Shown here: piece after piece, positions 1 through 64,000 of the stretch
How positions within the stretch are numbered: the stretch's first letter is position 1
Layout of the letters: each line of letters starts with the position of its first letter
Assembly (NCBI GenBank): GCA_963838215.1
Contig: CAWIQG010000004.1
Span: 166,826 to 230,825, forward strand
Direction: 5' to 3'
From: an uncultured Bacteroidales bacterium
Lineage (GTDB): Bacteria; Bacteroidota; Bacteroidia; Bacteroidales; VadinHA17
Length of the DNA stretch: 64,000 bases
Made by a program: the position numbers and the translations under genes
The notes under the pieces: model-generated
Told to the model about the DNA's origin: nothing
What the model saw: the letters and a program-made list of their open reading frames with translations, nothing else
The model's database searches: none

Positions 1-1208
1 ATAACTTTTCTCCTATTCGCTTTAGGACCATTTAATAAAAGTTCGAATTTGCTGTTCCAGAGCTGACTGTTGCATGCCAATGGCTTGTCATATAAACCCA
101 TTGCATCAGCTTCTGTGCTAAACAATGCCTTTATCAGCTTTATCTTATGTGCAACCTCATTAAGTTCATCCTGATACCTGTGCACCCTCTGCCAGCGATG
201 GGTCCGATGATAAGAATCATGGATAAGATTTTCATTAATAATAAAAGTATTACTATCAGGATGCGGCTCATGCAGCCATCCCGACTGTGTCACACGTAAA
301 CCACCAATTCCCCTGTTACGAGCAACAAGGTTCAGCAATGGAATCTGGGCAGCGGATGGCAGCTCCTTTTTAAGCCTGATATAGCCCGGCATGCCCCAGA
401 ATACCAGACTTCCCGGGAAAGGGAGTAAAGACAGTGCTCCATCAAGATAGAGTCTCTTAACTTCATCAGGTAATTGACTGAAAGGTCTGAATGTCAATAA
501 GTACCTGATATCCCTGAATGATGAATTATCTTTAACCAGAAATTTTCTCGTCCAGCCAGGTAATACTGAGCCTTCTGAAGACAATATTCTGAATCCTACA
601 CTAAAAAGGGATGAATCATCAGATAATTTTTCTCCATAAGCGTCGGATAATAAATCTGTAAAGAAAGAGACGGTATCGCTGAAGGGGATTTCCTTCCCGG
701 GAGCAATGAAGAAATTTTTCCAGAAAGTCTGTTCAGGATCGTGGATGCTGTTTCCGAAGAACGTCCATATAACCCTGCCTTTATCATCCTGTGTACGGGA
801 AAGCATAAGTGGCAATAATGTAATATACCTTTCATGAAACAGAGATCCTGCCCGATCAGCCAGTTCAGGAGGCCAGTACGGATTATTCCTCAGGTTTTCG
901 CCACCGTGACCACTGATAAAGTGCTGTGGAAGTCCCTTCCCAAGTTTCAGAAGGTTACTCATTATCTGTTGTCCGATATGCTCAATACCCGGTTTAAGTT
1001 CATATTCTTCTTCAAGTTCAGTGATCTTCCAGCCATAAGGATCATCTTCACTTAATATTGAATGATCTGGTTCGCCATAAGGTTTATAACCGAGCTTAGG
1101 AGGTGGCATAAACTCAGAATAGGCAGTTATTGGATAACATCCATTACATCTGAACCAGGGATATCCTGAGAGCATCTTTTGCCAGCCTACCGAAGTATTT
1201 TCTTCCAT
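1..1208 (-). CDS. conserved hypothetical protein, C-terminus cut by window edge (about 402 aa visible)
   Basis: Not in the ORF track because it has no stop inside the window. The minus-strand frame opens at ATG 1208-1206. I checked the first 41 triplets at the window edge explicitly and a by-eye translation of the rest showed no stop. Translation starts MEENTSVGWQKMLSGYPWFRCNGCYPITAYSEF and continues through SGHGGENLRNNPYWPPELADRAGSLFHERYITLLPLMLSRTQDDKGRVIWTFFGN. No family recognised. Confidence 0.6.
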   Translation of the reverse strand, partial: MEENTSVGWQKMLSGYPWFRCNGCYPITAYSEFMPPPKLGYKPYGEPDHSILSEDDPYGWKITELEEEYELKPGIEHIGQQIMSNLLKLGKGLPQHFISGHGGENLRNNPYWPPELADRAGSLFHERYITLLPLMLSRTQDDKGRVIWTFFGNSIHDPEQTFWKNFFIAPGKEIPFSDTVSFFTDLLSDAYGEKLSDDSSLFSVGFRILSSEGSVLPGWTRKFLVKDNSSFRDIRYLLTFRPFSQLPDEVKRLYLDGALSLLPFPGSLVFWGMPGYIRLKKELPSAAQIPLLNLVARNRGIGGLRVTQSGWLHEPHPDSNTFIINENLIHDSYHRTHRWQRVHRYQDELNEVAHKIKLIKALFSTEADAMGLYDKPLACNSQLWNSKFELLLNGPKANRRKV

Positions 1209-1344
1209 ATTATTGATAATTATGCAAATGTTTAAACATGAAGGTAACAAAACTTGTTCAAATATAAAAGTGTTATTACTTCACTTTCTTTCAGTATTTT
1301 ATTAACTGGTACTATTCTTTTTCACTACATATATTTGTTCCATT

Positions 1345-1373
1345 CAAATAAAAAGGGCTCGTCATGGAGCCCC
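1345..1373 (-). terminator. Rho-independent terminator downstream of the 185-aa gene
   Basis: On the minus strand, GGGCTC-CATGAC-GAGCCC hairpin (1355-1373) followed by TTTTTATTTG. Confidence 0.55.
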
Positions 1374-1401
1374 TCAATATTTCATTCTGTAATTTTATTG
1401 G

Positions 1402-1959
1402 TTATTTCTTATCATAAACCAGTGTAGCTTTTATTTCACCGTTTGGACCCTGTCGTGTGGTCAGGATAGTAATTGTTTTCGCGTCAGTAAGTGTCCACAC
1501 TTCCGTTGAATTCATTGTTCTCGACTCTCCATTCATGTCGATTGTCCTTGATGTTTCAATGGTCAGAGTTTTTCCGTTAGCGGACCATTTAGCAGTAGAT
1601 TTGCTGTCGCCCCGGGGTGAAGTGTTAATACTCTCTTTCCCATCGAGAGTGTATTTTGACGTAGTGGTCACAGGCTGACCATCCCTGCCGGGTCTTGTTC
1701 TTTCAATAGTAAGGAGATTAGCATCCTGTGTGACAATAAAATTGCCGCCACCCATTCTTTGTCCGCCACCCTGACCACCCATGGGAGCTTCAGGCTGAGT
1801 ACTTTTCTCTGCATTTAAAGTCCAGCTACCAGCAAAATTAACCTGACCTTTTTGCGCACTTGTTGTCACTGATGTAATAAGAGCCAATAGGAGACTTAAA
1901 GATATTAACCTCATAAAGAGAGAGTTATTATTTCTTAAATTTTTCACATCTTTTTTCAT
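1402..1959 (-). CDS. secreted hypothetical protein (signal peptide, Gly-rich linker, beta-rich body)
   Basis: ORF track 185 aa. N-terminal hydrophobic segment LISLSLLLALITSVTTSAQ, then GGQGGGQRMGGG. No family recognised. Confidence 0.7.
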   Translation of the reverse strand: MKKDVKNLRNNNSLFMRLISLSLLLALITSVTTSAQKGQVNFAGSWTLNAEKSTQPEAPMGGQGGGQRMGGGNFIVTQDANLLTIERTRPGRDGQPVTTTSKYTLDGKESINTSPRGDSKSTAKWSANGKTLTIETSRTIDMNGESRTMNSTEVWTLTDAKTITILTTRQGPNGEIKATLVYDKK

Positions 1960-2008
1960 TTTCCTGAAAATTTTGGTGAGTTGTTTGATAATGTATTAGA
2001 CAACCAAT

Positions 2009-2016
2009 CAAAGGTA
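2009..2016 (-). promoter_or_regulatory. candidate Bacteroidota -7 box (TACCTTTG on minus strand)
   Basis: Matches TAnnTTTG about 50 nt upstream of ATG 1959. Confidence 0.35.
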
Positions 2017-2196
2017 AACATTCCTTAGAATAAATAAAAAATTATCAGAATGATGCATTTATTACGGTCTTCAGATAATTCAGTTGTCAGCCTGAATTAA
2101 TTATTTGATGTAAGATCCTCATTTATTTTCACTTATAATCAAACAAGAGAAGGGCATGAAAATTAAAATAAATTTTGACTCAAGTATTAAAAACTG

Positions 2197-2204
2197 TAAC
2201 TTTG
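2197..2204 (+). promoter_or_regulatory. candidate Bacteroidota -7 box (TAACTTTG)
   Basis: Matches TAnnTTTG 37 nt upstream of ATG 2241. Confidence 0.4.
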
Positions 2205-2240
2205 ATTGAGGTCTTTTTCAACTGATTAAATACTACTCCT

Positions 2241-3215
2241 ATGAAAAACTTATTTCTATTATTAGCTCTCCAGACGGTTTTGATCTGTTCCCTGCAGGCT
2301 CAGCCCGTGTCAAACTATAGTTATAAACTCGATGACGGAATTACAATAAAAACTGAACACTGCTGGAACCAGGTGTGGGTACAACAAAGTTATACAGCTA
2401 TGAATGCCGGTGACAAGGCATCGCCTTTAGCAGTAAACATCAGAACCCTTGGTGATCTCATTTCCAGTTCCACTTTTAAGCTTATTGGTGCCGGCAAAGA
2501 GGTCAAGTTGCAGGGAGCAACACCAGGTACCTATGACTTGAAACTGACTTTTAAGCTTTCAGGGAAACCAGGAACTTTAAGCTTTGTTGTAGGCAACTTA
2601 GTAATTAAGCCAAAAACAAAGACATCTGTTTCGGTGATATTGTACGATTACCAGATATTGATTGAGGAAGCTCCGGCATCTTTAAAGGGACTCACGTACT
2701 ACGATTTCAAAATTAACAGGTATAAAGGCAACACTGAACAAAACATGAATAAGGCTGTACCTTTATTTTATGCAAAAGGCAATCATGATAAGCCGATTAC
2801 ACCCGATGAAAAAACAGGTGACACATTTGGGAAAATAAAACCGGGTACTTATGATGTACTTATTTCGATCAGTATATCCGGACAGACTCAAAAGGTCTGG
2901 TTGGAGAACTTCCTTCTAAAGCCTGATTTTAATTATAAGATTGCAACAAATCTTAACGGAGGCGTTATCACCTATACGGGGGGAAACAAAGATGTAAAAG
3001 CTATGCATCTATATCCTGGTGGTACAGCTAGTAAACAGACGGGCAATCCAGCACCAGTTAAAAACCTTGAAATAATTAACTACGAAAGTATAGTATTAAC
3101 AAACGCATGCCCTCCAGGCACATATGATGTTCTTCTCGACTACGGAACCGGAACCAAATATGAATGGAAAAAAAATATAGTCGTTTCTACAGGAGCAAAA
3201 GCTGAGGTAAAGTAG
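2241..3215 (+). CDS. secreted hypothetical protein with three PGTYD-containing beta-sandwich-like repeats
   Basis: ORF track 324 aa. Signal peptide LFLLLALQTVLICSLQAQ. Motif PGTYD(L/V) occurs three times (ATPGTYDLKL, IKPGTYDVLI, CPPGTYDVLL). Confidence 0.7.
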   Translation: MKNLFLLLALQTVLICSLQAQPVSNYSYKLDDGITIKTEHCWNQVWVQQSYTAMNAGDKASPLAVNIRTLGDLISSSTFKLIGAGKEVKLQGATPGTYDLKLTFKLSGKPGTLSFVVGNLVIKPKTKTSVSVILYDYQILIEEAPASLKGLTYYDFKINRYKGNTEQNMNKAVPLFYAKGNHDKPITPDEKTGDTFGKIKPGTYDVLISISISGQTQKVWLENFLLKPDFNYKIATNLNGGVITYTGGNKDVKAMHLYPGGTASKQTGNPAPVKNLEIINYESIVLTNACPPGTYDVLLDYGTGTKYEWKKNIVVSTGAKAEVK

Positions 3216-3273
3216 GCACAGGGTTCAGTTTATTTATTTCTCAGCGCCTCTGCCGGGTTGAACCTTGCAGCCT

Positions 3274-3310
3274 AAAAAAAAAGGGACCGTTCTCAAATGA
3301 TACGGTCTCT
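3274..3310 (-). terminator. Rho-independent terminator downstream of the 122-aa gene
   Basis: On the minus strand, GAGACCGT-loop-ACGGTCCC hairpin followed by a run of 9 T (3274-3282). Confidence 0.6.
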
Positions 3311-3336
3311 TTAATTATCAGTTAACCTGCCGGTTG

Positions 3337-3705
3337 TTATTTTTTTGGAGCCGGTGGTGCCGGTGGTGTAGCAGGTTTAGCTTCTACTTTTTTCAGGAAC
3401 TTTCCAGCTTTGTCATAAACAAGAGTTTCCATTGCTGTTCCTTTAACGATGCATACTTCATAAGTAACAACTTTATTGGTAGTAACACTTGAAGCTTCTT
3501 TAATAGTGAAGCCGGCAAAATCTTTTGCAATATTGTCTGTTATTGCTTTCTGAAGATCTGCTACTTTAATGACAGCTTTTGTTGGTTGTGCAGCTGGTGC
3601 AGCTTTTGCTGGCTGAGCAGCAGGTGCTGGTGTAGTTTTTGGAGCCTGTGCATTTACGACCAGAACTGCCATAACTAATACAAGAACAAATAATAACTTT
3701 TTCAT
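3337..3705 (-). CDS. small secreted protein with Pro/Ala-rich repeats (possibly PepSY-like)
   Basis: ORF track 122 aa. Signal peptide, repeated PAAQPAKAAPAAQPTKA, C-terminal PPAPPAPKK. The PepSY-like call is a weak impression only. Confidence 0.65.
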   Translation of the reverse strand: MKKLLFVLVLVMAVLVVNAQAPKTTPAPAAQPAKAAPAAQPTKAVIKVADLQKAITDNIAKDFAGFTIKEASSVTTNKVVTYEVCIVKGTAMETLVYDKAGKFLKKVEAKPATPPAPPAPKK

Positions 3706-3733
3706 ATTTAATAAATTAGTTGGTTTAACATAT

Positions 3734-3741
3734 CAAAAATA
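3734..3741 (-). promoter_or_regulatory. candidate -7 box (TATTTTTG on minus strand)
   Basis: Matches TAnnTTTG about 30 nt upstream of ATG 3705. Confidence 0.35.
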
Positions 3742-3747
3742 TTCATA

Positions 3748-3768
3748 GATTCTGAAGACGATCTGAAG
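3748..3768. repeat. direct repeat GAT(T)CTGAAG x2, period 11
   Basis: tctgaag at 3751-3757 and 3762-3768, in the spacer after the kinase stop. Confidence 0.8.
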
Positions 3769-3819
3769 TTTAAAAATTTTTGACATAATTATAACAAATC
3801 ACCTTATTACTATTGCTTT

Positions 3820-5097
3820 TCAGTCCAGAGTAAGCCTGTATTGAAGTTTTATTTCGTGAACAGTTCCGTTGCAGGTATATGTCACCCTCATGCCATAACT
3901 TTCAGCGATTTTTTTAACAATAGATAAGCCCAGACCTACTGATTGAGGGTTATCACTACCCTTATAAAACCTGCTAAATAACATTTCAGGATCTATAGTC
4001 AAAGGGAAGCCACTATTTGTAAAGATCAGATATCTGTCATCAATATGACATTTAATAAAACCTCCATCGACATTAAATCTGACTGCATTGCTCAGAAGGT
4101 TCGAAATCAGTACATCAGCGAGCACATCATTCATCTCAATCAGTGCTTCATCAGAAGCTTCCATTTCAACCCTTATCTTCTTAAGTTGCATGATCTCCTT
4201 ATAATTATCGAGACTGTCCTCGATAATCTGCTTAAGAGATATTTTTTTCTTTTCTTGAAAAGTCTGATTCTCAATCTTTGTGATTAACAGCAACCCCTGA
4301 TTAAGTTTTAATAGCCTTGCTGTTGCTTCATTGATAGATTTGATCAGATTAATGCTATCCTTATTAAGATTTTTCTGTTGCATCAGCAAGTCAGTCTTCG
4401 AACGAATCACCGCAAGTGGAGTCTGAATTTCATGAGAAGCATTTTCGCTAAACTCTTTCAGGTTAAGATAATCATTTCTCATTCTGTGTGCCATCTGATC
4501 AAAAACCTTATTTAGTTGCCTGAATTCATTTATATCTGTTTCAGGTAATTCCAAAGGTTTATCAGATAATATATCGTACCTGCCGGCTTTATCCACCGAA
4601 ATATAAAAGGGTTTCCAAAGTCTTTTTGCTATCAGATAGTTGAAAAGAATAGAAATCAGGAGAAGCGAGAATAACAAGAAAAACCAGTAAATACTTATAT
4701 CTTTAAGCAATTCCTGCTCTTCACTTAAAGTCTGAATAATAGTAATTATATAACCTTTCCTGGCAATAGTATTGCCTGATGAAAACAGATATCTGAAAGT
4801 CGTATGCGAGTCAGACCTGGTATCATAGATATCAGTGTCCTTTATAGACTGGAACTTTCGCACCGGGTAATTCAACAATTTAACTTCGATCTGATTGCCA
4901 TCTGTAGCTTCGAAATCAGGTATAGTGTCAGTTTGTTCAATCTGATTCTGAATTATTGTTTTTTCAGTGATAAGACTGTTATCAATCTGTTTGTATATAA
5001 CCCGTTCAATTGTGAAATATAAAAATGCTCCACCCGCAATCATTGCGAGGATTGATAAAAACAAGAAATAATAGGTGCTTTTAATTAATAACTTCAA
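3820..5097 (-). CDS. sensor histidine kinase (two TM segments, HisKA, HATPase_c)
   Basis: H-box SHEIQTPLAVI and G2 box GLGLSIVKKI. 4-nt ATGA overlap with the upstream response regulator. Confidence 0.9.
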   Translation of the reverse strand: MKLLIKSTYYFLFLSILAMIAGGAFLYFTIERVIYKQIDNSLITEKTIIQNQIEQTDTIPDFEATDGNQIEVKLLNYPVRKFQSIKDTDIYDTRSDSHTTFRYLFSSGNTIARKGYIITIIQTLSEEQELLKDISIYWFFLLFSLLLISILFNYLIAKRLWKPFYISVDKAGRYDILSDKPLELPETDINEFRQLNKVFDQMAHRMRNDYLNLKEFSENASHEIQTPLAVIRSKTDLLMQQKNLNKDSINLIKSINEATARLLKLNQGLLLITKIENQTFQEKKKISLKQIIEDSLDNYKEIMQLKKIRVEMEASDEALIEMNDVLADVLISNLLSNAVRFNVDGGFIKCHIDDRYLIFTNSGFPLTIDPEMLFSRFYKGSDNPQSVGLGLSIVKKIAESYGMRVTYTCNGTVHEIKLQYRLTLD

Positions 5098-5771
5098 CTT
5101 TCAATGAATTTATATCCAAAACCATAAATGCATTTAATATAATTTCGTCCTTCAGCAGCAACTATCTTTTTTCGTAGGTTTTTAACATGTGTATAGACAA
5201 AATCGAACGAATCGGTAAGTATTACATCATCACCCCAAAGATGTTCAACTATTGATTCTTTGGTAATTATCCTGTTCTTATTTGCCATGAAGAACAATAG
5301 CAGGTCGTACTCTTTTTTTGTGAGATTCAACAACGTATCGTTCACATAAGCCTGATTATCATTAGTATTAATCCTGATCTCATTAAAGATTATTTCATTC
5401 ATGCCCAGAAAATTATTTCTCCGGCATATTGAATTAATACGGGCACTGAGTTCTGCAAAATGAAATGGTTTTGTCAGATAATCGTCAGCCCCTATTTTTA
5501 ATCCGGTAAGTTTATCATCAAGAGAGCTTTTTGCAGAGAGTATAAGAATGCTTCCATTTAATTTATTCAGCTTCATTTCCCGAATAATATCAAGTCCGCT
5601 CCCATCAGGAAGGCCTATATCAAGTATAATGCAATCGTAGGTGTTATCTGCTGCTTTATTAAGAGCCTGGTGATAAGTTTGTGCAACTTCGCAAATATGA
5701 CCCTCCATCTTAAGATAATCATAAATGGACCGGCTGAGCGACTTGTCGTCTTCAACAATTAAAAGTTTCAT
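5094..5771 (-). CDS. OmpR-family response regulator (REC plus winged helix)
   Basis: LLIVEDD, ILDIGLPDGSG, and C-terminal LTKKEYDLLLFF...GFGYKF winged-helix signature. Confidence 0.9.
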   Translation of the reverse strand: MKLLIVEDDKSLSRSIYDYLKMEGHICEVAQTYHQALNKAADNTYDCIILDIGLPDGSGLDIIREMKLNKLNGSILILSAKSSLDDKLTGLKIGADDYLTKPFHFAELSARINSICRRNNFLGMNEIIFNEIRINTNDNQAYVNDTLLNLTKKEYDLLLFFMANKNRIITKESIVEHLWGDDVILTDSFDFVYTHVKNLRKKIVAAEGRNYIKCIYGFGYKFIES

Positions 5772-5788
5772 TACAATTAAATAAAGTG

Positions 5789-5796
5789 CAAATTTA
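5789..5796 (-). promoter_or_regulatory. candidate -7 box (TAAATTTG on minus strand)
   Basis: Matches TAnnTTTG about 20 nt upstream of ATG 5771. Confidence 0.35.
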
Positions 5797-5894
5797 CGAC
5801 AATCTTATAATTTTAATGAGCATATTAGAAAAATTGCAGAAGGTGTAAAAACACCCTGACTGAATTTCCTTATTGCCTAAAGTCTCTACTGATT

Positions 5895-7007
5895 TTACAG
5901 GTCTTTCTGATATATCCTGTACTTCCGCAATGGCTTTGCATTAAGTTTATGGATAGCATTATTCATGGGGGCGTTGTCTTCGAGAACATAGTTGATCTCC
6001 AGCCATATATCTGGTGAATAAAGGGACTCATACAAAGCACGGTATAAAAGACTGTCAATTCCTTTCCCATGATATTCAGGTAATATTCCAAGTGCAAACA
6101 AACGATAATTATGCAATTTTGTCAACCCTAAAAGAATTTTCAGCCAACCGATAGGGAGCAACCTTCCATTCAGCCCCTTCAGCAGTTTGTTAGCATCAGG
6201 AATGGTAATTAAGAAACCTATAGCTCTGCCTTCTGAATCTTCAGCAAAAATAACACCTTTTGGCTGAATTACAGGTTTCAGGTCGCGGGCAACAGCCTCT
6301 GCCTCTGCTTTTGTTACTGAAGTATAACCCCAATTGTTAATCAGGCTTTTATTCGAAAGATCAATCACTTTCTGAACATCCTTATCATAATTCTTCATAT
6401 CAACATGGCGAACTTTAATTCCGAAGCGTTTTGAGACATCATCTGTAAGGGTCATTATCCTTTCAGGAATTGAATAACCCTCTTTTGCCGATATGTAATA
6501 AATGAGCAGATCCTTTATCTTATGCAGGTCAAATGATATCATATGATCCTCATAATATGATGGATTATATGGCGCCATTACAACCGGGGAAGGTGTGAAT
6601 CCTTCAATCACCAATCCCCATTCCTGCGATACAAAACTCCAGGGACCTCGCATTAATGTCATTCCCTTTTTCCTGAGCCAGTCAGCGGCAGCATCAAGAA
6701 GCATGACGGAAGCTTTTTTATCATCAATGCATTCATAATAGCCAAATAGCCCGACAGGTTCTTTCCATGTATCAAGAGCGAGTTTGTCAATGAAAGCAGC
6801 AATGCGTCCGATAACTTCATCATTTTCAACCAGAAGGAACAGGGAGTACTCACAATGATCAAGAGTAGGATTGCGTTTTGCATCAAACTGGCTGAATTGC
6901 TCATCCAGTAACGGAGGTATCCAAACCGGATCATTTTTATATAATTTATACGGAAGATGAATGAATCTTTTCAGATCTGACTTTGCGTTAACAAGATGTA
7001 TTTCCAT
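5895..7007 (-). CDS. GNAT-fold acyltransferase-like protein (paralog of 31124-32245)
   Basis: 370 aa. The C-terminal half resembles an acetyltransferase fold (ILPEYHGKGIDSLLY). Shares end-to-end architecture and the C-terminal K(Y/F)RIYQK(D/K)L with the second copy. Confidence 0.6.
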   Translation of the reverse strand: MEIHLVNAKSDLKRFIHLPYKLYKNDPVWIPPLLDEQFSQFDAKRNPTLDHCEYSLFLLVENDEVIGRIAAFIDKLALDTWKEPVGLFGYYECIDDKKASVMLLDAAADWLRKKGMTLMRGPWSFVSQEWGLVIEGFTPSPVVMAPYNPSYYEDHMISFDLHKIKDLLIYYISAKEGYSIPERIMTLTDDVSKRFGIKVRHVDMKNYDKDVQKVIDLSNKSLINNWGYTSVTKAEAEAVARDLKPVIQPKGVIFAEDSEGRAIGFLITIPDANKLLKGLNGRLLPIGWLKILLGLTKLHNYRLFALGILPEYHGKGIDSLLYRALYESLYSPDIWLEINYVLEDNAPMNNAIHKLNAKPLRKYRIYQKDL

Positions 7008-7016
7008 AAATTTATT

Positions 7017-9170
7017 TTATAACTTTTTTATCGCTTCCAGTACTCTGGCCGGCGTCATTGGCATTCTGTACAATCTGGCACCTGTTGCATCGAATATTGC
7101 ATTGGCAACCACAGCACCAATACCAATTATAGCAGGCTCCCCTCCTCCCTGTGGCGGTTTATCTTTTCTTTCTAAAATTACAGTATCAATCTTTGGAAGC
7201 CACGAAAAACGAGGTATCTGATAAGTATCAAAACCCCTGTCCTGAATATTTCCTCCCTCAAAAAAGAGCTCTTCGGTAAAAGTATATCCTAATCCCATCA
7301 TAATACAGCCTTCCATCTGTATTGTGGCACCTTCAGGGTTAACGCATAATCCCATGTCCTGGGCACATGCTATGCGTAAAACCTGAACTTTACCTGTGTT
7401 TTTATCGACCTTAACCTCAGCCATGTGAGCAACCCAGGTTCCAGCGTCAATACCAACAGAGATACCGATACCTCTATCTCCCGGAGTTTTACCAGCAACA
7501 TAACCGAACTTATCTGCGACTGCCTTAAGACATGCTTTCATTTTTTCATCCTTCAGGTTTCTCAATCGGAATTCAAAGGGATCGATCCCTGCTGCTGATG
7601 CCATTATATCTATCTGCACCTCCCTGGCAAAAGTATTCGCATTGTTATTAGGTGCGCGCCATGCACCTGTAGCAAAAGGATGAACAGGCGAACCATTTCT
7701 TTTCTCACTATAACTTGTCGTTTTAGAATTCGGTACATCATAAATTGTATCAGAACCTCTTGTGCCTGAATAGTATATATTATAATCCCATAGTTTTATA
7801 AGGCCATCTTTATCAATGCCCGATTTTATTTTAATTACCCCGGCGGGATGGAAAGTATCATAAAAAAATTCTTCATCGCGAGTCCACACAAGCATAACTG
7901 GTTTTGTTGTCAGTTTTGCAAGCCTGGCAGCTTCAATTCCCTGCTGGAATGCTCCTTTACCTCCGAAACCTCCACCAATAAATGGCGCTATAACTCTTAC
8001 CTTTTCGATTGGAAATCCAAGTTCGTGTGAGATACCGCTCTGAAGACCAAATGGTGATTGGGTCGAAGCCCATACTGTCAGCTTATCGCCTTCGATCCGG
8101 GCAAGAGCAGTATGTGTTTCAATCGATGCATGTGCCAGATAAGGATCGTGAAACTCCGATTCGAATATCTTTGCTGAAAGTTTAGTTCCCTCATCAATAT
8201 CTCCGCTTGACTTTAAGACATTTATACTTGAATCGGCCTTCAGCATCCATTCAAAGATTGTTTTATCATTAACAGGCATTTCATTGAACGAGTATTCTGC
8301 TTTGATTTTAGCTATTGCTTCATCAGCTTCATCCCTGTTTTCATTAATTACAGCTACCAGGTCACCATCGCGTACAACTTTTGTACCTTCAATCTTTTCA
8401 GCTTCCGAATAATCAACGGATGTAAGTTTTGCTCCGTGTGAAGGTGGCCGTAGAATCCTGGCAAAAACCATTCCGGGTATTTTCAGGTCACCTGTATATT
8501 TTGCCTCACCGGTCACTTTAAGGTCAGCATCGCGATGATTATATGATCTGCCAATATACTTGAACCTGGTATAATCTTCAACTGAAGGCTTTATATCGAG
8601 GAATTTTTCAATTTTTTTACCTTTAGTCAATTGAGCATAACTTACTGAGTTCTTTAGGTTTTTATTATCGGTAATTATTCCATCCTTTACATCAAGTTGC
8701 GAAACCGGTACTCCCAGCTGTGCTGATGCTAGTTCAAGAAGCACGCCTCTTGCTTCAGCAGCTGCAGCTCTCATATTTGGACCGAATATTCTTGTACTCA
8801 TTGAGCCCCATGTACCCTGATCAAACGGGCAAAGTTCGGTATCACCCATCACCATTTTTACTTTTTCAATCGGTACATTCAGTTCATCAGCCATCATCTG
8901 AGGCAATGATGTGATAATACCCTGACCCATCTCTATCTTGCCGGTGAAACAAGTTACTGTTCCATCTTCAGCTATCTGAAGGAAAGCATTAAAATCTTTT
9001 GGCAGACTTCTTCCCTGATCAGCCGGTAACCCAAATAAATCGAAAGAGCTCCAGGGCTGGAAGAAAATAAAGATCCCGCCGCCAAGAATTCTAAAAAAGT
9101 CTCTTCTTGGCATACCATGTTTTTCAGTAGTTAGTAATGAATCCTGATTTTTAATTAGTTCCTTTTTCAT
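7017..9170 (-). CDS. molybdopterin-binding subunit of a xanthine dehydrogenase-family hydroxylase (IorB/aldehyde oxidoreductase-like), Tat signal
   Basis: 717 aa. Twin-arginine motif RRDFFRILGGG near the N-terminus. Aldehyde oxidase/xanthine dehydrogenase-like body, adjacent to a 2Fe-2S subunit. Confidence 0.85.
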   Translation of the reverse strand: MKKELIKNQDSLLTTEKHGMPRRDFFRILGGGIFIFFQPWSSFDLFGLPADQGRSLPKDFNAFLQIAEDGTVTCFTGKIEMGQGIITSLPQMMADELNVPIEKVKMVMGDTELCPFDQGTWGSMSTRIFGPNMRAAAAEARGVLLELASAQLGVPVSQLDVKDGIITDNKNLKNSVSYAQLTKGKKIEKFLDIKPSVEDYTRFKYIGRSYNHRDADLKVTGEAKYTGDLKIPGMVFARILRPPSHGAKLTSVDYSEAEKIEGTKVVRDGDLVAVINENRDEADEAIAKIKAEYSFNEMPVNDKTIFEWMLKADSSINVLKSSGDIDEGTKLSAKIFESEFHDPYLAHASIETHTALARIEGDKLTVWASTQSPFGLQSGISHELGFPIEKVRVIAPFIGGGFGGKGAFQQGIEAARLAKLTTKPVMLVWTRDEEFFYDTFHPAGVIKIKSGIDKDGLIKLWDYNIYYSGTRGSDTIYDVPNSKTTSYSEKRNGSPVHPFATGAWRAPNNNANTFAREVQIDIMASAAGIDPFEFRLRNLKDEKMKACLKAVADKFGYVAGKTPGDRGIGISVGIDAGTWVAHMAEVKVDKNTGKVQVLRIACAQDMGLCVNPEGATIQMEGCIMMGLGYTFTEELFFEGGNIQDRGFDTYQIPRFSWLPKIDTVILERKDKPPQGGGEPAIIGIGAVVANAIFDATGARLYRMPMTPARVLEAIKKL

Positions 9171-9172
9171 GA

Positions 9173-9649
9173 TTACTTCCCTCCTTTCATTTCTTCAGCA
9201 GCTATTTGAACTGCTTCAACAATCCGTACATGCGCTCCGCAACGGCAAAAATTGTTTTCCAGGCCATCTTTAATCTCCTGAACTGATGGTGAAGGTTTTT
9301 TCAAAAGCAGGCCTGTTGCACTCATTATCATTCCCGGAGTGCAGTATCCACACTGTAATGCATCGTGTTCCATAAAAGCTTTCTGAACCGGGTGTAATTT
9401 GCCGTTAGTGGCAAGACCTTCAATGGTGACCACTTTCTTCCCTGCTACATCGTTAACTGACAGCTGGCATGATCTTACAGGTTCATCGTCGACAAGGACT
9501 GTGCATGACCCGCAGAATCCCATCCCGCAGCCAAATTTGGTTCCTGTCAATCCAAAATGATTCCGCAACACCCATAAAAGAGTCTGGGTGGGATCAATAA
9601 GGGCTTCTGTTTTTTTCCCATTTAACTGAAAACTAATATTCTCTTTCAT
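9173..9649 (-). CDS. (2Fe-2S)-binding small subunit of the molybdo-hydroxylase
   Basis: GCGMGFCGSCTV and CGYCTPGM motifs with a C-terminal CRCGAH. Confidence 0.9.
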   Translation of the reverse strand: MKENISFQLNGKKTEALIDPTQTLLWVLRNHFGLTGTKFGCGMGFCGSCTVLVDDEPVRSCQLSVNDVAGKKVVTIEGLATNGKLHPVQKAFMEHDALQCGYCTPGMIMSATGLLLKKPSPSVQEIKDGLENNFCRCGAHVRIVEAVQIAAEEMKGGK

Positions 9650-10272
9650 ATCTGCTGTAGTTTATTAATTTCCTTTTTATATTCTTCGTATGTATCAAAA
9701 TCCTGAAGGATACCTGAATCGTCTGTTTCAACCTCTTGAACATCATCAGGAAATTGATATGCCAGAGAGCGCAACCCGCCATGGTTATTCAGTTTTTCTA
9801 TTTCGTTCCTGAATTTTCTGTCTATCAGAAGAGGATGTCCACGTTTCTTTTCATGAACCGGAATTACAATTCCCTTACCGGATAATCTATATGCCTCAAT
9901 GACCATATTGATAACCTTTGGAGCGATCAATGGCTGATCGCCCTGAAAAATCAGGACTGCTTTAAAATCTGAAGGAAGATTTCTGAACCCGCATTTCACA
10001 GATGAGAGCATCCCTTCTTTATAATTCTCATTATAACAATATTTTACAGACATTTTTTTAATCAGTCCAGTGATTGCATTGTTGTTAGCACCCAAGACAA
10101 CCAAGGTGTTATTAACATCAGATTTTATCACGTTTCGAATTACAATTTCCAGCATTGTGCTTCCATTAAATGAAAGCAGCATTTTCGGAAATCCCATTCT
10201 TTTTGACTCTCCTGCTGCCAGAATTATGGCCCAGAGTTCTCCCATTAAAATATCGTTCTTCCCACTATTCAT
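9646..10272 (-). CDS. MobA/MocA-like nucleotidyltransferase (molybdenum cofactor cytidylyl/guanylyl-transferase family)
   Basis: ILAAGESKRMG P-loop-like motif. 4-nt overlap with the 2Fe-2S subunit gene. The true start may be the internal Met at about 10245. Confidence 0.75.
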   Translation of the reverse strand: MNSGKNDILMGELWAIILAAGESKRMGFPKMLLSFNGSTMLEIVIRNVIKSDVNNTLVVLGANNNAITGLIKKMSVKYCYNENYKEGMLSSVKCGFRNLPSDFKAVLIFQGDQPLIAPKVINMVIEAYRLSGKGIVIPVHEKKRGHPLLIDRKFRNEIEKLNNHGGLRSLAYQFPDDVQEVETDDSGILQDFDTYEEYKKEINKLQQI

Positions 10273-10282
10273 TTATTACCAT

Positions 10283-11347
10283 TCATTTCTTAGTATTACG
10301 GACGAGAACCAGCTGGGCAGCAATACTCAATGCAATCTCTTCAACTGTCTGTGATTTAATATCCAGTCCAACAGGCGCATGAATCTCACTCCATTGTATA
10401 TCAGTTGCCAATCCGTTACTGAGAAAATTCGTTCGCATCGCAGAGATCTTTTTTTTACTGCCAATCATTCCTACATAAGCCAAATCAGAACCGATACAAG
10501 GTATTAACGCTGCAGCATCGTCCTTGTGTCCACGTGTAACTATAACTACATACGTGTCGCAATTCTTTTTCAGCTCCTGCATAGCTTCTCCAATATTGCG
10601 AACCAGTAAATGGTCGGCATCCGGAATATTATCATGATCAGCGTATTCGGCACGGTCATCTATTACAGTAACTTCAAAATTGAGCATACTTCCAAGGTGT
10701 GCCAGGACTTTCCCGATATGTCCCGCTCCGGCAATTACCAGGTGCGGAGGAGGGAAAACCGGTTCAAGCAAGAACAGAGAAGCAGGTTCTTCATCTCGTA
10801 ATGAAAGTAACAGTTCTCTGTAATCTGTCGGATTGCCATCTGAAATCAAATTCTTTACAACAGGTTCAATCTTCCTCAAAAACTCATTTGGAACAGGAGG
10901 TACAAAATTTTGATCCATCCAGTAACGGTTTATCAGAACTGTTTTTTCAGTCAGATCGGTCACCCTTGTTATCAGAACACCTGCCATGCTTTTATCCATT
11001 GACTGTTTTACCTGTTCAAAGACAGATTTAGAATTATAAAGATTCGCATCAACCAGGACACTGATCTGTCCACCGCATATAGCCTCTTCAGCGTTTGAGA
11101 TGTCATTTGCAAGATTAAAATGAAAATGTCCTGATTCTTTTGAAGTAATCGCCTCCTTAGCAAATTTCTGCACTTTCCCTTCTACAATTCCGCCACCAAC
11201 AGTGCCGGAAATTATGCCTTTCCCATCAAATAAAGCTGAAGAACCAGGCTTCTGTGGAGTTGATCCAACAGCTCTTGTTACAGTGGCCAGAGCCAGAGAA
11301 GAGATATTTGATTGATGATCAAGAATCTGCAGGTAAATGTTTTTCAT
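10283..11347 (-). CDS. XdhC/CoxI-family molybdo-enzyme maturation protein
   Basis: ATVTRAVGSTPQKPGS and Rossmann-like VIAGAGHIG motifs. I moved the start to MKNIYLQ (11347) because the first 28 codons of the track ORF look non-coding. Confidence 0.8.
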   Translation of the reverse strand: MKNIYLQILDHQSNISSLALATVTRAVGSTPQKPGSSALFDGKGIISGTVGGGIVEGKVQKFAKEAITSKESGHFHFNLANDISNAEEAICGGQISVLVDANLYNSKSVFEQVKQSMDKSMAGVLITRVTDLTEKTVLINRYWMDQNFVPPVPNEFLRKIEPVVKNLISDGNPTDYRELLLSLRDEEPASLFLLEPVFPPPHLVIAGAGHIGKVLAHLGSMLNFEVTVIDDRAEYADHDNIPDADHLLVRNIGEAMQELKKNCDTYVVIVTRGHKDDAAALIPCIGSDLAYVGMIGSKKKISAMRTNFLSNGLATDIQWSEIHAPVGLDIKSQTVEEIALSIAAQLVLVRNTKK

Positions 11348-11487
11348 ATCCCCCAAAAAATAAGAAACTTTAAATACCTGTGAAGAAGAAATGCTCAGTT
11401 TTGTTGTAACAACTACAACAAATATATTCAAATTGGTTTATTATTCATAATTTTAAGGATGATGAGTTATGTAAAAACAATAAAATT

Positions 11488-13083
11488 ATGAAACCTGTAT
11501 TTTCCAGTTTCTCAGTACTTTTTATCTCAGCTTTGCTTTGCCTGGTTATGTGCAAGTCACCAGTAAATAATAAAGTTCAGAAAGCAGTAGCTGACAGTTG
11601 GATTGAAGAGTTAACAATTACACAATTGCAGCAAGGCTACAAAAACGGCAAATACACTATAAAAGATATAGTTAAGACCTATCTCGATCGTATTAATGAG
11701 ATTGATAAAAATGGCCCCAGGCTTAATTCAATTATTGAAATTAATCCGGATGCTCTTCAGATAGCTGAAGAACTCGACAGGGAGCTTGCATCAGGGAAAA
11801 CTAGGAGCCCTATGTTCGGTGTTCCGGTAATTCTCAAAGATAATATTGACACGCACGACAATATGCCGACAACAGCCGGAGCAACAGCATTGAGAAACTC
11901 TTTCCCAAAAGCCGACAGCTATGTAGCGAAAAAGTTAAGAGAAGCAGGAGCAATTATAATTGGCAAATCAAATCTGAGTGAGTGGGCCAATTTCAGGGCA
12001 ATAATGTCGTCGAGCGGATGGAGCGGTGTTGGAGGACAAACCAGAAACCCATATGTTCTGGATCGTAACCCGTGTGGTTCCAGTTCAGGATCAGGTGTAG
12101 CTGTTTCTGCAAATCTCTGTATGATGGCAATAGGAACAGAAACAAATGGCTCAATAGTTTGCCCTTCAAATAATAATGGTATAGTGGGTTTAAAACCGAC
12201 TGTCGGCCTTATAAGTCGTTCCGGTATTATCCCGATCTCTTTCACACAGGATACTCCGGGTCCAATGGGACGGACTGTTGAAGATGTTGCAATCGCACTC
12301 GGGGTTCTGACCGGAATCGATTCATCAGATTCCAAAACGATGGCTTCACAGGGCAAATATAAGACTGACTATACAGGATTTCTGAAAAAAGATGGTCTGA
12401 ATGGTAAACGGATCGGCCTGCTTAAAACGGCAATGGGTTTTTCAGATAAAGTTGATACTCTTATGAATAAAACAATTGATTTTCTTAAAGCGTGCGGTGC
12501 CGAAGTAATTGAAATTGATTTTCCAAAGGGTGAAAATTATGAAGATGCTTCACTCGAGGTGATGCTTTTTGAATTCAAAGACGGAATTAATAAATATTTT
12601 GCCGGACTTGGTAATGATGCACCCATTAAAAATCTGAAAGAATTAATTGAGTTTAATAAATCAGATACGGTCGAGCTAAGGTATTTTGATCAGAAACTTC
12701 TTGAAAAGGCTGAGAAAAAAGGAGACCTGAAGTCAGCTGAATATAAAAAGGCACTTGCCAGTATGACAAAAGCAACAAGGGAAGATGGCATTGATAAAGT
12801 AATGGACAATAATAAACTTGATGCAATAATGGCCCCAACAGGATCACCTGCATGGAAAACCGATCTTCTCCTTGGTGACCATTTTGAAGGTGGAAGCTCT
12901 TCACTTGCAGCAATATCGGGATATCCCGCAATCACAGTACCAATGGGTTTTGTTGATGATCTGCCGGTTGGAGTTACTTTTTTCGGCAGGGCATGGAGCG
13001 AACCCCTTCTGATTAAAATTGCGTACAGCTATGAACAGGGAACAAAACATAGGAAAGCTCCAAAGTATCTTGTCTCAGATTGA
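11488..13083 (+). CDS. secreted amidase (amidase-signature family)
   Basis: 531 aa. Signal peptide, then GGSSSGSG-type signature seen as CGSSSGSGVAV with flanking TETNGSI. Confidence 0.85.
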   Translation: MKPVFSSFSVLFISALLCLVMCKSPVNNKVQKAVADSWIEELTITQLQQGYKNGKYTIKDIVKTYLDRINEIDKNGPRLNSIIEINPDALQIAEELDRELASGKTRSPMFGVPVILKDNIDTHDNMPTTAGATALRNSFPKADSYVAKKLREAGAIIIGKSNLSEWANFRAIMSSSGWSGVGGQTRNPYVLDRNPCGSSSGSGVAVSANLCMMAIGTETNGSIVCPSNNNGIVGLKPTVGLISRSGIIPISFTQDTPGPMGRTVEDVAIALGVLTGIDSSDSKTMASQGKYKTDYTGFLKKDGLNGKRIGLLKTAMGFSDKVDTLMNKTIDFLKACGAEVIEIDFPKGENYEDASLEVMLFEFKDGINKYFAGLGNDAPIKNLKELIEFNKSDTVELRYFDQKLLEKAEKKGDLKSAEYKKALASMTKATREDGIDKVMDNNKLDAIMAPTGSPAWKTDLLLGDHFEGGSSSLAAISGYPAITVPMGFVDDLPVGVTFFGRAWSEPLLIKIAYSYEQGTKHRKAPKYLVSD

Positions 13084-13133
13084 TTTATCCCGGGTTATTG
13101 ATCAAAACCGTAGCAGATTCTGATGTTCTAATA

Positions 13134-13154
13134 TTCAAATGTTCAAATGTTCAA
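13134..13154. repeat. 8-nt tandem repeat TTCAAATG x2.6
   Basis: ttcaaatgttcaaatgttcaa. Overlaps the last codons (IEHLNI) and the stop of nagA. Confidence 0.85.
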
Positions 13155-14340
13155 TTTTTTTCTGATAAACAATATTCCCATTCAGAAATGTCTTCTCTAT
13201 AAGTAACTCATTACCATCTCTTTTGAACAATATTATATCCGCTCTTTTACCCATAGTCAACGTTCCTCTGTCATTCAGGTTATATATTCGTGCCACATTC
13301 CCTGATGCCATATTTATTGCTTCGGATAATGAACAACCAGTGAATTTTATCATATTCTCAACCCCTTTTTTCAATGGGAAAGTTGCTCCGGCAAGACAAT
13401 TTAGTTCCGGGTTTAACAACATACCTTCCTCTGTAAGAATAACTTCACTTTCCAAAAAAATATACTTCCCTGCAGCCATGCCTGCAAGATGAGTAACATC
13501 TGAAGTAAGAATAATATTATCAGGTCGTTTCACCTTATAAAACACATATATTTCATCAGGAAGAAGATGATATCCATCGGCAATAATTGATGCAGTAAGG
13601 TGATCATTTGCCAACTGCGGCCAGATTGGATTATTATGGCGATTGATAAGATTGGCACAACCATTCCCGAGATGTGTTGATAAACTGACCCCATTATCTA
13701 CAGCAAGACTTATCTGTTCTGCTGATGCATTTGTATGACCCATAGCAGTCACTATGCCATCATTCGAACATAGCCTTATAAATTCAATGGCTCCTTCAAC
13801 CTCAGGCGCAATTGTTACCTGAATAATTTTTCCCCCGGAAGCTTTCTTATATTCAATAAATTCATTCCAGAAAGGTTTCCGTACATACTTAGCGGGATGA
13901 CAACCTCTGTAACCATCTTCCGGAGATATATACGGCCCTTCGAGATGAAATCCGGGAATCGATTCACTGAGCTTTTCATCAGTTTCTAAAGCATCAGACA
14001 GAATTCTTAAGTTTTTTATCAGGTTTTCATGACTGTTACTAATCAGAGCAGGAAGGAAAGATGTAACTCCGTCATTCCGGATTGCTTTAGCTGCAATTAT
14101 AATATCCGGAGCGGTAAGATTATTCCCTGAAAAATCAACATTTGAATATCCGTTTATCTGATTATCAATGAGACCCGGAGCAACAAACAGATTACTTTCT
14201 TCATCTGTTAACTCTGTTATTTCTTTTATACATTCAATAATTCCATTATTAATTTCTATTCTGACCGGAGATCCAGTTGCATAATGGATGGCTTCAATTA
14301 CAAAAATGTTTTCTCTTTTTTTCCTCATCTTCCAATGCAT
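13135..14340 (-). CDS. nagA: N-acetylglucosamine-6-phosphate deacetylase (amidohydrolase family)
   Basis: About 400 aa amidohydrolase with FHLEGP and MGHTNA motifs, next to nagB. Start uncertain (14340 or 14328). Confidence 0.8.
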   Translation of the reverse strand: MHWKMRKKRENIFVIEAIHYATGSPVRIEINNGIIECIKEITELTDEESNLFVAPGLIDNQINGYSNVDFSGNNLTAPDIIIAAKAIRNDGVTSFLPALISNSHENLIKNLRILSDALETDEKLSESIPGFHLEGPYISPEDGYRGCHPAKYVRKPFWNEFIEYKKASGGKIIQVTIAPEVEGAIEFIRLCSNDGIVTAMGHTNASAEQISLAVDNGVSLSTHLGNGCANLINRHNNPIWPQLANDHLTASIIADGYHLLPDEIYVFYKVKRPDNIILTSDVTHLAGMAAGKYIFLESEVILTEEGMLLNPELNCLAGATFPLKKGVENMIKFTGCSLSEAINMASGNVARIYNLNDRGTLTMGKRADIILFKRDGNELLIEKTFLNGNIVYQKKIEHLNI

Positions 14341-14421
14341 TTCTTTTAATTAAGAACCTCAATTGTTTCAGATGAATACATTGATTTTCAAATGATTTTG
14401 ATTTAATTGCCAATAGTTATA

Positions 14422-15171
14422 TTAGATTATTAAACTTTCCACAGGTATAATATCAGATGCCGAATTGTTATCGAGGTAAAGATGAAAATCAGGATGCTGT
14501 TTCAGTATTGTAGCAGGAACAATGTTTGTCAACCTATTAATAAGTGTATACCTGACACTTATTGCTTTGACCTTATGTGGAACGCATGAGATAATAGTTT
14601 TACATTGCATTATCTGCCAGGGAGTCATTGAAACAGCTCTGGCAGGAACCTCATCTACAGATTTGAACCATCCCTCATTCACCTGCTGCAACCGGCACTG
14701 ATCATCGAGATTAACAATAATGTAAGCTTCACGGGTTTCAAAATCAGCCGGAGGATCGTTAAAAGCAACATGGCCATTCACTCCGATTCCGATAAGTCCC
14801 AGATCGACTGGTTTCTCCCGTAAATCGTGAGTTAATTCTTTTATTTTCGCAGCGATATCACCTTCAACATCAACGCTATAGAATCTTTTTATTTTTATAT
14901 GATTTATGAATCGTTCATAAAGATATTTTCTGAAACTTGCTGAATGTGTGACAGGAAGCCCAATATATTCATCAAGGTGGAAAACCTCAACTCTCTCCCA
15001 TTCAACCTTTTGCATAAGTAACGACTGAAATGTCTCAAATTGTGAACTCCCGGTTGAAACAACCAGCCTGGCTTCTCCATTTTGCACGATAGCTCTGTTT
15101 AGTTTTTCTGCTGCAAATTGTCCGGCTTTTAATCCTAGTTCCGATGCATCTTTACTAATGTTGATGATCAT
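14422..15171 (-). CDS. nagB: glucosamine-6-phosphate deaminase/isomerase family
   Basis: 249 aa. LVVSTGSSQ and GIGVNGHVAFNDP motifs typical of NagB/6-phosphogluconolactonase. Confidence 0.8.
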   Translation of the reverse strand: MIINISKDASELGLKAGQFAAEKLNRAIVQNGEARLVVSTGSSQFETFQSLLMQKVEWERVEVFHLDEYIGLPVTHSASFRKYLYERFINHIKIKRFYSVDVEGDIAAKIKELTHDLREKPVDLGLIGIGVNGHVAFNDPPADFETREAYIIVNLDDQCRLQQVNEGWFKSVDEVPARAVSMTPWQIMQCKTIISCVPHKVKAISVRYTLINRLTNIVPATILKQHPDFHLYLDNNSASDIIPVESLII

Positions 15172-15233
15172 AGAGTAACTTTTATACTTTTCATATTTAT
15201 AAAATTATAACAATTAATCGAGGTAATATTACT

Positions 15234-15253
15234 AATTACGAATTACGAATTTA
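15234..15253. repeat. 7-nt tandem repeat AATTACG x2.8
   Basis: aattacgaattacgaattta in the divergent nagB/DUF5916 spacer. Confidence 0.85.
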
Positions 15254-15284
15254 TTTTTAACTTGGGCCAAATTAACCTTTTTCG

Positions 15285-17456
15285 ATGTTCAGAACCTCTT
15301 TTTTAGCCCTTGCTGCCTTACTCTTTTGTTTCAATAATATTCTGTCTGGTCAGTCAAAAGGAATAAACCGGGAGAAATACCGGATAAATATTTCAGAAAT
15401 AAACGCAACAATTAATGTTGATGGAATTCTCGATGAGCCAGCCTGGCAAACAGCTAACAAAGCTACTCATTTTCAAAGAGTTTTGCCTACAGATACGGGA
15501 TTTGCAATTGCACAGACTGAGGTGAAACTCCTGTATAATGAATCGACTCTTTATGTGGGTATTATCTGTTACGATCCATCACCAGGGAAACGTCCGGTGG
15601 AATCACTGCGTCGCGACTTCAACTTTCTGAAGAATGATAACTTTATTGTCTTTATTGATACCTATAATGATCAGACTAACGGCTTTGCATTTGGTGTTTC
15701 TGCTGCCGGGGCACAGTGGGATGGTATTCAGGCTAATGGAGGGACCGTAAATCTCGATTGGGACATTAAATGGAAATCTGCTGTTAAAAACTATGATGAC
15801 CGATGGGTAGCTGAGTTCGCAATTCCGTTCCGCAGCATTCGTTATAATGGAGGAGAACCTGAATGGGGAATAAATTTCAGCAGACTTGATCTTAAAACCA
15901 ACGAAAAATCAAGCTGGGCCCCTATGCCAAGGCAATTTGCTACAGCAACTCTGGCATTTACAGGTTCACTTGTATGGGATAAGCCTCTGCCACCATCGGG
16001 TCTCCGGTTCTCATTAATACCATATATATCAGCAAAAACCACGCAGGATAAAGAGGCCGGAGAAGGGTTTAAACCCCAGGTTAACGCCGGCGTTGATGCA
16101 AAAGTTATCCTTTCCACTTCAATGAACCTCGATCTTACGGTTAATCCCGATTATTCACAGGTTGAAGTTGATAATCAAATTACTGATCTTGACAGGTTTG
16201 AATTGTTTTTCCCTGAAAAAAGACAGTTTTATCTTGAAAACAGCGATCTCTTTGCAAATCTGGGAAGCGCTAATCTCAGGCCCTTTTTCTCGCGCCGGAT
16301 TGGACTTGATAGTCAGGTACTGGCAGGGGCCAGGCTGAGCGGTAAGATTGGAAATGACTGGAGAATAGGGCTTATGGACATCCAGACCGATCAGAATGAT
16401 TCAGTACAGTCTGCAAATTTTGCTGTTGCTGTTCTTCAGCGACAGGTTTTCAATCATTCCAACATAACGGCTTTTTTTGTCAACAAGCAGGTAATGAATC
16501 CGAAAAATGACACATCATCCACAAGTTATAAATTCAACCGGGTCGCAGGGCTTGAGTACAATCTGGCAAGCGCTGATAATCACTGGTTGGGGAAGGCATT
16601 TTACCATCAGTCATTTTATCCGGGGGCATCAGGAAATGCTGCAGCATTATCTGCCAATATTGCTTATACCACCCAGTATCTTACAGCAACTTTGAATCAG
16701 GCATGGGTAGGCTCTGATTATGTTGCAGATGTAGGATATATAAGAAGAAAAGGATATTACGAAATAAATCCGATTTTTCAGTATAAGTTTTTCCCGGCAG
16801 CCAGCAGAATTGCTGACCACGGACCTTCTTTATCTATGGATTTGTATACTGATCCTTCATTAAGATTGACTGACAGGGTTACGGAGTTTCTTTACCAGGT
16901 TGAATGGATGAATAAAAGTATTCTGATAGTTGATGCAATGGAGACATTCATTAAACTTCAAAACCCTTTTGATCCGACCAATACTGATGGTGTTCAACTT
17001 CCTGCAAATGATAAATTTAGCTCGAAAGAGATTGGTGTTTCTTTTACTTCAGATATCCGGAAATCGTTTAATTATCTGATCAGCAGCAGTTACGGCGGGT
17101 TTTATAATGGTACATTGTGGATGATTGATGGAGAATTGTATTATCGGGTTCAACCTTATGGAAGTCTGGCAGTTGTCACAACATACAACAATATCTCCCT
17201 GCCCGCACCTTATAAAAGTGCCCGGTTTATCCTGTTCGGACCAAAACTTGATATTACTTTTACAGACAAACTCTTCTTCACAAGTTTTGTACAATATAAT
17301 AACCAGATCAACAATCTTAATCTTAATCTCCGTTTCCAGTGGCGATTTGCACCGGTATCTGATCTGTTTATTGTTTATACAGAAAACTCATATCCCGATG
17401 ATTTCAGGGTAAAAAACAGGGGACTTGTACTGAAATTGTCGTACTGGTTTAACTGA
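15285..17456 (+). CDS. CBM9-like/DUF5916-type outer-membrane-associated protein
   Basis: 723 aa. Signal peptide, N-terminal VDGILDEPAWQTA motif typical of carbohydrate-binding family 9-like domains, beta-rich C-terminus ending in F-N. Confidence 0.6.
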   Translation: MFRTSFLALAALLFCFNNILSGQSKGINREKYRINISEINATINVDGILDEPAWQTANKATHFQRVLPTDTGFAIAQTEVKLLYNESTLYVGIICYDPSPGKRPVESLRRDFNFLKNDNFIVFIDTYNDQTNGFAFGVSAAGAQWDGIQANGGTVNLDWDIKWKSAVKNYDDRWVAEFAIPFRSIRYNGGEPEWGINFSRLDLKTNEKSSWAPMPRQFATATLAFTGSLVWDKPLPPSGLRFSLIPYISAKTTQDKEAGEGFKPQVNAGVDAKVILSTSMNLDLTVNPDYSQVEVDNQITDLDRFELFFPEKRQFYLENSDLFANLGSANLRPFFSRRIGLDSQVLAGARLSGKIGNDWRIGLMDIQTDQNDSVQSANFAVAVLQRQVFNHSNITAFFVNKQVMNPKNDTSSTSYKFNRVAGLEYNLASADNHWLGKAFYHQSFYPGASGNAAALSANIAYTTQYLTATLNQAWVGSDYVADVGYIRRKGYYEINPIFQYKFFPAASRIADHGPSLSMDLYTDPSLRLTDRVTEFLYQVEWMNKSILIVDAMETFIKLQNPFDPTNTDGVQLPANDKFSSKEIGVSFTSDIRKSFNYLISSSYGGFYNGTLWMIDGELYYRVQPYGSLAVVTTYNNISLPAPYKSARFILFGPKLDITFTDKLFFTSFVQYNNQINNLNLNLRFQWRFAPVSDLFIVYTENSYPDDFRVKNRGLVLKLSYWFN

Positions 17457-17464
17457 TCATAATA

Positions 17465-18076
17465 TTATTTGACTACAAAATCAAGGACCGGTTTATCTCC
17501 CAGGTAAGCAATAAGGTTGTCATTTCTTTTTAACGGACCCACACCCGACGGAGTACCGGTGAATATCAGATCGCCTGTTTTAAGAGTAAAATATTTCGAG
17601 ACATATTCAATTATCTCGTTGAATCCGAATATCATATCGGAAGTGTTACTTTTCTGTACGACATTTTCGTTGATTTCAAGCCTGAAATCGAGGTTTCTCA
17701 TGTCGTTCACGCTGCTGACCGGGATAAACCGTCCAAGAGGTGCGGCGCCATCGAAGCATTTTGATAGTTCCCAGGGCATTCCGTTTTTTGCAAGCCTGCT
17801 TTGAAGATCTCGTGCCGTAATATCTATACCTACCGTTACCTCATCAAAGTAACGAGGGGCAAATTTCGCAGAAATGCTTTTTCCGAGTTTGCTTATTTTT
17901 ATAACAACCTCTGCCTCATAGTGGATGTTTTCTGAAAAACCAGGTAAAAAGAAAGGTTTATTATTTTTCAGGATTGAAGAATCGGGTTTAAGGAAGACCA
18001 CTGGCTCTTCGGGGATGTTCCATCCCATCTCCAGAGCATGTTTTCTGTAATTAAGCCCTATACAGATGATTTTCAT
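17465..18076 (-). CDS. fumarylacetoacetate hydrolase family protein
   Basis: 203 aa. MKIICIGLNY start and GDLIFTGTPSGVG motif. Confidence 0.85.
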   Translation of the reverse strand: MKIICIGLNYRKHALEMGWNIPEEPVVFLKPDSSILKNNKPFFLPGFSENIHYEAEVVIKISKLGKSISAKFAPRYFDEVTVGIDITARDLQSRLAKNGMPWELSKCFDGAAPLGRFIPVSSVNDMRNLDFRLEINENVVQKSNTSDMIFGFNEIIEYVSKYFTLKTGDLIFTGTPSGVGPLKRNDNLIAYLGDKPVLDFVVK

Positions 18077-18080
18077 TGTA

Positions 18081-18854
18081 TTACGGAGTTTTTCCGAAAG
18101 ATCTTAATTTTATTTCAGTAAGCACTTTTTTGGTATAAAGAGGAAAATCGCCGTTCATCATCCACGAATAATATGCCGGCTCTTCTTGAAAAACCAGCTC
18201 TACCGATTTACCCTTATGTTTACCGAAATTGAAAATTTCCACACCATTTTCATCAAGAATTATTCTTCCTGCAAAATCTACATTACTGTTAAAAGAACTA
18301 TAATCGGCCAGCTTCTCAACATCATTTTCCAGATCAGTGTATCTGTCGAGCTGAGATTTGAGAACTTCATACGTGGCAGCAGTATCGGCTTTTGATCCGT
18401 GTGCGCCTTCAAGATCCTTTTTGCAATAGAACAGGTAAGCAGCCGATAAAGTGCGCTGTTCCTTTTTATGGAAAATTACCTGGACATCAATGTACCTTCT
18501 TTTCCTGAAATTGAAATCAATATTAACTCTCAGGAATTCTTCGGCCAGGACAGGTATATCAAATTTTATTGCATTGTATCCTGCCAGGTCGCATCCTTCA
18601 AGAAAAACAGCAAGCTTTTTAGCTACTTCCTTAAAGGTAGGCGCCTTTGCAACATCCTCATCTTTAATGCCATGGATAGCGGTGGATTTAGGAGGAACAG
18701 GCATTTCGGGGTTCACCCTTGTGCTCATCCACTCCTCTTTTCCTTTGGGATTGATCTTCAGTACTGATAGTTCTACAATACGGTCGGTTGAAACATTAAT
18801 TCCTGTTGTTTCAAGATCGATAAAAGCCAGGGACCGTTTAAGGTTCAGATTCAA
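18081..18854 (-). CDS. DEDDh 3'-5' exonuclease (DnaQ/epsilon-like) with C-terminal extension
   Basis: AFIDLETTG (ExoI), ExoIII-like HGSKADTAATYEV. Lies 3 nt downstream of dnaN. Confidence 0.8.
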   Translation of the reverse strand: MNLNLKRSLAFIDLETTGINVSTDRIVELSVLKINPKGKEEWMSTRVNPEMPVPPKSTAIHGIKDEDVAKAPTFKEVAKKLAVFLEGCDLAGYNAIKFDIPVLAEEFLRVNIDFNFRKRRYIDVQVIFHKKEQRTLSAAYLFYCKKDLEGAHGSKADTAATYEVLKSQLDRYTDLENDVEKLADYSSFNSNVDFAGRIILDENGVEIFNFGKHKGKSVELVFQEEPAYYSWMMNGDFPLYTKKVLTEIKLRSFGKTP

Positions 18855-18857
18855 TGG

Positions 18858-19988
18858 CTATGCATTTATCATCATTGGCATAAGAAGCATCAGAAGATCT
18901 TCCGATTCATTATCTGTTATAACAGGAAGGAACAGACCGGCCCGTGTCGGATCGGCAAGTTCAATCATTACATCCTGCGATGCAATATTTGCAAGTATTT
19001 CGAGCAGGAAGACTGATTTGAAACCGATTTCAATCTCTTCTCCTTCGTACTGGCATTTGATTCTTTCATAAGCAGATATCGAAAAGTCAATATCCTGTGC
19101 AGAAACCATTACCTGGTTACCTTTAAGCTGAAGTTTAACAAGATTGCTTGCCTGATTTGAGAATACAGATACTCTCTTAAGCGTATTATAAAATTCAACC
19201 CTGTCAATAGTGATTTTGCGGGGATTATTTTTGGGAATTACTGAATTGTAGTTGGGATAGTTACCTTCAACCAGACGGCAGACAACTTTATAGTTGCTAA
19301 GAATAAAAAATGCATTTTTATCATCAAACTCAACTGTGACCGGACCTTCCTCTCTTGGCAGAATGTTTTTCAGAAGAGAAGCCGGTTTTTTAGGAAGTAT
19401 GAAAGAAGAGTTGTCATCGGCATGTGCATCGGTTCTCTGGTATCTTACCAGCTTATGGGCATCGGAGGCAACAAATGTAATTTTGTCGGTTGAAGCCTCT
19501 ATAAATATACCTCCCATGACTGGTCGGAGTTCATCATCAGCAGTGGCAAAGAGAGTTTTGCCGATACCTGCCATCAACACATCTGCATTTATGATGAAGA
19601 CAAATTTTTTCTCTTTTTTTATGGAAGGCAGCGCAGGAAAATCGATCCCGTTCTGACCAATAACATTGAATTTTCCGTTTTCAGAGCTTATGACCACAGC
19701 CATTGTATCCATGTTGATATCAAAGGTGAGAGGTTGAACCGAGAACTCCTTTAATGTGTCGAGTAATATTCTGGCCGGAAGGGCTATTGTTCCGTCTCCC
19801 TCAGTATTTTCAAGCTTCATCCTTGTTATCAGCGTTGATTCGAGGTCTGATGCGGTTATCTCAAGATCGTTTCCTGAAAGGTTAAAAAGAAAATTATCAA
19901 GAATCGGAAGGGTATTCTTTGAACTGATTACCCTGCTTATGGCCTGAAGATGACCCAGAAGTTCCGAGCTGGATACTACAAATTTCAT
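18858..19988 (-). CDS. dnaN: DNA polymerase III beta sliding clamp
   Basis: 376 aa. MKFVVSSSELLGHLQAISRVI start and typical three-domain clamp length, ending LLMPMMINA. Confidence 0.95.
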   Translation of the reverse strand: MKFVVSSSELLGHLQAISRVISSKNTLPILDNFLFNLSGNDLEITASDLESTLITRMKLENTEGDGTIALPARILLDTLKEFSVQPLTFDINMDTMAVVISSENGKFNVIGQNGIDFPALPSIKKEKKFVFIINADVLMAGIGKTLFATADDELRPVMGGIFIEASTDKITFVASDAHKLVRYQRTDAHADDNSSFILPKKPASLLKNILPREEGPVTVEFDDKNAFFILSNYKVVCRLVEGNYPNYNSVIPKNNPRKITIDRVEFYNTLKRVSVFSNQASNLVKLQLKGNQVMVSAQDIDFSISAYERIKCQYEGEEIEIGFKSVFLLEILANIASQDVMIELADPTRAGLFLPVITDNESEDLLMLLMPMMINA

Positions 19989-20123
19989 ATTGGTATCGTT
20001 TTAAGTTGATTTATTGATTTTCAAATTTCACTATTTAAATCAAAATGAATGAATTGAACTATATATTATGATCAATTCTCAATTACCAATATTACAAAAA
20101 AAAACTATTACCTCAAATAAAAA

Positions 20124-21101
20124 TTATTGCGGAAAGAAATATGACCTCTTTTTAAGCAAAGGATCAATATCAAAATATCTCATAATAAAAAGCTCATCCC
20201 TGCCCTGTGTTTTGCCAAATAGTTTATCGCTGTCTTTTATTTTTATTTTATCCTGACCCGACATTTTTTCCCATAAAGTAAGAACATCTTTAGTGCCGCC
20301 GGCTGTAATTACAGTTATTCTGTAAAGAGGCTTTTGAGATTCAATCATCTTTCTTTCCTCACCTGGAATTTCTAATGCCCACGATTCGAAAGGGATCCAT
20401 GTAAAATATGTAAGATAACGTTTCACGAGAGCTGAATCAAAACCTGTCAGATTGATGTTCCCATCGGAAACAGCATAATGGTGATTTTTATTGGTTATTG
20501 AAAATGAGGATGATGAATCTGAGAAATTCTCAAATGTTATTGAGGCTATCTCTGAAGGCAGCAGATTGAATACAGTATAAGGCTGCCAGAACAATTCGTT
20601 AAGCGTGAATCCCGAACCTATATCACCATCATAACCCGGCACATAGACTATAAAAGGTTTTGATCCTTCTTTTATCTTCATAATATTACCATAAGGGTTG
20701 GATTTTGTTTTATACACCAGAAAAGTCTTAAGCAGTTTTCTCTTTTCATAGACTTTTACCTTTACTGGAAGGATATCTTTGCACGTGATTTCAGTATTAA
20801 ATAATTCAGCCGAAACAGGCGATTTAATTTTTATCTCCTTCAATATCCTGGTAATAAAAAGTATACCACTTTTTCTTGTTTCAAATTTTCCGTTTATTAA
20901 CCAGGTTTCTCCTTTTTTCTCCAGCGATAATCTTTTCTCTCCCTGTGAAAATTCAATCCTGGTAATCTCTTTTTGAGGTTCTGAAGCGAATGAGCTATTA
21001 TCCTTTCCAAAAGGCGATCTGTTTTTAAATAAAATCAGGAGGATCAATCCGATTATAAGTGTAATAAATACACTTTTTATAACTATTCTATTGATCATCA
21101 A
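20124..21101 (-). CDS. DUF4340-like membrane-anchored protein of the GldG cluster
   Basis: 325 aa. Single N-terminal TM segment. 4-nt overlap with gldG. Confidence 0.6.
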   Translation of the reverse strand: MMINRIVIKSVFITLIIGLILLILFKNRSPFGKDNSSFASEPQKEITRIEFSQGEKRLSLEKKGETWLINGKFETRKSGILFITRILKEIKIKSPVSAELFNTEITCKDILPVKVKVYEKRKLLKTFLVYKTKSNPYGNIMKIKEGSKPFIVYVPGYDGDIGSGFTLNELFWQPYTVFNLLPSEIASITFENFSDSSSSFSITNKNHHYAVSDGNINLTGFDSALVKRYLTYFTWIPFESWALEIPGEERKMIESQKPLYRITVITAGGTKDVLTLWEKMSGQDKIKIKDSDKLFGKTQGRDELFIMRYFDIDPLLKKRSYFFPQ

Positions 21102-22813
21102 AATATTGTGTATTTTCTTCTTCTGAAATAACTATAGAATAATCCTGCTATAACTACTATTAGCACCGGGCCGGCCACATTAATAATCTGCCATTCAAAC
21201 TTTTCAGCTTTTATCTTCGAAGTATTCAATAGTCTCAATTTCAGCTCTCTCGACCTTAATTCCATGATCCCGTTGTTATCGACGAGGTAATTCAGACAAT
21301 TGATAAGGAAATCCCTGTTTCCGAACATCTGACGGGTATATTTATCCAGACCAAGGGGCGATGGTACTTCTTCAAGACCTACCCTTGTGACATCGTTTCT
21401 GATAATATCAGCATCGGCAACAACTATCATCTTTGTTTCGCTGCTTTCAGTCTTAATCCTGAAATTTTTGTCATCCGTAAGGTTATTTGTCACCCTGTTT
21501 TTGAAGACGGATGGAAAAACACCTTCCAGCAGGACTGCTACAGGAAGATCAGATCTGTTAAAATCTTTCTCATCCGGAGTCAATTCAGCTTCTTTGAGTC
21601 GGATCAATAGCGGAGGAGAAAGTGTACGGCTGAAATTTGAAGTGGACAGCAGCACTTTCTTTCTTATTTTGGGATCAAGACCAACTGTATCGATATAATT
21701 TGTGAATTCACCTCTCACTTTATTCAGATTTCTCGTAATTGGATGATTTGTATCCGGATTCAGCAACGGATAATAGACCCAGGGAGCCGATACAATCTGT
21801 GGTTGGGTTCCTCCGCTCATAACTTCCATCCTGATAAGTACACACTCAATATCCTGAACAATTACAGGGTTTACTCTTGCTCCGTACCTGAACAGCTGAT
21901 CCTCAATATTTAATGGACGGTAGAGTCCTACTGTTTCACCATTGACAAGACTGTCGGAGTTTACAGCTACTTCATTAAAAAGCCACAAAACTTTCCCGCC
22001 ATTCATAATGTACTGATCCAGAACCAGTTTGTCAGATTCACTGAATTCCTTTTCAGGACCGGCAATAATTACAGCTGCGTACTTGTCGAGTATATGCAGT
22101 TTTCCACCAATAGTACCTCTGTCGATGGTGAAGAATTTAGCCAGGTTCATTGTTAAATCAGCCACTTCAATCTCCGGCATTTCATTCTGACCCTCAATGA
22201 ATGCGACCTTATAAATAGTGTCGGAACTCAAAGTCGATATTGTTTGTATCACCTCATATTCAAGTCCTTCAATCGAATGAAGAATATTTTGTTCGTATGA
22301 TATTGCAGGATTATTATTAAGAAAGTTGATCGGTACTTCAATCCCATTGTAATTTATTATCATACCTGGGAAAATAATTTTTTGGGTTGATCCACCTTCA
22401 GCATCACCAGCCTGAATGTTTATAGGATTTAATCCCTTTTTGATAAGACCCTGATATTGAGTTTCACGTTGTTTAGCATCTTTCCCGGCTGAAGGATTTA
22501 TAAATTCATAGTCAATTTTCCGTCCTGAGGCTATTCTGAACTCATCAAGTATCTCACTGACAGATCTTTTCAGTCGTTTTAATGGAATTGGCATCTCTCC
22601 GTCAAGATAAACCTGAATAAATATGTCATTTTTTAAACCCGAAAGGATTTTTCTTGTAGGGCTAGAAAGAGTATATCTTTTGTCTTCTGTCAGGTCGAAC
22701 CTGAACCTGACTAATGAACTGGCAGAGGCAACAAGGATTATCCCTGTTACTGCTGAGAGGAATTGAAGCCAACTCCTCGATTTTATATTTTTACTATTCG
22801 TTGTATCTGTCAT
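21098..22813 (-). CDS. gldG: gliding-motility-associated ABC transporter accessory protein GldG
   Basis: 571 aa. N- and C-terminal TM anchors with a large periplasmic body, downstream of the gldF-like permease. Confidence 0.8.
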   Translation of the reverse strand: MTDTTNSKNIKSRSWLQFLSAVTGIILVASASSLVRFRFDLTEDKRYTLSSPTRKILSGLKNDIFIQVYLDGEMPIPLKRLKRSVSEILDEFRIASGRKIDYEFINPSAGKDAKQRETQYQGLIKKGLNPINIQAGDAEGGSTQKIIFPGMIINYNGIEVPINFLNNNPAISYEQNILHSIEGLEYEVIQTISTLSSDTIYKVAFIEGQNEMPEIEVADLTMNLAKFFTIDRGTIGGKLHILDKYAAVIIAGPEKEFSESDKLVLDQYIMNGGKVLWLFNEVAVNSDSLVNGETVGLYRPLNIEDQLFRYGARVNPVIVQDIECVLIRMEVMSGGTQPQIVSAPWVYYPLLNPDTNHPITRNLNKVRGEFTNYIDTVGLDPKIRKKVLLSTSNFSRTLSPPLLIRLKEAELTPDEKDFNRSDLPVAVLLEGVFPSVFKNRVTNNLTDDKNFRIKTESSETKMIVVADADIIRNDVTRVGLEEVPSPLGLDKYTRQMFGNRDFLINCLNYLVDNNGIMELRSRELKLRLLNTSKIKAEKFEWQIINVAGPVLIVVIAGLFYSYFRRRKYTIF

Positions 22814-22816
22814 GGC

Positions 22817-23560
22817 TCAACTTTTTTTCCTCCATTTGCGCGATAACAGGACCAACCTTGTGGCTTCATTAAAGATAGCAGCAACTGCAATAAAATAGAC
22901 AGCATCTTTGATATCAATAACGCCTCTGCTGATAGATTTATAATGTTCGTTGATTCCAAGCCTGATTACAAATTCATCAAGACTTTTTAGTCCGGGGAGG
23001 TAAGCAAAAGAATCAAATCCCATGAAAAGAACAAAACATATAAATACTGCAATAATAAATGCAATTACCTGGTTATCAGTGACAGATGAAGCAAATATTC
23101 CAGCCGAGGCATAAACTGATGCCAGGAAGAACAGACCAATAAAGGCACCCCATGTTCCGCCCTTATCAAGGTTCCCTGGCGATTCGCCTAGATAGTAAAC
23201 AGAGATATAATAGATTAGCCCGGGCAGGAGAGCAAGAAGAACAAGGGAAACAGAAGCAAAAAATTTTCCCCAGATAATTCCCCGTTCGGTAATGGGCCTC
23301 GAGAATATCAGTTCAATAGTACCCAGTCGTTTTTCTTCCGCTATCATCCTCATTGTCACAGCAGGCACCAGAAACAGGAACACCCATGGCGACAGTAAAA
23401 ACAATGTATCAAGACCAGCATAACCACTGTCGAATATGTTCCATTCACCAGGGAAAACCCACATGAACAGACTATTAATCAGCAGGAAAACAATAATAAC
23501 AACATAACCTGTCAGACTACTGAAGAAGCCGCTTATCTCCTTTCTGAAAATCGCAAACAT
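22817..23560 (-). CDS. gldF: gliding-motility-associated ABC-2 permease GldF
   Basis: 247 aa polytopic ABC-2 type permease immediately upstream of gldG. Confidence 0.8.
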   Translation of the reverse strand: MFAIFRKEISGFFSSLTGYVVIIVFLLINSLFMWVFPGEWNIFDSGYAGLDTLFLLSPWVFLFLVPAVTMRMIAEEKRLGTIELIFSRPITERGIIWGKFFASVSLVLLALLPGLIYYISVYYLGESPGNLDKGGTWGAFIGLFFLASVYASAGIFASSVTDNQVIAFIIAVFICFVLFMGFDSFAYLPGLKSLDEFVIRLGINEHYKSISRGVIDIKDAVYFIAVAAIFNEATRLVLLSRKWRKKS

Positions 23561-23626
23561 TTCGTTAAAATTAATTGTCCGGTTTTTTCTTTGTGTTATT
23601 TTGAGTTTTACTTCTTGTTACTTTTT

Positions 23627-24799
23627 TTATTTTCTGGCTACCGTTGGTGAGCTGGCTTGTAAAACTACTGTATTTTTTATATCCGAAATAATAACATCTG
23701 TATAATAAAAACTTATAATCTGTTGGTAATTGAAGCCCTTTTCTGCCATTTCCATCGCTCCTTCCTGACAAAGGCCAACACCATGCCCATAACCTCTTCC
23801 TTTCAGGATAACAGAATCACCATCTGCAACAACTGAAAAGAAAGTTGACCGAAGATCCAATTCATTCCTGATCGTACTTAAAGGCATTGTAAATGACCCT
23901 GTTCTGTAATCAGTTAACCTTACATTCTGTAGAAAACTGAATACCGACAGATCATCCGTTTTTCCTTTGTATCCCGATTTCCTCAGAAATTCAAGCCAGT
24001 CGTTTATGCTTATCTTCTTTTCCCATACAGAATTTCTTGAGGAACGGCAATATGGATCAATCACACCTTTAAGGTACGGCTGGTTGGTCAGCCAGACATC
24101 TTCTGAGGATGCGGTCTCTCCCCCACAGTTTGAGTGAAATGCTGATATTATAAGAGTGCTATCCTTATCAAGAATAACCAGCCCTTTCGTTTCCAAAGCG
24201 GCCTTGTTAATAAGTGTATCGGAAGATAATCCGTTAAAAGCCTGGCAATGTGTATTATCGCAGACATTATACCTGTCCGCCAGGTGCTTATCGAAGTATT
24301 TGTACATATAAGTACGTGCAATTATAGCCTGTGTCTTGAAATACTCAATGTTCTTCCCGTTTCCTCCTTCAGCTTCAACAACACCTGAAATATATTTTTC
24401 ATTATCGCAAATGTTTATAAGTAACAGTGTGCCCAGATCCGGAAAACATTTAAGATCGCCTGAATATAATTGCCTTACCGGTAAATTTCCGTTAATCCGT
24501 AATGAATAAGAGGCGTTACCCGTTTTCCCTGCAAGATTGACTGAATCGCAAACGAATCCGGCAACATTTCTGGTTTTAACCGTCAACTTTCCATTGAATC
24601 TGCAGATAATTACAGGTTCACCTTTGGTGACACTAAAAGTTTCACCATTGAATGCATTTATTTCGAATTTTCCTTCTGTAACAGAAAAGATTACTGATTC
24701 GGGAGACTGGTTTGAAAACAACCTTATTTTTACCTGCGCAGAAGCGGATGAAACAAAAATTGTCAGTAATAAAAAAATAAGAATCCTTAGTCTGCCCAT
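23627..24799 (-). CDS. SpoIID/LytB domain protein
   Basis: FHSNCGGETAS and GHGVGLCQEGA motifs. Start moved to MGRLRILIFLL (24799) so it does not overlap lpxB. Confidence 0.8.
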   Translation of the reverse strand: MGRLRILIFLLLTIFVSSASAQVKIRLFSNQSPESVIFSVTEGKFEINAFNGETFSVTKGEPVIICRFNGKLTVKTRNVAGFVCDSVNLAGKTGNASYSLRINGNLPVRQLYSGDLKCFPDLGTLLLINICDNEKYISGVVEAEGGNGKNIEYFKTQAIIARTYMYKYFDKHLADRYNVCDNTHCQAFNGLSSDTLINKAALETKGLVILDKDSTLIISAFHSNCGGETASSEDVWLTNQPYLKGVIDPYCRSSRNSVWEKKISINDWLEFLRKSGYKGKTDDLSVFSFLQNVRLTDYRTGSFTMPLSTIRNELDLRSTFFSVVADGDSVILKGRGYGHGVGLCQEGAMEMAEKGFNYQQIISFYYTDVIISDIKNTVVLQASSPTVARK

Positions 24800-24812
24800 A
24801 AAATAATCCTTT

Positions 24813-25934
24813 TCATTTCTGCAACTCTGCCACCATCTCCTTCGCAATTCTTCCTGAAGCACCTGCTGGTCCCAACCTCTTCTTGAGAACCTTATAATCT
24901 GATAATATTTTTTCTCTTTTTGTTCCTCCCGGAAGAATAGCTTTTAGCTCTGCCGAAAGAATATTCTCTTTAAGATTGTACTGGACCAGCTCTTTAATAA
25001 CCTCACAATTCATTATCAGGTTCACAAGGGAAATATATTTCACTTTGATCACAATCCATGCTATCAGCATTGAGATGAAGTCGCCTTTAAAACAGACTAC
25101 CTGCGGTGTGCCTATCAAAGCTGCTTCAAGAGTTGCTGTACCTGAAGTAACAAGAGCTGCCTGGGCTGCATATAGTATCTCGTAAGTTTTTTCCTTGATG
25201 AGTCTGATCGGTTCATTGCCAATAATTTTATTGTAAAATTCGTCAGGAATATTTCTAACTCCAGCAAGAACAAACTGATATTCAGGAAAATGACGAACAG
25301 CTTTGATCATATCAGGCAGAATAAACTCAACTTCGTGCTTCCGGCTTCCGGCAAGGAACGCTATTACCGGTTTTTCTTCAATTCCGAGATATTTACAGAT
25401 ATCATTTTTCGCAGGAAATGAAGAGATCTTTTTCACGGTTTCATCTACAAGCGGATTTCCGTAATATTTGACATCAACATTGTGTTTTTTATAAAAATCA
25501 ACTTCAAACGGAAAAATGATAAACATCCGGTCGATATATTTTTTGATTTTTTTAACCCTTCCTTCATTCCATGCCCAAAGTTTTGGCGAGATATAATAAA
25601 AGGTTTTGATTCCTGATTTTTTTGCAAACTCAGCGATCCTGAGATTGAAACCGGGATAATCAATAAAGATTATAACATCCGGTTCATATTCAGTTATTTG
25701 CTGTTTGCAGAGAGAAAGGTTTTTTGTTATGGCGCCCAGGTTTTTAATAACTGCCACAAAGCCCATAAAGGCCATTTTCCTGTAATTCATAAGAACCTTT
25801 GCTCCGGCCGATTCCATCAAGTCTCCACCCCAGCAGAATATTTCTGCACTGGTGTCAGCCTCAAAAAGTCCTCTGACAAGATTTGAACCATGAAGGTCGC
25901 CCGACTGTTCTCCTGCAATAATGAAATACCTCAT
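24813..25934 (-). CDS. lpxB: lipid-A-disaccharide synthase
   Basis: 373 aa. MRYFIIAGEQSGDLHG start typical of LpxB. Confidence 0.9.
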   Translation of the reverse strand: MRYFIIAGEQSGDLHGSNLVRGLFEADTSAEIFCWGGDLMESAGAKVLMNYRKMAFMGFVAVIKNLGAITKNLSLCKQQITEYEPDVIIFIDYPGFNLRIAEFAKKSGIKTFYYISPKLWAWNEGRVKKIKKYIDRMFIIFPFEVDFYKKHNVDVKYYGNPLVDETVKKISSFPAKNDICKYLGIEEKPVIAFLAGSRKHEVEFILPDMIKAVRHFPEYQFVLAGVRNIPDEFYNKIIGNEPIRLIKEKTYEILYAAQAALVTSGTATLEAALIGTPQVVCFKGDFISMLIAWIVIKVKYISLVNLIMNCEVIKELVQYNLKENILSAELKAILPGGTKREKILSDYKVLKKRLGPAGASGRIAKEMVAELQK

Positions 25935-26257
25935 ATTAAAAACTTTACAGCAAAAACTACAACAGCCCAGACCATTGTAATTCCAAGCACTCCGCGAGCG
26001 GCTCGCAGCATATCGAAGCGATTAAATATCAGAAAAATAAAAACATTCGGAAATACGCATAAAGTAATAGCATGTGTAATAATATTTGAATCTTTTATTC
26101 TAACCAGATAGTCATGAAGTGTGTAATGACCTGATGAAAAAAGATAAATTATGAGTCCAATGATAAATGGCAATACAAGTCCCGAAATCAAACCGGTAAT
26201 GACCTTATCATATTTTTCAGAGATAGTCATTTTTAAAGCTTTCTTTAAGTTTATCAA
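25931..26257 (-). CDS. small integral membrane protein
   Basis: 108 aa with three predicted TM segments, between surE and lpxB. Start may be the internal Met at 26230. Confidence 0.6.
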   Translation of the reverse strand: MINLKKALKMTISEKYDKVITGLISGLVLPFIIGLIIYLFSSGHYTLHDYLVRIKDSNIITHAITLCVFPNVFIFLIFNRFDMLRAARGVLGITMVWAVVVFAVKFLI

Positions 26258-27008
26258 TATACCAATGGGCAGTCATATCAACAGTAACAGGAACAACCGA
26301 AACAAAATTATTAGAGATTGCCCATTGGTCCGTATCTATCGCATCCGGTTCATGATTCATAAAAATTCCAGTCAGCCAGTAATATGTTTTGCCCATGGGG
26401 TCCTTCCTTTTTTCAAATTCCTCTTTCCAGTTTCCTTTAGCCTGCCGGCAAATTTTTATCCCTTTTATTTCATCCTTTTTAGCAGCAGGAATATTAACAT
26501 TAAGGCATATCCCGGCAGGAAGGGGTTCCGTAGCCAGCTTCTTCATAATAATACAAATATATTTCTTACAAGCTGAAAAATCGGCAGTTGGCGAAAAACT
26601 ATTCAGAGAAAAACCGACTGAGCTGATCCCGTAAAGGCAGCCTTCAATTGCTGCAGCTATTGTTCCCGAATAGAGGACACTAACAGAAGCGTTGGAACCA
26701 TGATTTATACCTGAGACAACCCAGTCTGGTTGTCTTTCAAGCAACTGATTGACAGCCAGTTTTACGCTATCGGTTGGAGTTCCGTTACATGCATAAATCC
26801 TGTGTCTATCGTTTTCTTCAAGAAGCTTGACACGTAATGGAGTTTTTACCGTAAGAGCCTGCGACATTCCCGACATGCTCTCTGTTGTGGATATAAGAAC
26901 AACTTTTCCAAACTCTTCCATCACTTCAAGAAGCGTTTTTAATCCTGCCGCATATAACCCGTCATCATTTGTCAAAAGAATCAGCTTGTCATCTTTTTCA
27001 ACTACCAT
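26217..27008 (-). CDS. surE: 5'/3'-nucleotidase SurE
   Basis: ILLTNDDG motif and GINHGSN motif. Confidence 0.9.
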   Translation of the reverse strand: MVVEKDDKLILLTNDDGLYAAGLKTLLEVMEEFGKVVLISTTESMSGMSQALTVKTPLRVKLLEENDRHRIYACNGTPTDSVKLAVNQLLERQPDWVVSGINHGSNASVSVLYSGTIAAAIEGCLYGISSVGFSLNSFSPTADFSACKKYICIIMKKLATEPLPAGICLNVNIPAAKKDEIKGIKICRQAKGNWKEEFEKRKDPMGKTYYWLTGIFMNHEPDAIDTDQWAISNNFVSVVPVTVDMTAHWYIDKLKESFKNDYL

Positions 27009-27152
27009 ATAAAAAATGTTTGATGTACAAATATAGACAAATACCCTTTCTTTTGTAAAGTGCTCAATTCATAAAGTCATTTTTAATAAATCTTTAAGAA
27101 GGTTTTCTTATCCGCGCACAAAGTTTATGAAGAACCCGGGTTAAACTTTTTT

Positions 27153-27160
27153 AAAAATCC
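27153..27160 (+). promoter_or_regulatory. candidate -7 box (TACTTTTG)
   Basis: Matches TAnnTTTG 46 nt upstream of the pheT ATG. The same TTACTTTTG word recurs at 36785, 46435 and 61263. Confidence 0.4.
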
Positions 27161-27205
27161 TTACTTTTGCATTCTTACTTATATTATTTTAAGTCAAAAC
27201 AGGAA

Positions 27206-29662
27206 ATGAAGATTTCGTACAACTGGATTAAGGATTATTTAAAGATTGATCTCGAACCTGCAAAAGTTGCAGAGATACTGACCGGTATCGGACTTGAGGT
27301 TGAAGGTATGGATGAATGGGTATCAGTAAAAGGAGGTCTGAAAGGTGTTGTTATAGGTAAAGTTCTTACCTGTAAAAAGCATCCCGATGCCGATAAGCTC
27401 TCAGTCACTACCGTCGACATAGGAGGCTCTCAGCCTTTGCAGATTGTTTGTGGAGCCCCTAATGTTGCTGTTGGTCAGAAAGTTCCTGTGGCAACTATCG
27501 GCACGGTAGTTTTCAGGGGCGACGATAGCTTAGAGATAAAAAGGTCAAAGATACGGGGAGAGTTATCGGAAGGAATGATATGCGCTGAAGATGAACTGGG
27601 ACTTGGTAGTTCACATGATGGAATTATGGTACTAAGCAATGATGCAGTACCGGGAACAGAAGGCTGCAGCTATTTTAAAATTGAAAAGGATTTTGTATTT
27701 GAAATAGGTCTTACTCCTAACAGGATTGACAGCGGTTCTCATTTTGGAGTTGCAAGGGACCTTGCTGCATATCTGAACCTGAATGAAGGAATGAACGGGA
27801 AAGCTCTGCTCCCCTCAATAGAAAACTTTAAACCAGATAATTTCAACAATACCTTCGATGTAATAATAGAAAACAGAACCGATTGTCCACGATATACCGG
27901 GATCACAATCAGCGGAGTAACAATAGGCGAATCGCCCGACTGGCTTAAAAACAGGCTCAGGGCAGTTGGTCTAAACCCTATTAATAATGTGGTTGATATA
28001 ACTAATTTTGTGCAATATGAAACAGGCCAGCCGTTGCATGCATTTGATGCTGACAAAATTGAAGGGGAAAAAATCATCATAAGGAACCTTCCTGATAAAA
28101 GCAGGTTCATTACCCTCGATGAAGTCGAAAGAAGTCTCTCATCAAAAGATCTTATGATCTGCAATACCAAAGAAGGAATGTGTATCGCAGGAGTTTTTGG
28201 AGGAATAAAGTCAGGAGTCTCTGCCTCAACGAAAAATATCTTTCTCGAAAGTGCATATTTTAACCCTGTTGCAATACGCAAGACATCAAAAAGACATGGA
28301 CTGAAAACCGATGCCTCTTTCCGGTTTGAAAGGGGCGCGGACCCAAATATGACCCCGTGGGCACTCAAAAGAGCAATAATGCTGATTAAAGATATTGCAG
28401 GTGGCGAAATCTCATCATCCGTTGTTGATGTTTATCCGGACCCAATCAGGAATGTGCTGGTTGAAGCTGATTATAACAGCATAAACAGACTCATCGGAAA
28501 GAATATCGACCGTCCGGTAATCAAAAAAATTCTCAGCTGTCTGGATATTGTGATAAAGGAAGAAAAGGGAGATACCCTTACTCTTGAGATTCCCACATAC
28601 CGGGTCGATGTTAAAAGAGAAGCTGATGTTATAGAAGAAATCCTAAGAATTTATGGATACAACAATGTCGGTGTAAATGACCACGTAAATTCGACTCTTT
28701 CATACTCTGAAAAACCCGACAAGGAAAAAATTATCAATACTGTTTCTGATCTTCTTTCGGCTAATGGTTTTGCTGAAATAATGTGTAATTCTCTCAATCC
28801 TTCGGCATGGTATGAACAGAGCAGCGATTTCGATAAGAATCAGCTTGTGATGCTTGCCAATCCACTTAGTTCAGACCTGAATTCTATGAGGCAGACTCTT
28901 CTGTTTGGAGGGCTAAGTTCAGTGATCTGGAACATCAACAGGCAAAACTCTGATCTGAAATTTTACGAATTCGGACATTGTTATTTTCATCAAAAGTCCA
29001 AAAATACCTGCCCGAAAGTTGATGATTATATTGAGAAAGCCGCTCTCGATCTTTTTATAACGGGCAATACAAGTCGTCAGAGCTGGAACTGCAAATCCAA
29101 TCCTACCGATTTCTTCAATATAAAATCTTCGGTGGAAATGATCTTTTCGAGGCTGGGGATTAAAATGGAAAATCTGATTATAGGTGAAAGTAAAAATAGA
29201 TATTATACAGAATCTATAATATATCTATCAGGTAATAAAATAATTGCAGAAGCAGGACGTCTATCAAAGAATTATCTTATGAAGTTCGACATAGGTCAGG
29301 ATGTATATTACGGCCATATTGACTGGGATTTGCTATTGGAACTTATCAAAACACATTCTATTTCTTTCCACGAGCTTCCCAAATATCCTTCGGTACGTCG
29401 CGATCTGGCCCTATTACTCGACAGTGGAGTAAAATTCGGCCAGATAAAGGAGATAGCATTAAGAACAGAAAAGAACATTCTTCAGGATATAAATCTGTTC
29501 GATGTCTATGAGAGTGACAATCTTGGAAAAAATAAAAAATCGTATGCTATAAGTTTCATTCTGCGCGATGATCTGAAAACACTGACTGATAAGAGTATCG
29601 ATAAGGTAATGAATAATCTTATTAAAGCTTTTGAGAAAGAACTTAATGCACAGATCAGGTAA
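27206..29662 (+). CDS. pheT: phenylalanine--tRNA ligase beta subunit
   Basis: MKISYNWIKDYL start. tRNA-binding, B3/4, B5 and FDX-ACB domain order. Start moved from 27167 to 27206. Confidence 0.95.
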   Translation: MKISYNWIKDYLKIDLEPAKVAEILTGIGLEVEGMDEWVSVKGGLKGVVIGKVLTCKKHPDADKLSVTTVDIGGSQPLQIVCGAPNVAVGQKVPVATIGTVVFRGDDSLEIKRSKIRGELSEGMICAEDELGLGSSHDGIMVLSNDAVPGTEGCSYFKIEKDFVFEIGLTPNRIDSGSHFGVARDLAAYLNLNEGMNGKALLPSIENFKPDNFNNTFDVIIENRTDCPRYTGITISGVTIGESPDWLKNRLRAVGLNPINNVVDITNFVQYETGQPLHAFDADKIEGEKIIIRNLPDKSRFITLDEVERSLSSKDLMICNTKEGMCIAGVFGGIKSGVSASTKNIFLESAYFNPVAIRKTSKRHGLKTDASFRFERGADPNMTPWALKRAIMLIKDIAGGEISSSVVDVYPDPIRNVLVEADYNSINRLIGKNIDRPVIKKILSCLDIVIKEEKGDTLTLEIPTYRVDVKREADVIEEILRIYGYNNVGVNDHVNSTLSYSEKPDKEKIINTVSDLLSANGFAEIMCNSLNPSAWYEQSSDFDKNQLVMLANPLSSDLNSMRQTLLFGGLSSVIWNINRQNSDLKFYEFGHCYFHQKSKNTCPKVDDYIEKAALDLFITGNTSRQSWNCKSNPTDFFNIKSSVEMIFSRLGIKMENLIIGESKNRYYTESIIYLSGNKIIAEAGRLSKNYLMKFDIGQDVYYGHIDWDLLLELIKTHSISFHELPKYPSVRRDLALLLDSGVKFGQIKEIALRTEKNILQDINLFDVYESDNLGKNKKSYAISFILRDDLKTLTDKSIDKVMNNLIKAFEKELNAQIR

Positions 29663-30174
29663 TGAGTAAAAAAAGGGTTGAACTGATAAAAGGAGATATA
29701 ACTGCTCTTGATGTGGATGCTATCGTGAATTCAGCCAATACTTCACTTCTTGGTGGAGGTGGTGTGGACGGAGCAATCCACGATGCTGCAGGGCCCGATC
29801 TTCTTACTGAATGTGAGAGTCTTAAAGGATGTGAACCCGGCCAGTCAAAAATAACAAAGGGCTATCGTCTTAAAGCAAAGCATGTTATTCATACTGTCGG
29901 CCCGGTATGGTATGGTGGTTATCGCGATGAATACTCATTGCTTGCATCCTGCTATCAGACCAGTCTGGCACTGGCAAAAGAAAAGAAAATAAAAACAATC
30001 GCATTCCCGGGAATTTCTACAGGTGTTTACGGATTCCCGAAAGATCTGGCAGCACTGATTGCCATAAATGAAACGAAAAGATTCCTGATAAAAAACAGCT
30101 ACCCTGAAAAGGTGATCTTTGTTACATTAGGCGATGATAATTACGAAACTTACAGGAAGCTTCTTGACAAATGA
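29662..30174 (+). CDS. ymdB: macro-domain protein (O-acetyl-ADP-ribose deacetylase family)
   Basis: GDITALDVDAIVNSANTSLLGGGGVDGAIH motif. Confidence 0.85.
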   Translation: MSKKRVELIKGDITALDVDAIVNSANTSLLGGGGVDGAIHDAAGPDLLTECESLKGCEPGQSKITKGYRLKAKHVIHTVGPVWYGGYRDEYSLLASCYQTSLALAKEKKIKTIAFPGISTGVYGFPKDLAALIAINETKRFLIKNSYPEKVIFVTLGDDNYETYRKLLDK

Positions 30175-31049
30175 TTTCAATTTTCAGATCGGTTAAACAC
30201 TATTTCTCATTTGTCAGGTTCAGCCATACTGTCTTTGCAATGCCCTTTGCACTGATCGGTTTTTCACTTGCTGTTTCAAAGGACGAATATAGTTTCAGTC
30301 TCAGACTGCTTTTGCTGATAATCCTTTGCATGATCTTTGCACGCAATGCAGCAATGGGTTTTAACAGGCTGGTCGACAGGAAGTTTGATGCTCTTAATCC
30401 AAGAACCAGGAACAGGGAGATTCCTTCAGGTTTAATCAGTCCTGGTGCAGCAGCCGCATTTATTATCATCAATGCCTTGCTATTCATCATCACCACTGCA
30501 TTCATTAACCGGTTGACTCTTTTTCTTTCCCCGGTGGCCCTGATTATTATCCTTGGGTACAGCCTGACAAAACGAATTACTTTTCTTTGCCATTTTGTAG
30601 TAGGTCTGGGCTTAAGCCTAGCTCCTACCGGTGCATATATCTCTGTTACAGGTAATTTCGACATCATTCCTCTTATTTACTCTTTTATAGTTCTGACGTG
30701 GGTAAGTGGTTTTGATATCATATACGCTCTGCAAGATAATGAGTTCGACAAGTCAAACCAGGTTCACTCTCTGCCAAAAGTTATAGGAATAAAAAAATCG
30801 CTTTTTATTTCTTTAATAGTTCATTTTATCACTTTTATTCTGATTCTGATTGCGGGTATATTGGAGATGGGAGGTTTTCTTTTCTGGACAGGAGCATCTT
30901 TATTTACGATATTATTAATATATCAGCATAAGATTGTTAAACATGATGACCTTAGCAGAGTGAACATTGCATTCGGTACAACTAATGGCATAGCCAGTAT
31001 TGTGTTTGCATTATTCATAATTATTGATCTTCTTTTCAGATACCATTAA
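30171..31049 (+). CDS. UbiA-family aromatic prenyltransferase (4-hydroxybenzoate polyprenyltransferase-like)
   Basis: 292 aa polytopic protein. NRLVDRKFD and D-rich YALQDNEFD motifs. Confidence 0.8.
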   Translation: MISIFRSVKHYFSFVRFSHTVFAMPFALIGFSLAVSKDEYSFSLRLLLLIILCMIFARNAAMGFNRLVDRKFDALNPRTRNREIPSGLISPGAAAAFIIINALLFIITTAFINRLTLFLSPVALIIILGYSLTKRITFLCHFVVGLGLSLAPTGAYISVTGNFDIIPLIYSFIVLTWVSGFDIIYALQDNEFDKSNQVHSLPKVIGIKKSLFISLIVHFITFILILIAGILEMGGFLFWTGASLFTILLIYQHKIVKHDDLSRVNIAFGTTNGIASIVFALFIIIDLLFRYH

Positions 31050-31123
31050 ATTGTATTATTTTCCACTAATTATTGTTCTTCTGAATGTTTTTTTGTTTCT
31101 TTCAACCTTTAAAAAATATATCT

Positions 31124-32245
31124 ATGGGGGAATTAATTATTAAAGAGGTACTTACAAGAAAAGACCGACACGACTTTATTTATCTGCCTGAAAAAGTCCA
31201 CAAAAATGAGCCTGACTGGCTTCCGCCTATCTACATGGATGAAAGGGAGTTATATAACAAGAAGAAAAACAAATCTTACAAATATGCCGATGCAATTTTG
31301 CTTCTTGCTTACAGGGATAAAAAGCCTGTAGGAAGGATAATGGGCATTATAAATAACAGATATAATGCCATTAATAATGAGCAGCACGGACGTTTCTGTT
31401 TCATGGAATGTTTTAACGACAAAGAGGTGTTTCACGCTCTCTTAACCAAAGTCGAGGAGTGGGTCCGGAAGAACGGGATGACTATGATTGTCGGTCCTCT
31501 TGGATTTTCCGATAAGGATCCTCAGGGTTTTCAGATAGAAGGATTTGAATACCCTCAATTCATGACAGCTCCGACAAACTCACCATATATGCCTGAGCTT
31601 ATAGAAGCTGAAGGATATGAAAAAAAAGTCGATCTTGTAGACTATCTGGGCAAATTGCCGGATAAATTACCCCTTATCTATGAAAAAGTATTGTCGCGGG
31701 TTGACAATAACAAAGAATATAAGATAATTGAGTTTAATTCAAAAAAAGAATTAAAGCCATATATCATTGATGTGCTTGAACTTATGAATGAAACTTTTGC
31801 TGAAATTTATGGTTTTGTTCCGCTGAATGATAAGGAGAAAACTGATTTTGCTGCCCGTTATCTGCCTATACTTGATCCTAATTTCATTAAAGTCATTGAA
31901 ACAGGAGGAAAACTGGTTGGATTTGCAGTAGGCATGCCGGATCTTAGCAAAGGAATAAGAGATGCTAAAGGGAAGTTATTGCCTTTCGGGATTTTTAAAA
32001 TACTCAAAGATTCAAAGAGGTCAAAGAAATTGCTGATGATGCTTGGAGGGGTGAAAAAAGCATACAGGGGAAAAGGTCTCGAAGTCCTGATGGGCGTTAA
32101 GATCCTCCAGTCGGGGATAAATCATAAAATGGACATGATCGACAGCCACCTGGTTCTTGAAAATAACACCAAGATGAGAGCCGAATATGAAAGAATAGGT
32201 TGTCAGGTAGTTAAAAAATTCAGGATTTACCAGAAGAAGCTGTAA
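31124..32245 (+). CDS. GNAT-fold acyltransferase-like protein (paralog of 5895-7007)
   Basis: Start moved to MGELIIKEV. Shares P(D/V)W(L/I)PP, MT(M/L)(I/M)xGP and the terminal FRIYQKKL with the other copy. Confidence 0.6.
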   Translation: MGELIIKEVLTRKDRHDFIYLPEKVHKNEPDWLPPIYMDERELYNKKKNKSYKYADAILLLAYRDKKPVGRIMGIINNRYNAINNEQHGRFCFMECFNDKEVFHALLTKVEEWVRKNGMTMIVGPLGFSDKDPQGFQIEGFEYPQFMTAPTNSPYMPELIEAEGYEKKVDLVDYLGKLPDKLPLIYEKVLSRVDNNKEYKIIEFNSKKELKPYIIDVLELMNETFAEIYGFVPLNDKEKTDFAARYLPILDPNFIKVIETGGKLVGFAVGMPDLSKGIRDAKGKLLPFGIFKILKDSKRSKKLLMMLGGVKKAYRGKGLEVLMGVKILQSGINHKMDMIDSHLVLENNTKMRAEYERIGCQVVKKFRIYQKKL

Positions 32246-32254
32246 AAGATTTAG

Positions 32255-32275
32255 AGGTTGTAAAGGTTGTAAAGG
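32255..32275. repeat. 9-nt tandem repeat AGGTTGTAA x2.3
   Basis: aggttgtaaaggttgtaaagg, 10 nt after the stop at 32243-32245. Confidence 0.85.
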
Positions 32276-32534
32276 CATATAATATTTTCCGGATAGTTGT
32301 GGTTTTTCCACCCCGGTTGAATACATCATTAAGTACTTCTGATTATACAAAATAATTCTCAGAATTAATGTCGCTTTTTAATATAACGAAAAATCGACTG
32401 GTTGATATCTATAGAAATATCAAAAACAGAGACTTCTTCTTCGAAAACTTCCAGCAAAAGCCCAATTAAGGGGCTTCATATCAGCATTTTTATAACAATC
32501 GGATTATCTAAACAATTTTTAATTTATTGAGATT

Positions 32535-33911
32535 ATGGACTTACCATTAACGGAACCATTTAAGATCAAGATGGTCGAGAACATATACAGAAGCACTAAA
32601 GGACGAAGAGAGAACTGGATAAAAGATGCATCATTTAATCTTTTTAACCTGAAATCAGAGCAGGTCTTTATAGATCTTCTTACCGATTCAGGAACAGGGG
32701 CGATGAGCGACAAACAGTGGTCAGCAATGATGCTTGGAGATGAAAGTTATGCGGGTGCCACTTCCTATTATAAGCTGAAAGAAGGTGTAAAAGATATCAC
32801 CGGATTCGATTATTTTCTTCCGACACACCAGGGAAGAGCTGCAGAAAATGTTCTTTTTTCTGTACTTGTGAAGGAGGGAGATCTTGTGCCCGGAAACTCT
32901 CATTTTGATACCACAAAAGGGCACATAGAATTCAGAAAAGCTAAAGCTGTGGATTGTACTGCTGAAATTGCTGCAGACACCACTGCCTTGCATCCATTTA
33001 AAGGAAATGTGGATATTGAGAAGCTGGAAAATGTGCTTAAGAACAATCCTGCCGATAAAATATCTTTCATTATAATGACAATCACCAACAATACTGCAGG
33101 CGGACAACCCGTCAGCATGGCTAACCTGAGAGAAGTGGGAAAATTGTCACGAAAATATGGAGTGAAATTTATTATTGATTCAGCACGCTTCGCAGAAAAT
33201 GCATATTTCATTAAGTTGCGGGAAGAGGGTTATGGGGATAAAAATATAAAGGATATAGCCAGGGAAATGTTCTCTTATGCAGATGGGATGACTATGAGTT
33301 CAAAGAAGGATGCCATTGTTAATATGGGTGGTTTTATAGCACTGAGGGATGAAGAACTCTTCAGACGAGCCACGACATATAATATTATATATGAAGGGTT
33401 TATTACATACGGAGGCATGTCAGGGAGGGATATGAATGCTCTTGCACAGGGTCTTTATGAAGGCATAGATTACTCATATCTTGAATCGCGTATAAACCAG
33501 GTGGAATACCTGGGAACAAAGATAAAAAAGTGCGGGATACCCGTACTTGAGCCGTTCGGAGGGCATGCCATATTTATTGATGCAAAAAAATTCCTTCCGG
33601 ATATCCCGAAAGAAGAGTTCCCTGCCCAGACTCTTGCAATAGAGTTATATATTGAAGCAGGAGTGAGAGGAGTTGAAATAGGTGCACTCATGGCCGACAG
33701 AGATCCTGTTACACGCGAAAACCGGTTTCCCGAACTGGAGCTGCTAAGACTCGCTATACCGCGACGGGTATATACTAATAATCATATGGATTATGTTGCA
33801 GCAGCAGTGAATCTGGTTTTTGAAAGAAGAGTTAAGATAAAACATGGATTAAGGATAAAAAGGGAAGCACCTATTATGAGGCATTTTACTATTGAGCTGG
33901 AAAAGATATAA
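32535..33911 (+). CDS. tnaA: tryptophanase / tyrosine phenol-lyase family beta-eliminating lyase
   Basis: Aligns along its length with my recollection of E. coli TnaA: FIDLLTDSGTGA, TNNTAGGQPVS, DSARFAENAYFIK, and PLP-lysine region SSKKDAIVNMGG. I cannot separate Trp from Tyr specificity by eye. Confidence 0.85.
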   Translation: MDLPLTEPFKIKMVENIYRSTKGRRENWIKDASFNLFNLKSEQVFIDLLTDSGTGAMSDKQWSAMMLGDESYAGATSYYKLKEGVKDITGFDYFLPTHQGRAAENVLFSVLVKEGDLVPGNSHFDTTKGHIEFRKAKAVDCTAEIAADTTALHPFKGNVDIEKLENVLKNNPADKISFIIMTITNNTAGGQPVSMANLREVGKLSRKYGVKFIIDSARFAENAYFIKLREEGYGDKNIKDIAREMFSYADGMTMSSKKDAIVNMGGFIALRDEELFRRATTYNIIYEGFITYGGMSGRDMNALAQGLYEGIDYSYLESRINQVEYLGTKIKKCGIPVLEPFGGHAIFIDAKKFLPDIPKEEFPAQTLAIELYIEAGVRGVEIGALMADRDPVTRENRFPELELLRLAIPRRVYTNNHMDYVAAAVNLVFERRVKIKHGLRIKREAPIMRHFTIELEKI

Positions 33912-34032
33912 TTATCTCTTTGATTATACTGTAAGAATCAGATGGCTTGAATAAGAAATATGTTGCTAAATATCAGGATAATCAGTAACTTTCAGACCAT
34001 AATTTTTTAATTCCAATCCAACACAAAGGGAG

Positions 34033-34908
34033 ATGATAAAATCGATGACAGGCTATGGTAAGGCCCTAGCAGAAACCCCTCAAAAAAAAATAACAATTGA
34101 GATAAAATCACTCAATTCCAAGCAGCTTGATTTAAATACAAAGCTGCCATGGGTATATAAGGAAAAGGAACCTGAAATCAGAAATCTGATAAGTCAGAAA
34201 CTCGACAGAGGTAAAATTGATTTTACTATTTATTTCGACATGCTTGATGATGAAGTTGTTACAGTCATAAATAAATCGGCAGTAAGAAATTATTACAATC
34301 AGTTTAAAGAGATAGCGGCTGAACTCAAAATTGATCTGGATGATCAGATTTTTACTGCAATAATGAAACTCCCCGACACTCTGAAAACCGAAAAACCCGA
34401 GTTACCTGAGACGGAGTGGGCAATTGTTAAAAATCAGATACTTGAGTCAATTACAATGCTTGATCTATACAGGATAGAAGAGGGTAACTCAATAATGAAA
34501 GATCTGAAAAAATGTATAGCGAAAATTTTATCGTTACTCGAAACTATTGAGACATTTGAGGCGGGAAGGATATCAAAAATCAGGGAAAAGCTTATTTCAA
34601 TCCTTGAAGAGAATGTGAGTACGGAAAACCTCGATAAAAACAGATTTGAGCAGGAACTTATTTTCTATCTTGAAAAGTATGACATCAATGAAGAAAAAGT
34701 CAGGTTAAAAACTCATTGTGACTATTTTCTGGAGACTGTCAGTACTCCGTCGCCAAACGGAAAAATATTGAATTTTATCGCCCAGGAGATAGGCCGTGAG
34801 ATCAATACAATCGGATCTAAAGCAAATGATGCCTCCATTCAAAAACTGGTTGTGATGATGAAAGATGAACTTGAGAAAATTAAAGAACAGACATTGAATG
34901 TTTTATAA
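34033..34908 (+). CDS. yicC: YicC-family stress-induced protein
   Basis: MIKSMTGYG start and C-terminal EIGREINTIGSKAND motif. Confidence 0.85.
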   Translation: MIKSMTGYGKALAETPQKKITIEIKSLNSKQLDLNTKLPWVYKEKEPEIRNLISQKLDRGKIDFTIYFDMLDDEVVTVINKSAVRNYYNQFKEIAAELKIDLDDQIFTAIMKLPDTLKTEKPELPETEWAIVKNQILESITMLDLYRIEEGNSIMKDLKKCIAKILSLLETIETFEAGRISKIREKLISILEENVSTENLDKNRFEQELIFYLEKYDINEEKVRLKTHCDYFLETVSTPSPNGKILNFIAQEIGREINTIGSKANDASIQKLVVMMKDELEKIKEQTLNVL

Positions 34909-34928
34909 TAAAATGGTAAAAGAAATAA

Positions 34929-35495
34929 GTGGAAGGTAAACTGGTTATCATTTCTGCACCTTCAGGTGCCGGGAAAACAACAATAGTTAAACATCTGCTC
35001 GACAGCGGATTGAATCTTATATTTTCAATATCTGCAACTACCAGACCGTTAAGAGGTAATGAAACAGACGGAGAGGACTATTACTTTATGACAGTTTCCG
35101 AATTTAAAAAAAGGGTTGAAAACAATGAATTTGTTGAATGGGAAGAAGTTTATAAGGACCAACTTTACGGTACGCTCAAAAGCGAGCTGGAAAGAATATG
35201 GGCAAAAGGGAATAATGTTTTATTTGATGTAGACGCCAAAGGAGGGATTAACCTGAAGAAGAAATTTGGCACAAAATCGGTTGCAATATTCATTATGCCC
35301 CCATCAGTTGAAGAACTTGAAAACCGACTCGTAAAAAGAGGAACAGACAGCCAGGAAAAAATCAGGATGCGTGTTGAAAAAGCTATGGAAGAGATTAAGC
35401 TTGCAAATCAGTTCGACTCTGTCATCGTCAACTATCAGCTCGATAAAGCTAAGGAAGAAGCTTTTGACATAGTTTCGTCCTTTCTGGTAAGATAA
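34929..35495 (+). CDS. gmk: guanylate kinase (GTG start)
   Basis: P-loop SAPSGAGKTT and TTRPLRGNETDGEDYYF motif. Confidence 0.9.
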   Translation: MEGKLVIISAPSGAGKTTIVKHLLDSGLNLIFSISATTRPLRGNETDGEDYYFMTVSEFKKRVENNEFVEWEEVYKDQLYGTLKSELERIWAKGNNVLFDVDAKGGINLKKKFGTKSVAIFIMPPSVEELENRLVKRGTDSQEKIRMRVEKAMEEIKLANQFDSVIVNYQLDKAKEEAFDIVSSFLVR

Positions 35496-35509
35496 ATCTG
35501 TATATTCAA

Positions 35510-36106
35510 ATGTCTAAAATTGGTTTATATTTCGGCTCATTTAACCCGGTTCATATCGGACATATAGCTATTGCAGGTTACATGACTGAATTTGCCGGTC
35601 TCGATCAAATCTGGTTTGTTGTAAGCCCGCATAATCCGCTAAAAAAGAAAGAAACTCTACTGGCTGATCATCACCGTCTATATATGTTACAACTGGCAAT
35701 TGGCGATAATATAAAGATGAAAGCTTCAGATATAGAATTCAAGCTACCTGTTCCATCCTATACTATTGATACACTTACATATCTTAGAGAAAAATACCCC
35801 AAATATGAATTTTGTCTTATCCTGGGGGAAGATAATCTTTATTCACTTCATAAGTGGAAGAATGTGAATGAGTTAATTAATATGTGTTCTATATACACTT
35901 ATCCAAGGTCAGGTTCAGTAAAGCCCTCTTCTCCCTTGCTCGAACAGATTCTTTCGACAGCTGACATACACTCCGTAAAAGCTCCGCTTATGGATATCTC
36001 GGGCACTTTTATCAGGGAAGGAATTAAAAACAGGAAGGATATGTCATATTTCCTTTCTGAAACGGTTTGGAAATATATTAAAGAGATGCATTTTTATGAA
36101 AGGTGA
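35510..36106 (+). CDS. nadD: nicotinate-nucleotide adenylyltransferase
   Basis: GLYFGSFNPVHIGH motif. Confidence 0.9.
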   Translation: MSKIGLYFGSFNPVHIGHIAIAGYMTEFAGLDQIWFVVSPHNPLKKKETLLADHHRLYMLQLAIGDNIKMKASDIEFKLPVPSYTIDTLTYLREKYPKYEFCLILGEDNLYSLHKWKNVNELINMCSIYTYPRSGSVKPSSPLLEQILSTADIHSVKAPLMDISGTFIREGIKNRKDMSYFLSETVWKYIKEMHFYER

Positions 36107-36109
36107 GAA

Positions 36110-36190
36110 ACGACAACGGCTCACGACTCAAGACACAAGGTCGTTAGTTCCCTGCGTTGTGCATCGTGCGTCCTCCATCTCGTTAGTAGC
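36110..36190 (+). other. GC-rich structured spacer element (function unknown)
   Basis: Local GC is visibly far above the flanks. Nested helices: ACGA-CAACG (36110-36118) pairs with CGTTG-TGCA-TCGT (36155-36167), enclosing hairpin ACGAC (36123-36127)/GTCGT (36140-36144). TCGTTAG repeats at 36141 and 36180. Confidence 0.4.
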
Positions 36191-36218
36191 AAATTATCAA
36201 TTAACAATATATTTAATA

Positions 36219-36740
36219 ATGAAATCAATAAAAATTATTATCGCAGTTATCTTACTGATATCAGGACAGTTATTATTCGGGCAGGAGACAAAAAATTCCT
36301 GGGAAAAATGGAACTATCTTATCGGCGAATGGATTGGAGAAGGAAGTGGCCAGCCTGGGCAGAATGAAGGATCTTTTTCATTTCAGACAGATCTTGACGG
36401 AAAAATTCTGGTAAGAAAAAGCCGTACAATCTTCCCTGCGACTGCAGGTTCTCCTCTAAAAGTGCACGATGATATTATTATAGTTTATCAAGTCAACCCG
36501 GGCGCTCCCCAGGAAGCAATTTATTTTGACAACGAGGGTCACACTATAAAATATAAGGTCAGTTTCACGGAAAATTCAGTAGTTCTTACAAGTAATGAGG
36601 TTGCCAATATGATAAGATTCAGGTTTACTTATATTACAGTTGACAACAAGACAGTTAACACCACGTTTGAAATGGCTTCACCACAAAGCCCGGAAGAATT
36701 CAAAATGTACCTGTCAGGAAAAGCTTTCAAAATAAAATAA
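36219..36740 (+). CDS. secreted hypothetical protein
   Basis: Start moved to MKSIKIIIAVILLISG (signal peptide). The upstream 41 codons of the track ORF translate the GC-rich spacer. Confidence 0.65.
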   Translation: MKSIKIIIAVILLISGQLLFGQETKNSWEKWNYLIGEWIGEGSGQPGQNEGSFSFQTDLDGKILVRKSRTIFPATAGSPLKVHDDIIIVYQVNPGAPQEAIYFDNEGHTIKYKVSFTENSVVLTSNEVANMIRFRFTYITVDNKTVNTTFEMASPQSPEEFKMYLSGKAFKIK

Positions 36741-36784
36741 GCCGTAAATAAACTCATACGTTTTGTATCTTACAAAATATGAAT

Positions 36785-36792
36785 TACTTTTG
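36785..36792 (+). promoter_or_regulatory. candidate -7 box (TACTTTTG)
   Basis: Matches TAnnTTTG only 5 nt before ATG 36797. Confidence 0.35.
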
Positions 36793-36796
36793 AACT

Positions 36797-37192
36797 ATGA
36801 TAAATCAAAAAGAGAACATCGGGAACAATATCTTTGACTCAATTCTTGTTGCGTTGTTTCTTCTTTTTATACTATCATTATGCAATGATGATTCCAATCA
36901 CTTTCCCAACAGGTCAAAACCTAAAATAACCTGTGAAAATATTGTCTGTCAAAGCAATGCGATAGTTTTTCGTGATATTCCAATAACTCTTCTTCAGGAT
37001 AATCTGATCCCTGAAATAAACCTCGCTGTAATTGTTAATCACACGATTAGTATAATTTCAGCAAACAGGAAAACTTCCGACCGGATCTCAATCCAGAAAG
37101 ATTCGGTTGCGAAATCAGGTAACTTACCGACTTTCATTATTCAATATCATGTTTTCCGGATTGATAATGATGACGTGCCATTGTTAAGCTGA
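36797..37192 (+). CDS. hypothetical membrane-anchored protein (doubtful)
   Basis: 131-aa ORF with one TM segment and no recognisable motifs. The promoter-like box abuts its only Met. Confidence 0.35.
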   Translation: MINQKENIGNNIFDSILVALFLLFILSLCNDDSNHFPNRSKPKITCENIVCQSNAIVFRDIPITLLQDNLIPEINLAVIVNHTISIISANRKTSDRISIQKDSVAKSGNLPTFIIQYHVFRIDNDDVPLLS

Positions 37193-37249
37193 AAATAACT
37201 AATGTTTTCAGTTTCAACTTATTTTAATCAATAATTTAAATCCTATATT

Positions 37250-38122
37250 ATGAAAAATATAATATATTTTATTATAGCAAGTCTTATTTATTGCACTTTA
37301 ACTTCAGTTTCAATAATAAGTAAGGATGATAACAAAACTATCCTGTTAAAACCTATTGACAAGAATGTCACAACTGCTGGAATAGAACAATCGGCCACAA
37401 TAATATCTGCGAGGCTCAAAGTTTATGGTATCGAAAAACCCGATGTTACTCCCGTACCTGAAAAAGGTCAGATTAAAGTTCATATACCTGATAATTACAC
37501 ACTTTCAGAAATTGAAGGGCTCCTGACCCTGAAAGGTGATTTTGCATTTTATGAGACTTATATCAAGGATGAGGTTTCTGATCTGATGAAAGGTGATAAT
37601 CAGCTGTTCCTATTATTGAACAGTGATAAGGGAGTAACCCCTTCAGGTTCAAGAATCGGCTGCATAAATGTTGAAAAGCGCAGTCCAGTAAATGCATATC
37701 TTAAAAGCATCAAGAATCCGGAAAATTGCAAGTTTATATGGAGCTTTCGGGGTGTTTCATCCGATGAGTCTCTCCGTTGCCTGTATGCCTTAAAGACTGA
37801 TAAAGCCGGAAAAGCTTTATTGACCAGGTCGGATGTTGAAACCGTTAAACCTGAACAGGATAAGGATAATCAGAGTTTTAAGATCTCTATTATTTTTAAG
37901 AAGTCAGGAGCCGAATTATGGGCCGACGCAACCAGGAGAAACATGAACCGGTCTATAGCAATAACCATTGATAACTATATACTTTATACACCTGTTGTAA
38001 GATCTGTAATAGATAAAGGTGTATGTGAAATCACCGGAGACATGACCCTGAAAGATGTGGATTATTTCGTTGCAATTACGAATAATTCATCACTTCCAAC
38101 TGCTTTCGAGCTGGTCAGATAG
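37250..38122 (+). CDS. stand-alone SecD-like periplasmic (P1 head/base) domain protein without TM bundle
   Basis: 290 aa. N-terminal anchor/signal. SATIISARLKVYGIEKPDVTPVPEKGQIKVHIPD and C-terminal SIAITIDNYILYTPVVRSVIDKGVCEITGDMTLKDVDYFVAITNNSSLP resemble the SecD P1 signatures (LAIVLDG...SAP.I...I.GG...I.G.F...EA..LA..L..G.LP). Confidence 0.55.
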   Translation: MKNIIYFIIASLIYCTLTSVSIISKDDNKTILLKPIDKNVTTAGIEQSATIISARLKVYGIEKPDVTPVPEKGQIKVHIPDNYTLSEIEGLLTLKGDFAFYETYIKDEVSDLMKGDNQLFLLLNSDKGVTPSGSRIGCINVEKRSPVNAYLKSIKNPENCKFIWSFRGVSSDESLRCLYALKTDKAGKALLTRSDVETVKPEQDKDNQSFKISIIFKKSGAELWADATRRNMNRSIAITIDNYILYTPVVRSVIDKGVCEITGDMTLKDVDYFVAITNNSSLPTAFELVR

Positions 38123-38132
38123 AATAATAGTG

Positions 38133-38159
38133 TGAGGCTGCATTTTTAGCAGCATCACA
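38133..38159. terminator. hairpin between convergent genes (possible bidirectional terminator)
   Basis: GTGAGGCTGC-attttta-GCAGCATCAC: 10-bp stem with one mismatch. Flanking U-tracts are weak. Confidence 0.45.
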
Positions 38160-38225
38160 TCATTAATTTGAAATATGTTGTTATTTTTTTTGGTTTTAAC
38201 TTAGACTATTATTGCGGAACCAGGA

Positions 38226-38768
38226 TCAGATTTTCTTTATAATCTCCATTCCCCGTTGCAAAGCCTTCTCATTTATCGGAATAAGATTATGATATCTTTC
38301 AGGAAGCGATTTTTTCAGTCCTTTTATAACATTCTCAAGCTTAATTATAGGTTTTACTTTAAGGAAACCGCCCAGAACAATCGTGTTAAAGATTTTCGGA
38401 TTTTTCATTTTTGAAGCTTCTTCAGTAGCATCAACACGATAGATATTAATATCTTTTCTTTCAGGATGCTGGGTTATACCATTACTATCATAAATAAGTA
38501 CTCCTCCGGTTTTTACTGAGCTTTCAAATTTATCGAGAGATTGCTGGTTGAGGATAATAGCAGTATCAAATTGTTTCAGAATAGGTGAGCTGATCCTTTC
38601 ACTGCTTATAATTACTGTCACGTTTGCAGTTCCTCCCCGCATTTCAGGCCCGTAAGATGGCATCCAGCTCACTTCCATATCCTGCATCACTCCCGAGTAT
38701 GCCATTATTTTACCCATCGACAAGACACCCTGTCCTCCAAATCCGGCTATAATTATTTCTTCAGTCAT
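38226..38768 (-). CDS. 2-oxoacid:ferredoxin oxidoreductase gamma subunit
   Basis: 180 aa. IIIAGFGGQGVLSMG motif. Confidence 0.85.
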   Translation of the reverse strand: MTEEIIIAGFGGQGVLSMGKIMAYSGVMQDMEVSWMPSYGPEMRGGTANVTVIISSERISSPILKQFDTAIILNQQSLDKFESSVKTGGVLIYDSNGITQHPERKDINIYRVDATEEASKMKNPKIFNTIVLGGFLKVKPIIKLENVIKGLKKSLPERYHNLIPINEKALQRGMEIIKKI

Positions 38769-38802
38769 TTTATTAAGAATTACTTGATTAAATATCTAAA
38801 GA

Positions 38803-39582
38803 TTATTCTTTCGGAGTTTTCAGGTCTCCGAGAGGGTAAAACGGGAACATGTTTTCCTCCATCCATATATTTGACTGAACAGGAGTCATTTTCCAGCCTG
38901 AAGGACAATTTGAAACTATTTCAATAAAACATGTACCCATATCGAGCTTCTGGTACTGAACAGCTTTTCTGATCGCTTTTTTAGTCTTCCTGACGTTTGC
39001 CGGAGTATGTACACTCTGCCTTGTAACATAATAAGTACCCTGTAACGTTGCAACAATATCGGTCATTTTAAGAGGATTACCCATAGTTTTGACATTTCTT
39101 CCGTAAGGTGATGTCGATGATTTCATTCCTTCAAGGGTTGTGGGAGCCATCTGCCCTCCCGTCATTCCATAAATTCCGTTGTTAATGAAAATGATCAGAA
39201 TGTTTTCACCCCTGTTACAGGCGTGGATAGTCTCAGCAGTGCCAATAGCAGCCAGGTCACCATCACCCTGGTAAGTAAAGACGAACCTGTCGGGCAGAAG
39301 GCGCTTAATAGCAGTGGCAAGAGCAGGGGCACGACCATGTGCAGCCTCCTGAATATCAATGTCCAGAAAATTATACATAAGGACGGAACATCCGACCGGG
39401 CTGACTCCTATAGTTTTGGACTGGAGCCCTTCTTCTTCGATAATTTCCGCCAGAATGCGATGTACTGTTCCATGCCCACAACCAGGACAGTATGACAGTA
39501 TATTATCTGTCATAATACTGGTTTTTTTATAAACCAGGTTTTCAGGTTTTATGATTTCATTTAATCCTATAGCTTCAGTCAT
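38803..39582 (-). CDS. 2-oxoacid:ferredoxin oxidoreductase beta subunit (TPP-binding)
   Basis: CPGCGHG and GDGD...NNGIYGMTGGQ motifs. Confidence 0.9.
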   Translation of the reverse strand: MTEAIGLNEIIKPENLVYKKTSIMTDNILSYCPGCGHGTVHRILAEIIEEEGLQSKTIGVSPVGCSVLMYNFLDIDIQEAAHGRAPALATAIKRLLPDRFVFTYQGDGDLAAIGTAETIHACNRGENILIIFINNGIYGMTGGQMAPTTLEGMKSSTSPYGRNVKTMGNPLKMTDIVATLQGTYYVTRQSVHTPANVRKTKKAIRKAVQYQKLDMGTCFIEIVSNCPSGWKMTPVQSNIWMEENMFPFYPLGDLKTPKE

Positions 39583-39585
39583 ATC

Positions 39586-40656
39586 TTAACCTCCTATAAT
39601 TTGTGATTTCAGATTTTCGACCACCTCTTCAGGCGTCGTAACAATACCTCCCATTCGTCCAAAGTGCTTAACCGGCACTTTTCCGTTAACTGCCAGGAGC
39701 ACATCTTCCACCATCTGCCCCATACTCATCTCAACTGAAAGGATCCCTTTAATATTTTCAGCCAGTTCACATATACGTTTTGTCGGAAAAGGGAATAATG
39801 TAATTGGCCTTAATAAGCCAACTTTAATACCCTGTTCACGGCATAGCTGTACTGCTTTCTGGCAAACCCTTGCGCTGGTGCCATAAGCCACAAGAAGATA
39901 TTCCGCATCGTTGCACTGGAACTCTTCGTAACGCACCTCCTTTCCCCTTATCTCATTGTACTTCTTAAGAAGTTTCTGGTTAAATACTTCCTGCCCGTTA
40001 GGATCAAGATCAAGTGAAGTAATAATGTTCCTTTCTCTTGTCGATGGTTTTCCAGTTGTGGCCCATTCAGGAGCTACTTTTGATCTTTCTTTCTGAGAAC
40101 CCAGATAAACCTTTTCCATCATCTGTCCGATTGCACCATCGGAAAGTATCATAACAGGATTGCGGTACTTAAAAGCCAGCTCAAAACTCAGCTCTACAAA
40201 ATCAGCCATTTCCTGAACCGATGCAGGAGCCAGTACAATCAGGTGATAATCACCATGTCCGCCCCCTTTGGTTGCCTGAAAATAATCTGATTGTGCGGGC
40301 TGGATAGTTCCAAGACCAGGACCACCCCTTACAACATTGACTATCAGGCATGGAAGTTCTGCTCCGGCTATATAAGAAATGCCTTCCTGTTTAAGGCTTA
40401 TCCCCGGTGAAGAGGATGATGTCATAACTTTTTTACCGCATGCTGCTCCACCATAAACCATATTAATTGCTGCTACTTCACTTTCTGCCTGCAAAACTAT
40501 CATGCCCGTAGTTTCAGCGGGGTTTGCCTCCATAAGGTACTCCAGTATCTCGCTTTGGGGAGTAATAGGATAACCAAAATAGCCATCGGCTCCGCAACGG
40601 ATAGCAGCTTCTGCAATTGCCTCATTGCCTTTCATCAATCTTAATTCCTTTTCCAT
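39586..40656 (-). CDS. 2-oxoacid:ferredoxin oxidoreductase alpha subunit (VorB/KorA-like)
   Basis: MKGNEAIAEAAIRCGADGYFGYPITPQSE motif. Confidence 0.9.
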   Translation of the reverse strand: MEKELRLMKGNEAIAEAAIRCGADGYFGYPITPQSEILEYLMEANPAETTGMIVLQAESEVAAINMVYGGAACGKKVMTSSSSPGISLKQEGISYIAGAELPCLIVNVVRGGPGLGTIQPAQSDYFQATKGGGHGDYHLIVLAPASVQEMADFVELSFELAFKYRNPVMILSDGAIGQMMEKVYLGSQKERSKVAPEWATTGKPSTRERNIITSLDLDPNGQEVFNQKLLKKYNEIRGKEVRYEEFQCNDAEYLLVAYGTSARVCQKAVQLCREQGIKVGLLRPITLFPFPTKRICELAENIKGILSVEMSMGQMVEDVLLAVNGKVPVKHFGRMGGIVTTPEEVVENLKSQIIGG

Positions 40657-40663
40657 TGGCTGA

Positions 40664-40888
40664 TTATATTTTTGTTTTATAAACTGTTATAACACCATCA
40701 GGACAGACCATAGCGCAATTGGCACATCCATTGCAAAGCTCCGGATTTGCAGGAAAAGCATAGTTATATCCTTTCCCATTCACCTCTTTTGCCATCGCGA
40801 TGGTCCCTGTGGGACACGAAACCATACATACTTCGCATCCTTTACATTTCTCTACATCCACTACAATAATGCCTTTAACCTTTGCCAT
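40664..40888 (-). CDS. 2-oxoacid:ferredoxin oxidoreductase delta subunit (2x[4Fe-4S] ferredoxin)
   Basis: 74 aa. CKGCEVCMVSCP and CNGCANCAMVCP. Confidence 0.85.
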   Translation of the reverse strand: MAKVKGIIVVDVEKCKGCEVCMVSCPTGTIAMAKEVNGKGYNYAFPANPELCNGCANCAMVCPDGVITVYKTKI

Positions 40889-40896
40889 ATATTTAT

Positions 40897-42225
40897 TTAT
40901 TTTATCAATTTAACAGAATGATCAACAGAAAATTTTTTCAGACGTGTTCCAAGGTCATCGAACTGGTCCCTCGAAACCTGGGAAACACATGCTCTCAATC
41001 CATAAGGTCTGTCGCTTCCTGTAGTTTCCAGCGAGATGGCACTTACACCATAACAGAGAAGCTCCTCTAAAAGTTTACTTCCGGCCATTCCCGGGTATGA
41101 GATGGTAAAATAAAAACCATCGGCCAGAGGTTCGTCGGGATCCCTGTCATATACAATTTCAAAATGATTCGAAACAAACATTTTTTTCATTATGCGGGCC
41201 TTCTCACCATACTCCATCAAATCATCGCGGAATCTGTAAACCCCATCATTAACCGCTTTAAGAAGAGCAGCAAACCCATACTGCACAGAATGAGTAACTC
41301 CGGCCGACAAACCATATAATGCCCCAAAAACTACCGAATGGCCAAATTTATCTGTTGAATAATACCTTAAAAGATCAGGATAAGATCTATCAAAAAGCCG
41401 GTCCGATATTGCCATCATTCCTATTCTCTGACCTGCATAGCTGAAAATTTTTGAACTCGAAATAAGCATAACATACTCATCCGTATAGTGGGCAACAGTA
41501 GGCTGGAAAGGTGATTTACCGGGGTTTGAATAATCCTTCCGGAAATCCATACCAAAATAAGCCAGATCCTCAATTACAATAACATCATATTTTCTGGAAA
41601 GTTCACCTATAGTTTCAAGTTCATCCTCGGTTAAGCATATCCATGACGGGTTATTCGGATTTGAAAAAAGCAAAGAAGAAATCCTGCCTGTTTTCAGATA
41701 TGATTCAAGTTTCTCTTTAAGTTTCTTTCCCCTGAAATTATAAACATCGAAAGAATAATAATCGTGTCCAAGCATTTTCACCTGTTGCTTCTGGACAGGG
41801 AAACCCGGATCAATAAAAAGTGTTCCTTCTTTGGTTTTATCATTTCTGTTGGCTACAAGGAAACTAACCATTGCTCCCATCATAGAACCAACAGTTGGAA
41901 TACACCCTTGAGGATTTATGTCGATATCAAGGAAAAGCTTAATAAACCTTGAAGTCTCATGTTTCAGCGATTCAATCCCATTTATGTTTGGATAAATTGC
42001 AGCGACACCACTTTTCAGGGCTTCTATTTCAGCTTCGATTCCTATTGAAGGAGCAGGAATTCCCGGAACACCCATCTCCATCCTTACGAATCTAATACCT
42101 GTCTTTTCTTCAAGCCTGTTAACCAGTTGAGTGATTTCCCTTATCGATGATGATCCAAGGTTGCTGATACCTGTAGTTTCAGCCAGAGTTTTTACTAATT
42201 CACCAGATATTGGGAAAGTGTTCAT
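40897..42225 (-). CDS. class I/II PLP-dependent aminotransferase
   Basis: 442 aa. SNPNNPS motif and PLP-lysine context SSSKIFSYAGQRIG. Confidence 0.85.
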   Translation of the reverse strand: MNTFPISGELVKTLAETTGISNLGSSSIREITQLVNRLEEKTGIRFVRMEMGVPGIPAPSIGIEAEIEALKSGVAAIYPNINGIESLKHETSRFIKLFLDIDINPQGCIPTVGSMMGAMVSFLVANRNDKTKEGTLFIDPGFPVQKQQVKMLGHDYYSFDVYNFRGKKLKEKLESYLKTGRISSLLFSNPNNPSWICLTEDELETIGELSRKYDVIVIEDLAYFGMDFRKDYSNPGKSPFQPTVAHYTDEYVMLISSSKIFSYAGQRIGMMAISDRLFDRSYPDLLRYYSTDKFGHSVVFGALYGLSAGVTHSVQYGFAALLKAVNDGVYRFRDDLMEYGEKARIMKKMFVSNHFEIVYDRDPDEPLADGFYFTISYPGMAGSKLLEELLCYGVSAISLETTGSDRPYGLRACVSQVSRDQFDDLGTRLKKFSVDHSVKLIK

Positions 42226-42239
42226 ACAGCATTGAAGAA

Positions 42240-43541
42240 TTAAAATTTCCGATTATCAATAACACGTCTGGCTTTACCTTCGCTTCTCTCGATAATTTTT
42301 GGTTCAACCAGAGTTACTTTTATGCTAAGTCCAAGTGCATTTTCAAGGTTAATCTGGATTTTCTGACGCAGAGCTTCCAACTGGCTTATCTTATCCTGAA
42401 AAAATGCTTCGTCAACTTCTACTTTCAGTTCAATCGTATCAAGATTATTAATCCTGTCGACAATTAAAAGGTAATGAGGTTTAATTTCGCTCATTTCAAG
42501 AAGAACACTCTCAACCTGTGAAGGGAAAAGGTTAACTCCCCGTATTATCAGCATATCATCGCTACGTCCGAGACACTTTTCCATCCTTACCATTGTCCGT
42601 CCGCATTTGCATTTTTCGTGTGTGAGTCTTGTAAGGTCGCGGGTACGATAGCGTATAAGAGGTAATCCCTCTTTGGTTAGTGTGGTAAAAACCAATTCAC
42701 CCATCGAGCCTTCAGGTAATACCTGGAGAGTATCTGGATCAATTATTTCAGGGAAGAAATGGTCCTCGTTAATATGAAGACCTTCCTGTACCATACATTC
42801 ACTCGCAACACCTGGACCAATAACCTCACTGAGTCCGTAAATATCAATAGCTTTGATTTTTAACTTGCCTTCAATCTCGCGGCGCATGTTTTCAGTCCAT
42901 GGTTCAGCTCCAAAGACACCTACTCTTAATTTAAGATCCTCACGCTTAATACCACTCTCCTGGATCGCCTCGGCAAGGAATAATGCATACGATGGAGTGC
43001 AAGCCAGCACGGTAGATCCGAAATCGTGCATAAGCTGAATTTGTCTGATTGTGTTACCTCCTGAAATTGGTATTACAGATGCCCCGATTTTTTCTCCTCC
43101 ATAATGAAGTCCAAGGCCACCTGTAAAAAGTCCGTAGCCATAAGCTATCTGTATAAAATCATTCTTATTGGCGCCGCTGCTCGTTAGAGTACGTGCCATT
43201 ACCTCCGACCAAGTGGCAATATCATTGCGGGTATATCCAACCACTGTTGGTTTTCCTGTAGTACCTGATGAAGCATGAATACGGACAATTTCGCTCATTG
43301 GAACAGCAAAAAGTCCAAAAGGATAATTATCTCTGAGGTCCTGTTTGGTAGTAAATGGCAGTCTGGGAAGATCCTCGATTGAGTGAATATTTTCGGGTCC
43401 TAATCCGGCTTCCTGCATCTTATTCCTGTAGTAAGGCACACTGAAATAAACTCTTTCAACAGTCTCCCGGAGCCTTTCATTTTGAATATGCTTTATTCCA
43501 TCCCGATCCATAGACTCGAAATGGGGGTTCCAAATTTCCAT
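42240..43541 (-). CDS. paaK: phenylacetate--CoA ligase family (PaaK-like, AMP-forming)
   Basis: 433 aa. [12 protein letters not shown]-binding motif and typical PaaK N-terminus with [12 protein letters not shown]...LRETV. Confidence 0.85.
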
Positions 43542-43605
43542 AATAAAATAATTAATTCACCGTGTCACTCAATCTTCAGTTAATCCTGAAAATAGAATAA
43601 ATTTT

Positions 43606-44031
43606 TTAAATTTTATATAAATCGCTGGCTTTAAGCAATTCCATTTCATGACTTTTAAGGGCACTGATAGCTTCTTCAGGATTACTGCACCTGAGAATAA
43701 TGATTGATTTATTCCCTACAGAAAATGCATAAGTGTACTCCACACTGATATCCTTATCAGATAATATTTTCAACACTCTGGCATAATGTTTTGCCTCGTT
43801 TGGTGCCATAACTGAAATGACATCAGTCATATTCACAGTGAATGTATGCTTTTTAAGAAGCTCTCTTGCTTTTTCAGGATCAGAAACTATGAGACGCAAA
43901 ATCCCAAATTCAGCTGTATCGGCAACGCTTAAAGCAGTTATCCTGATATTCTCCTCTCCCAGAACCTCAAGAACCTCTGTAAGTCGTCCTGATTTGTTTT
44001 CAAGAAAAACTGATAACTGATGAATAATCAT
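43606..44031 (-). CDS. ACT domain protein (tandem ACT)
   Basis: 141 aa. LSVFLENKSGRL start typical of the ACT proteins that accompany PaaK/2-oxoacid oxidoreductase genes. Confidence 0.8.
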   Translation of the reverse strand: MIIHQLSVFLENKSGRLTEVLEVLGEENIRITALSVADTAEFGILRLIVSDPEKARELLKKHTFTVNMTDVISVMAPNEAKHYARVLKILSDKDISVEYTYAFSVGNKSIIILRCSNPEEAISALKSHEMELLKASDLYKI

Positions 44032-44110
44032 TTTTTATGTATTTTTTGAGTGAAAAGAATATTCGAATATAACATAAAAATTAAACGGGTCGAAAGAAAG
44101 TATATGAAGA

Positions 44111-46168
44111 TCACTTTTCAATTCTTATCCTTGCATCCACCACAGTAATATTGTCAGGGCTTCCGATAAGCGGATTCAAGTCCATCTCCTTAATTTCCGT
44201 TGCATAGCGTAGTAAACTGGAAAGTCGTACAATTATTTCTGCAAATTTTAACTCATTTATCCCGGGTTTCCCACGTGTTCCGCGAATAATCTTATAGCTT
44301 TTCAGACTTCTGATCATAGATTCGGCTTCATTAAATGTAAGAGGTGCAAGTCCTGATGACACATCACCAAGTACTTCAACAAAAATTCCTCCCAAACCGC
44401 AAAGAATAATATGTCCGAAACGTGGTTCATATTTCGCACCAATAAAAAGTTCAGTACCTGAAAGCATCTGTTGTACAAGCACAGCCCTGACTCCTTTAAT
44501 TCTCATCATTCTGTTAAACTCAGCTTTAAGATGTTTCACCGATTTAATATTAAGTGTAACTCCGCCAACATCCGATTTATGAACCGGCCCCACAACCTTT
44601 AATGCAAGAGGGTAACCGATTTTATCGGCCAGTGATAAAAGTTCTTTGTTTGAGGCAGCAACTGCTTCCTTTACAATGGGAATATGTGCTGCATTTAGAA
44701 GTTGTTGTATTACAGCAGGTTCCAGATAACCATTTGGAGCATTATCTATAATCCGTCTGACAAGTGGAACATCAATATTTTCCAGAAAAATCTTCTCTTC
44801 AGCAGGGGAAGGAGTATTGAATATCTTTGTAAGGGCTCTGCCAAGGACAACTTCATCAGGAAAATTGATATGACCCTTGTTAAGAAAATATTCAAGTTCT
44901 CTGGAAGAGCTGGTCACCGAAGGCAATATCGGGTAGAGTGGTTTGTTACAATTCTGTATTTTCTTATGTAACAGATCATATATTTCTGTCATATCATTCA
45001 GACCGTTACTTCCAAAAATTACACTCATTCCATCAATCAGTGGCAGTTTTTTGTCCACATATTCGATTACATTATCAAGCTGATCATTGGTTGCAGTTGC
45101 AATCAGGTCGATTGGGTTATCAGCTGATGCTCCGGGATTCATCATTTCCAGCAACCTGTCGTGATGTTCACCGGTGATTTTTGGAATATTCATGCCCCCT
45201 GCTGATAATGCGTCTGTAAGCATTACCGCTGGTCCTCCAGCATGTGTAATTATAGCTATATTTCTTCCTTTCAGATGTTTGTGAAAAAATACGCATGCCA
45301 CAGTAGTAAGTTCCTCACGTCCCGAGCACCTAACTATTCCGGCTTTACGGAACAATGCCTCAACTGCCGAATCTGATGATGCCATAGCACCTGTATGCGA
45401 TGAGGCTGCCCTGCTTCCTGCTTCTGTAGTGCCGGCTTTAATAGCTGCAATTCTGCATCCCTTGCCTATAAGTGAAGTTGCATGATGCAGGAGTTTATCA
45501 GGGTTTTGTATACTTTCGACATAAATCAGTTTAATTGGAGAGCTGACTCCTGCTTCGTAATTTTTATCCCAGTATTCCAGTACCTCCTCAACACCTGTCT
45601 GGGCACTGTTCCCGACTGAAAAAACACTCGAAAAGTTCAAACCTTTCGGCATAGCTGATTCAAAAATAAATACCGCCGTTGCTCCTGAACCAGACACAAA
45701 ATCGCATCCTCCGGCACTAAGCTTTGGAACCGGAGTTGTAAAAACGCCACTGTACGAACGGGTTATCACTCCAATACAATTGGGCCCGATAAGACATCCT
45801 CCCACACTATTGATAAGGTCAGAGATTTCCTTTTCAAGCTTTCTGCCTTCTTCACCTGCTTCGCTGAAACCTGCAGAAATGATAATAAATGCTTTGGTAC
45901 TCTTTTCTTTTAAAAGTACTTCAATAGTTGACAGACAATACTTTGCCTGAATTGCAAGTATAGCCAGATCTGTTTGGGGAAGTTCAGTTATATCTCTGTA
46001 TGATTTGATACTCTGAACAACGTCCTGATTAGGATTTACTACATAAAGGTCGCCTGAAAATTTTCCGTCAATAATGTTTTTCAGGACTTTCCCTCCAGGT
46101 TTGAAAAGATCGCCCGATCCTCCAACTACAACGATGCTGCCCGGGTTTATAAGTTTATCATTTATCAT
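44111..46168 (-). CDS. ADP-forming acyl-CoA synthetase (fused alpha-beta, NDP-forming acetate--CoA ligase family)
   Basis: Start moved to MINDKLINPGSIVVVGGS. CoA-binding domain, phospho-His loop region SSHTGAMAS, C-terminal ATP-grasp. Confidence 0.85.
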   Translation of the reverse strand: MINDKLINPGSIVVVGGSGDLFKPGGKVLKNIIDGKFSGDLYVVNPNQDVVQSIKSYRDITELPQTDLAILAIQAKYCLSTIEVLLKEKSTKAFIIISAGFSEAGEEGRKLEKEISDLINSVGGCLIGPNCIGVITRSYSGVFTTPVPKLSAGGCDFVSGSGATAVFIFESAMPKGLNFSSVFSVGNSAQTGVEEVLEYWDKNYEAGVSSPIKLIYVESIQNPDKLLHHATSLIGKGCRIAAIKAGTTEAGSRAASSHTGAMASSDSAVEALFRKAGIVRCSGREELTTVACVFFHKHLKGRNIAIITHAGGPAVMLTDALSAGGMNIPKITGEHHDRLLEMMNPGASADNPIDLIATATNDQLDNVIEYVDKKLPLIDGMSVIFGSNGLNDMTEIYDLLHKKIQNCNKPLYPILPSVTSSSRELEYFLNKGHINFPDEVVLGRALTKIFNTPSPAEEKIFLENIDVPLVRRIIDNAPNGYLEPAVIQQLLNAAHIPIVKEAVAASNKELLSLADKIGYPLALKVVGPVHKSDVGGVTLNIKSVKHLKAEFNRMMRIKGVRAVLVQQMLSGTELFIGAKYEPRFGHIILCGLGGIFVEVLGDVSSGLAPLTFNEAESMIRSLKSYKIIRGTRGKPGINELKFAEIIVRLSSLLRYATEIKEMDLNPLIGSPDNITVVDARIRIEK

Positions 46169-46434
46169 AATGAAAAGTAATTTTGCAGGGAATATTATTA
46201 ATTCAGGAATTCCGATGAATAGGAAATTATAACCCCGCAAACATTTTTAGGAAGCTCACATTATGAGCAACAACAAACAAATATTTTTCTGATATATAAC
46301 AACTTACAGCCAAAATAGTATTTGATATCATAAAAGCAAGATAATAAAAATAAATAGCACAAAACAAGATAATTGTCATTCCATTTTTTAAATCATGACA
46401 AAAACAGAATGGTTGTAAATATGTCTTAAAAAAT

Positions 46435-46442
46435 TACTTTTG
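46435..46442 (+). promoter_or_regulatory. candidate -7 box (TACTTTTG)
   Basis: Matches TAnnTTTG 43 nt upstream of ATG 46485. Confidence 0.4.
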
Positions 46443-46484
46443 TGAGGTTGATTTTTTTCAAATATTATATTATAAAAATCTCTT

Positions 46485-48104
46485 ATGAAAAGACTTATTT
46501 CCAAAAGCTGCAGGTTATTCTTAATTCTTTTAATCTGCATTATAAAATCGGTTAATGCGCAGTTCAATTATGTCGATACTGAAAGATCAGGTTACGGGGA
46601 GAACTGTACCACAATTATGGTTGGCCGGTTAGCCTCCAGCGACGGATCCGTGATGACTTCCCACAGTTGTGACGGAACCTACAGAACATGGCTGGAGATC
46701 TACCCCCACCAAAAATTTGAAAAGGGAACAATGCATCCGGTTTATTCAGGAATGCTTCATACCGAAGAGGCATGGGATATGACTAAGGTCACAACAAAAG
46801 GAGAGATTCCGGAGATTGCTGAAACGTATTCATTTCTCAATACAGCTTACCCTTGTCTCAATGAAAAACAGCTTGCTATCGGAGAAACTACTATATATGG
46901 CCGCGAGGAGCTCAGAAATGAAAATGGAATGTTTCTTATTGAGGAGCTTGAGAAGATCGCTCTTCAAAGATGTAAAACTGCCAGGGAAGCAATCGGTCTG
47001 ATTGGCAGGCTAGCAGAAGAATATGGATATGGAGATCTGGCAGAATGTATAACACTTGCTGATCCTAAAGAAGTATGGCAACTGGAAATTGCGGGTTCAG
47101 GTAAAGGGAAACCATCAGCAATATGGTGTGCTGAAAGAATACCCGATGAAAACATTGGGATATGCGCAAATATACCCAGGATATCAATAATCGATTTCAA
47201 AAATCCTGACTGTTTTATGTATAGCACCGACTTGCAAAATGTTGCAAAAAAGCTTGGTTACTGGGATGGAAAAGAACCTTTTAAATTCTGGAAAATAATT
47301 AACGGGAAAAAGCCTTTTTCTATAAGGGAATATTATGTTTTAAGCACTCTTGCCCCATCATTAAAACTCTCCATTGATGCTGAAGAACTTCCATTTTCAG
47401 TGAAGCCGGAAAAGAAACAATCACCTCGTGATATAATGAAATTCTTCAGGGAGACTTATGAAGGGACCCAATGGGATATGACTAAAAATCTGCTCATTAC
47501 AGTAAAAGAAAAAGATAAAGACGGAAAAGAGACTGAGAGACAGGTAAAGACACCTGGCATAAGTAACTGGATGAATAATGACCTCCGTACTTTACTGAAC
47601 GAAATAAAACCGGGAATTATTGACCGGCAGAGAACTATTGCAATCGCAAATTGTTCTTATTCTACTGTGATACAGTGCCGCGACTGGCTTCCTGATGAAG
47701 TTGGAGCTATAGTCTGGTTTGCATTTGACAATCCGGGTGAAAGTCCTAGGATCCCGATTTTTTCAGGAACCCTTAGCCTTCCACTTTCTTTCAGTATCTG
47801 TGGTCAGCCCCGGTACAGAACAGATGCAGCTATCTGGGCATTCCGCGAAGCTAATAAACTTGCAACGGTAAACTGGTCAAAGGGCAGGGCCGTTATCGAA
47901 CCTGCAGTGAAGGAATTTGAAGATAAAGCATTTGAGGAGTTACCTGTGGTAGAAAAAAAGGTTGTTGAACTGGTAAAAGATGGCAAAAATGAGGAAGCAA
48001 AGAAATATGTCACTTCGTATACTAACAGTTTTGCCGGTTCTGCGATGAAGAGGTGGGAAGATATGAAAATTACGCTCTGGGGAATGTTCGGGAGAGGGTT
48101 TTAG
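46485..48104 (+). CDS. secreted C69-family dipeptidase
   Basis: 539 aa. Signal peptide, then nucleophile context NCTTIMVGRLASSDGS. Confidence 0.85.
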   Translation: MKRLISKSCRLFLILLICIIKSVNAQFNYVDTERSGYGENCTTIMVGRLASSDGSVMTSHSCDGTYRTWLEIYPHQKFEKGTMHPVYSGMLHTEEAWDMTKVTTKGEIPEIAETYSFLNTAYPCLNEKQLAIGETTIYGREELRNENGMFLIEELEKIALQRCKTAREAIGLIGRLAEEYGYGDLAECITLADPKEVWQLEIAGSGKGKPSAIWCAERIPDENIGICANIPRISIIDFKNPDCFMYSTDLQNVAKKLGYWDGKEPFKFWKIINGKKPFSIREYYVLSTLAPSLKLSIDAEELPFSVKPEKKQSPRDIMKFFRETYEGTQWDMTKNLLITVKEKDKDGKETERQVKTPGISNWMNNDLRTLLNEIKPGIIDRQRTIAIANCSYSTVIQCRDWLPDEVGAIVWFAFDNPGESPRIPIFSGTLSLPLSFSICGQPRYRTDAAIWAFREANKLATVNWSKGRAVIEPAVKEFEDKAFEELPVVEKKVVELVKDGKNEEAKKYVTSYTNSFAGSAMKRWEDMKITLWGMFGRGF

Positions 48105-48107
48105 GAT

Positions 48108-48128
48108 AAGACAAAAGACAAAAGATTA
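48108..48128. repeat. 7-nt tandem repeat AAGACAA x3 (third copy degenerate)
   Basis: aagacaaaagacaaaagatta, starting 4 nt after the stop at 48102-48104. Confidence 0.85.
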
Positions 48129-48182
48129 GAGGTGAAGGGTTGAAAGAGGTTGTTGTATCATTGTAAACTGATATAAAAGTAT

Positions 48183-49283
48183 ATGGCATTGAATATTAAA
48201 GAGATCCTGGAAAAGCAGATATTAACCAAAGAAGATATCATTTCGCTTCTTCAATCTGAAGGTGAAGAGAGAACTTTTCTCTTTAAAAAATCTGCTGAAA
48301 TTAAAGAGAAATACATTGGTAATAAGGTATGGTTCAGGGGATTAATCGAATTTTCAAATATATGCAGCAAAGATTGTCTTTATTGCGGGATCAGAAAAGG
48401 CAATAAAAAGCTGGAACGCTACAGCTTAACTGATGATGAGATACTTGCGGCAGCCAGGTTTGCTTATGTCAGCCGTTATGGATCCATAGCCCTTCAATCC
48501 GGAGAACTTGAGAGCAAGTTTGTTACAAGTAGAATTGAAAACCTCCTGCATAAGATTAAGGAATTGTCAAACGGGGAATTAGGTGTGACATTATCTGTTG
48601 GTGAACAGGAACCGGAAGTCTATAAAAAATGGTACGCTGCAGGTGCTCATCGCTATCTGCTGAGAGTTGAATCAACGAATCAGTCACTTTATAACAAGAT
48701 TCACCCGAATGATTCAAAGCATGATTTCCATCGGAGAATGAATTGTCTGAAAAGCCTTCAGGATATCGGTTACCAGACAGGCACCGGGGTGATGATCGGT
48801 TTGCCATTTCAGACCATGGATGATCTTGCTGATGACCTTCTGTTCATGAAAGTTTTTAATATTGATATGTGCGGTATGGGACCTTATATTGAGCATGCCG
48901 ATACACCACTTATAAAACATTCTGATAATCTGTTACCGTTGAAAGAAAGATTTGATCTTACACTCAAGATGATTGCAATTATCAGAATAATGATGAAAGA
49001 TATTAATATTGTTGCTGCAACTGCCCTGCAGGCAATTGATGCTATCGGAAGGGAAAAAGCCGTTAGGATCGGTGCCAATATACTTATGCCAAATATTACA
49101 CCTGGGAAATACCGCGACAGCTATAAACTATATGATAATAAACCCTGCACTGAAGACTCAGCAGAGGACTGCCAGAGTTGTCTGGAGGCACGTATCAGCC
49201 TAGCTGATGCGGAGGTAATCTATGGTGAATGGGGCGATTCGAAACATTACGATATGAGAAGACGACAGATAACAGGTCATTAA
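48183..49283 (+). CDS. hydE: [FeFe]-hydrogenase H-cluster radical-SAM maturase HydE
   Basis: EFSNICSKDCLYCGIRKGN radical-SAM motif. Colinear with my recollection of T. maritima HydE (LQSGE, RYLLR.E(S/T), GLPFQTMDDLADDLLF). Confidence 0.85.
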   Translation: MALNIKEILEKQILTKEDIISLLQSEGEERTFLFKKSAEIKEKYIGNKVWFRGLIEFSNICSKDCLYCGIRKGNKKLERYSLTDDEILAAARFAYVSRYGSIALQSGELESKFVTSRIENLLHKIKELSNGELGVTLSVGEQEPEVYKKWYAAGAHRYLLRVESTNQSLYNKIHPNDSKHDFHRRMNCLKSLQDIGYQTGTGVMIGLPFQTMDDLADDLLFMKVFNIDMCGMGPYIEHADTPLIKHSDNLLPLKERFDLTLKMIAIIRIMMKDINIVAATALQAIDAIGREKAVRIGANILMPNITPGKYRDSYKLYDNKPCTEDSAEDCQSCLEARISLADAEVIYGEWGDSKHYDMRRRQITGH

Positions 49284-49318
49284 CCAAGAAAATGAAGTTG
49301 AAAGTTCTTAGCCATCAT

Positions 49319-49843
49319 TCAAAACACCATCGTCCGGACGTGTACCTTTTTTAATGCTCTCAGATATTCTTCGAGCAGAATACGCTGTTTTTCATCTCCT
49401 TTCAGTTCGAGAATGATAAGCCCTGCAGGTTCACCGAAGAATAGTTCATTCACTCCCAGCCGGGTCCGGATATTACAACCATACGCAGTAAGAACTTTTT
49501 GAACAGATAAAATAACGTCATGATCTCTTTCAACAAGAAGGCCCAGAATTTCAACATTATTCCTGACAGGATCAATATTTAAAGTCTCCTTTTTATCTGT
49601 GAAGATCATTTCGCGGAGCTCTATTCCGCCCAGTTCCTTCAGCTCCTTTGTAAGCTTATCTGAATCAGCGGGATCGCCATTAAGATGAAGAATAATATAC
49701 GCCTCACGACTGCAGACTTCATCAGTCACTTCATGAAATCCAAGACGGGTTGTAATAACAGCGGCATGACGGGACAAGATTCCCTGTGTCAATCCGGCTT
49801 CTTTTATTCTGTCGATGATTTTTATTCCGAGAACCTTTATCAT
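49319..49843 (-). CDS. tandem-duplicated TM1266-like 'iron-only hydrogenase system regulator' (NikR C-terminal/ACT-like fold)
   Basis: 174 aa made of two roughly 85-aa halves with the same pattern (VLGIKIIDR...ITTRLGFHEV...YIILHLNGD...ELREMIF versus ILGLLVERD...IRTRLGVNEL...LIILELKGD...HVRTMVF). Lies between hydG and hydE. Confidence 0.65.
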   Translation of the reverse strand: MIKVLGIKIIDRIKEAGLTQGILSRHAAVITTRLGFHEVTDEVCSREAYIILHLNGDPADSDKLTKELKELGGIELREMIFTDKKETLNIDPVRNNVEILGLLVERDHDVILSVQKVLTAYGCNIRTRLGVNELFFGEPAGLIILELKGDEKQRILLEEYLRALKKVHVRTMVF

Positions 49844-49870
49844 AATGTTCAGATTTTGTTCAGTGTTAGG

Positions 49871-49938
49871 AGTTCAAAGTTCAAAGTTCAAAGTTCAAAG
49901 TTCATTGTTCAAAGTTCAAAATTCATTGTTCAAAGTTC
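49871..49938. repeat. 7-nt tandem repeat AGTTCAA, about 9.7 copies (some degenerate)
   Basis: agttcaa x4, then agttcat tgttcaa agttcaa aattcat tgttcaa agttc. Confidence 0.9.
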
Positions 49939-50009
49939 TTTTACTCCAGAGTTATCGGGAGTTTTTCACTGAATATCGCAACTTCAAATCTCTCATTCAA
50001 TTCATCCTT

Positions 50010-50054
50010 CAGTCTCTCAGTTACTTAGTCTTTTAGTCACTTAGTCTTTTAATT
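50010..50054. repeat. 16-nt period direct repeat (ACTTAGTCTTTTA x2 plus a degenerate third copy)
   Basis: acttagtctttta at 50023-50035 and 50039-50051, preceded by the related agtctctcagtt. Confidence 0.75.
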
Positions 50055-50074
50055 ATTTAGGCCATAGTCTTATA

Positions 50075-51499
50075 TCAGAAATATAAGTCTCTTTCCCCTT
50101 TCTTAATTCTTTCAATTTTCTCTTTTGTAATAATAGCCACATTAGGCTCAAGTTTTTCCAGGTTTTTTTCAATTGCCTTCCATCCTTTTTCCACTGTTTC
50201 TCCCTGAGCATAGTCGCAGATATATTCCGAGAGAGTCAGAATAGCGTTAGGTGTGCAGAATCTTTTAATAAACCCGGGTACTGAAAATTCCATAAAATGT
50301 TCGCCAGTACGTCCCATCCTGTAGCACGAAGTGCAGAATGAAGGCAGATAATCGTTTGTGAGTAATTCGTCGATCACTTCAGCCAGCGATCTTGCATCAT
50401 TTATCTTAAATTGTTCGCGATTCAGATCCTGTTTCTCATTTTTTGAGTCAGAATATGAGCCAAGCTCAAGTTTTGTTCCACCATCTATTTGGGAAACACC
50501 ATATTGCATGGCTTCTTTCCTTACATCAGGAGCTTCTCTTGCAGTCAATATCAAACCTGTGTAAGGGACTGCAAGTCTCAGTATAGCAATAAGTTTTTTA
50601 AAATCTTCATCATTTGTCTGGTATTTTCCGTCAATGTTCAGGCTGAGGGCATCTTTGATACGGGGAAATGAGATTGTATGCGGGCCCACATTATAACATG
50701 CCTCAAGATGATTGGTATGCCGTACAAGTCCCAGAACTTCAAACCTCCAGTCGTACAGTCCGAAAAGAGCGCCTATTCCCACATCATCAATTCCTGCTTC
50801 CTGCGCTCTGTCCAAAGCTGTAAGCCGCCATTCAAAGTCTTTCTTTTTACCTCCCAGATGATACCATTTATAAGCTTCGGGATGATATGTTTCCTGAAAT
50901 ATCTGATAAGTTCCTATACCGGATCCTCCTACAGTTCTAAAGCCTTCAATGTCGAGTGGAGCTGCATTTATATTTACCCTCCTTATTTCGCCCCGACCTT
51001 TCTTAACTCCATAAACAATTTTAACTGTTTGGGCGATATATTCCGGTGAGTAATCAGGATGTTCTCCATAAACCAGGATAAGTCTTTTCTGCCCGTTATC
51101 TTCAAGCGCTTCAACTTCTTTGATCAGTTCCTCATTACTCAGGGTTTTCCTGATTGCATCCTTATTCGAAATTCTGAATCCACAATACTGGCAATTATTT
51201 ATACATTTGTTACCAACATATAGAGGAGCAAAAAGCACGATCCGGTTTCCATATACCTTCTCTTTCAGTTCTCTTGCCCCCTGTTTAATCTCATCAGCGA
51301 GATCGGTGCCGATTGAATTTACCAGTACGGCAGTTTCCTGCATTGTAAGCCTTTGTTTATCAAGCGATTTAGCGATAACATCCCTCACCCTTTGCCTTTC
51401 AGGTTTTGTGTTTTTTATCAATGCCCATATCTCTTCAGGATCAATGAATTGTTTCATTCGCTGATCGGGAATACTCAACTTCTCAGGTGAAAACCTCAT
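50075..51499 (-). CDS. hydG: [FeFe]-hydrogenase H-cluster radical-SAM maturase HydG
   Basis: 474 aa. YVGNKCINNCQYCGF radical-SAM motif and C-terminal FCTSCYRMGRTGEHFMEF...FCTPNA cluster motif. Confidence 0.9.
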   Translation of the reverse strand: MRFSPEKLSIPDQRMKQFIDPEEIWALIKNTKPERQRVRDVIAKSLDKQRLTMQETAVLVNSIGTDLADEIKQGARELKEKVYGNRIVLFAPLYVGNKCINNCQYCGFRISNKDAIRKTLSNEELIKEVEALEDNGQKRLILVYGEHPDYSPEYIAQTVKIVYGVKKGRGEIRRVNINAAPLDIEGFRTVGGSGIGTYQIFQETYHPEAYKWYHLGGKKKDFEWRLTALDRAQEAGIDDVGIGALFGLYDWRFEVLGLVRHTNHLEACYNVGPHTISFPRIKDALSLNIDGKYQTNDEDFKKLIAILRLAVPYTGLILTAREAPDVRKEAMQYGVSQIDGGTKLELGSYSDSKNEKQDLNREQFKINDARSLAEVIDELLTNDYLPSFCTSCYRMGRTGEHFMEFSVPGFIKRFCTPNAILTLSEYICDYAQGETVEKGWKAIEKNLEKLEPNVAIITKEKIERIKKGERDLYF

Positions 51500-51565
51500 A
51501 AATTAATGATATTAAAATTACTTAACAAAGATAATCAATAAATGGCCTTCAGAAAATGATACTAG

Positions 51566-52486
51566 TTAGTATATAAGGTCCGATATCTCTTCTTTTGCCA
51601 AATTAATCCTTACGATTGTTTTATTATCGTAAATATTAACAGAACCATATATTTTTTTATGAAAGTATATTGTAATTTTCTGGTCAGAAAGAGACCACGA
51701 ATTATCAAAAACATTCAAAAGAACTTCTCCTTTATCTTCCTGGTTTTTATGAATTACTACCAAACCTTTTGAAAAAAAAGATCCGCTTTCAGCTGATACT
51801 GCGTAAATTCCGTATGAAGGAAGAAGTTTGCATTCTTCTGTAAGTGGCACTTGTACAAATGGAGGCAGCTCAATAGAAGCCTCACTGACGTACTTTATCG
51901 GTTTCCCAATGATAATGTAATAGTGATCAAGATAAGCATTTGCCCTCTGGATATATCCCTCGCTTATAGCCTGGCGTATTTTTGTTGAACTGACCGTTTC
52001 GTGCTGAACCTCCTGTTCAGGTATATCTTCGGCTTCAAAATTATATTTCCCCTGCCATGCCCAAAGTTGTTTATAATCTCCTTCCTTATTGAATCCAAAA
52101 TGATGGTTAAATCCTGAAACAACTACCTTAGCATGTAAAATACCATGAAGAAAATCTTTAACAAACTGCTCGCTGGTAATTTTAGAGAACTCCCTGGTGA
52201 ATTCTATGATGATAACATTATTAAGACCGGTTTTCTCAAGGAGCTCCAGTTTTTCCTCCTGCGAATAAATAAGCTTCAGGTCCTTACCTGCAGTATCGGG
52301 GTAAAGCACTTTCCTGGGATGCGGGTCAAATGTGATGAGCACCGATTCACCGTCGTGCTTCTCAGCCAGCATTTTTAACCGTTTAAGAATGGTCTTATGT
52401 CCGATATGAACCCCATCGAACGATCCGGTTGTCACAACAGGATTTCTGATAATCTTTGCATCTTCAAAGTTTCTGAAAATATTCAT
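51566..52486 (-). CDS. ribF: bifunctional riboflavin kinase / FMN adenylyltransferase
   Basis: 306 aa. VVTTGSFDGVHIGH motif. Confidence 0.9.
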   Translation of the reverse strand: MNIFRNFEDAKIIRNPVVTTGSFDGVHIGHKTILKRLKMLAEKHDGESVLITFDPHPRKVLYPDTAGKDLKLIYSQEEKLELLEKTGLNNVIIIEFTREFSKITSEQFVKDFLHGILHAKVVVSGFNHHFGFNKEGDYKQLWAWQGKYNFEAEDIPEQEVQHETVSSTKIRQAISEGYIQRANAYLDHYYIIIGKPIKYVSEASIELPPFVQVPLTEECKLLPSYGIYAVSAESGSFFSKGLVVIHKNQEDKGEVLLNVFDNSWSLSDQKITIYFHKKIYGSVNIYDNKTIVRINLAKEEISDLIY

Positions 52487-52498
52487 GAAGGCAGAATC

Positions 52499-53122
52499 CT
52501 AAATTTTATTTTCTTTCACAAAGTATGCAACTTTCTCGATAGAGGTAATCATATCATATTCTTCGAGATAGACTCCTGACGGAACATTTAAAGGAATAGT
52601 TGTAAAATTGAGAATACCTTTTATTCCGTATCTGACTGTTTCTTCAGCTATTTCCCTTGCATATTCAGGTGGAACAGTAAGAATGGCTATTCTTATATCG
52701 AGTTCTGTTATTATTTTTTCTATATCGCTGTAAGGATAGCATTTCACTCCCGAAATGACTTTATTAACCTTCTGGATATCGTTGTCAAACGAAGCCACAA
52801 GATTCAGTTTTGACCGTTTCCCCTTAAAATAACCTGCTACAGCTCTTCCCAGATTTCCGATTCCAATTATTGCGACATTCATGCTCACTTCCGAATCAAT
52901 GATAATTCCAATTTTATCAATAAGCTCCCTGACGTCGTATCCTTTTCTAAGAACACTCGAATATCCAATCAGCATCAGATCGCGCCTGACCTGTACTGCA
53001 GTAATGTGAAGACGGGCGGCCAGCTCGTGAGAAAAAATGAAGTTTCTCTTTTCATTAAGGCACTCCAGAAGTGTCCTTCTGTATTCACTCAGCCTTTCTA
53101 CGGTTCTTCCTGGTAATTTCAT
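52499..53122 (-). CDS. rex: redox-sensing transcriptional repressor Rex
   Basis: 207 aa. N-terminal winged helix (RLSEYRRTL...ISSHELA) and Rossmann AIIGIGNLGRA. Confidence 0.9.
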   Translation of the reverse strand: MKLPGRTVERLSEYRRTLLECLNEKRNFIFSHELAARLHITAVQVRRDLMLIGYSSVLRKGYDVRELIDKIGIIIDSEVSMNVAIIGIGNLGRAVAGYFKGKRSKLNLVASFDNDIQKVNKVISGVKCYPYSDIEKIITELDIRIAILTVPPEYAREIAEETVRYGIKGILNFTTIPLNVPSGVYLEEYDMITSIEKVAYFVKENKI

Positions 53123-53152
53123 AATAGAATAATTGATTTTGATGTCTTAATC

Positions 53153-53164
53153 ACGAAGCTTCGT
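53153..53164. promoter_or_regulatory. perfect 12-bp palindrome ACGAAGCTTCGT upstream of rex
   Basis: Lies in the 61-nt spacer between the REC-kinase stop and the rex start. Confidence 0.3.
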
Positions 53165-53183
53165 AACTCAATTCATCATTAAT

Positions 53184-54320
53184 TTAATTAAAGGTTATTG
53201 GTTTTTTTGGTAATCTTATTGTAAACACTGTTCCAACATCGGGTGTGCTGTCAACCTTAACTGTACCATGATAAAGTTCCACGACTTTTTTAACAATGGA
53301 CAATCCAAGTCCGCTACCGGATATATTCCTTGTCTTTTCGTTTTTAATTCTTACAAATTCGGCAAACAGGTTATCTGTGTCATTTTTTGTTATACCTATT
53401 CCCGTATCGGAAAAAATGAGAATAGCTTCACTATCAGAACTATCAATGGTAATTTCGGCTTTTCCACCTATTTTATTGTACTTTACTGCATTAGAAATGA
53501 GATTATTAAAAACAATCTCCATATCATCGGGGTCAGCCATTATAATGGCATCAGAGCGAACATCAAGATTAATGCTTACATCCATCTGGATCGCATAGGG
53601 CTGAACAGTTATTATTGCATTTGAAGCCACTTCAGAAAGATTGACTTCCTGTATTTTTTCCTCTTTCCTTTCAAGACGTATCTTTGTAAAATCAAGAAGG
53701 TCCATAATAAGGTTTCTCATTCCCTGTATCCTTTGAAGAGATCTTTCGATTGGAGTTGCATAATCTTCAATTCTGTCCCCTGACTGCTTCTCCTGCATCA
53801 TCCTGAGATATCCTTCCAGTGCATTTAATGGAGCCTTCAATTCGTGTGAAAGAACTGAAAGAAACTGGTACCTGACCTTCTTCCCATCCTGTTTCAATTT
53901 ATGCGTTATTCTCTTCAGATACTGTTGTTTCGTAATGTTTTCGATGCTCGATTTTAATTCCTGTGGAGTAAATGGTTTTGGGATGAAATCAATGGCTCCA
54001 TCGCGGGTAGCCCTTAATGCAACATCAAGCGATGCATACGATGTGATCATTGCCACGACAATATCATAGTTCCTTTTTTTTATGTACTCAAGTACATCCA
54101 CCCCCTGTATTCCCGGCAACTTATTATCGAGCAAAAGGATATCCGGCATATCGTGTTCAAGAATAGTGATACCTTCTTCGCCTGTTCCGGCTTCAGTCAC
54201 TTCAAATGTATAATCCTCATCCATAAAAGGATAAGTGACATGGAAATTGTTCAGTATCCTGGAAACCCCTGAACGTATTCCCGGTTCATCATCAATGACA
54301 AGTACTTTTAAAACAGCCAT
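53184..54320 (-). CDS. hybrid REC-HisKA-HATPase protein (receiver-regulated histidine kinase, soluble)
   Basis: N-terminal REC (VLVIDDEPG, ILLLDNKLPG, IPKPF), H-box LSHELKAPLN, G2 GSGLGLSIVKKV. No TM segment and no DNA-binding domain. Confidence 0.85.
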   Translation of the reverse strand: MAVLKVLVIDDEPGIRSGVSRILNNFHVTYPFMDEDYTFEVTEAGTGEEGITILEHDMPDILLLDNKLPGIQGVDVLEYIKKRNYDIVVAMITSYASLDVALRATRDGAIDFIPKPFTPQELKSSIENITKQQYLKRITHKLKQDGKKVRYQFLSVLSHELKAPLNALEGYLRMMQEKQSGDRIEDYATPIERSLQRIQGMRNLIMDLLDFTKIRLERKEEKIQEVNLSEVASNAIITVQPYAIQMDVSINLDVRSDAIIMADPDDMEIVFNNLISNAVKYNKIGGKAEITIDSSDSEAILIFSDTGIGITKNDTDNLFAEFVRIKNEKTRNISGSGLGLSIVKKVVELYHGTVKVDSTPDVGTVFTIRLPKKPITFN

Positions 54321-54321
54321 A

Positions 54322-54717
54322 TTATAGTTTTAAGAGTTTCATAACCTCCTGATCAAGCTGTTCGGGTCTGATACCTTTTTCAAGATATTTGTCAGCCCTG
54401 ATCCATGATTTTTCCTGTTCTGAATCGATACTGAAAGATAAGCCTGTTTCGTGCGATACTGCTGTTGCAAGTATAACAGGTACGTCAGGATATTTTCTCT
54501 TTAACTTATAACACAGGATAAAGCCGCTGTCGTCACTCTCCATCATCAGGTCAAAAATTGCCAGATCAGGTTTGAATCTGGCAATAACCGATTCAGCCTC
54601 TGTCTGGCTCTCCACGGCCATGGTTTTGTATCCTGCCTTCTCCAGATTAAATACAGTCTGAAAAAGATAATCCGGATCATCATCTGCAATCAATATTGTA
54701 AAATCACTCTTCTTCAT
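54322..54717 (-). CDS. stand-alone receiver (REC) protein
   Basis: 131 aa. ILIADDD, AIFDLMM, ILATAV and YLEKG supply the conserved D/D/T/K positions. No output domain. Confidence 0.85.
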   Translation of the reverse strand: MKKSDFTILIADDDPDYLFQTVFNLEKAGYKTMAVESQTEAESVIARFKPDLAIFDLMMESDDSGFILCYKLKRKYPDVPVILATAVSHETGLSFSIDSEQEKSWIRADKYLEKGIRPEQLDQEVMKLLKL

Positions 54718-54793
54718 CTTTCTACAAATTTCTAAAAATTCTTTAAATCAACCAGTTATTATGATAAATATGATTGTAGTTATTTTATTAACA

Positions 54794-54847
54794 GTGTGTG
54801 GTTCGGGGTGTGTGGCAAGAGGCATACTCAACCGCAAACCTCAAACG
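54794..54847. repeat. GC-rich short repeats (GTGTGTGG x2; heptamer CTCAACC/GCAAACC/TCAAACG)
   Basis: gtgtgtgg at 54794 and 54808. Three degenerate 7-mers at 54827-54847, directly after the sensor-kinase stop (minus strand). Confidence 0.7.
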
Positions 54848-54861
54848 ACGTACCACTGATC

Positions 54862-56823
54862 CTATTCTTTTCGTCTCGGTAACACAATTTTGAAGCTTGT
54901 TCCTGTTGGCCCTTTTGCAGAATTATTATTCGATTCAGCTGTAATCTGCCCTTTGTGCATTTTGACAATACCATATGCGGTTGCCAGCCCCAGTCCTGTA
55001 CCTTGCCCAATACTTTTAGTAGTAAAAAAAGGTTCGAAAATCTTAGCTCTATCTTCCTCCCTGATACCTGTTCCGGAATCGCTTATAGTAATAATAACAT
55101 CACCCAGAGTATCTTCCAGACTGATATCAATTTTCCCTCCGCCCGGCATTGCGTCAATCGCGTTTTTTATCAGATTTGTAAAAACCTGCATCATTTGTTC
55201 CGAATCGAGCATTGCCTCAGGGTTTGTTGTTAAATCCAAAACATTAATTTTAATTTTTTCAGGAACAATCATACTCTCAAGGCTATGATTAACAAGCTCT
55301 TTAATACTTACTATCTGGTGGTTCACCTGGTTCTTCCGCGCAAAATTAAGCAACCCTGCGACAATTTTTTTGCATCTGCCGGCCTGCTCTACAATGAGTT
55401 TAAGATCTTCCCGTACAGGATCCCCGGCAGAGGATTCTTCCAGAAGGATGTTGCTGTACATTATCACTACTCCAAGAGGATTATTAAGCTCATGAGCAAT
55501 ACCGGCTGAAAGCTGACCCATGTGAGCAAGTTTTTCTGATTGTTTCAGAGCCTGTTTCATTGAGGAGAGCTTCTCGTTCGACAATGCAAGGTCTTTTACC
55601 GACTTGTGAAGCTTTTCAATAGTATATGGAAGGCACATCTCGACTTCTGCAAGACCCTTTTTAATAGCTATTGCATGCTCCACACAACTTTCATAGCCGC
55701 AGGCACCACAATCGAGCTGGTCTTTCTTTGTTTTCTTGCCCATTCTTATAAGAACATCGTTCACATCATTTTCATCCAGGACAGCAATTCGATGATCCTC
55801 AGCCTTATGACGGAATGAAAGATCAAGCTCTGCAAATTCATCAAATGATTTTTGCCAAAAATCGGAATCAATATTCTGCATTTTACTGTTTGCATAGGAA
55901 CTTACAAGTGCCCGTCTGTTGTACTGTTTTCCATTTTTCGATAATCCGGGCCCCATTATACATCCTTCACAACAGAGAAGTTCCATGTGCTGGTTCTTTA
56001 TCAATCCCGCTTCAAATTCTTTTAATGCGCCCTGAAAATCTATCCTCCCTTCGGCGGCAATAATATTACCTGTGATAGCATTATCGCTGATTTTGGCTGT
56101 CTGAAGCAATCCGCGTGCTACAGGGAAAATAGCACCTCTTCCACCTACAGGCTGGTCAAAATCAATCAGTTTACTGTTTTCAGGAGTGATATCCCTGTCG
56201 GCAAACATATCTCTTAATTCAGTAAAGGTTATTGCCTCATCTATTTCGACGCTTTCAGCTTTTTTTGCAATGCATGGTCCTATAAAAACAATTTTTGCAT
56301 CCTTACCATATTTTTCACGTATCACTCTGCTCATCGCCACCATTGGAGAAACTATCGGAGCCAGATTATCAACAAGAGCCGGATGATAGTATTTGATGTA
56401 GTTTACAATTGAAGGACAATCAGACGAAATATAAAAATCTCTGCTTTCCGTGACGAGTTTTTTATATCGATCTGCCACAAGGTCAGCACCAAAAGAGACT
56501 TCCGCCACATATTCAAATCCGAGCGCCTTTATCATACCTATGAGAACACGGTAGTCAGCAAAATCAGAGAATTCAGCCGGGAAACTCGGAGCAATAATAG
56601 CAGCAACTTTCTTTTCATTTTCAAGAAGTTTTACTACCCTGTCAGTTGTATTCAGAAAAACTTTTGCACCCTGGCTGCATACTTTGGTACAATTTCCGCA
56701 TGCTATACACCTTTCGTCTATAACCTCGGCCTGTCCTCCGACAATACGAATAGCTTTGGCAGGGCATTCCCTTACACAGGTATAGCAGGTACGACAAAGT
56801 TCCTTTATTGTATAAACCAGCAT
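54862..56823 (-). CDS. [FeFe]-hydrogenase-like sensor fused to a histidine kinase (ferredoxin + H-domain-like + Cx2Cx4Cx16C + HisKA + HATPase)
   Basis: CRTCYTCVRECP and CIACGNCTKVCS; H-domain-like motifs SSDCPS, GPCIAKKAE, LLCCEGCIMGPG; DCGACGYESCVEHAIAIKKGLAEVEMC; H-box GIAHELNNPLG; GTGLGLATAYGIV. Confidence 0.85.
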   Translation of the reverse strand: MLVYTIKELCRTCYTCVRECPAKAIRIVGGQAEVIDERCIACGNCTKVCSQGAKVFLNTTDRVVKLLENEKKVAAIIAPSFPAEFSDFADYRVLIGMIKALGFEYVAEVSFGADLVADRYKKLVTESRDFYISSDCPSIVNYIKYYHPALVDNLAPIVSPMVAMSRVIREKYGKDAKIVFIGPCIAKKAESVEIDEAITFTELRDMFADRDITPENSKLIDFDQPVGGRGAIFPVARGLLQTAKISDNAITGNIIAAEGRIDFQGALKEFEAGLIKNQHMELLCCEGCIMGPGLSKNGKQYNRRALVSSYANSKMQNIDSDFWQKSFDEFAELDLSFRHKAEDHRIAVLDENDVNDVLIRMGKKTKKDQLDCGACGYESCVEHAIAIKKGLAEVEMCLPYTIEKLHKSVKDLALSNEKLSSMKQALKQSEKLAHMGQLSAGIAHELNNPLGVVIMYSNILLEESSAGDPVREDLKLIVEQAGRCKKIVAGLLNFARKNQVNHQIVSIKELVNHSLESMIVPEKIKINVLDLTTNPEAMLDSEQMMQVFTNLIKNAIDAMPGGGKIDISLEDTLGDVIITISDSGTGIREEDRAKIFEPFFTTKSIGQGTGLGLATAYGIVKMHKGQITAESNNNSAKGPTGTSFKIVLPRRKE

Positions 56824-56842
56824 ATTAATATGGTATTACAGA

Positions 56843-58564
56843 TCATAATAACACATTTCTTTTTTCAAAATGAGTATAAAATATCTTTTTATTTGTAATG
56901 TCATTATTTTCTTTTAAAAACTTCTCATAGAGATTAATTATTGCCGGTGATTTGCAAGGTAAATTAATTGCTTCAGTATCATCGGTCTGATAAATAAATT
57001 TCGCCCGATTCCTGATTTCTTCTTTTGAAGTACTGAAAGGCAGTCCTGCTCCATGTACACATCCCCCGGGACACGTCATCACTTCAATAAGATCGTATTT
57101 TTTACCTGAAACAGTAGATGTTCTTAGTTTTTCAAGACCCGTAAGCCCGTCAATTACAGCTATATTCAACTCAGTTTCGCCAATATATACTTTTGTCTCC
57201 CTGAAGGACCCACCAGACCGGAGTTTTTTAAAAAGCTGTTTGTCAACCTCTTTCTTAAGTTTCAGAAAATGGAACGAACGTATAACTCCTTCAGCCAATC
57301 CGCCTGATACTTCAGCCAGTACCGCTGCAGAACTTCTCCCTGCCATTGGTTCGTCTGCCGGTTCATGTTCAATATTTGTTGTGTCTATACCATATAACCG
57401 TATAAGCCTGGCTAGTTCTCTTACAGTCAAAACAGAATCAACGTCACTTATTCCCTTTCTCATCATTCCATCGCGACGGGCTTCAAATTTCATTGCCATA
57501 CAAGGAGTTACAGATACCGAAAAGATTTCTTCCGGTTTCGCACCTGACTGTCCGGCAACAAGTGTTTTAACCAGAACCCCGGTTATCTGTTGCGGCGATT
57601 TTACTGTGGAGAGCTGCGGAATTAGCGAAGGGATGAACTGCTCTGCATATTTAACCCAGGCCGGGCAGGCAGAAATAATTAAAGGTGTTTCAGATTTATT
57701 TTCAATTTTTTCTGATAACTGACCGGTAATTTCAGTGATACATACATCAGTGCCTGTACCTGTTGTGAATACTTTATCGAAACCTATCTTGCGCAGAATG
57801 GCATTCAGTATTTTATCAAATTCCCTGTTGTACCTCATCCCGAGTTCTTCAGCAATTCCGACAGTCACCAAAGGGGAATACTGAATGATTTTAACAATAT
57901 CAGGTTTATGAAGGTATTCCTGAACTTCGGTTATGTTATGCTTTTCATGAAGTGCTCCGGTAGGACAAACGAGCACGCACTGGCCGCAATGAATACAACT
58001 TGAGAAGTTGAAATCTTTGTCCATTGCTGCCCCGATATGTGTCTCTTTTCCTTTATTAATAAAATCGAGTGAAATTGAAGTTATGACCTCCTCACAGACT
58101 CTGACACATCTTCCGCAAAGAATACATTTCGAGAGCTCCCTGACAATGGCAGGGCTCGACTGGTCGAGATGAGGTTTTATCTTTTTGCCTCGTATCCGTC
58201 GCTCCCGGATGTTCAGTTCTTCAGAAAGACGCTGCAATTCACAATTCAGGTTCCTGTCGCAATAAAGGCAATCATCCGGATGATTTGAGAGAAGAAGCTC
58301 AACTATCGTTTTTCTTGCCATTATCACTCTTGGGGAATGGGTTTTTATTTTCATCCATTCTTCTACTGGCTGAGAGCAGGCTGTGACCAGACGGTCGCGA
58401 CCATCGACTTCAACTACACACATTCTGCAGGCGCCTGTCGGAGTAAACTCCTTCATCCTGCAAAGAGTAGGAATAATGATCCCGTTACGATTAAGGGCTG
58501 AGAGAATAGTCTCACCTTTTTCAGCCCTGATCTTTTTATTATTTACCTGTATTGTAAAAAGCAT
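56843..58564 (-). CDS. hydA: [FeFe]-hydrogenase large subunit HydA, CpI-like M3 architecture, non-canonical active-site surroundings
   Basis: 573 aa. N-terminal 2Fe-2S, His-ligated 4Fe-4S (HPDDCLYCDRNLNC), two ferredoxin motifs, H-domain motifs ISACPAW / TPCMAMKFE / EVMTCPGGCVHGAG, small-subunit-like C-terminus (SPAIINLYEKFL...YTHFEKR). Confidence 0.85.
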   Translation of the reverse strand: MLFTIQVNNKKIRAEKGETILSALNRNGIIIPTLCRMKEFTPTGACRMCVVEVDGRDRLVTACSQPVEEWMKIKTHSPRVIMARKTIVELLLSNHPDDCLYCDRNLNCELQRLSEELNIRERRIRGKKIKPHLDQSSPAIVRELSKCILCGRCVRVCEEVITSISLDFINKGKETHIGAAMDKDFNFSSCIHCGQCVLVCPTGALHEKHNITEVQEYLHKPDIVKIIQYSPLVTVGIAEELGMRYNREFDKILNAILRKIGFDKVFTTGTGTDVCITEITGQLSEKIENKSETPLIISACPAWVKYAEQFIPSLIPQLSTVKSPQQITGVLVKTLVAGQSGAKPEEIFSVSVTPCMAMKFEARRDGMMRKGISDVDSVLTVRELARLIRLYGIDTTNIEHEPADEPMAGRSSAAVLAEVSGGLAEGVIRSFHFLKLKKEVDKQLFKKLRSGGSFRETKVYIGETELNIAVIDGLTGLEKLRTSTVSGKKYDLIEVMTCPGGCVHGAGLPFSTSKEEIRNRAKFIYQTDDTEAINLPCKSPAIINLYEKFLKENNDITNKKIFYTHFEKRNVLL

Positions 58565-58569
58565 ATATG

Positions 58570-60507
58570 CTATTTAACGGTGATTGCACTAAATTTACAG
58601 ATGTCGAAACAGATACCACAGCCAGTGCATTTTTCCTCAACAATGAAGAATGGCTGAAGTCGTGTTCCATAAATCGCATTAACAGGACATTTGGCAGCAC
58701 AGGCTGTGCATCCTGTACATTTTTCCACATCGATGGAAAAAGTCCTTAACCCTCTGCATATATTTGCCCGGCATTTCCTGTCGAAAATGTGTTCTTCAAA
58801 TTCATCCCTGAAATTTTTCAAAGCACTGATAAACGGGTTAGGAGCTGTCTGACCGAGACCGCACAGAGATGTATCCTTCATTACCGATGCAATTGTCTCG
58901 AGCTGCATGACTCCCTTGAACCGTTCAAGAGTAGTACCGGATTCTTCATTTAAAGGTTTTTTTATTACGCTATCAAGGATTTCGAGCATCCTACCCGTGC
59001 CTTCACGGCAGGGGATGCATTTTCCACAACTCTCATTTCGCATGAATTCCATATAATATCTGACGAGGTCGACCATACAGGTGTTTTCATCTATTATTAC
59101 AAATCCACCTGCACCCATTCCGATCCCTTTTTCCTTAAGCTCATCATAATCTATTGCAATATCGAGGTTTTCATTGGTTATGAATGAACCTGATGCTCCT
59201 CCTAACTGTATGGCTTTAAACTCTTTCCCTTCCCTTATCCCATCAGCTATTTCTTCCAGGATTGTCCTTATCGTCGTACCCATTTCGACCTCAATCACTC
59301 CTGACATCCGGCCTTTTCCAGCCACGGCAAAAACTTTCGTGCCCGGACTGTTTTCCGTTCCGAGTGTCCTAAACCATTCCGGACCGTTCTGCATAATGAG
59401 CGGGACATTCATTAGAGTCTCAACATTATTTATTACAGTTGGTTTTCCGAATAATCCCGCTGTAGTCGGATATGGAGGTTTAAGGCGCGGCATTCCCCTT
59501 TTTCCTTCAAGAGTATTTATAAGAGCCGTTTCTTCTCCGCAGACAAAGGCTCCTGGTTCTTTCCGTATTACAACATCGAGGTTATAGCCACTTGAAAAAA
59601 TATTATGCCCAAAAAGACCATATTCTCTTGCTTTGTCAATTGCTTTCTGAAGCTTGTTGAGAGCATGATCAGATCCTGATCTCATAAATATTATAGCATT
59701 TGAAGCTCCTATTGCGTACGATGCAATAGCAATACCTTCAATGAGACGATGCGGGTCGCTTTCAAGAATGGTCCTGTCAGTGAAGGCTCCGGGGTCGCTC
59801 TCCTTAGCATTACAGATCAGATACCTTGCGTTCGAACTTGCATTAAGAGCATGCTTCCACTTGAGACCAGTAAGATAACCTCCACCGCTTCTTCCCCTCA
59901 GTCCGCTCTTTTCAATAATATCACAAACCTCCTCAAAGGTATAATGTCTGATTGCCTTAATATAGGCACGATATCCACCGCGAGCGATGTATTCTTCAAT
60001 GCGTTCAGGATCGTAACATCCGCAATTGTCGAGAACCACTTTTTTCTGATTGGCAAAGAAAGGTAAATTATCCAAAAATGGGATCCCGTTCCATAATTCA
60101 AATCCTTTGGTTCCGGTTTGCCCAACGAGGTCATCCTCGTTTATATCATTATGGAAAACACCATTGAGAAGAGGTTCAACCTTCTCCTCGGTTATATTTC
60201 TGAAGTATAACTTATTTTTCCCGGGAATATGAACACATACTATGGGCTCAAAATTTGAAGGTCCTGTACAACCCACGCGTACTAATCCCACAGCTGGCTC
60301 ATTTTCTGTAATATAAGTCTCGATGGAAGAATAGGTTTTTTCCGATCCGGCTATGATACTGCTTGTACCGGATGAAACAAAGATTACAGGTTTATCGGGT
60401 TTTTCCCGTCTTACCTGTTGCAATATCTTTTCTGTTTCCGGTGACAATGTATCGGATTCAAATAAAAGAACCTTTTCGATAATGAAAGTTTTTAAATCTT
60501 CCATCAT
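58570..60507 (-). CDS. hydB: NuoF-like HydB subunit (thioredoxin-like N-domain, FMN/NADH module, 4Fe-4S, C-terminal 2x[4Fe-4S])
   Basis: 645 aa. GLRGRSGGGYLTGLKW, CGEETALINTLEGKRGMPRLKPPYP, ESCGKCIPCREG, SLCGLGQTAPNP, and terminal CTGCTACAAKCP / CTGCGICFDIC. Confidence 0.85.
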   Translation of the reverse strand: MMEDLKTFIIEKVLLFESDTLSPETEKILQQVRREKPDKPVIFVSSGTSSIIAGSEKTYSSIETYITENEPAVGLVRVGCTGPSNFEPIVCVHIPGKNKLYFRNITEEKVEPLLNGVFHNDINEDDLVGQTGTKGFELWNGIPFLDNLPFFANQKKVVLDNCGCYDPERIEEYIARGGYRAYIKAIRHYTFEEVCDIIEKSGLRGRSGGGYLTGLKWKHALNASSNARYLICNAKESDPGAFTDRTILESDPHRLIEGIAIASYAIGASNAIIFMRSGSDHALNKLQKAIDKAREYGLFGHNIFSSGYNLDVVIRKEPGAFVCGEETALINTLEGKRGMPRLKPPYPTTAGLFGKPTVINNVETLMNVPLIMQNGPEWFRTLGTENSPGTKVFAVAGKGRMSGVIEVEMGTTIRTILEEIADGIREGKEFKAIQLGGASGSFITNENLDIAIDYDELKEKGIGMGAGGFVIIDENTCMVDLVRYYMEFMRNESCGKCIPCREGTGRMLEILDSVIKKPLNEESGTTLERFKGVMQLETIASVMKDTSLCGLGQTAPNPFISALKNFRDEFEEHIFDRKCRANICRGLRTFSIDVEKCTGCTACAAKCPVNAIYGTRLQPFFIVEEKCTGCGICFDICKFSAITVK

Positions 60508-60522
60508 AAGTGCATAACAGAA

Positions 60523-60993
60523 TTAGTCGTTTTCAACAACGTACTTTAATCTTTTAATCAGCTCGGGCAATTGTTCAGCTTTAATATGGATTTGATATTC
60601 TCCGTTAACATTAATTACCGGACCATTGTAACAACCACCCATGCATGAAACAATCTCATAGCTGAAATTCCCATCCCTGGTTGTTTGTCCGGGCATTGCT
60701 CCCGTTTCTTCTTTAATTTTATTAATGATTGATTGTGACCCGTTCAGGAAACAGGATGTGCCATTACAAATCCTGATCTGAACTTTTCCGGCAGGAATAA
60801 ACCTGAACCTGTCATAAAATGTTGCAAGGCCATAAATTTTTGTCGTACTTAACCCTAAAAAACCACCAACCCTGATAATAGCTTCTTCAGAAAGATATCC
60901 ATAATCTTCCTGTATTTCCTGAAGAAGAGGAATAAGATCCTCTCTTTTCCCCTGTTTGTATTTTTTCAGAATTATGTCAATATCTGAACCCAT
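60523..60993 (-). CDS. hydC: NuoE-like HydC subunit (thioredoxin-like 2Fe-2S)
   Basis: 156 aa. ICNGTSCFLNG and VSCMGGCYNGPVINVNG (Cx4C...Cx3C). Confidence 0.85.
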   Translation of the reverse strand: MGSDIDIILKKYKQGKREDLIPLLQEIQEDYGYLSEEAIIRVGGFLGLSTTKIYGLATFYDRFRFIPAGKVQIRICNGTSCFLNGSQSIINKIKEETGAMPGQTTRDGNFSYEIVSCMGGCYNGPVINVNGEYQIHIKAEQLPELIKRLKYVVEND

Positions 60994-61023
60994 TCTGATG
61001 ATATAAAGTAGATAATTTCAATA

Positions 61024-61031
61024 CAAAGATA
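61024..61031 (-). promoter_or_regulatory. candidate -7 box for hydCBA (TATCTTTG on minus strand)
   Basis: Matches TAnnTTTG about 31 nt upstream of the hydC ATG (60993). Confidence 0.4.
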
Positions 61032-61041
61032 AAACTATTTA

Positions 61042-61059
61042 TTGTTAATAAATAAACAT
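61042..61059. promoter_or_regulatory. second, imperfect Rex-like box (TTGTTAA-TAAA-TAAACAT)
   Basis: Perfect left half-site. The right half-site has 2 mismatches. Abuts the perfect box. Confidence 0.3.
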
Positions 61060-61076
61060 TGTTAATTTATTAACAA
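61059..61076. promoter_or_regulatory. Rex-type operator TTGTTAA-TTTA-TTAACAA
   Basis: Perfect 7-bp inverted half-sites with a 4-nt spacer, matching the clostridial-type Rex consensus TTGTTAAnnnnTTAACAA as I recall it. Located in the divergent hydC / 2Fe-2S-gene promoter region; rex is encoded 8 kb away in the same locus. Confidence 0.6.
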
Positions 61077-61262
61077 TAATATTAGTATTATATATCTTGT
61101 TATATTTTATATTACAGGACTGATTACCTTGTACTTACATAGATTACATCATTTAATCTGATCTCCTCTGTCTCTTTCAGGAATTTAAAATTTGAATAAA
61201 CTATAAGTTGACTAAGCGAATTTTAGATAAAAAGAGATTGATATCTGCTGGCAAAAAATTAT

Positions 61263-61270
61263 TACTTTTG
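61263..61270 (+). promoter_or_regulatory. candidate -7 box (TACTTTTG) for the divergent sensor operon
   Basis: Matches TAnnTTTG 17 nt upstream of ATG 61287. Confidence 0.45.
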
Positions 61271-61286
61271 ATGTAGTTGTTTATTT

Positions 61287-61556
61287 ATGAACAGTAAGAA
61301 AATGGCTCAAAGAATTGAAATGCAGATTTGTCTTGGCAGTTCATGTTTCTCCAGAGGTAACAAAGATGTGGTAATGTTCATACGCGAATACCTCAGGAAA
61401 AATCATCTCGATGACAAAGTCATTTTTAAAGGAGCGCGTTGTATGGACCGTTGCAGTAATGGTCCGAATCTTAATATAAACGGAATGATTATTGAGGATG
61501 TCACCATTTCAAAAATTGAGTGCATTCTGGAAAAAGAGCTTGCCAGATTTATATAA
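61287..61556 (+). CDS. small thioredoxin-like [2Fe-2S] ferredoxin (HfsA/NuoE-like)
   Basis: 89 aa. CLGSSCFSRG and ARCMDRCSNGPNLNING (Cx4C...Cx3C). Confidence 0.8.
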   Translation: MNSKKMAQRIEMQICLGSSCFSRGNKDVVMFIREYLRKNHLDDKVIFKGARCMDRCSNGPNLNINGMIIEDVTISKIECILEKELARFI

Positions 61557-61609
61557 ACTCAAATAAGTACCTGAAATGCACCGAAATTCGGGTGCTTAAA
61601 ATTATAAGC

Positions 61610-63496
61610 ATGATAAACGGAAAACCTGTTCTTTACATAAATGATAAAAAATGCAGAAATTCATATTCCTGCGTGCGTGTCTGCCCTGTAAATGCCATTG
61701 AGGTCAGGCCCCAGAAGGCGCATCCATATATCCTTCCTGCCAGATGCATAGGATGCGGATTATGTTATGTATCATGCACTCCTGACGCGATTGAGTTCCG
61801 CGACTCCAGCGAAGATGTGAAGAAATTATTATCATCGGGCAGGAAAACTGCAGCTCTTATTGAACCAAGTATTGCATCGGAGTTTGACGATATTACTGAT
61901 TACAGGAAGCTTGTTGCAATGATAAGATTGCTCGGATTTGATTATGTTCATGAAGGTTCGTTCGGAGCTGATCTGATAGCGGCAGCTTATGCAAAACTAT
62001 TCTCGAAAGCTGAAGGCAAGTATCTTATAACTGCCAACTGCCCGTCAATTGTTAAAATGATAGAAAAATTTCATCCGGAACTTGTGCCTAATCTTGCACC
62101 ATTAGTTTCACCGATGATTGCTACGGCAATGGTTGTTAAAGAGTTATATGGAGATGATGTAGCCACGGTCCAGATTGGGCCATGCATAGATGCGAAAGAT
62201 GAATCTTTGATTTATAATTCAGGTAAGCTTGTCGATGGGGTCCTGACTTTTGTTGAAGTGCGACAGCTTTTTGATGAATTCAGGATACAGGAGAGACTCG
62301 TAAAAATGTCGGATTTCGATCCACCGCATGGCAACTGGGGAGCCCTCTACCCTCTTCCTGCCGGCATTATACAGGCAGGAGGAATAAAACGCGATATGGT
62401 TTCGAGCAGTGTAATTACGGCTTCAGGAAAAGAAGAGATCCTTGAAGCAATTAATGACTTCGATAAGTACATTGACACTATTCAGCACCATTTTAACCTT
62501 TTCTTCTGTCACGGATGTCTTCTTGGCCCGGGTATGGAACAACATAACGAACGTTTCAGGAGAAGATCGCTTGTGCGGAAGTATGCAGAAAAGAGGGTTG
62601 GCAAACTTGATAAAGCGCTTTGGCAAAAGAATATGGAAAAATGGTCGAAACTCGATTTTTCAAGAACCTTCACACCTGACGACCAGAGAATTCCTGAACC
62701 TCCGGAAGAGTCTATAGCAGAAGTACTTAAAATTATCGGTAAAGACAATCCTGATGAAGAGATAAACTGTGGAGCTTGCGGATATCTATCGTGCCGCGAA
62801 TTTGCCTCGACGGTGGCAAAAGGGCTCGCAGTTCCTGAAATGTGTCACACTTTCAATCTTCGCAATAAGCAGGAGTATATTGAAACATTAAGACAGACTA
62901 ACCGAAAACTGGCTGAAACTAAAAAGGCTCTCAAAGAATCAGAAGAACTTGCCCGTCGGGAAAAGGAGATTGCCCAGAGTGCTTCGGATATGATGAATAA
63001 CATGCTCGAAAAGCTTCCAACCGGGGTGGTCATTGTGGACAATAATCTCAAAATACTTCATTCCAATCAAAGCTTTATTAATATAATCGGCGAAGATGCC
63101 AGGGCAATCTCCGATGTCATTCCCGGACTGGTTGGCGCTGATGTCAAGACTCTAATCCCTTTCAATGTATATAACATGTTTACATTTGTTATAAAAGAAG
63201 ATGAGCCTGTTGTGAGCAAAGATGTTCACTTTGAAGACAAAATGCTGAATATTTCAATCTTCCCAATAAGGAAGAATAAGATATGCGGGGCAATAATCCG
63301 CGATCTCTATTCCCCTGAAGTGCAAGGTGAAGAGGTGACAAACAGGGTAAGTGAAGTAATTGATAAGAACCTTGAAATGGTACAAAAGATCGGATTTTTG
63401 CTTGGAGAAGGCGCTTCAGAGACTGAACAGATGCTCAATTCAATTATCGAATCATATAAAAAGAAAAAAGGAAATCTGAAAAATAATCAGAAATAA
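61610..63496 (+). CDS. [FeFe]-hydrogenase-like PAS sensor (HydS/HfsB-like)
   Basis: Start moved to MINGKPVLYI. Ferredoxin motifs CRNSYSCVRVCP (one Cys missing) and CIGCGLCYVSC; H-domain-like TANCPS, GPCIDAKDE, FFCHGCLLGPG; NCGACGYLSCREFASTVAKGLAVPEMC; coiled coil; C-terminal PAS-like region (LPTGVVIVDNNLKILHSNQSF). Confidence 0.85.
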   Translation: MINGKPVLYINDKKCRNSYSCVRVCPVNAIEVRPQKAHPYILPARCIGCGLCYVSCTPDAIEFRDSSEDVKKLLSSGRKTAALIEPSIASEFDDITDYRKLVAMIRLLGFDYVHEGSFGADLIAAAYAKLFSKAEGKYLITANCPSIVKMIEKFHPELVPNLAPLVSPMIATAMVVKELYGDDVATVQIGPCIDAKDESLIYNSGKLVDGVLTFVEVRQLFDEFRIQERLVKMSDFDPPHGNWGALYPLPAGIIQAGGIKRDMVSSSVITASGKEEILEAINDFDKYIDTIQHHFNLFFCHGCLLGPGMEQHNERFRRRSLVRKYAEKRVGKLDKALWQKNMEKWSKLDFSRTFTPDDQRIPEPPEESIAEVLKIIGKDNPDEEINCGACGYLSCREFASTVAKGLAVPEMCHTFNLRNKQEYIETLRQTNRKLAETKKALKESEELARREKEIAQSASDMMNNMLEKLPTGVVIVDNNLKILHSNQSFINIIGEDARAISDVIPGLVGADVKTLIPFNVYNMFTFVIKEDEPVVSKDVHFEDKMLNISIFPIRKNKICGAIIRDLYSPEVQGEEVTNRVSEVIDKNLEMVQKIGFLLGEGASETEQMLNSIIESYKKKKGNLKNNQK

Positions 63497-63502
63497 GCTT
63501 TA

Positions 63503-64000
63503 GTGAACAAGAACTTTTATATAGAGGTAAACAGCCAGCAAAGGAACTACGACGGAGAGAGAATTTGCGGAGATGTCTTCCTATACCGGTATATAAAAGA
63601 AGAAGACAGGGTTATTGCTGTATTGTCTGACGGGATGGGGCATGGAGTTAAAGCAAATATACTTGCTACACTCACTGCAACAATGGCTCTCAATTTCACC
63701 CGGGAACATAAAGAGGTTGACCATATTGCAGATATAATAATGAATACATTGCCAGTTTGCAGCGAAAGGAAAATAAGCTATTCCACATTCACAATAATCG
63801 ACATTGAGAGCAGTGGCCGGGCCACCATACTCGAATATGACAATCCTTCAACTATTGTCTTGAGAGGCAATCAGATGTTTGATCCTTCTTGGAAAAAGGT
63901 AATTCTTGAAAAAGGAAAACATTCCGGGAAAGTGCTTAAGACCTGTACCTTTAAACCTGAAAAGGAAGACAGGATAATCTTCTGCTCAGATGGAGTTTCG
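63503..64000 (+). CDS. SpoIIE/PP2C-family serine phosphatase (HfsC/RsbU-like), 3' end beyond window
   Basis: Not in the ORF track. GTG at 63503 opens a frame translating VNKNFYIEVNSQQRNYDGERICGDVFLYRYIKEEDRVIAVLSDGMGHGVKANILA...RIIFCSDGVS, which has the GD...DGMGHG...SDG PP2C signature. Confidence 0.8.
   Translation, partial: MNKNFYIEVNSQQRNYDGERICGDVFLYRYIKEEDRVIAVLSDGMGHGVKANILATLTATMALNFTREHKEVDHIADIIMNTLPVCSERKISYSTFTIIDIESSGRATILEYDNPSTIVLRGNQMFDPSWKKVILEKGKHSGKVLKTCTFKPEKEDRIIFCSDGVS

Follow-up and report, generated by a model that had tools for sequence, protein, structure and literature searches.

[quoted passage not shown] The window analysed here, a stretch of 64,000 nucleotides from an uncultured Bacteroidales bacterium, poses this question within a single polypeptide. 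A preliminary description of its sequence had noted a histidine kinase whose input domain is an [FeFe]-hydrogenase H-domain with aspartate at the proton-relay position, and had interpreted the protein as a direct transducer of H2 into phosphorylation. The ORF (653 aa; 54862..56823, minus strand, in the numbering of the window) and all the motifs quoted for it proved to be in place, and we characterized the product by means of the ORF listing, Pfam, an AF2 model and Foldseek. The best explanation, which we hold to be reasonably probable, is that it is a cytoplasmic sensor histidine kinase, putatively H2-responsive, with a HydS-type (Group C) [FeFe]-hydrogenase as its input.

The N-terminal part of the protein (all of its segments being given as minus-strand coordinates) begins with a 2x[4Fe-4S] ferredoxin-like domain at residues 4–53 (56665..56814), matched by Fer4 families of Pfam. 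Its cysteines 10, 13, 16, 20, 39, 42, 45 and 49 are each invariant or at least 90% conserved in an alignment (A1) of 55 relatives. The H-domain follows at residues 71–292 (55948..56613; PF02906, Fe_hyd_lg_C, E = 9.8e-44), and then a C-terminal cluster motif, Cx2Cx4Cx16C, consisting of C372, C375, C380 and C397 (55633..55710) and covered by a match to the FeS family PF04060 (residues 369–399); residues 371–397 read DCGACGYESCVEHAIAIKKGLAEVEMC. This spacing has also been described for the M2e and M2f enzymes (PMC8163306). In the AF2 model, to which DSSP was applied, one continuous helix of residues 398–463 (55435..55632) starts just past the last cluster ligand, C397, and extends into helix 1 of the DHp domain, where it bears His444. 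No PAS domain was matched by Pfam in this ORF, the helix running directly into HisKA.

The C-terminal part is composed of a HisKA/DHp domain (residues 435–498, 55330..55521; PF00512, 4.2e-13), which aligned to the cores of ZraS, CckA and KinB, and a HATPase_c catalytic domain (residues 540–651, 54871..55206; PF02518, 1.3e-25), which aligned to the ADP-bound ZraS chain. The H-box segment GIAHELNNPLG (residues 441–451) contains the phospho-acceptor His444 (codon 55494-55492), and the sequence has the boxes of the HisKA family: H box AHELNNPL, N box NLIKNAIDAM, G1 DSGTGI, F box FEPFFTTK and G2 GTGLGL. The kinase core is 33% identical to the ZraS core structure 9JFJ. HisKA kinases are dimeric, and by family analogy this protein probably is as well. 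The AF2 model had a mean pLDDT of 88.5, and its top Foldseek matches were [FeFe] hydrogenases and the ZraS kinase core. A Foldseek probability of 1.0 was obtained for the ZraS core and for more than 40 solved [FeFe] hydrogenase chains, CbA5H, DdH, TkHydA1, TmHydA and CpI among them, the latter over ~430 aligned columns with an rmsd of ~4 Å. In the model, each ligand lies in a strand–Cys–helix context, as would be expected of the H-domain fold. The protein is a soluble, cytoplasmic sensor kinase. That its N-terminal input is a complete sensory-type [FeFe]-hydrogenase module supports the preliminary description.

The kinase gene lies in a conserved cluster. Upstream of it on the minus strand are three genes of a HydABC-type hydrogenase, hydC (60523-60993), hydB (58570-60507) and hydA (56843-58564), which form a block (56843..60993) whose last stop codon is 19 nt before the kinase start; this synteny is kept in 63–70 of 80 loci, many of which are incomplete. 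The HydA encoded here has a remodelled active site, with Ala at the relay position 299 and Met, Ala and Glu at positions 358, 417 and 418. Downstream of the kinase gene, on the same strand, lie genes for a stand-alone receiver protein of 131 aa (54322..54717; PF00072), a REC-HisKA-HATPase_c hybrid of 378 aa (53184..54320; by Pfam) and a Rex-type redox-sensing repressor (52499..53122; PF06971 and PF02629). The receiver gene adjoins the kinase gene in 76 of the 80 loci and is also found in the distant loci L082, L084 and L085; its product is likely to be the first phospho-acceptor. The hybrid is encoded in 72 of the loci as well as in L082, and Rex in 70, while at the Caldithrix locus, L083, the Rex gene precedes hydC. 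The order hydC-hydB-hydA-kinase-REC-RECHK-Rex is conserved across the 80 Bacteroidales species genomes, and the hydA-kinase-REC module recurs in distant lineages that include Caldithrix. Genes for HydE, a TM1266-like regulator and HydG adjoin the cluster; HydF was not located. Within the cluster itself, no DNA-binding response regulator or other output regulator could be identified.

Divergently oriented on the plus strand is the gene of a second sensory-type H-domain protein, this one with a PAS region (61520..63496; L1 TANCPS, L2 GPCIDAKDE, L3 NLFFCHGCLLGPG). It is present in 58 of the 80 loci, and its translation probably starts at an internal ATG, Met31 of the listed ORF. As to the control of the hyd genes, the classical Rex pattern TGTGAA-N4-TTCACA showed no enrichment (6 found, 4.8 expected). 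One of its matches was a perfect palindrome and pointed to the Clostridium-type pattern TTGTTAA-N4-TTAACAA, for which there was a single perfect site. The predicted Rex-type box, TTGTTAATTTATTAACAA, is a perfect palindrome at 61059..61076, 66 nt upstream of the hydC start, and is accompanied by a copy with two mismatches at 61042-61059. Of 50 full-length loci, 40 have a box with at most one mismatch at the corresponding place; elsewhere in 897 kb such boxes are almost absent. A scan of 52300-55000 for sigma-70 promoters and terminators stayed at background level, with no minus-strand terminator past the kinase gene; it says little, because Bacteroidota promoters are outside the models used. 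The most likely function of the protein is that of a putative H2-responsive kinase, co-transcribed with hydCBA, feeding the adjacent REC protein and REC-HK hybrid, and under the control of Rex.

To assign the H-cluster residues, we aligned the H-domain with HMMER to CpI, T. maritima HydA and T. kivui HydA1. In L1 (SSDCPS, residues 133–138, 56410..56427), Asp135 (GAT, 56421-56419) falls on the CpI relay cysteine C299 and Cys136 (TGT, 56418-56416) on the ligand C300. In L2 (GPCIAKKAE, residues 182–190, 56254..56280), G182, P183, C184, K187 and E190 correspond to M353, P354, C355, K358 and E361, and this motif is invariant in 80 orthologs except for an I/V exchange at residue 185. In L3 (ELLCCEGCIMGPG, residues 281–293, 55945..55983), L283, C284, C285 and C288 correspond to M497, A498, C499 and C503; C284, the first cysteine of the CC pair, is therefore at a non-ligand position. 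Judged by sequence alignment and secondary-structure context, all four cysteines expected to hold [4Fe-4S]H, namely C136, C184, C285 and C288, are present, in agreement with the preliminary description. Its account of L3 was right about the ligand cysteines and needed refinement in two respects: the motif lacks one residue relative to Group A (C285-x2-C288 against Cx3C), which is typical of the clade of this kinase, and M497 is replaced with leucine. The Group A ending GGGQP is also replaced, with IMGPG. The CpI entry that scored best against the protein was the C299D variant 6GLZ, because both share SDCP.

Several residues lining the [2Fe]H pocket are kept in the alignment as well: P79/S80, S159/P160, K187, E190 and F233 correspond to P231/S232, S323/P324, K358, E361 and F417, and the equivalent of Q325 is Met161, as it is in 120 of 150 representatives. 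C136, C184, C285, C288, C372, C375, C380 and C397 are invariant among 55 relatives of 26–90% identity. The relatives listed first were 87–100% identical, and the diverse ones came from a search of 50% representatives. Judged from these sequences, the conservation of the motifs is far beyond chance. We rejected the idea of a decayed pseudo-hydrogenase because ligands and pocket are conserved here, whereas the ligand cysteines have been replaced in P0145 and P0233.

How might such a protein work? HydE and HydG, encoded nearby, would help to install the H-cluster. Binding and heterolysis of H2 there would change how the H-cluster and the F-clusters are reduced or protonated, and a conformational change, relayed by the C-terminal cluster domain and the helix, could then switch autophosphorylation of His444. 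From His444, the phosphate would pass to the adjacent REC protein, the REC-HK hybrid or both, with Rex adding NADH/NAD+ control to the same operon. H-cluster binding and reaction with H2 have been shown for HydS enzymes with Ala, Gly or Ser at the altered sites (PMC10055695, PMC8163306). [quoted passage not shown]

That same study found that H2 reduces an N-terminal cluster of TamHydS rather than the C-terminal one (PMC13104023), an observation that also suits a different explanation, namely that the protein senses a redox pool instead of H2. Its F-clusters would exchange electrons with ferredoxin or HydABC, the kinase would report their reduction, and the H-cluster would be a relic or serve a structural role. 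The three accessory clusters are compatible with this, as is the presence, in the same gene cluster, of an electron-bifurcating-type HydABC and of Rex, itself a redox sensor; PMC11406978 treats such proteins as an additional 'T' subunit of BfuABC. An unused diiron site is, however, hard to reconcile with the retention of the pocket residues K187, E190, P79-S80, S159-P160 and F233 and with the purifying selection on Asp135, and the lost ligand cysteines of P0145 and P0233 indicate that decay is visible where it occurs. We regard the redox-pool explanation as unlikely.

Very unlikely, in our estimate, is an H-domain that binds only the [4Fe-4S]H cubane, like Nar1/NARF, and senses O2, iron or cluster integrity. 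The departure of L1, L2 and L3 from the Group A consensus, the shortened L3 and the leucine at M497 would fit with it, and with the reported signatures the P1–P3 motifs were hardly discernible in Group C1 proteins of Hydrogenedentota (PMC11406978). The leucine, Leu283, counts against H-cluster-based sensing: according to work quoted in PMC10055695, Met497Leu in a prototypical enzyme severely cut the activity and reportedly left the variant without proper integration of the cofactor. Against a cubane alone, characterized HydS enzymes with comparably altered motifs do take up the [2Fe] subsite, the equivalents of K358, E361 and the APS and SP motifs are kept, and HydE and HydG have their genes close by.

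If the protein is an H2-responsive kinase, as we favour, what does the aspartate contribute? Asp135 is invariant in 81 sequences, although its codon varies between GAT (60) and GAC (20) in the 80 Bacteroidales species loci. The aspartate, constant despite this synonymous change, is real and selected. Beyond the orthologs it is rare, being found in three of 150 representatives (A49, P24, T20, S19, C13, N9, D3, H3), a spread resembling the HydDB-based figures in PMC10055695, and the closest non-orthologs carry threonine. In saturation mutagenesis of Group A enzymes, turnover reportedly stayed efficient when the relay Cys was exchanged for Asp, and C299D retains both H-cluster and activity (PMC3485046, PMC9563086), in line with the preliminary description. 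That description went on to suggest that Asp might allow slow turnover. The precedent of the substitution stands, but the Group A proton route does not, as the alignment places R119/Y120, K122, A155 and a gap at E279, E282, S319 and R286; with the rest of the canonical pathway missing, Asp135 restores no Group A route. Nor does slow turnover require Asp, since TmHydS, with Ala at the relay site, turns over slowly and becomes less active when this Ala is mutated to Cys (A131C; PMC10055695). It is extremely improbable that Asp135 makes the protein a competent turnover hydrogenase with a metabolic role, besides or instead of signalling: the Cys-to-Asp precedent and the naturally occurring Asp at the relay site (FTSDCPSW) of a Group-A3-type HydA in locus L084 speak for it, whereas the missing proton-pathway residues, Leu239 in place of E252 of TamHydS (by alignment reading), Gly and Leu at M353 and M497 as in slow sensory enzymes, and a C-terminal half that is an intact kinase speak against it.

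By analogy with the CpI C299D crystal structure, Asp135 is expected to be the sole conserved protonatable side chain beside the adt amine. [quoted passage not shown] The histidine 'pendulum' that a preprint describes for the proton entry of Group A has no bearing on this protein. A more specific proposal, which we consider decidedly unlikely, is that Asp135 has been selected as a dead-end proton acceptor. Once H2 has been split, the carboxylate beside the adt amine would hold on to the proton and the electrons would pass to the F-clusters, giving a long-lived 'H2-seen' state that switches the kinase through the helix from C397 to His444. The relay residues of the three H-domain proteins of the locus are Ala in HydA, Asp in the kinase and Asn in the PAS-type HydS, and only the kinase-fused protein has Lys at the K358 position. 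Were the dead-end proposal true, three relay residues at one locus would mean that proton handling has been re-partitioned among the H-domain proteins of this Bacteroidales lineage and that HydA has shifted to another active-site solution.

With respect to classification, several features of Group C HydS are found: the N-terminal 2x[4Fe-4S] domain and the C-terminal Cx2Cx4Cx16C motif (as defined in PMC8163306), a small residue (Gly182) at M353, a non-conserved relay position and genetic linkage to a Group A3-type HydABC. Loss of the relay cysteine and Met353Gly, which had been put forward as HydS traits, are documented as such (PMC8163306, PMC10055695). The PAS domain that follows the C-terminal cluster in M2f is absent, the PAS form being encoded separately (61520-63496). 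Group A is contradicted by D135 at the relay, G182 at M353, L283 at M497 and an L3 with Cx2C and IMGPG. Group D (M2e) was rejected: Gly182 occupies the M353 position, where Group D has Ser/Thr, and Leu239, which by our reading of the alignment (F233 = F417, G238 = G422) is equivalent to CpI V423, occupies the E252 site of TamHydS. Caldithrix sp. supplies the closest non-orthologous representative, and its phylum has the same cluster type (PMC11406978); together with that survey, this relative hints at HydDB subgroup C3.

The kind of protein is already known from genome analysis, and both its architecture and its gene layout are in the literature. HydDB defines 'histidine kinase-linked (putative)' Group C [FeFe] hydrogenases (PMC5037454), and a genome survey of 2024 describes a His-kinase-bearing 'BfuT' (Group C3) next to bfuABC and, for Bacteroidota, a pair of sensor genes, the first upstream of hydC/bfuC and the second downstream of hydA/bfuA (PMC11406978). 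The preliminary interpretation is supported in part: a kinase with a sensory-type H-domain holds, direct transduction of H2 into phosphorylation is putative, and the concept is not new. In the literature we found no biochemical study of a kinase-fused [FeFe] hydrogenase, and a text search for autophosphorylation in connection with the FeFe H-cluster was likewise empty. The value of the protein is that of a good experimental candidate, not of a new class: as kinase and input domain share one chain and a receiver is encoded beside them, autophosphorylation and phosphotransfer with and without H2 offer a simple readout, and the natural, conserved Asp provides a comparison for the C299D, C298D and C169D variants and a clean mutational handle on the relay site. 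What distinguishes it from the catalogued putative sensors is this conserved Asp at the position of the proton-relay Cys, its one unusual trait.

Among characterized enzymes, TmHydS (Thermotoga maritima; Group C, M2f) resembles the protein in the loss of the relay Cys, in the Gly at M353 (G177 there, G182 here), in the absence of the Group A proton pathway and in being encoded next to HydABC; it differs in having Ala131 and Ser267 where Asp135 and Leu283 are found here, and in ending with PAS rather than running on into HisKA/HATPase_c. TamHydS (Thermoanaerobacter mathranii; Group D, M2e), like the protein, lacks PAS and shares the accessory-cluster layout and the Leu at M497, but has the Group D Ser/Thr at M353 and a proton route of its own from E252, where Gly and Leu239 stand here, and its kinase-like gene is nearby and separate instead of fused. 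The kinase-linked Group C proteins of HydDB and the BfuT proteins combine the same H-domain and histidine-kinase domain immediately 3′ of bfuA/hydA, for BfuT with a second sensor gene upstream of bfuC in Bacteroidota, as at this locus; those surveys are at the genome level, without discussion of the relay residue. A Thr relay and a near-canonical HydA (TSCSPGW, MPCTAKKYE) characterize the Caldithrix-type relatives, in contrast to the Asp relay and remodelled HydA of this lineage. In the CpI C299D, CaHydA C298D and CrHydA1 C169D variants, Asp replaces the relay Cys just before the ligand Cys (SDCP), as here, but they keep E279-S319-E282-R286 and M353/M497, of which the natural protein has none. 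Finally, the [NiFe] regulatory hydrogenase HoxBC with its kinase HoxJ (HydDB [NiFe] Group 2b) is also a slow hydrogenase coupled to a two-component histidine kinase, one that controls hydrogenase expression; its metal site and fold are unrelated, and it is a complex in which sensor and kinase are different polypeptides, whereas here they form one chain.

The open reading frame at 54862-56823 on the minus strand encodes a protein of 653 amino acids, and every string quoted for it in the preliminary description was found at the residues assigned: L1 SSDCPS at 133-138, L2 GPCIAKKAE at 182-190, L3 ELLCCEGCIMGPG at 281-293, a Cys-rich stretch at 371-397 and GIAHELNNPLG at 441-451. The position of the proton-relay Cys of catalytic Group A enzymes (C299 of CpI; hereafter the relay position) is occupied by D135 (codon GAT, 56421-56419, minus strand), followed by C136 (TGT, 56418-56416, minus strand). 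Pfam delineated a 2x[4Fe-4S] ferredoxin domain (residues 4-53), Fe_hyd_lg_C (71-292, E = 9.8e-44), a PF04060 FeS motif (369-399), HisKA (435-498) and HATPase_c (540-651). An AF2 model built from a 55-sequence alignment had a mean pLDDT of 88.5 and placed each ligand Cys in the expected strand-Cys-helix context; in this model, a helix of residues 398-463 begins straight after C397 and continues into the DHp helix bearing His444. Foldseek matched the protein to the [FeFe] hydrogenases CbA5H, DdH, TkHydA1, TmHydA and CpI (probability 1.0, ~430 columns) and its C-terminal third to the ZraS kinase core. The protein is built like a HydS-type sensory hydrogenase in which a directly attached kinase core takes the place of the PAS domain.

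Residue equivalences were taken from HMMER alignments of the kinase to CpI, T. maritima HydA and T. kivui HydA1, and are given with CpI numbering in brackets. They comprise D135 (C299) and C136 (C300) in L1; G182 (M353), P183 (P354), C184 (C355), K187 (K358) and E190 (E361) in L2; and L283 (M497), C284 (A498), C285 (C499) and C288 (C503) in L3, where the Cx2C spacing is one residue shorter than the Cx3C of Group A, as is usual among the closer half of family members. Among CpI entries, the engineered C299D variant 6GLZ scored highest because it has SDCP in common with the kinase. The alignment also retains the pocket residues P79-S80 (P231-S232), S159-P160 (S323-P324), K187, E190 and F233 (F417); in CpI, P231-S232, S323-P324, E361 and F417 contact the diiron site. 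The canonical proton pathway is absent: E282 is replaced by K122 and S319 by A155, R286 falls in a gap, and E279 corresponds to R119 or Y120, according to gap placement. The alternative starting residue of Group D, E252 of the sensory-type TamHydS from Thermoanaerobacter mathranii, is Val in Group A and corresponds to Leu239 of the kinase by manual reading of the HMMER alignment.

Within its lineage, the substitution at the relay position is fixed. More than 7,800 metagenome relatives were scored, and the best 120 were all 87-100% identical to the kinase and 651-653 amino acids long. Scanning one genome per GTDB species, we retained the best 80 of 131 relatives, all from uncultured Bacteroidales or Bacteroidota MAGs and 76-91% identical. 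D135, C136, G182, C184, K187, E190, C285 and C288 are invariant in these 80 orthologs. The Asp135 codon is GAT in 60 of the 80 loci and GAC in 20, so that the amino acid has been maintained through drift at the DNA level. C284 (codon 55972-55974), an extra Cys immediately before the ligand C285, at the A498 position of CpI, is retained in 80 of 81 sequences, the remaining one having Ala; it is typical of an 'LCCxGCIMG' subclade that includes relatives with Thr at the relay position.

A HMMER search with residues 1-420 against 1.84 billion 50%-identity representatives gave 938 matches below 1e-30. In the best 150 of these, the relay position is occupied by Ala (49), Pro (24), Thr (20), Ser (19), Cys (13), Asn (9), Asp (3) or His (3), a spread in line with the figures for HydDB sensory sequences in PMC10055695 (Ala ~43%, Cys 17%, Pro ~10% and Ser ~10%). 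Of the Asp sequences, two are short fragments that share 59% and 75% identity with the query, and one, P0234, is a HydS without a kinase, encoded in a Trx-HydS-PP2C-HydC-HydB-HydA cluster; Asp therefore has at least two origins. The non-orthologs nearest to the kinase (48-53% identity) are in many cases kinase-bearing; their relay residue is Thr and their L3 takes the LCCxGCIMG form. Asp is thus a lineage-specific, fixed change within a kinase-fused subclade. Two other representatives, P0145 and P0233, have substitutions at the cluster-ligand Cys (L1 ASNDPV or MANDPV, L2 GPDIASKDE or GPLIATKKE), with P0145 lacking Cys in L3 as well, and are apparent pseudo-hydrogenase sensor domains that have lost H-cluster binding. 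The module of H-domain and C-terminal cluster also occurs with other outputs, namely GAF-GAF-kinase (P0168, 1035 amino acids), PAS-kinase and, in five of the 55 aligned relatives, sigma-54 activator AAA+ with HTH_8; the last would be a one-component H2-responsive enhancer-binding protein.

As to the role of D135, the statement in the preliminary description that Cys-to-Asp is the substitution that keeps activity was right: in saturation mutagenesis of CaHydA C298, efficient turnover was retained only with Asp (PMC3485046). C-to-D variants retain the H-cluster with their bias moved toward H2 evolution, and under reducing conditions the Hox population of CaI C298D stays high (PMC9563086). The further suggestion that Asp may allow slow turnover is weakened by the lost pathway residues and by TmHydS, the Group C enzyme of Thermotoga maritima, which turns over with Ala at the relay position and is slower as the A131C variant (PMC10055695); slow turnover therefore neither requires Asp nor is shown by it. 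The earlier interpretation is supported in part. On the better-supported reading, D135 would tune the H-cluster by hydrogen-bonding to the adt amine, by acting as a local proton acceptor and by shifting the redox equilibrium, and would thereby set the response of the sensor.

The relay Cys is absent from all three H-domain proteins of the locus, being Ala in HydA, Asp in the kinase and Asn in a PAS protein. HydA (56843-58564, minus strand) matches the bifurcating HydA1 of T. kivui at 1.3e-130, and its NCBIfam A6 score of 590 lies below the cutoff of 765. Its L1 is ISACPAW (C299 to Ala) and its L2 TPCMAMKFE (M353 to Thr and K358 to Met, with K359 retained); E279 is replaced by Ile, E282 by Gln, F417 by Ala, G418 by Glu and S232 by Leu, and L3 ends in GAGLP. 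The active-site pocket of HydA is thus remodelled. In Group A models, [2Fe] binding requires K358. Fifty-seven Bacteroidales orthologs share the L1 and L2 changes, which are absent from the HydA partners at three distant loci with related kinase-fused sensors (L082, L083 from Caldithrix sp., and L084); these partners retain the pathway and MPCTAKK. The remodelled HydA deserves separate study. On the metagenome contig of L084, a Group-A3-type HydA (1339-3060) has Asp naturally at the relay position (FTSDCPSWV) and is followed by the kinase-fused sensor P0126, with Asn there, and a REC gene. This HydA retains M353, K358, S319, E282 and R286, and with Asp and the retained pathway it looks like a natural counterpart of engineered C299D in a catalytic-type enzyme; Asp thus occurs as a relay residue elsewhere in nature. 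The partners at L082 (3465-5189) and L083 (7253-8974), like a chain of PDB 7Q4V/8A5E, have L1 TSCSPGW, which aligns with Ser at the cluster-ligating Cys300 position and Cys at the relay position, suggesting a register shift in the L1 loop.

The PAS protein, a second sensory-type H-domain protein (61520-63496, plus strand), and the small thioredoxin-like [2Fe-2S] protein that precedes it (61287-61556, plus strand) are encoded divergently from hydC. Its motifs, conserved in 39 orthologs, are L1 TANCPS, L2 GPCIDAKDE (K358 to Ala, with Lys at +1) and L3 NLFFCHGCLLGPG. The GTG start as listed gives an overlap with the upstream gene, so the true start is probably the ATG 30 codons downstream, Met31.

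The minus-strand genes run from hydC (60523-60993) through hydB (58570-60507) and hydA, which a 19-nt gap separates from the kinase gene, to REC (54322-54717, after a 144-nt gap), a REC-HisKA-HATPase hybrid (53184-54320), rex (52499-53122), the FAD-synthetase gene ribF (51566-52486), which lies between rex and hydG in 63 of 80 loci, hydG (50075-51499) and a TM1266-like 'iron-only hydrogenase system regulator' fused to a CPF_0552-family domain (49319-49843); hydE (48183-49283) is on the plus strand. No hydF was found among the ORFs examined at 39.5-64 kb of the window. Gene order around the kinase is conserved over the 80 loci wherever contigs are long enough, and the hydA-kinase-REC core recurs in L082, L083 and L084, with Rex ahead of hydC in L083. 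A perfect 18-bp palindrome, TTGTTAATTTATTAACAA, which we take to be a Clostridium-type Rex operator, lies at 61059-61076, 66 nt 5' of the hydC start, abutted by a two-mismatch copy at 61042-61059. A box with ≤1 mismatch occupies the equivalent place in 40 of 50 full-length loci and is essentially absent elsewhere in 897 kb. The kinase-REC gap holds a weaker, three-mismatch site (54777-54794), and in eight loci a good box also lies in the interval spanning this gap.

In the mechanism we propose, the H-cluster, which the neighbouring HydE and HydG would help to install, would react with H2; a redox or protonation change would alter the conformation of the H-domain and the C-terminal cluster domain; helix 398-463 would pass this change to His444; and phosphate would be transferred to the neighbouring REC protein, the REC-HK hybrid or both. 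The kinase gene cluster contains no DNA-binding response regulator. Rex may add NADH/NAD+ control over the same operon. Transmission is the weakest step: 1 atm H2 leaves the C-terminal cluster of TamHydS unreduced (PMC13104023), evidence against simple redox signalling by way of that cluster. The main rival explanation is that the kinase senses the redox pool, its F-clusters reporting the reduction of ferredoxin or HydABC. Conservation of the diiron pocket and selection on the relay residue make this less likely.

In the literature searched, we found no biochemical work on a kinase-fused [FeFe] sensor. The available parts of PMC11406978 and PMC10055695 do not single out Asp at the relay position, the latter naming Cys, Ala, Pro, Ser, 'etc.'. 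According to PMC11406978, Group C3 'BfuT' proteins carry a PAS or His-kinase domain and adjoin bfuABC; in the Bacteroidota Perlabentimonas, Tenuifilum and Williamwhitmania, bfuC is preceded by one bfuT and bfuA followed by a second. This two-bfuT layout is that of the kinase locus, and the nearest non-orthologous representative of the kinase, from Caldithrix sp., agrees with the cluster type in that account; the architecture and context had therefore already been described from genomes. The kinase would suit experimental tests of whether [FeFe] enzymes sense H2. It is a member of a known, still putative kind, with a rare residue-level variant, and not a new class.

What the first reader, a model, noticed from the sequence alone, without database searches (positions are those of the whole stretch)
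56843..58564. The operon's 'catalytic' HydA lacks the canonical proton-transfer pathway and the conserved Lys register
Seen: the protein is 573 aa with the same domain order as the 574-aa Clostridium pasteurianum CpI, so my ungapped alignment gives matching residue numbers. All Fe-S ligands are present (C300, C355, C499, C503 plus the accessory clusters). The residues I recall as the CpI proton pathway are mostly replaced. Glu279 is Ile (TDVCITEITGQL versus ADMTIMEEATEL), Glu282 is Gln, Arg286 is Lys, and Cys299 is Ala (ISACPAW; GCC at 57670-57668). Only Ser319 is kept. Also, Met353 is Thr, and the L2 motif reads TPCMAMKFE, which puts Met at the Lys358 position with Lys one residue later. L3 reads EVMTCPGGCVHGAGLP rather than ...GGCxxGGGQP. 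Established: this pathway is near-invariant in prototypical and bifurcating group A enzymes, and its loss characterises the sensory HydS types. Inference: either this HydABC-like complex uses a different proton route, or it is itself a slow or regulatory enzyme despite its NuoE/NuoF-like partners.
Basis: partly seen in the sequence, partly recalled or inferred. Interest (0 to 1): 0.65.

Follow-up and report, generated by a model that had tools for sequence, protein, structure and literature searches.

The report
Hydrogenase subunit with a degenerate active site
The hydrogen-making subunit of this Bacteroidales enzyme complex keeps its iron-sulfur wiring but lacks the residues that feed protons to, and anchor, the catalytic di-iron centre, so a widespread gene routinely annotated as a hydrogen producer is probably slow or inactive.

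Summary
A proper alignment to C. pasteurianum CpI confirms E279I, E282Q, R286K, C299A, M353T and K358M, with S319 and all cluster cysteines kept. The fold is intact (AlphaFold pLDDT 94.6, TM 0.93 to T. kivui HydA1).

It is not an oddity of one genome. 192 distinct close sequences, and relatives in 272 species-level genomes (the 80 fetched are nearly all Bacteroidota MAGs), share the pattern. Eight subfamilies only 40-45% identical sit in the same operon: hydC-hydB-hydA*-hydS(histidine kinase)-RR-RR/HK-rex-ribF. Across these orthologs positions 299 and 358 vary freely (A/S/N/C/L/F; M/A/R/N/G/H). The adjacent sensor HydS-HK always keeps Lys358.

Within the clade the H-domain evolves about 3.4 times faster than the N-terminal Fe-S domains, the reverse of canonical enzymes, yet stays under purifying selection (dN/dS about 0.07). 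Published work says Lys358 variants cannot assemble the H-cluster.

Best reading: HydA* is a sensor-like or non-catalytic H-domain subunit of a Rex-controlled HydABC/Bfu-type complex. It is not a prototypical catalyst. No conserved replacement proton relay exists across the family. I found no prior description. This is a new variant of a known kind, and activity needs experimental testing.

The parts
56843..58564 (-). hydA* : 573-aa M3-type HydA-like subunit with all Fe-S ligands but a non-canonical H-cluster pocket
   Evidence: AlphaFold2 pLDDT 94.6 and pTM 0.93. Foldseek TM 0.93 to 8a6t_A, 7q4w_A and CpI. NCBIfam group A6 model scores 590 bits against a cutoff of 765; TIGR02512 scores 354 against 406.
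57707..57733 (-). Codons 278-286, the proton-pathway helix: E278 kept, E279I, E282Q, R286K
   Evidence: Clade frequencies: E278 192/192; position 279 I157/L19/V10; position 282 Q177; position 286 K90/R79.
57656..57679 (-). L1 motif IISACPAW (canonical TSCCPxW); codon 299 is GCC (Ala) at 57670-57668; the C300 ligand is kept
57482..57508 (-). L2 motif TPCMAMKFE (canonical MPCxxKxxE): M353T and K358M; C355, K359 and E361 kept
   Evidence: Role of K358 from PMC9516953.
57038..57085 (-). L3 motif EVMTCPGGCVHGAGLP: M497, C499 and C503 kept; N505H, G507A, Q509L
58570..60507 (-). hydB: NuoF-like flavoprotein with a C-terminal 2x[4Fe-4S] domain (BfuB type)
   Evidence: Pfam Complex1_51K, NADH_4Fe-4S and Fer4. 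Best PDB matches are 7t2r_B (E 4e-174), NfnB and A. woodii HydB. 5-nt gap to hydA*.
60523..60993 (-). hydC: NuoE-like thioredoxin-like [2Fe-2S] subunit
   Evidence: Pfam 2Fe-2S_thioredx, E 5.6e-44. 15-nt gap to hydB.
61059..61076 (.). Palindrome TTGTTAATAAATTAACAA 66-83 nt upstream of hydC: candidate Rex operator
   Evidence: A match with 2 or fewer mismatches lies within 250 nt upstream of hydC in 70 of 70 loci, almost always 51-84 nt upstream. Background in random 250-nt windows is 1.5%.
54862..56823 (-). hydS-HK: group C1-type sensory [FeFe]-hydrogenase fused to a histidine kinase; keeps K358/K359/E361 and has Asp at position 299
   Evidence: Pfam Fe_hyd_lg_C, FeS, HisKA and HATPase_c. Motifs SSDCPS / GPC[VI]AKKAE / LLCCEGCIMGPG are invariant in 74 orthologs, and K358 is kept in all distant orthologs. 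It lies 19 nt after hydA* and is present downstream in 69 of 71 loci.
54322..54717 (-). Stand-alone response-regulator receiver
   Evidence: Pfam; conserved synteny.
53184..54320 (-). Hybrid receiver plus histidine kinase
   Evidence: Pfam; conserved synteny.
52499..53122 (-). rex: NADH/NAD+-sensing repressor
   Evidence: Pfam Put_DNA-bind_N plus CoA_binding; conserved synteny.
51566..52486 (-). ribF-like FAD synthetase / riboflavin kinase, the last gene of the conserved core operon
   Evidence: Synteny. Pfam FAD_syn on orthologs.
50075..51499 (-). hydG H-cluster maturase
   Evidence: TIGR03955, 482 bits against a cutoff of 312.
48183..49283 (+). hydE H-cluster maturase
   Evidence: TIGR03956, 354 bits against a cutoff of 255.
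61287..63496 (+). Divergent unit: small thioredoxin-like [2Fe-2S] protein (61287-61556) and a second HydS-like protein, HydS2 (61520-63496), with N299 and A358
   Evidence: Pfam. Motifs TANCPSI / GPCIDAKDE. Orthologs sit next to a SpoIIE phosphatase.

Best explanation
HydA* is the A subunit of a Rex-controlled HydABC/Bfu-type flavin and iron-sulfur complex found in Bacteroidota-type loci. Its H-domain has been released from the constraints of canonical H2 catalysis.

Shown:
- The fold, all accessory clusters and the four cysteines of the [4Fe-4S]H site are intact.
- The inner proton relay (E279, E282, C299) and the Lys that anchors the distal cyanide (K358) are gone.
- These pocket positions differ freely between orthologs of the same operon.
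- The H-domain evolves faster than the Fe-S wiring but is still under purifying selection.

Inferred:
- HydA* cannot assemble or hold the [2Fe] subcluster in the canonical way. It acts mainly as the electron-wiring and dimer-scaffold subunit, keeping only the cubane, as the HydA of the NiFe-type Bfu hydrogenase does.
- If any H2 chemistry happens in this operon, it more plausibly resides in the tightly linked, in two subfamilies overlapping, HydS-HK. That is the only H-domain protein here whose Lys358/Glu361 pocket is conserved across the family. It also usually carries Asp at 299, the one substitution known to sustain catalysis in CpI.
- The complex would link NADH and ferredoxin pools (BfuBC core) under Rex and H2-sensor control.
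For: Register and substitutions.

Clade conservation of non-Cys 299, M358, T/S353, A417 and E418, with P231 (P106/S86), P324 and P510 variable.

Reversed domain constraint:
- In the clade, entropy is 0.18 for the N-terminal domains and 0.67 for the H-domain.
- In the clade, dN is 0.054 against 0.185.
- In 66 canonical representatives the H-domain is the better conserved part (identity 0.45 against 0.36). In 39 non-canonical representatives it is 0.28 against 0.41.

Eight subfamilies at 40-45% identity sit in the same operon, with 299 = A/S/S/N/C/L/F/N and 358 = M/A/A/R/N/G/R/H. HydS-HK in the same loci always keeps GPC[VI]AKK.E and nearly always LLCC.GCIMGPG.

Bulky Phe or Leu at 299 in orthologs is sterically hard to reconcile with an adt bridgehead. 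This is inference from CpI geometry.

Literature: K228(Cr)=K358(CpI) variants prevent H-cluster assembly, and the CN-binding residues are strictly conserved in all known subclasses (PMC9516953). The HydA of the A. mobile NiFe-Bfu enzyme carries a [4Fe-4S] in place of the H-cluster (PMC9304861).

The protein falls below all curated NCBIfam hydrogenase cutoffs.
Against: The H-domain is still clearly under purifying selection (dN/dS about 0.07).

Several residues that matter mainly for the [2Fe] site remain conserved in the query clade: Q325 190/192, M497 188/192, S323, G421/G422 and E361.

The pocket changes in this clade are to smaller residues (C to A, M to T, F to A, M to A), so the cavity is not filled.

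Bona fide sensory hydrogenases with Ala299 and Gly/Ser/Thr353 do bind the H-cluster (PMC10055695, PMC8163306).

The operon is flanked by hydG and hydE and is wired to two putative H2 sensors and Rex, the usual setting of a real confurcating hydrogenase. ribF in the operon suggests a metabolic, abundantly made flavoenzyme.

Two of 71 loci keep an intact hydA* without hydS-HK, so HydS-HK cannot be an obligatory catalytic partner.

No third-substrate module is encoded in the operon.
Confidence: 0.45

Rival explanations
1. HydA* does bind a complete H-cluster but works like the sensory group C/D enzymes. Turnover is low and catalysis needs overpotential, because the cysteine relay and the Met353 and Lys358 contacts are missing. 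HydABC* is then a slow confurcating hydrogenase, or a redox/H2-poising device, in slow-growing sediment and peat fermenters.
For: The A299, T/S353 and K286 combination matches group D TamHydS and group C TmHydS (PMC10407848, PMC8163306, PMC10055695). Position 299 is just as variable in known sensors (Cys 17%, Ala 43%, Pro 10%, Ser 10%). The cavity is not filled, and Q325 and M497 are conserved. The outer proton entrance (E278, S319, T320, H565) is conserved. Maturases, H2 sensors and a Rex box surround the operon.
Against: K358 is replaced (M191/192). The literature reports that variants at this Lys cannot assemble the H-cluster. Orthologs in the same operon carry Phe, Leu, His or Asn at 299 and Ala, Gly or Asn at 358. 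P231 is half Ser in the clade. The neighbouring HydS-HK keeps K358, which shows the constraint is felt where an H-cluster is really needed.
Confidence: 0.33
2. HydABC* is an ordinary, fully active electron-confurcating hydrogenase that uses a different proton route, for example water plus E418 or H505 in this clade, and a different anchor for the distal cyanide, for example K359.
For: The operon type, the BfuBC-like partners with a C-terminal ferredoxin domain, and Rex/H2-sensor control all match real A3 hydrogenases. E418 (190/192) and H505 (174/192) are clade-conserved gains next to residue 417, which lies close to the adt amine (PMC10055695). The natural TSCSP variant of A. woodii shows that L1 changes can be harmless (PMC10021017).
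Against: No replacement residue is conserved across the operon family. Position 418 is S/N/G/S/G in five operon-confirmed orthologs (P0124-P0127, P0131) and N and E in the other two, P0130 and P0133. Position 505 is N/G/N/G/N/N/E in the seven. Pocket positions are hypervariable. The H-domain is the less constrained part of the protein, opposite to canonical enzymes. C299A and K358 variants of CpI and CrHydA1 are inactive or unassembled (PMC10055695, PMC9516953).
Confidence: 0.12
3. The pattern is an artefact: a mis-registered alignment, a sequencing error, or a decaying pseudogene.
For: None found.
Against: The HMMER alignment is gap-free through the motifs, and the C299A CpI variant is the best-scoring CpI chain. 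192 distinct sequences share the pattern. dN/dS is 0.02-0.09. The structure model is confident and superposes on HydA at TM 0.93.
Confidence: 0.01

Closest known systems
Electron-bifurcating group A3 [FeFe]-hydrogenase HydABC (T. kivui 8A6T, A. woodii 7Q4V/W, T. maritima 7P5H); FeFe-Bfu type 1
   Same: Same three-gene core and order of domains. HydA* is 39% identical to TkHydA1 in the Foldseek alignment with TM 0.93. It has the same accessory clusters and the same four H-site cysteines. HydB has the FMN/NADH module and the C-terminal 2x[4Fe-4S]. HydC is NuoE-like.
   Different: E279I, E282Q, C299A, M353T, K358M, F417A, G507A and Q509L. The H-domain is less conserved than the N-terminal domains. 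The protein falls below the curated NCBIfam cutoffs. The N-terminal thioredoxin-like domain of HydB lacks two of its four cysteines.
Putative sensory [FeFe]-hydrogenases HydS, groups C and D (TmHydS, TamHydS)
   Same: Ala at 299, a hydroxyl or small residue at 353, Lys at 286, the canonical proton pathway missing, and non-conservative variation of pocket residues between relatives (PMC10407848, PMC8163306, PMC10055695).
   Different: HydA* has the M3 architecture with a 2Fe-2S and a His-ligated cluster and sits in a complex with NuoE/F-like subunits. It has no C-terminal Cx2Cx4Cx16C cluster and no PAS or kinase domain. It also lacks Lys358, which the HydS-HK of this same operon keeps.
HydA (BfuA) of the bifurcating NiFe-hydrogenase HydABCSL of Acetomicrobium mobile (7T2R), and HylA of formate dehydrogenase complexes
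   Same: HydA homologues within HydABC-like complexes that no longer carry the catalytic H-cluster and serve as Fe-S wiring (PMC9304861, PMC6085437). The HydB of this window is most similar to 7t2r_B.
   Different: Those proteins have lost the L1-L3 motifs or replaced the H-cluster outright, and a separate catalytic module (NiFe SL, FdhA) is encoded alongside. HydA* keeps a full, confidently folded H-domain with all four cysteines, and no other catalytic module is in the operon.
Engineered CpI C299A (6GLY) and CrHydA1 K228 variants
   Same: The same two key substitutions, made in the laboratory. 6GLY is the best-scoring CpI chain for this protein.
   Different: Those are single changes in an otherwise canonical pocket, and they give inactive or unassembled enzyme. 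Here the changes are natural, combined and maintained in hundreds of lineages.

Membership tests
Prototypical / bifurcating group A [FeFe]-hydrogenase catalytic subunit | M3 domain architecture and H-domain fold | tested here: met
   Pfam. Full-length HMMER alignment, E 1e-130 to 8a6t_A. AlphaFold pLDDT 94.6 and Foldseek TM 0.93.
Prototypical / bifurcating group A [FeFe]-hydrogenase catalytic subunit | Four cysteines ligating [4Fe-4S]H and bridging to [2Fe] (C300, C355, C499, C503) | tested here: met
   Present and invariant in 192 sequences.
Prototypical / bifurcating group A [FeFe]-hydrogenase catalytic subunit | L1 TSCCPxW with the Cys299 proton relay | tested here: not met
   IISACPAW; position 299 is A178/V7/S5/T2.
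Prototypical / bifurcating group A [FeFe]-hydrogenase catalytic subunit | L2 MPCxxKxxE with Met353 and Lys358 (distal-CN anchor) | tested here: not met
   TPCMAMKFE; position 353 is T183/S9 and position 358 is M191/G1.
Prototypical / bifurcating group A [FeFe]-hydrogenase catalytic subunit | L3 ExMxCxxGCxxGGGQP | tested here: inconclusive
   EVMTCPGGCVHGAGLP. Glu, Met497 and both cysteines are kept. GGGQP is replaced by GAGLP, and P510 varies.
Prototypical / bifurcating group A [FeFe]-hydrogenase catalytic subunit | Proton pathway E279-E282-S319-R286 | tested here: not met
   I279, Q282 and K/R286; only S319 is kept, plus the outer E278, T320 and H565.
Prototypical / bifurcating group A [FeFe]-hydrogenase catalytic subunit | Passes the curated family HMM thresholds (NF040763 A6, TIGR02512 group A) | tested here: not met
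   590 bits against 765; 354 against 406. NCBI names relatives only '2Fe-2S iron-sulfur cluster-binding protein'.
Prototypical / bifurcating group A [FeFe]-hydrogenase catalytic subunit | H2 evolution/uptake activity and an assembled H-cluster | not testable with these tools
   Needs expression, maturation, FTIR/EPR and activity assays.
BfuABC / HydABC electron-bifurcating complexes | Adjacent hydC-hydB-hydA genes in one operon | tested here: met
   Gaps of 15 and 5 nt. Conserved in all 80 related loci where the contig extends far enough, and in 8 distant subfamilies.
BfuABC / HydABC electron-bifurcating complexes | BfuB with the FMN/NADH domain, the NuoF [4Fe-4S] and the C-terminal 2x[4Fe-4S] (B3/B4) needed for ferredoxin | tested here: met
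   Pfam. Alignment to 7t2r_B through residue 642 with both CxxCxxCxxxCP motifs.
BfuABC / HydABC electron-bifurcating complexes | BfuB N-terminal [2Fe-2S] (B5), said to be conserved in all Bfu enzymes | tested here: inconclusive
   The N-terminal domain has only two cysteines (C79, C91). The aligned GCHGMC of A. mobile reads GCTGPS here. Not checked across the family.
BfuABC / HydABC electron-bifurcating complexes | Coupled NADH + ferredoxin + third-substrate reaction | not testable with these tools
   Biochemical assay needed. No third-substrate module other than the H-domains is encoded.
Sensory [FeFe]-hydrogenases (groups C/D, HydS) | Non-Cys at 299, small or hydroxyl residue at 353, canonical proton pathway absent | tested here: met
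   A299, T353, I279 and Q282. Compared with the published group C/D patterns.
Sensory [FeFe]-hydrogenases (groups C/D, HydS) | M2e/M2f architecture: N-terminal 2x[4Fe-4S] only, a C-terminal four-Cys cluster, with or without a PAS or kinase output | tested here: not met
   HydA* is M3, with an SSU-like C-terminus and no FeS (PF04060), PAS or HK domain. The two true HydS genes flank it.
H-cluster-less HydA of NiFe-Bfu / HylA type | A separate catalytic module (NiFe large/small subunits, FdhA) encoded with hydABC | tested here: not met
   The gene-by-gene Pfam tables for the distant-subfamily loci list no such module, and none of the operon genes or flanking ORFs annotated in the window is one. 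The 80 close loci were searched only with this window's own proteins.
H-cluster-less HydA of NiFe-Bfu / HylA type | Loss of the L1-L3 cysteine motifs | tested here: not met
   All four cysteines are invariant.

The most novel reading that the evidence does not exclude
The conserved eight-gene unit hydC-hydB-hydA*-hydS(HK)-RR-RR/HK-rex-ribF is not a hydrogenase plus its regulators but one machine. In this reading a bifurcation-type NADH/ferredoxin module has a catalytically dead H-domain that docks the kinase-fused HydS. Either H2 is split or made on HydS and wired through HydA* (a 'split' Bfu hydrogenase), or the redox state of the NADH and ferredoxin pools is written onto the H2 sensor's clusters. 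The histidine kinase would then integrate H2, NADH and ferredoxin status.
Probability: 0.12. Interest if true: 0.85.

Novelty: new variant of a known kind. Interest (0 to 1): 0.6.

Why it matters
These genes are common in Bacteroidales from peat, fen, lake sediment and digesters. The scan found relatives in 272 species-level genomes and hundreds of 90% clusters. JGI/KEGG-style pipelines annotate them as 'iron-only hydrogenase group A' or 'HndD'. Genome-based H2 budgets therefore count them as confurcating H2 producers. If HydA* is slow or inactive, those inferences overstate H2 production by this guild.

For enzymologists it is a natural experiment. A CpI-like scaffold has been maintained for a long time without Cys299 and without Lys358, two residues regarded as indispensable, right next to a sensor paralogue that keeps Lys358. 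That makes two questions directly testable: what the distal-CN lysine is needed for, and what an H-domain is good for when it no longer catalyses fast H2 turnover.

Tried and rejected
1. AlphaFold2 with a shallow alignment of 25 close homologues gave pLDDT 49 and was discarded. A 79-sequence alignment gave 94.6.

2. I tried to learn whether the B. thetaiotaomicron 'group A3' HydA belongs to this family. That protein shows only 0.22% of CrHydA1 activity, about 3-5 TPM and no fitness defect (PMC12578642). No sequence is held in the supplements. The B. caccae locus is hndA-hndD-nuoF without a kinase gene, so it is a different operon type. It is not used as evidence.

3. The listing of cluster members gave no organism names.

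4. The contigs for P0123 (nearest canonical relative) and P0128 were too short for context. P0149 lies in a different context.

5. Literature searches for TSACP/SACP motifs and for Bacteroidales HydABC motif variants found only the known C300S (TSCSP) variant and group B TSCCCP.

6. A whole-window Rex-box count is not above chance (12 against 7.4 expected). Only the positional conservation upstream of hydC is significant.

7. The NJ tree is used only descriptively. The long-branched non-canonical sequences may attract each other, so I make no claim of monophyly.

I therefore could not test whether the same genomes also encode a canonical TSCCP hydrogenase. The 64-kb window holds none.
Full report
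WHAT IS THERE

The ORF at 56843..58564 on the minus strand encodes a 573-aa protein. Its domains follow the CpI-type M3 order: a plant-type [2Fe-2S] domain, the His-ligated [4Fe-4S] domain, two ferredoxin-like [4Fe-4S] motifs, the H-domain (Fe_hyd_lg_C, E 7.8e-68) and a small-subunit-like tail.

It is the third gene of a tight operon. hydC (NuoE-like, 60523-60993), hydB (NuoF-like with a C-terminal 2x[4Fe-4S] domain, 58570-60507) and hydA follow each other with gaps of 15 and 5 nt.

After a further 19 nt comes a group C1-type sensory hydrogenase fused to a histidine kinase (HydS-HK, 54862-56823). It is followed by a receiver, a receiver-kinase hybrid, rex, a ribF-like gene and hydG. hydE lies just beyond.

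On the other strand sit a small thioredoxin-like [2Fe-2S] protein and a second HydS-like protein, HydS2. No other H-domain is encoded in the 64-kb window.

CHECKING THE OBSERVATION

phmmer against the PDB gives full-length alignments to T. kivui HydA1 (E 1.3e-130), A. woodii HydA1, T. maritima HydA and CpI.

Every claimed substitution is real:
- E279I, E282Q, R286K and C299A (GCC at 57670-57668)
- M353T and K358M, with K359 and E361 kept
- GGGQP replaced by GAGLP
- S319 kept

I add F417A and G418E, and note that E278 is retained. The CpI chain that scores best is 6GLY, the engineered C299A variant.

There are two minor corrections. The ungapped register is off by one in the N-terminal domains. 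It is also off by one after about residue 480, so the L3 cysteines are 498 and 502 in the protein's own numbering.

With a diverse alignment AlphaFold2 models the protein at pLDDT 94.6 and pTM 0.93. Foldseek superposes it on 8a6t_A, 7q4w_A and CpI at TM 0.92-0.93. The fold is therefore intact.

IT IS A FAMILY TRAIT

The protein database holds thousands of relatives. The best 120 clusters are 84-100% identical, and those that carry a source name are named from Bacteroidia or Bacteroidales MAGs. A scan of one genome per species found relatives in 272 species. The 80 best are nearly all Bacteroidota MAGs from fens, lake sediments, soils and digesters.

In 192 distinct clade sequences:
- Position 299 is Ala 178, Val 7, Ser 5 and Thr 2, never Cys.
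- Position 358 is Met 191 and Gly 1.
- Position 353 is Thr or Ser.
- Position 417 is Ala or Ser, and position 418 is Glu or Asp.
- All 19 cluster-ligand cysteines, K359, E361, E278 and S319 are invariant.

Synteny is almost invariant: HydS2 and the small ferredoxin on one strand, and hydC-hydB-hydA-hydS(HK)-RR-RR/HK-rex-ribF, usually followed by hydG, on the other. HydS-HK follows hydA in 69 of 71 loci that are long enough to tell.

THE WIDER FAMILY

An exhaustive search of 50%-identity representatives shows that the clade is one cluster. Its representative is 77% identical to the query, and the next hits are only 39-46% identical.

Among the 105 full-length neighbours, 66 have the canonical E279/E282/C299/M353/K358 set. 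The other 39 do not. They carry S, F, A, N or H and other residues at 299, and R, K, A, E or S and other residues at 358. They still keep C300, C355, C499, C503, K359 and E361.

I looked up genomic context for the non-canonical clusters. Seven besides the query clade had contigs long enough to judge, and all seven lie in the same core operon. These are P0124, P0125, P0126, P0127, P0130, P0131 and P0133, at 40-45% identity to the query. Three of these loci (P0125, P0126, P0131) also encode T9SS-tailed (Por_Secre_tail) proteins typical of Bacteroidota. In two of them the hydA stop overlaps the hydS-HK start by 4 nt.

The HydA motifs in these orthologs differ strongly:
- L1: ISACPAW, TSSCPAW, ISSCPAV, SSNCPAW, SSCCPAW, STLCPSW, SSFCPSL, ISNCPSI
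- L2: TPCMAMKFE, SSCTAAKTE, TPCTAAKAE, SPCTARKLE, MACVANKFE, QTCTSGKYL, TPCTSRKYE, TPCVSHKYE

In the very same loci HydS-HK keeps GPC[VI]AKK.E without exception. It nearly always keeps LLCC.GCIMGPG, and it usually has SSDCP. Over the same evolutionary span the sensor's pocket is constrained and the 'catalytic' subunit's pocket is not.

SELECTION

Within the clade the N-terminal Fe-S domains are much better conserved than the H-domain. Mean column entropy is 0.18 against 0.67, and 49% against 18% of columns are invariant. Nei-Gojobori dN is 0.054 against 0.185.

Canonical representatives show the opposite. Their H-domain pairwise identity is 0.45 against 0.36 for the N-terminal part. The non-canonical set resembles the clade, at 0.28 against 0.41.

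Positions that are invariant in canonical enzymes float in the clade. P231 is P106/S86, P324 is P/S, and P510 is P/S/T/A. Even so, dN/dS of the H-domain is only about 0.07. The domain is functional in some way and is not decaying.

WHAT THE LITERATURE SAYS

Cys299 is the immediate proton relay. Every replacement except Asp abolishes or cripples activity in prototypical enzymes. Sensory HydS proteins carry Ala (43%), Pro, Ser and others at this position and Gly/Ser/Thr at 353. They still bind the H-cluster but are slow (PMC10055695; PMC10407848; PMC8163306). M353T alone occurs in the active CpII.

The Lys equivalent to K358 (K228 in CrHydA1) is 'extremely well conserved'. [quoted passage not shown]

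HydA homologues without an H-cluster exist inside HydABC-like (Bfu) complexes. Examples are the NiFe-HydABCSL of A. mobile and HylA (PMC9304861; PMC6085437). The natural TSCSP variant of A. woodii, with a Ser ligand at 300, is fully active (PMC10021017), so not every L1 change matters.

In the searchable library I found no description of a HydA with Ala299 and Met358 in a HydABC operon.

INTERPRETATION

Shown: HydA* is a well-folded M3 HydA with complete Fe-S wiring and the cubane site. It lacks the inner proton relay and the distal-CN lysine. These pocket positions are unconstrained across orthologs of a conserved operon carried in Bacteroidota-type loci.

Inferred, as the most likely reading (about 0.45): HydA* does not assemble a canonical H-cluster and serves as the electron-wiring and scaffold subunit of a BfuBC-type NADH/ferredoxin module. 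Any H2 reactivity in the operon would then more plausibly lie in HydS-HK.

The main rival (about 0.33) is a true but slow, sensor-like hydrogenase. The following points favour it:
- the unfilled cavity
- conserved Q325 and M497
- a conserved outer proton entrance (E278, S319, T320, H565)
- the hydrogenase-typical regulatory setting

A fully active enzyme with a new proton route (about 0.12) lacks support, because no replacement residue is conserved across the family. E418 is specific to the query clade.

Arguments against the best reading:
- No alternative third-substrate module is encoded.
- ribF in the operon and a Rex operator suggest a metabolic flavoenzyme.
- Two loci keep hydA* without hydS-HK.

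REGULATION AND CONTEXT

A perfect palindrome, TTGTTAATAAATTAACAA, lies 66-83 nt upstream of hydC. A match with at most two mismatches occurs upstream of hydC in 70 of 70 related loci, almost always 51-84 nt away. In random 250-nt windows the rate is 1.5%. This fits a Rex operator, given that rex is in the operon.

Upstream in the window lies an amino-acid fermentation cluster that would generate reduced ferredoxin: a 2-oxoacid:ferredoxin oxidoreductase, an aminotransferase, PaaK and an ADP-forming acyl-CoA synthetase.

VERDICT

The feature is a new variant of a known kind: a widespread family of HydABC A-subunits, in Bacteroidota-type operons, with a sensor-like or degenerate active site. Whether it still makes H2 needs experiment. 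Its common annotation as a confurcating hydrogenase should be treated with caution.

Noticed in passing
window 54862-56823 (- strand), and orthologs in L001-L092: The kinase-fused sensor HydS-HK has Asp at the position of Cys299 (SSDCPS), the one substitution known to keep CpI and CrHydA1 active. Its L2 and L3 motifs are invariant in 74 close orthologs; in the distant subfamilies L2 keeps GPC[VI]AKK.E and L3 varies slightly. Published surveys of sensory enzymes list mainly Ala, Pro and Ser at this position.
   Followed up: partly
window 61520-63496 (+); L081 1-1251; L090 5625-6900: The second HydS-like protein (next to a SpoIIE phosphatase in orthologs) also lacks Lys358 (GPCID[ANS]KDE) and has Asn299. 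In L081 its cysteine ligands themselves are replaced (MSNDPI, SPLIASKDE), so this 'sensor' lineage seems to be losing the H-cluster site.
   Followed up: partly
window 60013-60507 (codons 1-165 of hydB, - strand): The N-terminal thioredoxin-like domain of HydB has only two cysteines (C79, C91; GCTGPS where A. mobile HydB has GCHGMC). The 'B5' [2Fe-2S] cluster, described as conserved in all Bfu enzymes, is therefore probably absent.
   Followed up: partly
window 61059-61076; upstream of hydC in 70 of 70 loci: A conserved palindrome, TTGTTAA-N4-TTAACAA, lies 51-84 nt upstream of hydC and is a candidate Rex operator. A second half-degenerate copy lies directly next to it, at about 61042-61058.
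   Followed up: yes
window 51566-52486 (- strand): A ribF-like FAD synthetase / riboflavin kinase gene is a conserved member of the operon in seven of the eight subfamilies (the P0131 locus lacks it there; the P0124 contig is too short to tell). This may be linked to FMN supply for HydB.
   Followed up: no
window 38226-46240: A cluster for amino-acid fermentation: 2-oxoacid:ferredoxin oxidoreductase subunits, an aminotransferase, phenylacetate-CoA ligase (PaaK) and an ADP-forming acyl-CoA synthetase. It is a likely source of reduced ferredoxin near the hyd locus.
   Followed up: partly
P0122: A 4122-aa predicted protein with seven H-domain copies (period 444 aa, six of them identical in their motifs). 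It is probably an assembly or gene-calling artefact of a tandem repeat, and it has canonical L2 and L3 motifs.
   Followed up: partly
L009 and L010 (both from MAG fen_982); L071 (MAG labelled Chloroflexota): One MAG carries two copies of the whole locus on different contigs, either strain mixture or duplication. A 4.4-kb contig with a 78% identical hydCBA* sits in a Chloroflexota bin and is probably mis-binned.
   Followed up: no
L024 and L039: Two genomes keep an intact hydA* but lack hydS-HK. L024 also lacks both receiver genes. These are natural deletions that could serve as tests of whether the sensor is needed.
   Followed up: partly
representatives P0123, P0139, P0146, P0148, P0156 and others: Many canonical relatives carry TSCSPGW (Ser at the C300 ligand position), as in A. 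woodii HydA1. This is a known and active variant that is evidently very common in sequence space.
   Followed up: yes

Follow-up and report, generated by a model that had tools for sequence, protein, structure and literature searches.

Three closely spaced genes in a 64,000-nt stretch of DNA from an uncultured Bacteroidales bacterium (hereafter, the window) run divergently from a full hydABC hydrogenase operon (hydCBA), and they raise the question of what a [FeFe]-hydrogenase-like protein does when its gene lies between those of a small iron-sulfur protein and a protein phosphatase. A sequence-only reading of this DNA had proposed a module in which a 2Fe-2S protein and a PP2C phosphatase accompany a hydrogenase-like sensor of the HydS/HfsB type, and this composition is borne out. 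The locus is a real and strongly conserved three-gene operon of a known kind, namely the HfsABC-like, "phosphatase-linked" C3 type of HydDB. This operon type has already been recognised; the locus adds a few unusual details, but the system is not new in kind.

Gene content and conservation of the operon

The three genes are all located on the plus strand, separated by gaps of 53 and 6 nt, which reproduces the tight spacing described earlier. The first gene (61287 to 61556, ATG to TAA) encodes an 89-aa thioredoxin-like [2Fe-2S] protein that matches PF01257 (7.6e-10; 39.3 bits, cutoff 24.8) and carries the four Cys ligands of such ferredoxins in a Cx4C (C15, C20) and a Cx3C (C52, C56) motif. The match spans profile positions 61–143 of 145, i.e., the C-terminal half only, and the four Cys, invariant in the alignment, line up with the residues that ligate the cluster in HydC of the same window. 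Its counterpart in NuoE/HydC is the C-terminal half, which binds the cluster. The second gene (61610 to 63496) encodes the group C (M2f, HydS-type) [FeFe]-hydrogenase-like sensor, as indicated by Pfam, AlphaFold2 and Foldseek. These coordinates had been given correctly, together with a length of 629 aa that included the stop codon; the protein has 628 aa. The ATG at 61610 was preferred over GTG codons at 61592 or 61520 because homologues begin at the same place.

The third gene begins with a GTG at 63503, as had been proposed, and its first 166 codons, up to the window end at 64000, match SpoIIE (PF07228, 3.7e-11). The full sequence was taken from a public contig (L001) that is 100% identical to the window over a 5466-nt overlap, and from protein P0271. 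The gene ends at window-equivalent position 64687 and encodes an HfsC-type PP2C/SpoIIE phosphatase of 394 aa, whose full-length match to PF07228 reaches 7e-12 (46.1 bits, cutoff 25). Extension of the contig, a check proposed earlier, left the phosphatase assignment standing, with all four PP2C catalytic Asp motifs present: D24 (GD, 63569-63574), D43 (SDGMGHG, 63626-63646) and D163 (SDG, 63986-63994) on the plus strand of the window, and D221/D222 (DDIS) beyond it. They are invariant in a four-sequence alignment (A4) and kept in 79/79 orthologs, and the motifs typical of the family, together with an alignment to RsbX, mark them as metal-binding. A structural model of medium confidence (pLDDT 69.9) retrieved SpoIIE (5ucg, 4.6e-9; 3pu9, 1.2e-8) and RsbX (3w40, 2.5e-8) in Foldseek. 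The above-threshold domain, the PPM fold and the Asp residues identify a SpoIIE-type PPM/PP2C phosphatase. Its conserved C-terminal alpha/beta domain (residues 235-394, ~160 residues) gave no significant sequence or fold match.

Across 80 related Bacteroidales species-level loci, in which sensor identity is 72-94%, the 89-aa gene and the sensor gene are syntenic without exception, and the phosphatase gene lies 3' of the sensor gene in 79, the contig ending in the remaining one. Such synteny at this degree of divergence places the arrangement of the trio far beyond chance. Distant relatives contain the same cassette of small protein, sensor and 394-aa phosphatase, with the phosphatase gene abutting or overlapping the sensor gene, and two of them carry an hfsD-like hydrogenase. 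The phosphatase adjoins the sensor in 6/8 informative clade contexts and is 51-54% identical between clades, C-terminal domain included, where the sensors are merely 31-44% identical.

Downstream of the phosphatase gene, L001 contains a hairpin followed by minus-strand DUF4890 and carbonic anhydrase genes, and related loci contain NUDIX-like and metallophosphoesterase genes. A search 3' of the phosphatase on L001 and at related loci revealed neither a kinase or STAS partner nor an hfsD-like hydrogenase, and no gene for a phosphatase substrate (STAS, kinase or other) was found in the operon, downstream, or among 10 scanned short ORFs of the window (99-215 aa). Within the window, HydE (354 bits, cutoff 255) and HydG (482 bits, cutoff 312) are encoded about 10 kb from the sensor, Rex at 52499-53122, and a sensor paralog with fused HisKA and HATPase domains at 54862-56823, ~5 kb from the phosphatase-linked sensor. 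The divergent intergenic region contains a perfect Rex-operator-like palindrome, TTGTTAATTTATTAACAA (61059 to 61076), which lies upstream of both the hydC start, at a distance of 66 nt, and the 89-aa gene, at 211 nt. The 64-kb window contains no other match free of mismatches, and a similar box is present in 58/75 orthologous hydC/fdx intergenic regions; Rex would be predicted to bind there.

Domain architecture and cluster motifs of the sensor

The sensor matches Fe_hyd_lg_C (1.5e-36), Fer4 families and the PF04060 FeS domain (1.1e-8), and has 3791 homologues at E<=1e-10. Its AlphaFold2 model (pLDDT 88.9) retrieves [FeFe] hydrogenases as top Foldseek matches (E about 1e-21). All motifs quoted in the sequence-only reading for this protein and its paralog were reproduced exactly; their interpretation, however, held only in part.

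The N-terminal F-domain is ferredoxin-like, with two cluster motifs (61634 to 61807, plus strand). Motif 2 is complete (C46, C49, C52 and C56), whereas motif 1, C15-x2-S18-x2-C21-x3-C25 (CRNSYSCVRVCP), has a Ser in place of the second Cys, encoded by TCA at 61661-61663; the corresponding motif of the kinase-fused paralog, CRTCYTCVRECP, retains all its Cys. Thus, the domain contains seven of the eight Cys of two [4Fe-4S] motifs, and Fer4 families still match it. The Cys-to-Ser change had been noticed earlier and turns out to be rare. Among 139 family representatives the equivalent residue is Cys in 137, Ser in one and Gly in one (Cys-to-Ser about 1%), and in the 80 orthologs it is Ser (77), Thr (2) or Ala (1) and never Cys, with all four TCN codons in use.

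The four Cys ligands of the H-cluster (C144, C192, C300 and C303) are present in the sensor and in 80/80 orthologs. Motif L1, ITANCPSIV (62027 to 62053), provides Cys144, and the preceding Asn143 occupies the proton-relay position (Cys299 of CpI), both residues being conserved in 80/80 orthologs. A non-conserved relay Cys is a mark of M2f/HydS-type (group C) enzymes (PMC8163306), and Asn143 agrees with it. The Asn had been regarded as a sign of divergence, but it recurs in 10/150 family representatives, others having Ala, Thr, Pro, Ser or Cys among their residues, and is routine family variation. Motif L2, IGPCIDAKDE (62174 to 62203), provides Cys192 and has Ala at +3, the position of CpI Lys358, and Lys196 at +4. 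The pattern C-[IL]-D-x-K holds in 80/80 orthologs. Rather than a Lys shifted by one, as had been suggested, this reflects loss of the Lys358 equivalent; family-wide, Lys is kept more often at +4 (137/146 representatives) than at +3 (112/146). Absence of the +3 Lys is less common (34/146) and a clade-wide feature. In prototypical enzymes, Lys358 forms a hydrogen bond with a cyanide ligand. Motif L3, NLFFCHGCLLGPG (62495 to 62533), provides Cys300 and Cys303, and its loop falls one residue short of the canonical C-x3-C; among 150 family representatives, 59 have the short form and 85 the long form. The paralog (ELLCCEGCIMGPG) has the same short C-x-G-C loop with an extra Cys in front, so the CxxC/CCEGC difference noted previously does not represent a change in cluster content.

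Taken together, these alignments indicate that most of the "divergent" motifs of the sensor are ordinary family variation, and that Ser18 is the only rare motif difference that could alter cluster content. The earlier claim that the two sensors differ in their clusters may hold through Ser18, and does not hold through L3.

C-terminal to the H-domain lies a [4Fe-4S] motif, Cx2Cx4Cx16C (C387, C390, C395 and C412; 62768 to 62845; PF04060 1.1e-8), whose spacing is exactly that described for M2e/M2f enzymes (PMC8163306) and all four Cys of which are unchanged throughout alignments A1 and A2. It is followed by a long helix in the AlphaFold2 model, a probable coiled-coil linker (residues 413-467; 62846 to 63010), and by a PAS-like domain (residues 468-566; 63011 to 63307). 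The PAS assignment made earlier needs qualification: all Pfam matches are sub-threshold (E 0.0015-0.01; best PAS_10, E 0.0015, 19.6 bits, cutoff 22.1), while the model shows a PAS-like topology over residues 472-565 (two strands, helices, three strands), and the region aligns to relatives, PAS families matching 36/69 aligned family members. The protein ends in a conserved tail, NLEMVQKIGFLLGEGASETEQMLNSI (63368 to 63445; alignment A1), which is absent from the kinase-fused paralog and represents a candidate docking element. The stretch of this tail chosen as most conserved in A1 provided the locus search pattern, I[GA][FT][LI]LGE[GN]A[SA]. All these features are on the plus strand.

Relationship to known hydrogenase sensors and phosphatases

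The gene order resembles that of hfsABCD in Thermoanaerobacterium saccharolyticum and T. thermosaccharolyticum, where a small protein is followed by a PAS-containing [FeFe] hydrogenase (HfsB) and a Ser phosphatase (HfsC) (PMC11837493). The hfsABC-like order proposed earlier agrees with this published description and with two hfsABCD-like metagenomic loci, which encode an 83-101-aa PF01257 protein, a 580-aa sensor, a 394-395-aa PP2C, a small ORF and a 477-481-aa hydrogenase, and whose PP2C is 51% identical to the Bacteroidales phosphatase; the loci of hfs order compared were L087, L090, L091 and L092. The likeness to T. saccharolyticum HfsA/HfsB/HfsC (ACU11594-96) is one of gene order and published description, and one paper describes this HfsA differently from a 2Fe-2S ferredoxin. 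Unlike hfsABCD, the Bacteroidales operon ends after the phosphatase and lacks an hfsD-like gene. The earlier reading looked to a following kinase or STAS-type partner; hfsD encodes a catalytic, ferredoxin-linked [FeFe] hydrogenase and not a kinase, and none of the three follows the phosphatase gene here. Furthermore, the sensors of the hfsABCD-like loci have 580-582 aa, whereas the Bacteroidales sensor is ~45 residues longer, with a linker insertion of ~38 residues relative to the 580-aa TmHydS-like relatives in A1.

With TmHydS of Thermotoga maritima (M2f), the sensor shares the architecture of F-domain, H-domain, Cx2Cx4Cx16C cluster and a PAS-like region, a replaced relay Cys, and Gly in place of Met353, and its PAS-plus-tail is on average 38% identical to that of TmHydS-like representatives. 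On the other hand, its H-domain is only ~28% identical to this type, and its L3 loop is one residue shorter. TmHydS has Ala at the relay position and is reported to keep the hydrogen-bonding residues around [2Fe], whereas the Bacteroidales sensor has Asn there, has lost the Lys358 equivalent and carries Ser18 in the first F-cluster motif. With the histidine-kinase-linked group C1 of HydDB, the window paralog included, it shares the short C-x-G-C loop of L3, the C-terminal four-Cys motif and a closer H-domain (34% identical on average, 41% to the paralog). However, C1 proteins have a fused HisKA/HATPase output in place of a PAS-like domain and tail with a separate PP2C, and the paralog has a full set of eight Cys in its F-domain and Lys-Lys in L2. 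By sequence identity, then, the H-domain is more like that of the kinase-fused sensors and the output module more like that of TmHydS.

HydDB lists sensory hydrogenases of a 'C3 phosphatase-linked (putative)' group (PMC5037454). The linked Ser/Thr phosphatase that defines it is found here as a PP2C gene 6 nt after the sensor gene, adjacent in 79/80 loci. This kinship rests on gene linkage and should be read with caution, given an H-domain nearer to kinase-linked (34%) than to TmHydS-like (28%) sequences. As for the phosphatase, it has the PPM fold in common with SpoIIE, RsbU and RsbX, as well as the four Asp motifs for metal binding, with 5ucg and 3w40 as top structural matches, and differs in its extra C-terminal alpha/beta domain and in having no STAS-type substrate or partner kinase nearby.

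Putative sensing mechanism and alternative explanations

We consider it likely, though far from certain, that the operon encodes an H2/redox-sensing device of the phosphatase-linked, HfsABC-like, group C [FeFe]-hydrogenase type. The sensor would be matured with an H-cluster, all of whose ligand Cys are kept, with HydE and HydG encoded ~10 kb away, and it would turn over H2 slowly, as do TmHydS and TamHydS, which bind a functional H-cluster, react at low rates, and also lack the relay Cys. Electrons would exit by way of the N-terminal cluster pair, in which the outer cluster is atypical and possibly [3Fe-4S] or Ser-ligated, to the co-encoded [2Fe-2S] protein, thereby resetting the sensor. The state of the H-domain may then pass via the C-terminal [4Fe-4S] domain, the 55-residue helix, the PAS-like domain and the conserved tail to the translationally coupled PP2C, which the sensor would contact and most likely restrain in one state. 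A simple redox relay through the C-terminal cluster was counted against, because that of TamHydS is not reduced by H2. The phosphatase would in turn dephosphorylate a Ser/Thr-phosphorylated protein encoded elsewhere, so that expression of hydrogenase and fermentation genes would be tuned in parallel with Rex and the kinase-fused sensor nearby. Against the proposal, reviews and a 2026 study state that no signalling mechanism, partner or H2-dependent output has been demonstrated for any member of this family (PMC11376134; 2026 study PMC13104023). In T. saccharolyticum, deletion of hfsA or hfsB increased ethanol yield and adhE expression, deletion of hfsC/D or of the whole hfsABCD did not raise ethanol yield, and intact hfsC and hfsD were found necessary for high-ethanol yield (PMC5707799). 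These genetics would fit a sensor that restrains its phosphatase. Further observations run against this reading: the clade-wide absence of the Lys358 equivalent, the sub-threshold PAS match, the medium confidence of the phosphatase model, the lack of a substrate gene nearby, and a sister lineage (P0122) without any of the four H-cluster Cys.

A rather unlikely alternative, in which the intracellular ferredoxin or NAD(P)H pool is sensed instead of H2, holds that the Fe-S chain of the sensor receives electrons from the small [2Fe-2S] protein and by its redox state sets the PAS/phosphatase output, the H-cluster site being secondary or vestigial. It draws on a sister lineage in which H-cluster Cys were lost, all four in P0122, also in P0138, and those of L2 and L3 in P0132. 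In full-length P0122, encoded next to Rex, the F-domain still has its eight Cys, and the C-terminal four-Cys motif, the PAS-plus-tail module and the 2Fe-2S gene upstream are likewise retained, so the scaffold may work without H2 chemistry. Loss of the Lys358 equivalent across the whole clade, the outer F-cluster motif conserved in altered form, and the presence at this locus of a gene for Rex, itself a redox sensor, point the same way. Against this stand the nearby HydE and HydG genes, the functional H-cluster of the characterised relatives and, above all, retention of the four ligand Cys in 80/80 orthologs at 72-94% identity, which implies selection for the H-cluster.

We regard it as improbable that the 628-aa protein serves chiefly as a catalytic hydrogenase of low activity, with the 89-aa protein as its electron-transfer subunit and the phosphatase as an unrelated or loosely coupled regulator. 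Although TmHydS and TamHydS do turn over H2 at low rates, the main hydrogenase of T. saccharolyticum was at first assigned to the hfs operon, and an F-domain with a NuoE-like 2Fe-2S partner resembles an electron path, the sensor has Asn and Ala at the Cys299 and Lys358 positions and carries an output module, its gene is coupled to that of the phosphatase in 79/80 orthologous loci and, abutting or overlapping it, in distant clades, a full hydABC operon adjoins, and hfs-type loci obtain their activity from a separate hfsD-like hydrogenase. It is scarcely credible that the sensor, as a paralog of the kinase-fused protein 5 kb away, is in decay, its odd motifs (the Cys-to-Ser change, the lost Lys358 equivalent) marking loss of function, when the two share only 34% identity overall (41% in the H-domain) and have different output modules, more than 3700 homologues of the sensor exist, its sequence is 72-94% conserved over 80 species with each ligand Cys kept, and Ser18 is maintained through synonymous codon turnover. 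No frameshifts or stop codons were seen in the sensor orthologs, and the conservation data effectively refute this reading.

Under the favoured reading, a sensor acting through its phosphatase, the module probably gives this uncultured Bacteroidales bacterium a means of sensing hydrogen or redox state. A more elaborate version, which we hold to be unlikely, is that the Ser18 change makes the outer N-terminal cluster [3Fe-4S] or Ser-ligated with a shifted potential, which together with the loss of the Lys358 equivalent would give an H2/redox set-point differing from that of the kinase-fused sensor; the two sensors would then act as a two-threshold comparator and, jointly with Rex, control the hydABC operon situated between the two. 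On this view the conserved C-terminal alpha/beta domain of the phosphatase would be where the sensor docks, and so the docking partner long sought for HydS-type sensors.

The three-gene module and its full-length phosphatase

The three plus-strand genes that the sequence-only reading had placed at the 3' end of the window were all recovered at their positions, and the motifs quoted for them were exact. The first (61287-61556, plus strand) specifies a protein of 89 aa in which Cx4C and Cx3C motifs occur; its match to the thioredoxin-like [2Fe-2S] family PF01257 exceeds the threshold but is confined to the C-terminal half of the profile, and the four Cys residues of the protein align with the cluster ligands of HydC from the same window. 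The second (61610-63496, plus strand) encodes the sensor, which comprises 628 aa, the earlier figure of 629 having counted the stop codon, and exhibits matches to Fe_hyd_lg_C (1.5e-36), ferredoxin-type 4Fe-4S families and PF04060. The third, a SpoIIE/PP2C frame on the plus strand, begins at GTG 63503, 6 nt past the sensor stop, and runs off the window end. Exact look-ups of the sensor with an ATG 61610 or a GTG 61520 start returned no match because the public gene call starts at GTG 61592; look-up of the 89-aa protein recovered L001, a public Logan contig 100% identical to the window across 5466 overlapping bases. A sigma-70 scan was uninformative (12 sites, 12.3 expected), the tool not covering Bacteroidota promoters.

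The AlphaFold2 model of the sensor was confident (pLDDT 88.9), its top structural matches were [FeFe] hydrogenases, and all four H-cluster ligand Cys residues are kept (C144, C192, C300 and C303). The protein shares the group C (M2f) architecture of TmHydS, and its C-terminal motif, Cx2Cx4Cx16C, is exactly that of M2e/M2f enzymes (PMC8163306). This motif is followed in the model by a 55-residue helix, a PAS-like unit of two strands, helices and three strands, and C-terminal helices, the linker helix being about 38 residues longer than that of TmHydS. As for the PAS-type assignment of the sensor, the predicted topology is PAS-like and 36 of the 69 relatives aligned over this region match PAS families, although the Pfam PAS matches of the sensor itself all fall below threshold. 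The best-conserved stretch of the protein is its C-terminal tail (residues 587-612).

Completion of the third gene from L001 (4969-6153, product P0271) yielded a phosphatase of 394 aa, and an identical protein was also found on a 1.14-Mb contig. The PP2C identity proposed from the truncated frame holds for the full-length protein, since the catalytic motifs GD (D24), SDGMGHG (D43), SDG (D163) and DDIS (D221/222) are all intact; these Asp motifs do not vary among four clades, and 79 of 79 orthologs retain them. The AlphaFold2 model matches SpoIIE 5ucg (4.6e-9), 3pu9 and RsbX; it reached a pLDDT of only 69.9 on a shallow alignment because the profile search for diverse phosphatases retrieved almost only a Bacteroidales clade 86-94% identical to the query. 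The C-terminal 160 residues or so (235-394; window-equivalent 64205-64687, past the window end) make up a conserved alpha/beta domain, with GGTTA, DLVTEG and GTRIN..HQDP motifs shared between clades, for which we obtained no Pfam, PDB-sequence or significant Foldseek match. The length of the phosphatase is nearly fixed (394-401 aa) in every clade seen, and its gene abuts or overlaps the sensor gene, distant lineages included. Between clades the phosphatases are 51-54% identical, C-terminal domain included, and the corresponding sensors 31-44%.

Past the phosphatase, L001 carries a strong hairpin and then minus-strand genes for a DUF4890 protein and a carbonic anhydrase. This hairpin (L001 6254-6283), in which 8 of the 11 pairs are G-C, separates the phosphatase stop codon from the convergent DUF4890 gene; it was rated a terminator for the minus strand, and transcription from both sides may stop there. 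Extension of the contig, proposed as a way to recover any following kinase or STAS partner, revealed none: genes of the kinase, STAS or hfsD type are absent downstream of the phosphatase in L001 and in 70 related loci, the related loci continuing with a NUDIX-like gene, a membrane metallophosphoesterase or others, and the 10 short ORFs of the window that were scanned include no STAS or RsbW-type protein. A minus-strand gene situated some 4 kb downstream of the operon (L001 10220-13022) encodes a very large protein (>1085 aa) with a SpoIIE domain and a weak match to Reg_prop (propeller), and is kept nearby in 16 related loci.

Motif variants of the sensor

The motifs of the sensor were surveyed in 150 representatives of 50%-identity clusters and in 80 orthologs. 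In the first ferredoxin motif, the second position is Cys in 137 of 139 representatives, and Ser is restricted there to the sensor's own cluster and to P0124, a relative with 40% identity. Among the 80 orthologs this position, Ser18 in our sensor, is Ser in 77, Thr in two and Ala in one; as it is never Cys, and all four TCN codons are used, the replacement is old and maintained. In CpI, the outer cluster FS4B is bound by the first three Cys of motif 1 and the last Cys of motif 2, and the [3Fe-4S] clusters of 7Fe ferredoxins typically lack the second Cys of their motif. By analogy with CpI, the cluster affected by Ser18 should be the outer one, and comparison with the 7Fe ferredoxins suggests that it may be of the [3Fe-4S] type. 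Replacement of a second Cys recurs in the sensor family, since five representatives (P0171, P0216, P0230, P0238 and P0268) carry Asp at that position of the second ferredoxin motif, CI(L/G)DG(K/R)C.

The H-cluster motifs L1 to L3 proved less distinctive than the sequence-only reading had supposed. The L3 loop C-x-G-C is one residue shorter than the canonical form in 59 of the 150 representatives, 85 having the long loop. The CxxC spacing was considered as a lost H-cluster ligand and rejected, the alignment showing a one-residue deletion in these 59, which include the kinase-fused paralog. The paralog, too, has the short loop, preceded there by one further Cys, so that L3 is no sign of the divergence in cluster content that had been proposed for the two sensors. 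The relay position of L1 is occupied by Ala (68 representatives), Thr (19), Pro (16), Ser (11), Asn (10) or Cys (9); Asn is an ordinary variant, though fixed in the sensor's clade. The L2 Lys described as shifted by one is better read as loss of the CpI Lys358 equivalent at position +3 (Lys in 112 of 146 representatives) with retention of its better-conserved neighbour at +4 (137 of 146). This loss extends to the whole clade of about 620-aa proteins, including all 80 orthologs, in contrast to TmHydS, which is reported to have its [2Fe] hydrogen-bonding residues intact.

Conservation, hydrogenase island and distant relatives

A scan of species-representative genomes found 588 relatives, of which the best 80 were analysed; these all derive from Bacteroidales or Rikenellaceae MAGs and are 72-94% identical to the sensor. 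The 2Fe-2S gene and the sensor gene are syntenic in 80 of 80 loci, with the phosphatase next in 79, the remaining contig ending there. Some 70 loci show the trio facing away from hydC-hydB-hydA, with the kinase-fused sensor after these; since hydCBA is missing in four loci and the kinase-fused sensor in four, the trio is the stable unit. The Ser motif, the absence of a Lys358 equivalent, the longer linker, the lack of hfsD and the pairing with a kinase-fused sensor around hydABC are clade-wide features of a widespread uncultured Bacteroidales lineage, recovered as MAGs from peat, fen, sediment and digesters.

The sensor also appears to be a mosaic. With groups defined by simple regular expressions and identities therefore approximate, its H-domain is closer to short-loop kinase-linked representatives (34% on average, and 41% to its own paralog) than to long-loop TmHydS-like sensors (28%), while its PAS-plus-tail module is 38% identical to that of the long-loop TmHydS-like representatives and unrelated to the kinase type. 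A recent duplicate or decaying copy of the paralog was rejected as an origin of the sensor, given 34% identity, different output modules and strong conservation.

The maturases, the two sensors and hydABC form a hydrogenase island of about 16 kb. Within 48183-53122 lie HydE (48183-49283), a putative tandem CPF_0552/TM1266-like regulator (49319-49843), HydG (50075-51499), RibF (51566-52486) and Rex (52499-53122); no HydF was seen among the window ORFs examined. The window contains a single perfect Rex-type palindrome (61059-61076), and a similar box is present in 58 of 75 intergenic regions of orthologous loci. The minus-strand segment 53184-56823 encodes the second sensor (653 aa), in which a hydrogenase-like region is fused to HisKA and HATPase domains, followed by a 131-aa stand-alone receiver and a 378-aa hybrid of receiver and kinase; in four loci (L024, L027, L030 and L069) this sensor is absent and its two downstream genes are still there. 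HydA (56843-58564, minus strand) is a catalytic-looking M3-type protein with atypical H-cluster motifs: L1 is IISACPAWV (CpI Cys299 to Ala), L2 is VTPCMAMKFE (Met353 to Thr, Lys358 to Met, +4 Lys kept), and L3 ends in GAGLP, not GGGQP. Alignment to T. kivui HydA1 (8a6t) confirmed these substitutions; the L1 and L2 changes occur in most of 63 orthologs and L3 varies. The protein scores 590 bits against the NCBIfam 'group A6' model, below its cutoff of 765.

Among distant relatives, P0127 (38% identity) is encoded between an 83-aa 2Fe-2S gene and a 394-aa PP2C gene, P0124 is accompanied by genes for a kinase and for a PP2C, and at the P0123 locus the PP2C gene lies upstream of the sensor; P0125 stands alone, and the P0121 contig ends at the sensor. 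The TmHydS-like sensors P0145 and P0149 (580-582 aa) are preceded by Rex and a 2Fe-2S gene and followed by a 394-395-aa PP2C, a small ORF and a 477-481-aa hydrogenase, which is the published layout of the Thermoanaerobacterium hfsABCD operon (PMC11837493); the operon of our trio differs in lacking hfsD. At L087 (1633-9624), an Fe-type alcohol dehydrogenase gene and a gene of unknown function come first, then Rex and a 2Fe-2S gene; the 580-aa sensor is next, and behind it lie a 395-aa PP2C, an 88-aa ORF and a 481-aa hydrogenase. An hfsABCD-like operon thus comes directly behind a gene for alcohol dehydrogenase, a placement reminiscent of the regulatory link between hfsB and adhE reported for Thermoanaerobacterium. 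An origin of L087 in Firmicutes was dropped, as one cluster member is Lentimicrobium (Bacteroidota), and the locus is probably from that genus. Other family representatives come from Holophagaceae and Spirochaetaceae.

A probable phosphatase-linked H2/redox sensor and the rival reading

The trio is an already known kind of module: HydDB lists phosphatase-linked sensors as a putative C3 class (PMC5037454). In the best-supported reading, for which we infer every step beyond gene content, it is a phosphatase-linked H2/redox sensor. The sensor and its small partner would restrain the phosphatase, which fits the hfs deletion genetics of T. saccharolyticum, where deletion of hfsA or hfsB raised adhE expression and ethanol yield, high yield was found to need intact hfsC and hfsD, and deletion of hfsC/D or of the whole operon brought no ethanol rise (PMC5707799). 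In TamHydS, no response to H2 is seen at the C-terminal cluster. The sensor tail and the C-terminal domain of the phosphatase are candidates for the signalling interface.

The main rival holds that the scaffold senses redox, not H2. Some weight is lent to it by P0122, which is devoid of H-cluster Cys residues yet keeps the other cluster motifs, the PAS-plus-tail and the 2Fe-2S partner beside Rex. In this relative (L084 5903-7768), which shares 48% identity with the sensor, IASNDP, GPDIASK and FYGN--SL stand where the four H-cluster Cys would be, whereas all eight F-domain Cys, the C-terminal four-Cys motif and an upstream 86-aa 2Fe-2S gene are retained; its gene is divergent from Rex, with no adjacent phosphatase. 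The sister lineage to which P0122 belongs also includes P0138 and P0132, the latter without the L2 and L3 Cys, and has the look of a 'pseudo-hydrogenase' sensor.

The signal relay and partners of putative H2-sensing [FeFe] hydrogenases are described as still unknown, and identification of these partners has been called for (PMC11376134, PMC13104023); our literature search for HydS together with PP2C found no paper. The locus sharpens this question, rather than answering it, through a phosphatase of nearly constant length, its C-terminal domain, the abutting or overlapping genes and the conserved tail. For hydrogenase chemists it offers natural variants, namely Ser in an F-cluster motif, a missing Lys358 equivalent and a lineage without H-cluster ligands, and the variant features are of moderate interest to hydrogenase specialists. 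Furthermore, this Bacteroidales lineage flanks hydABC with two different sensory hydrogenases and Rex, an arrangement relevant to the control of fermentation by H2 partial pressure in anoxic environments.
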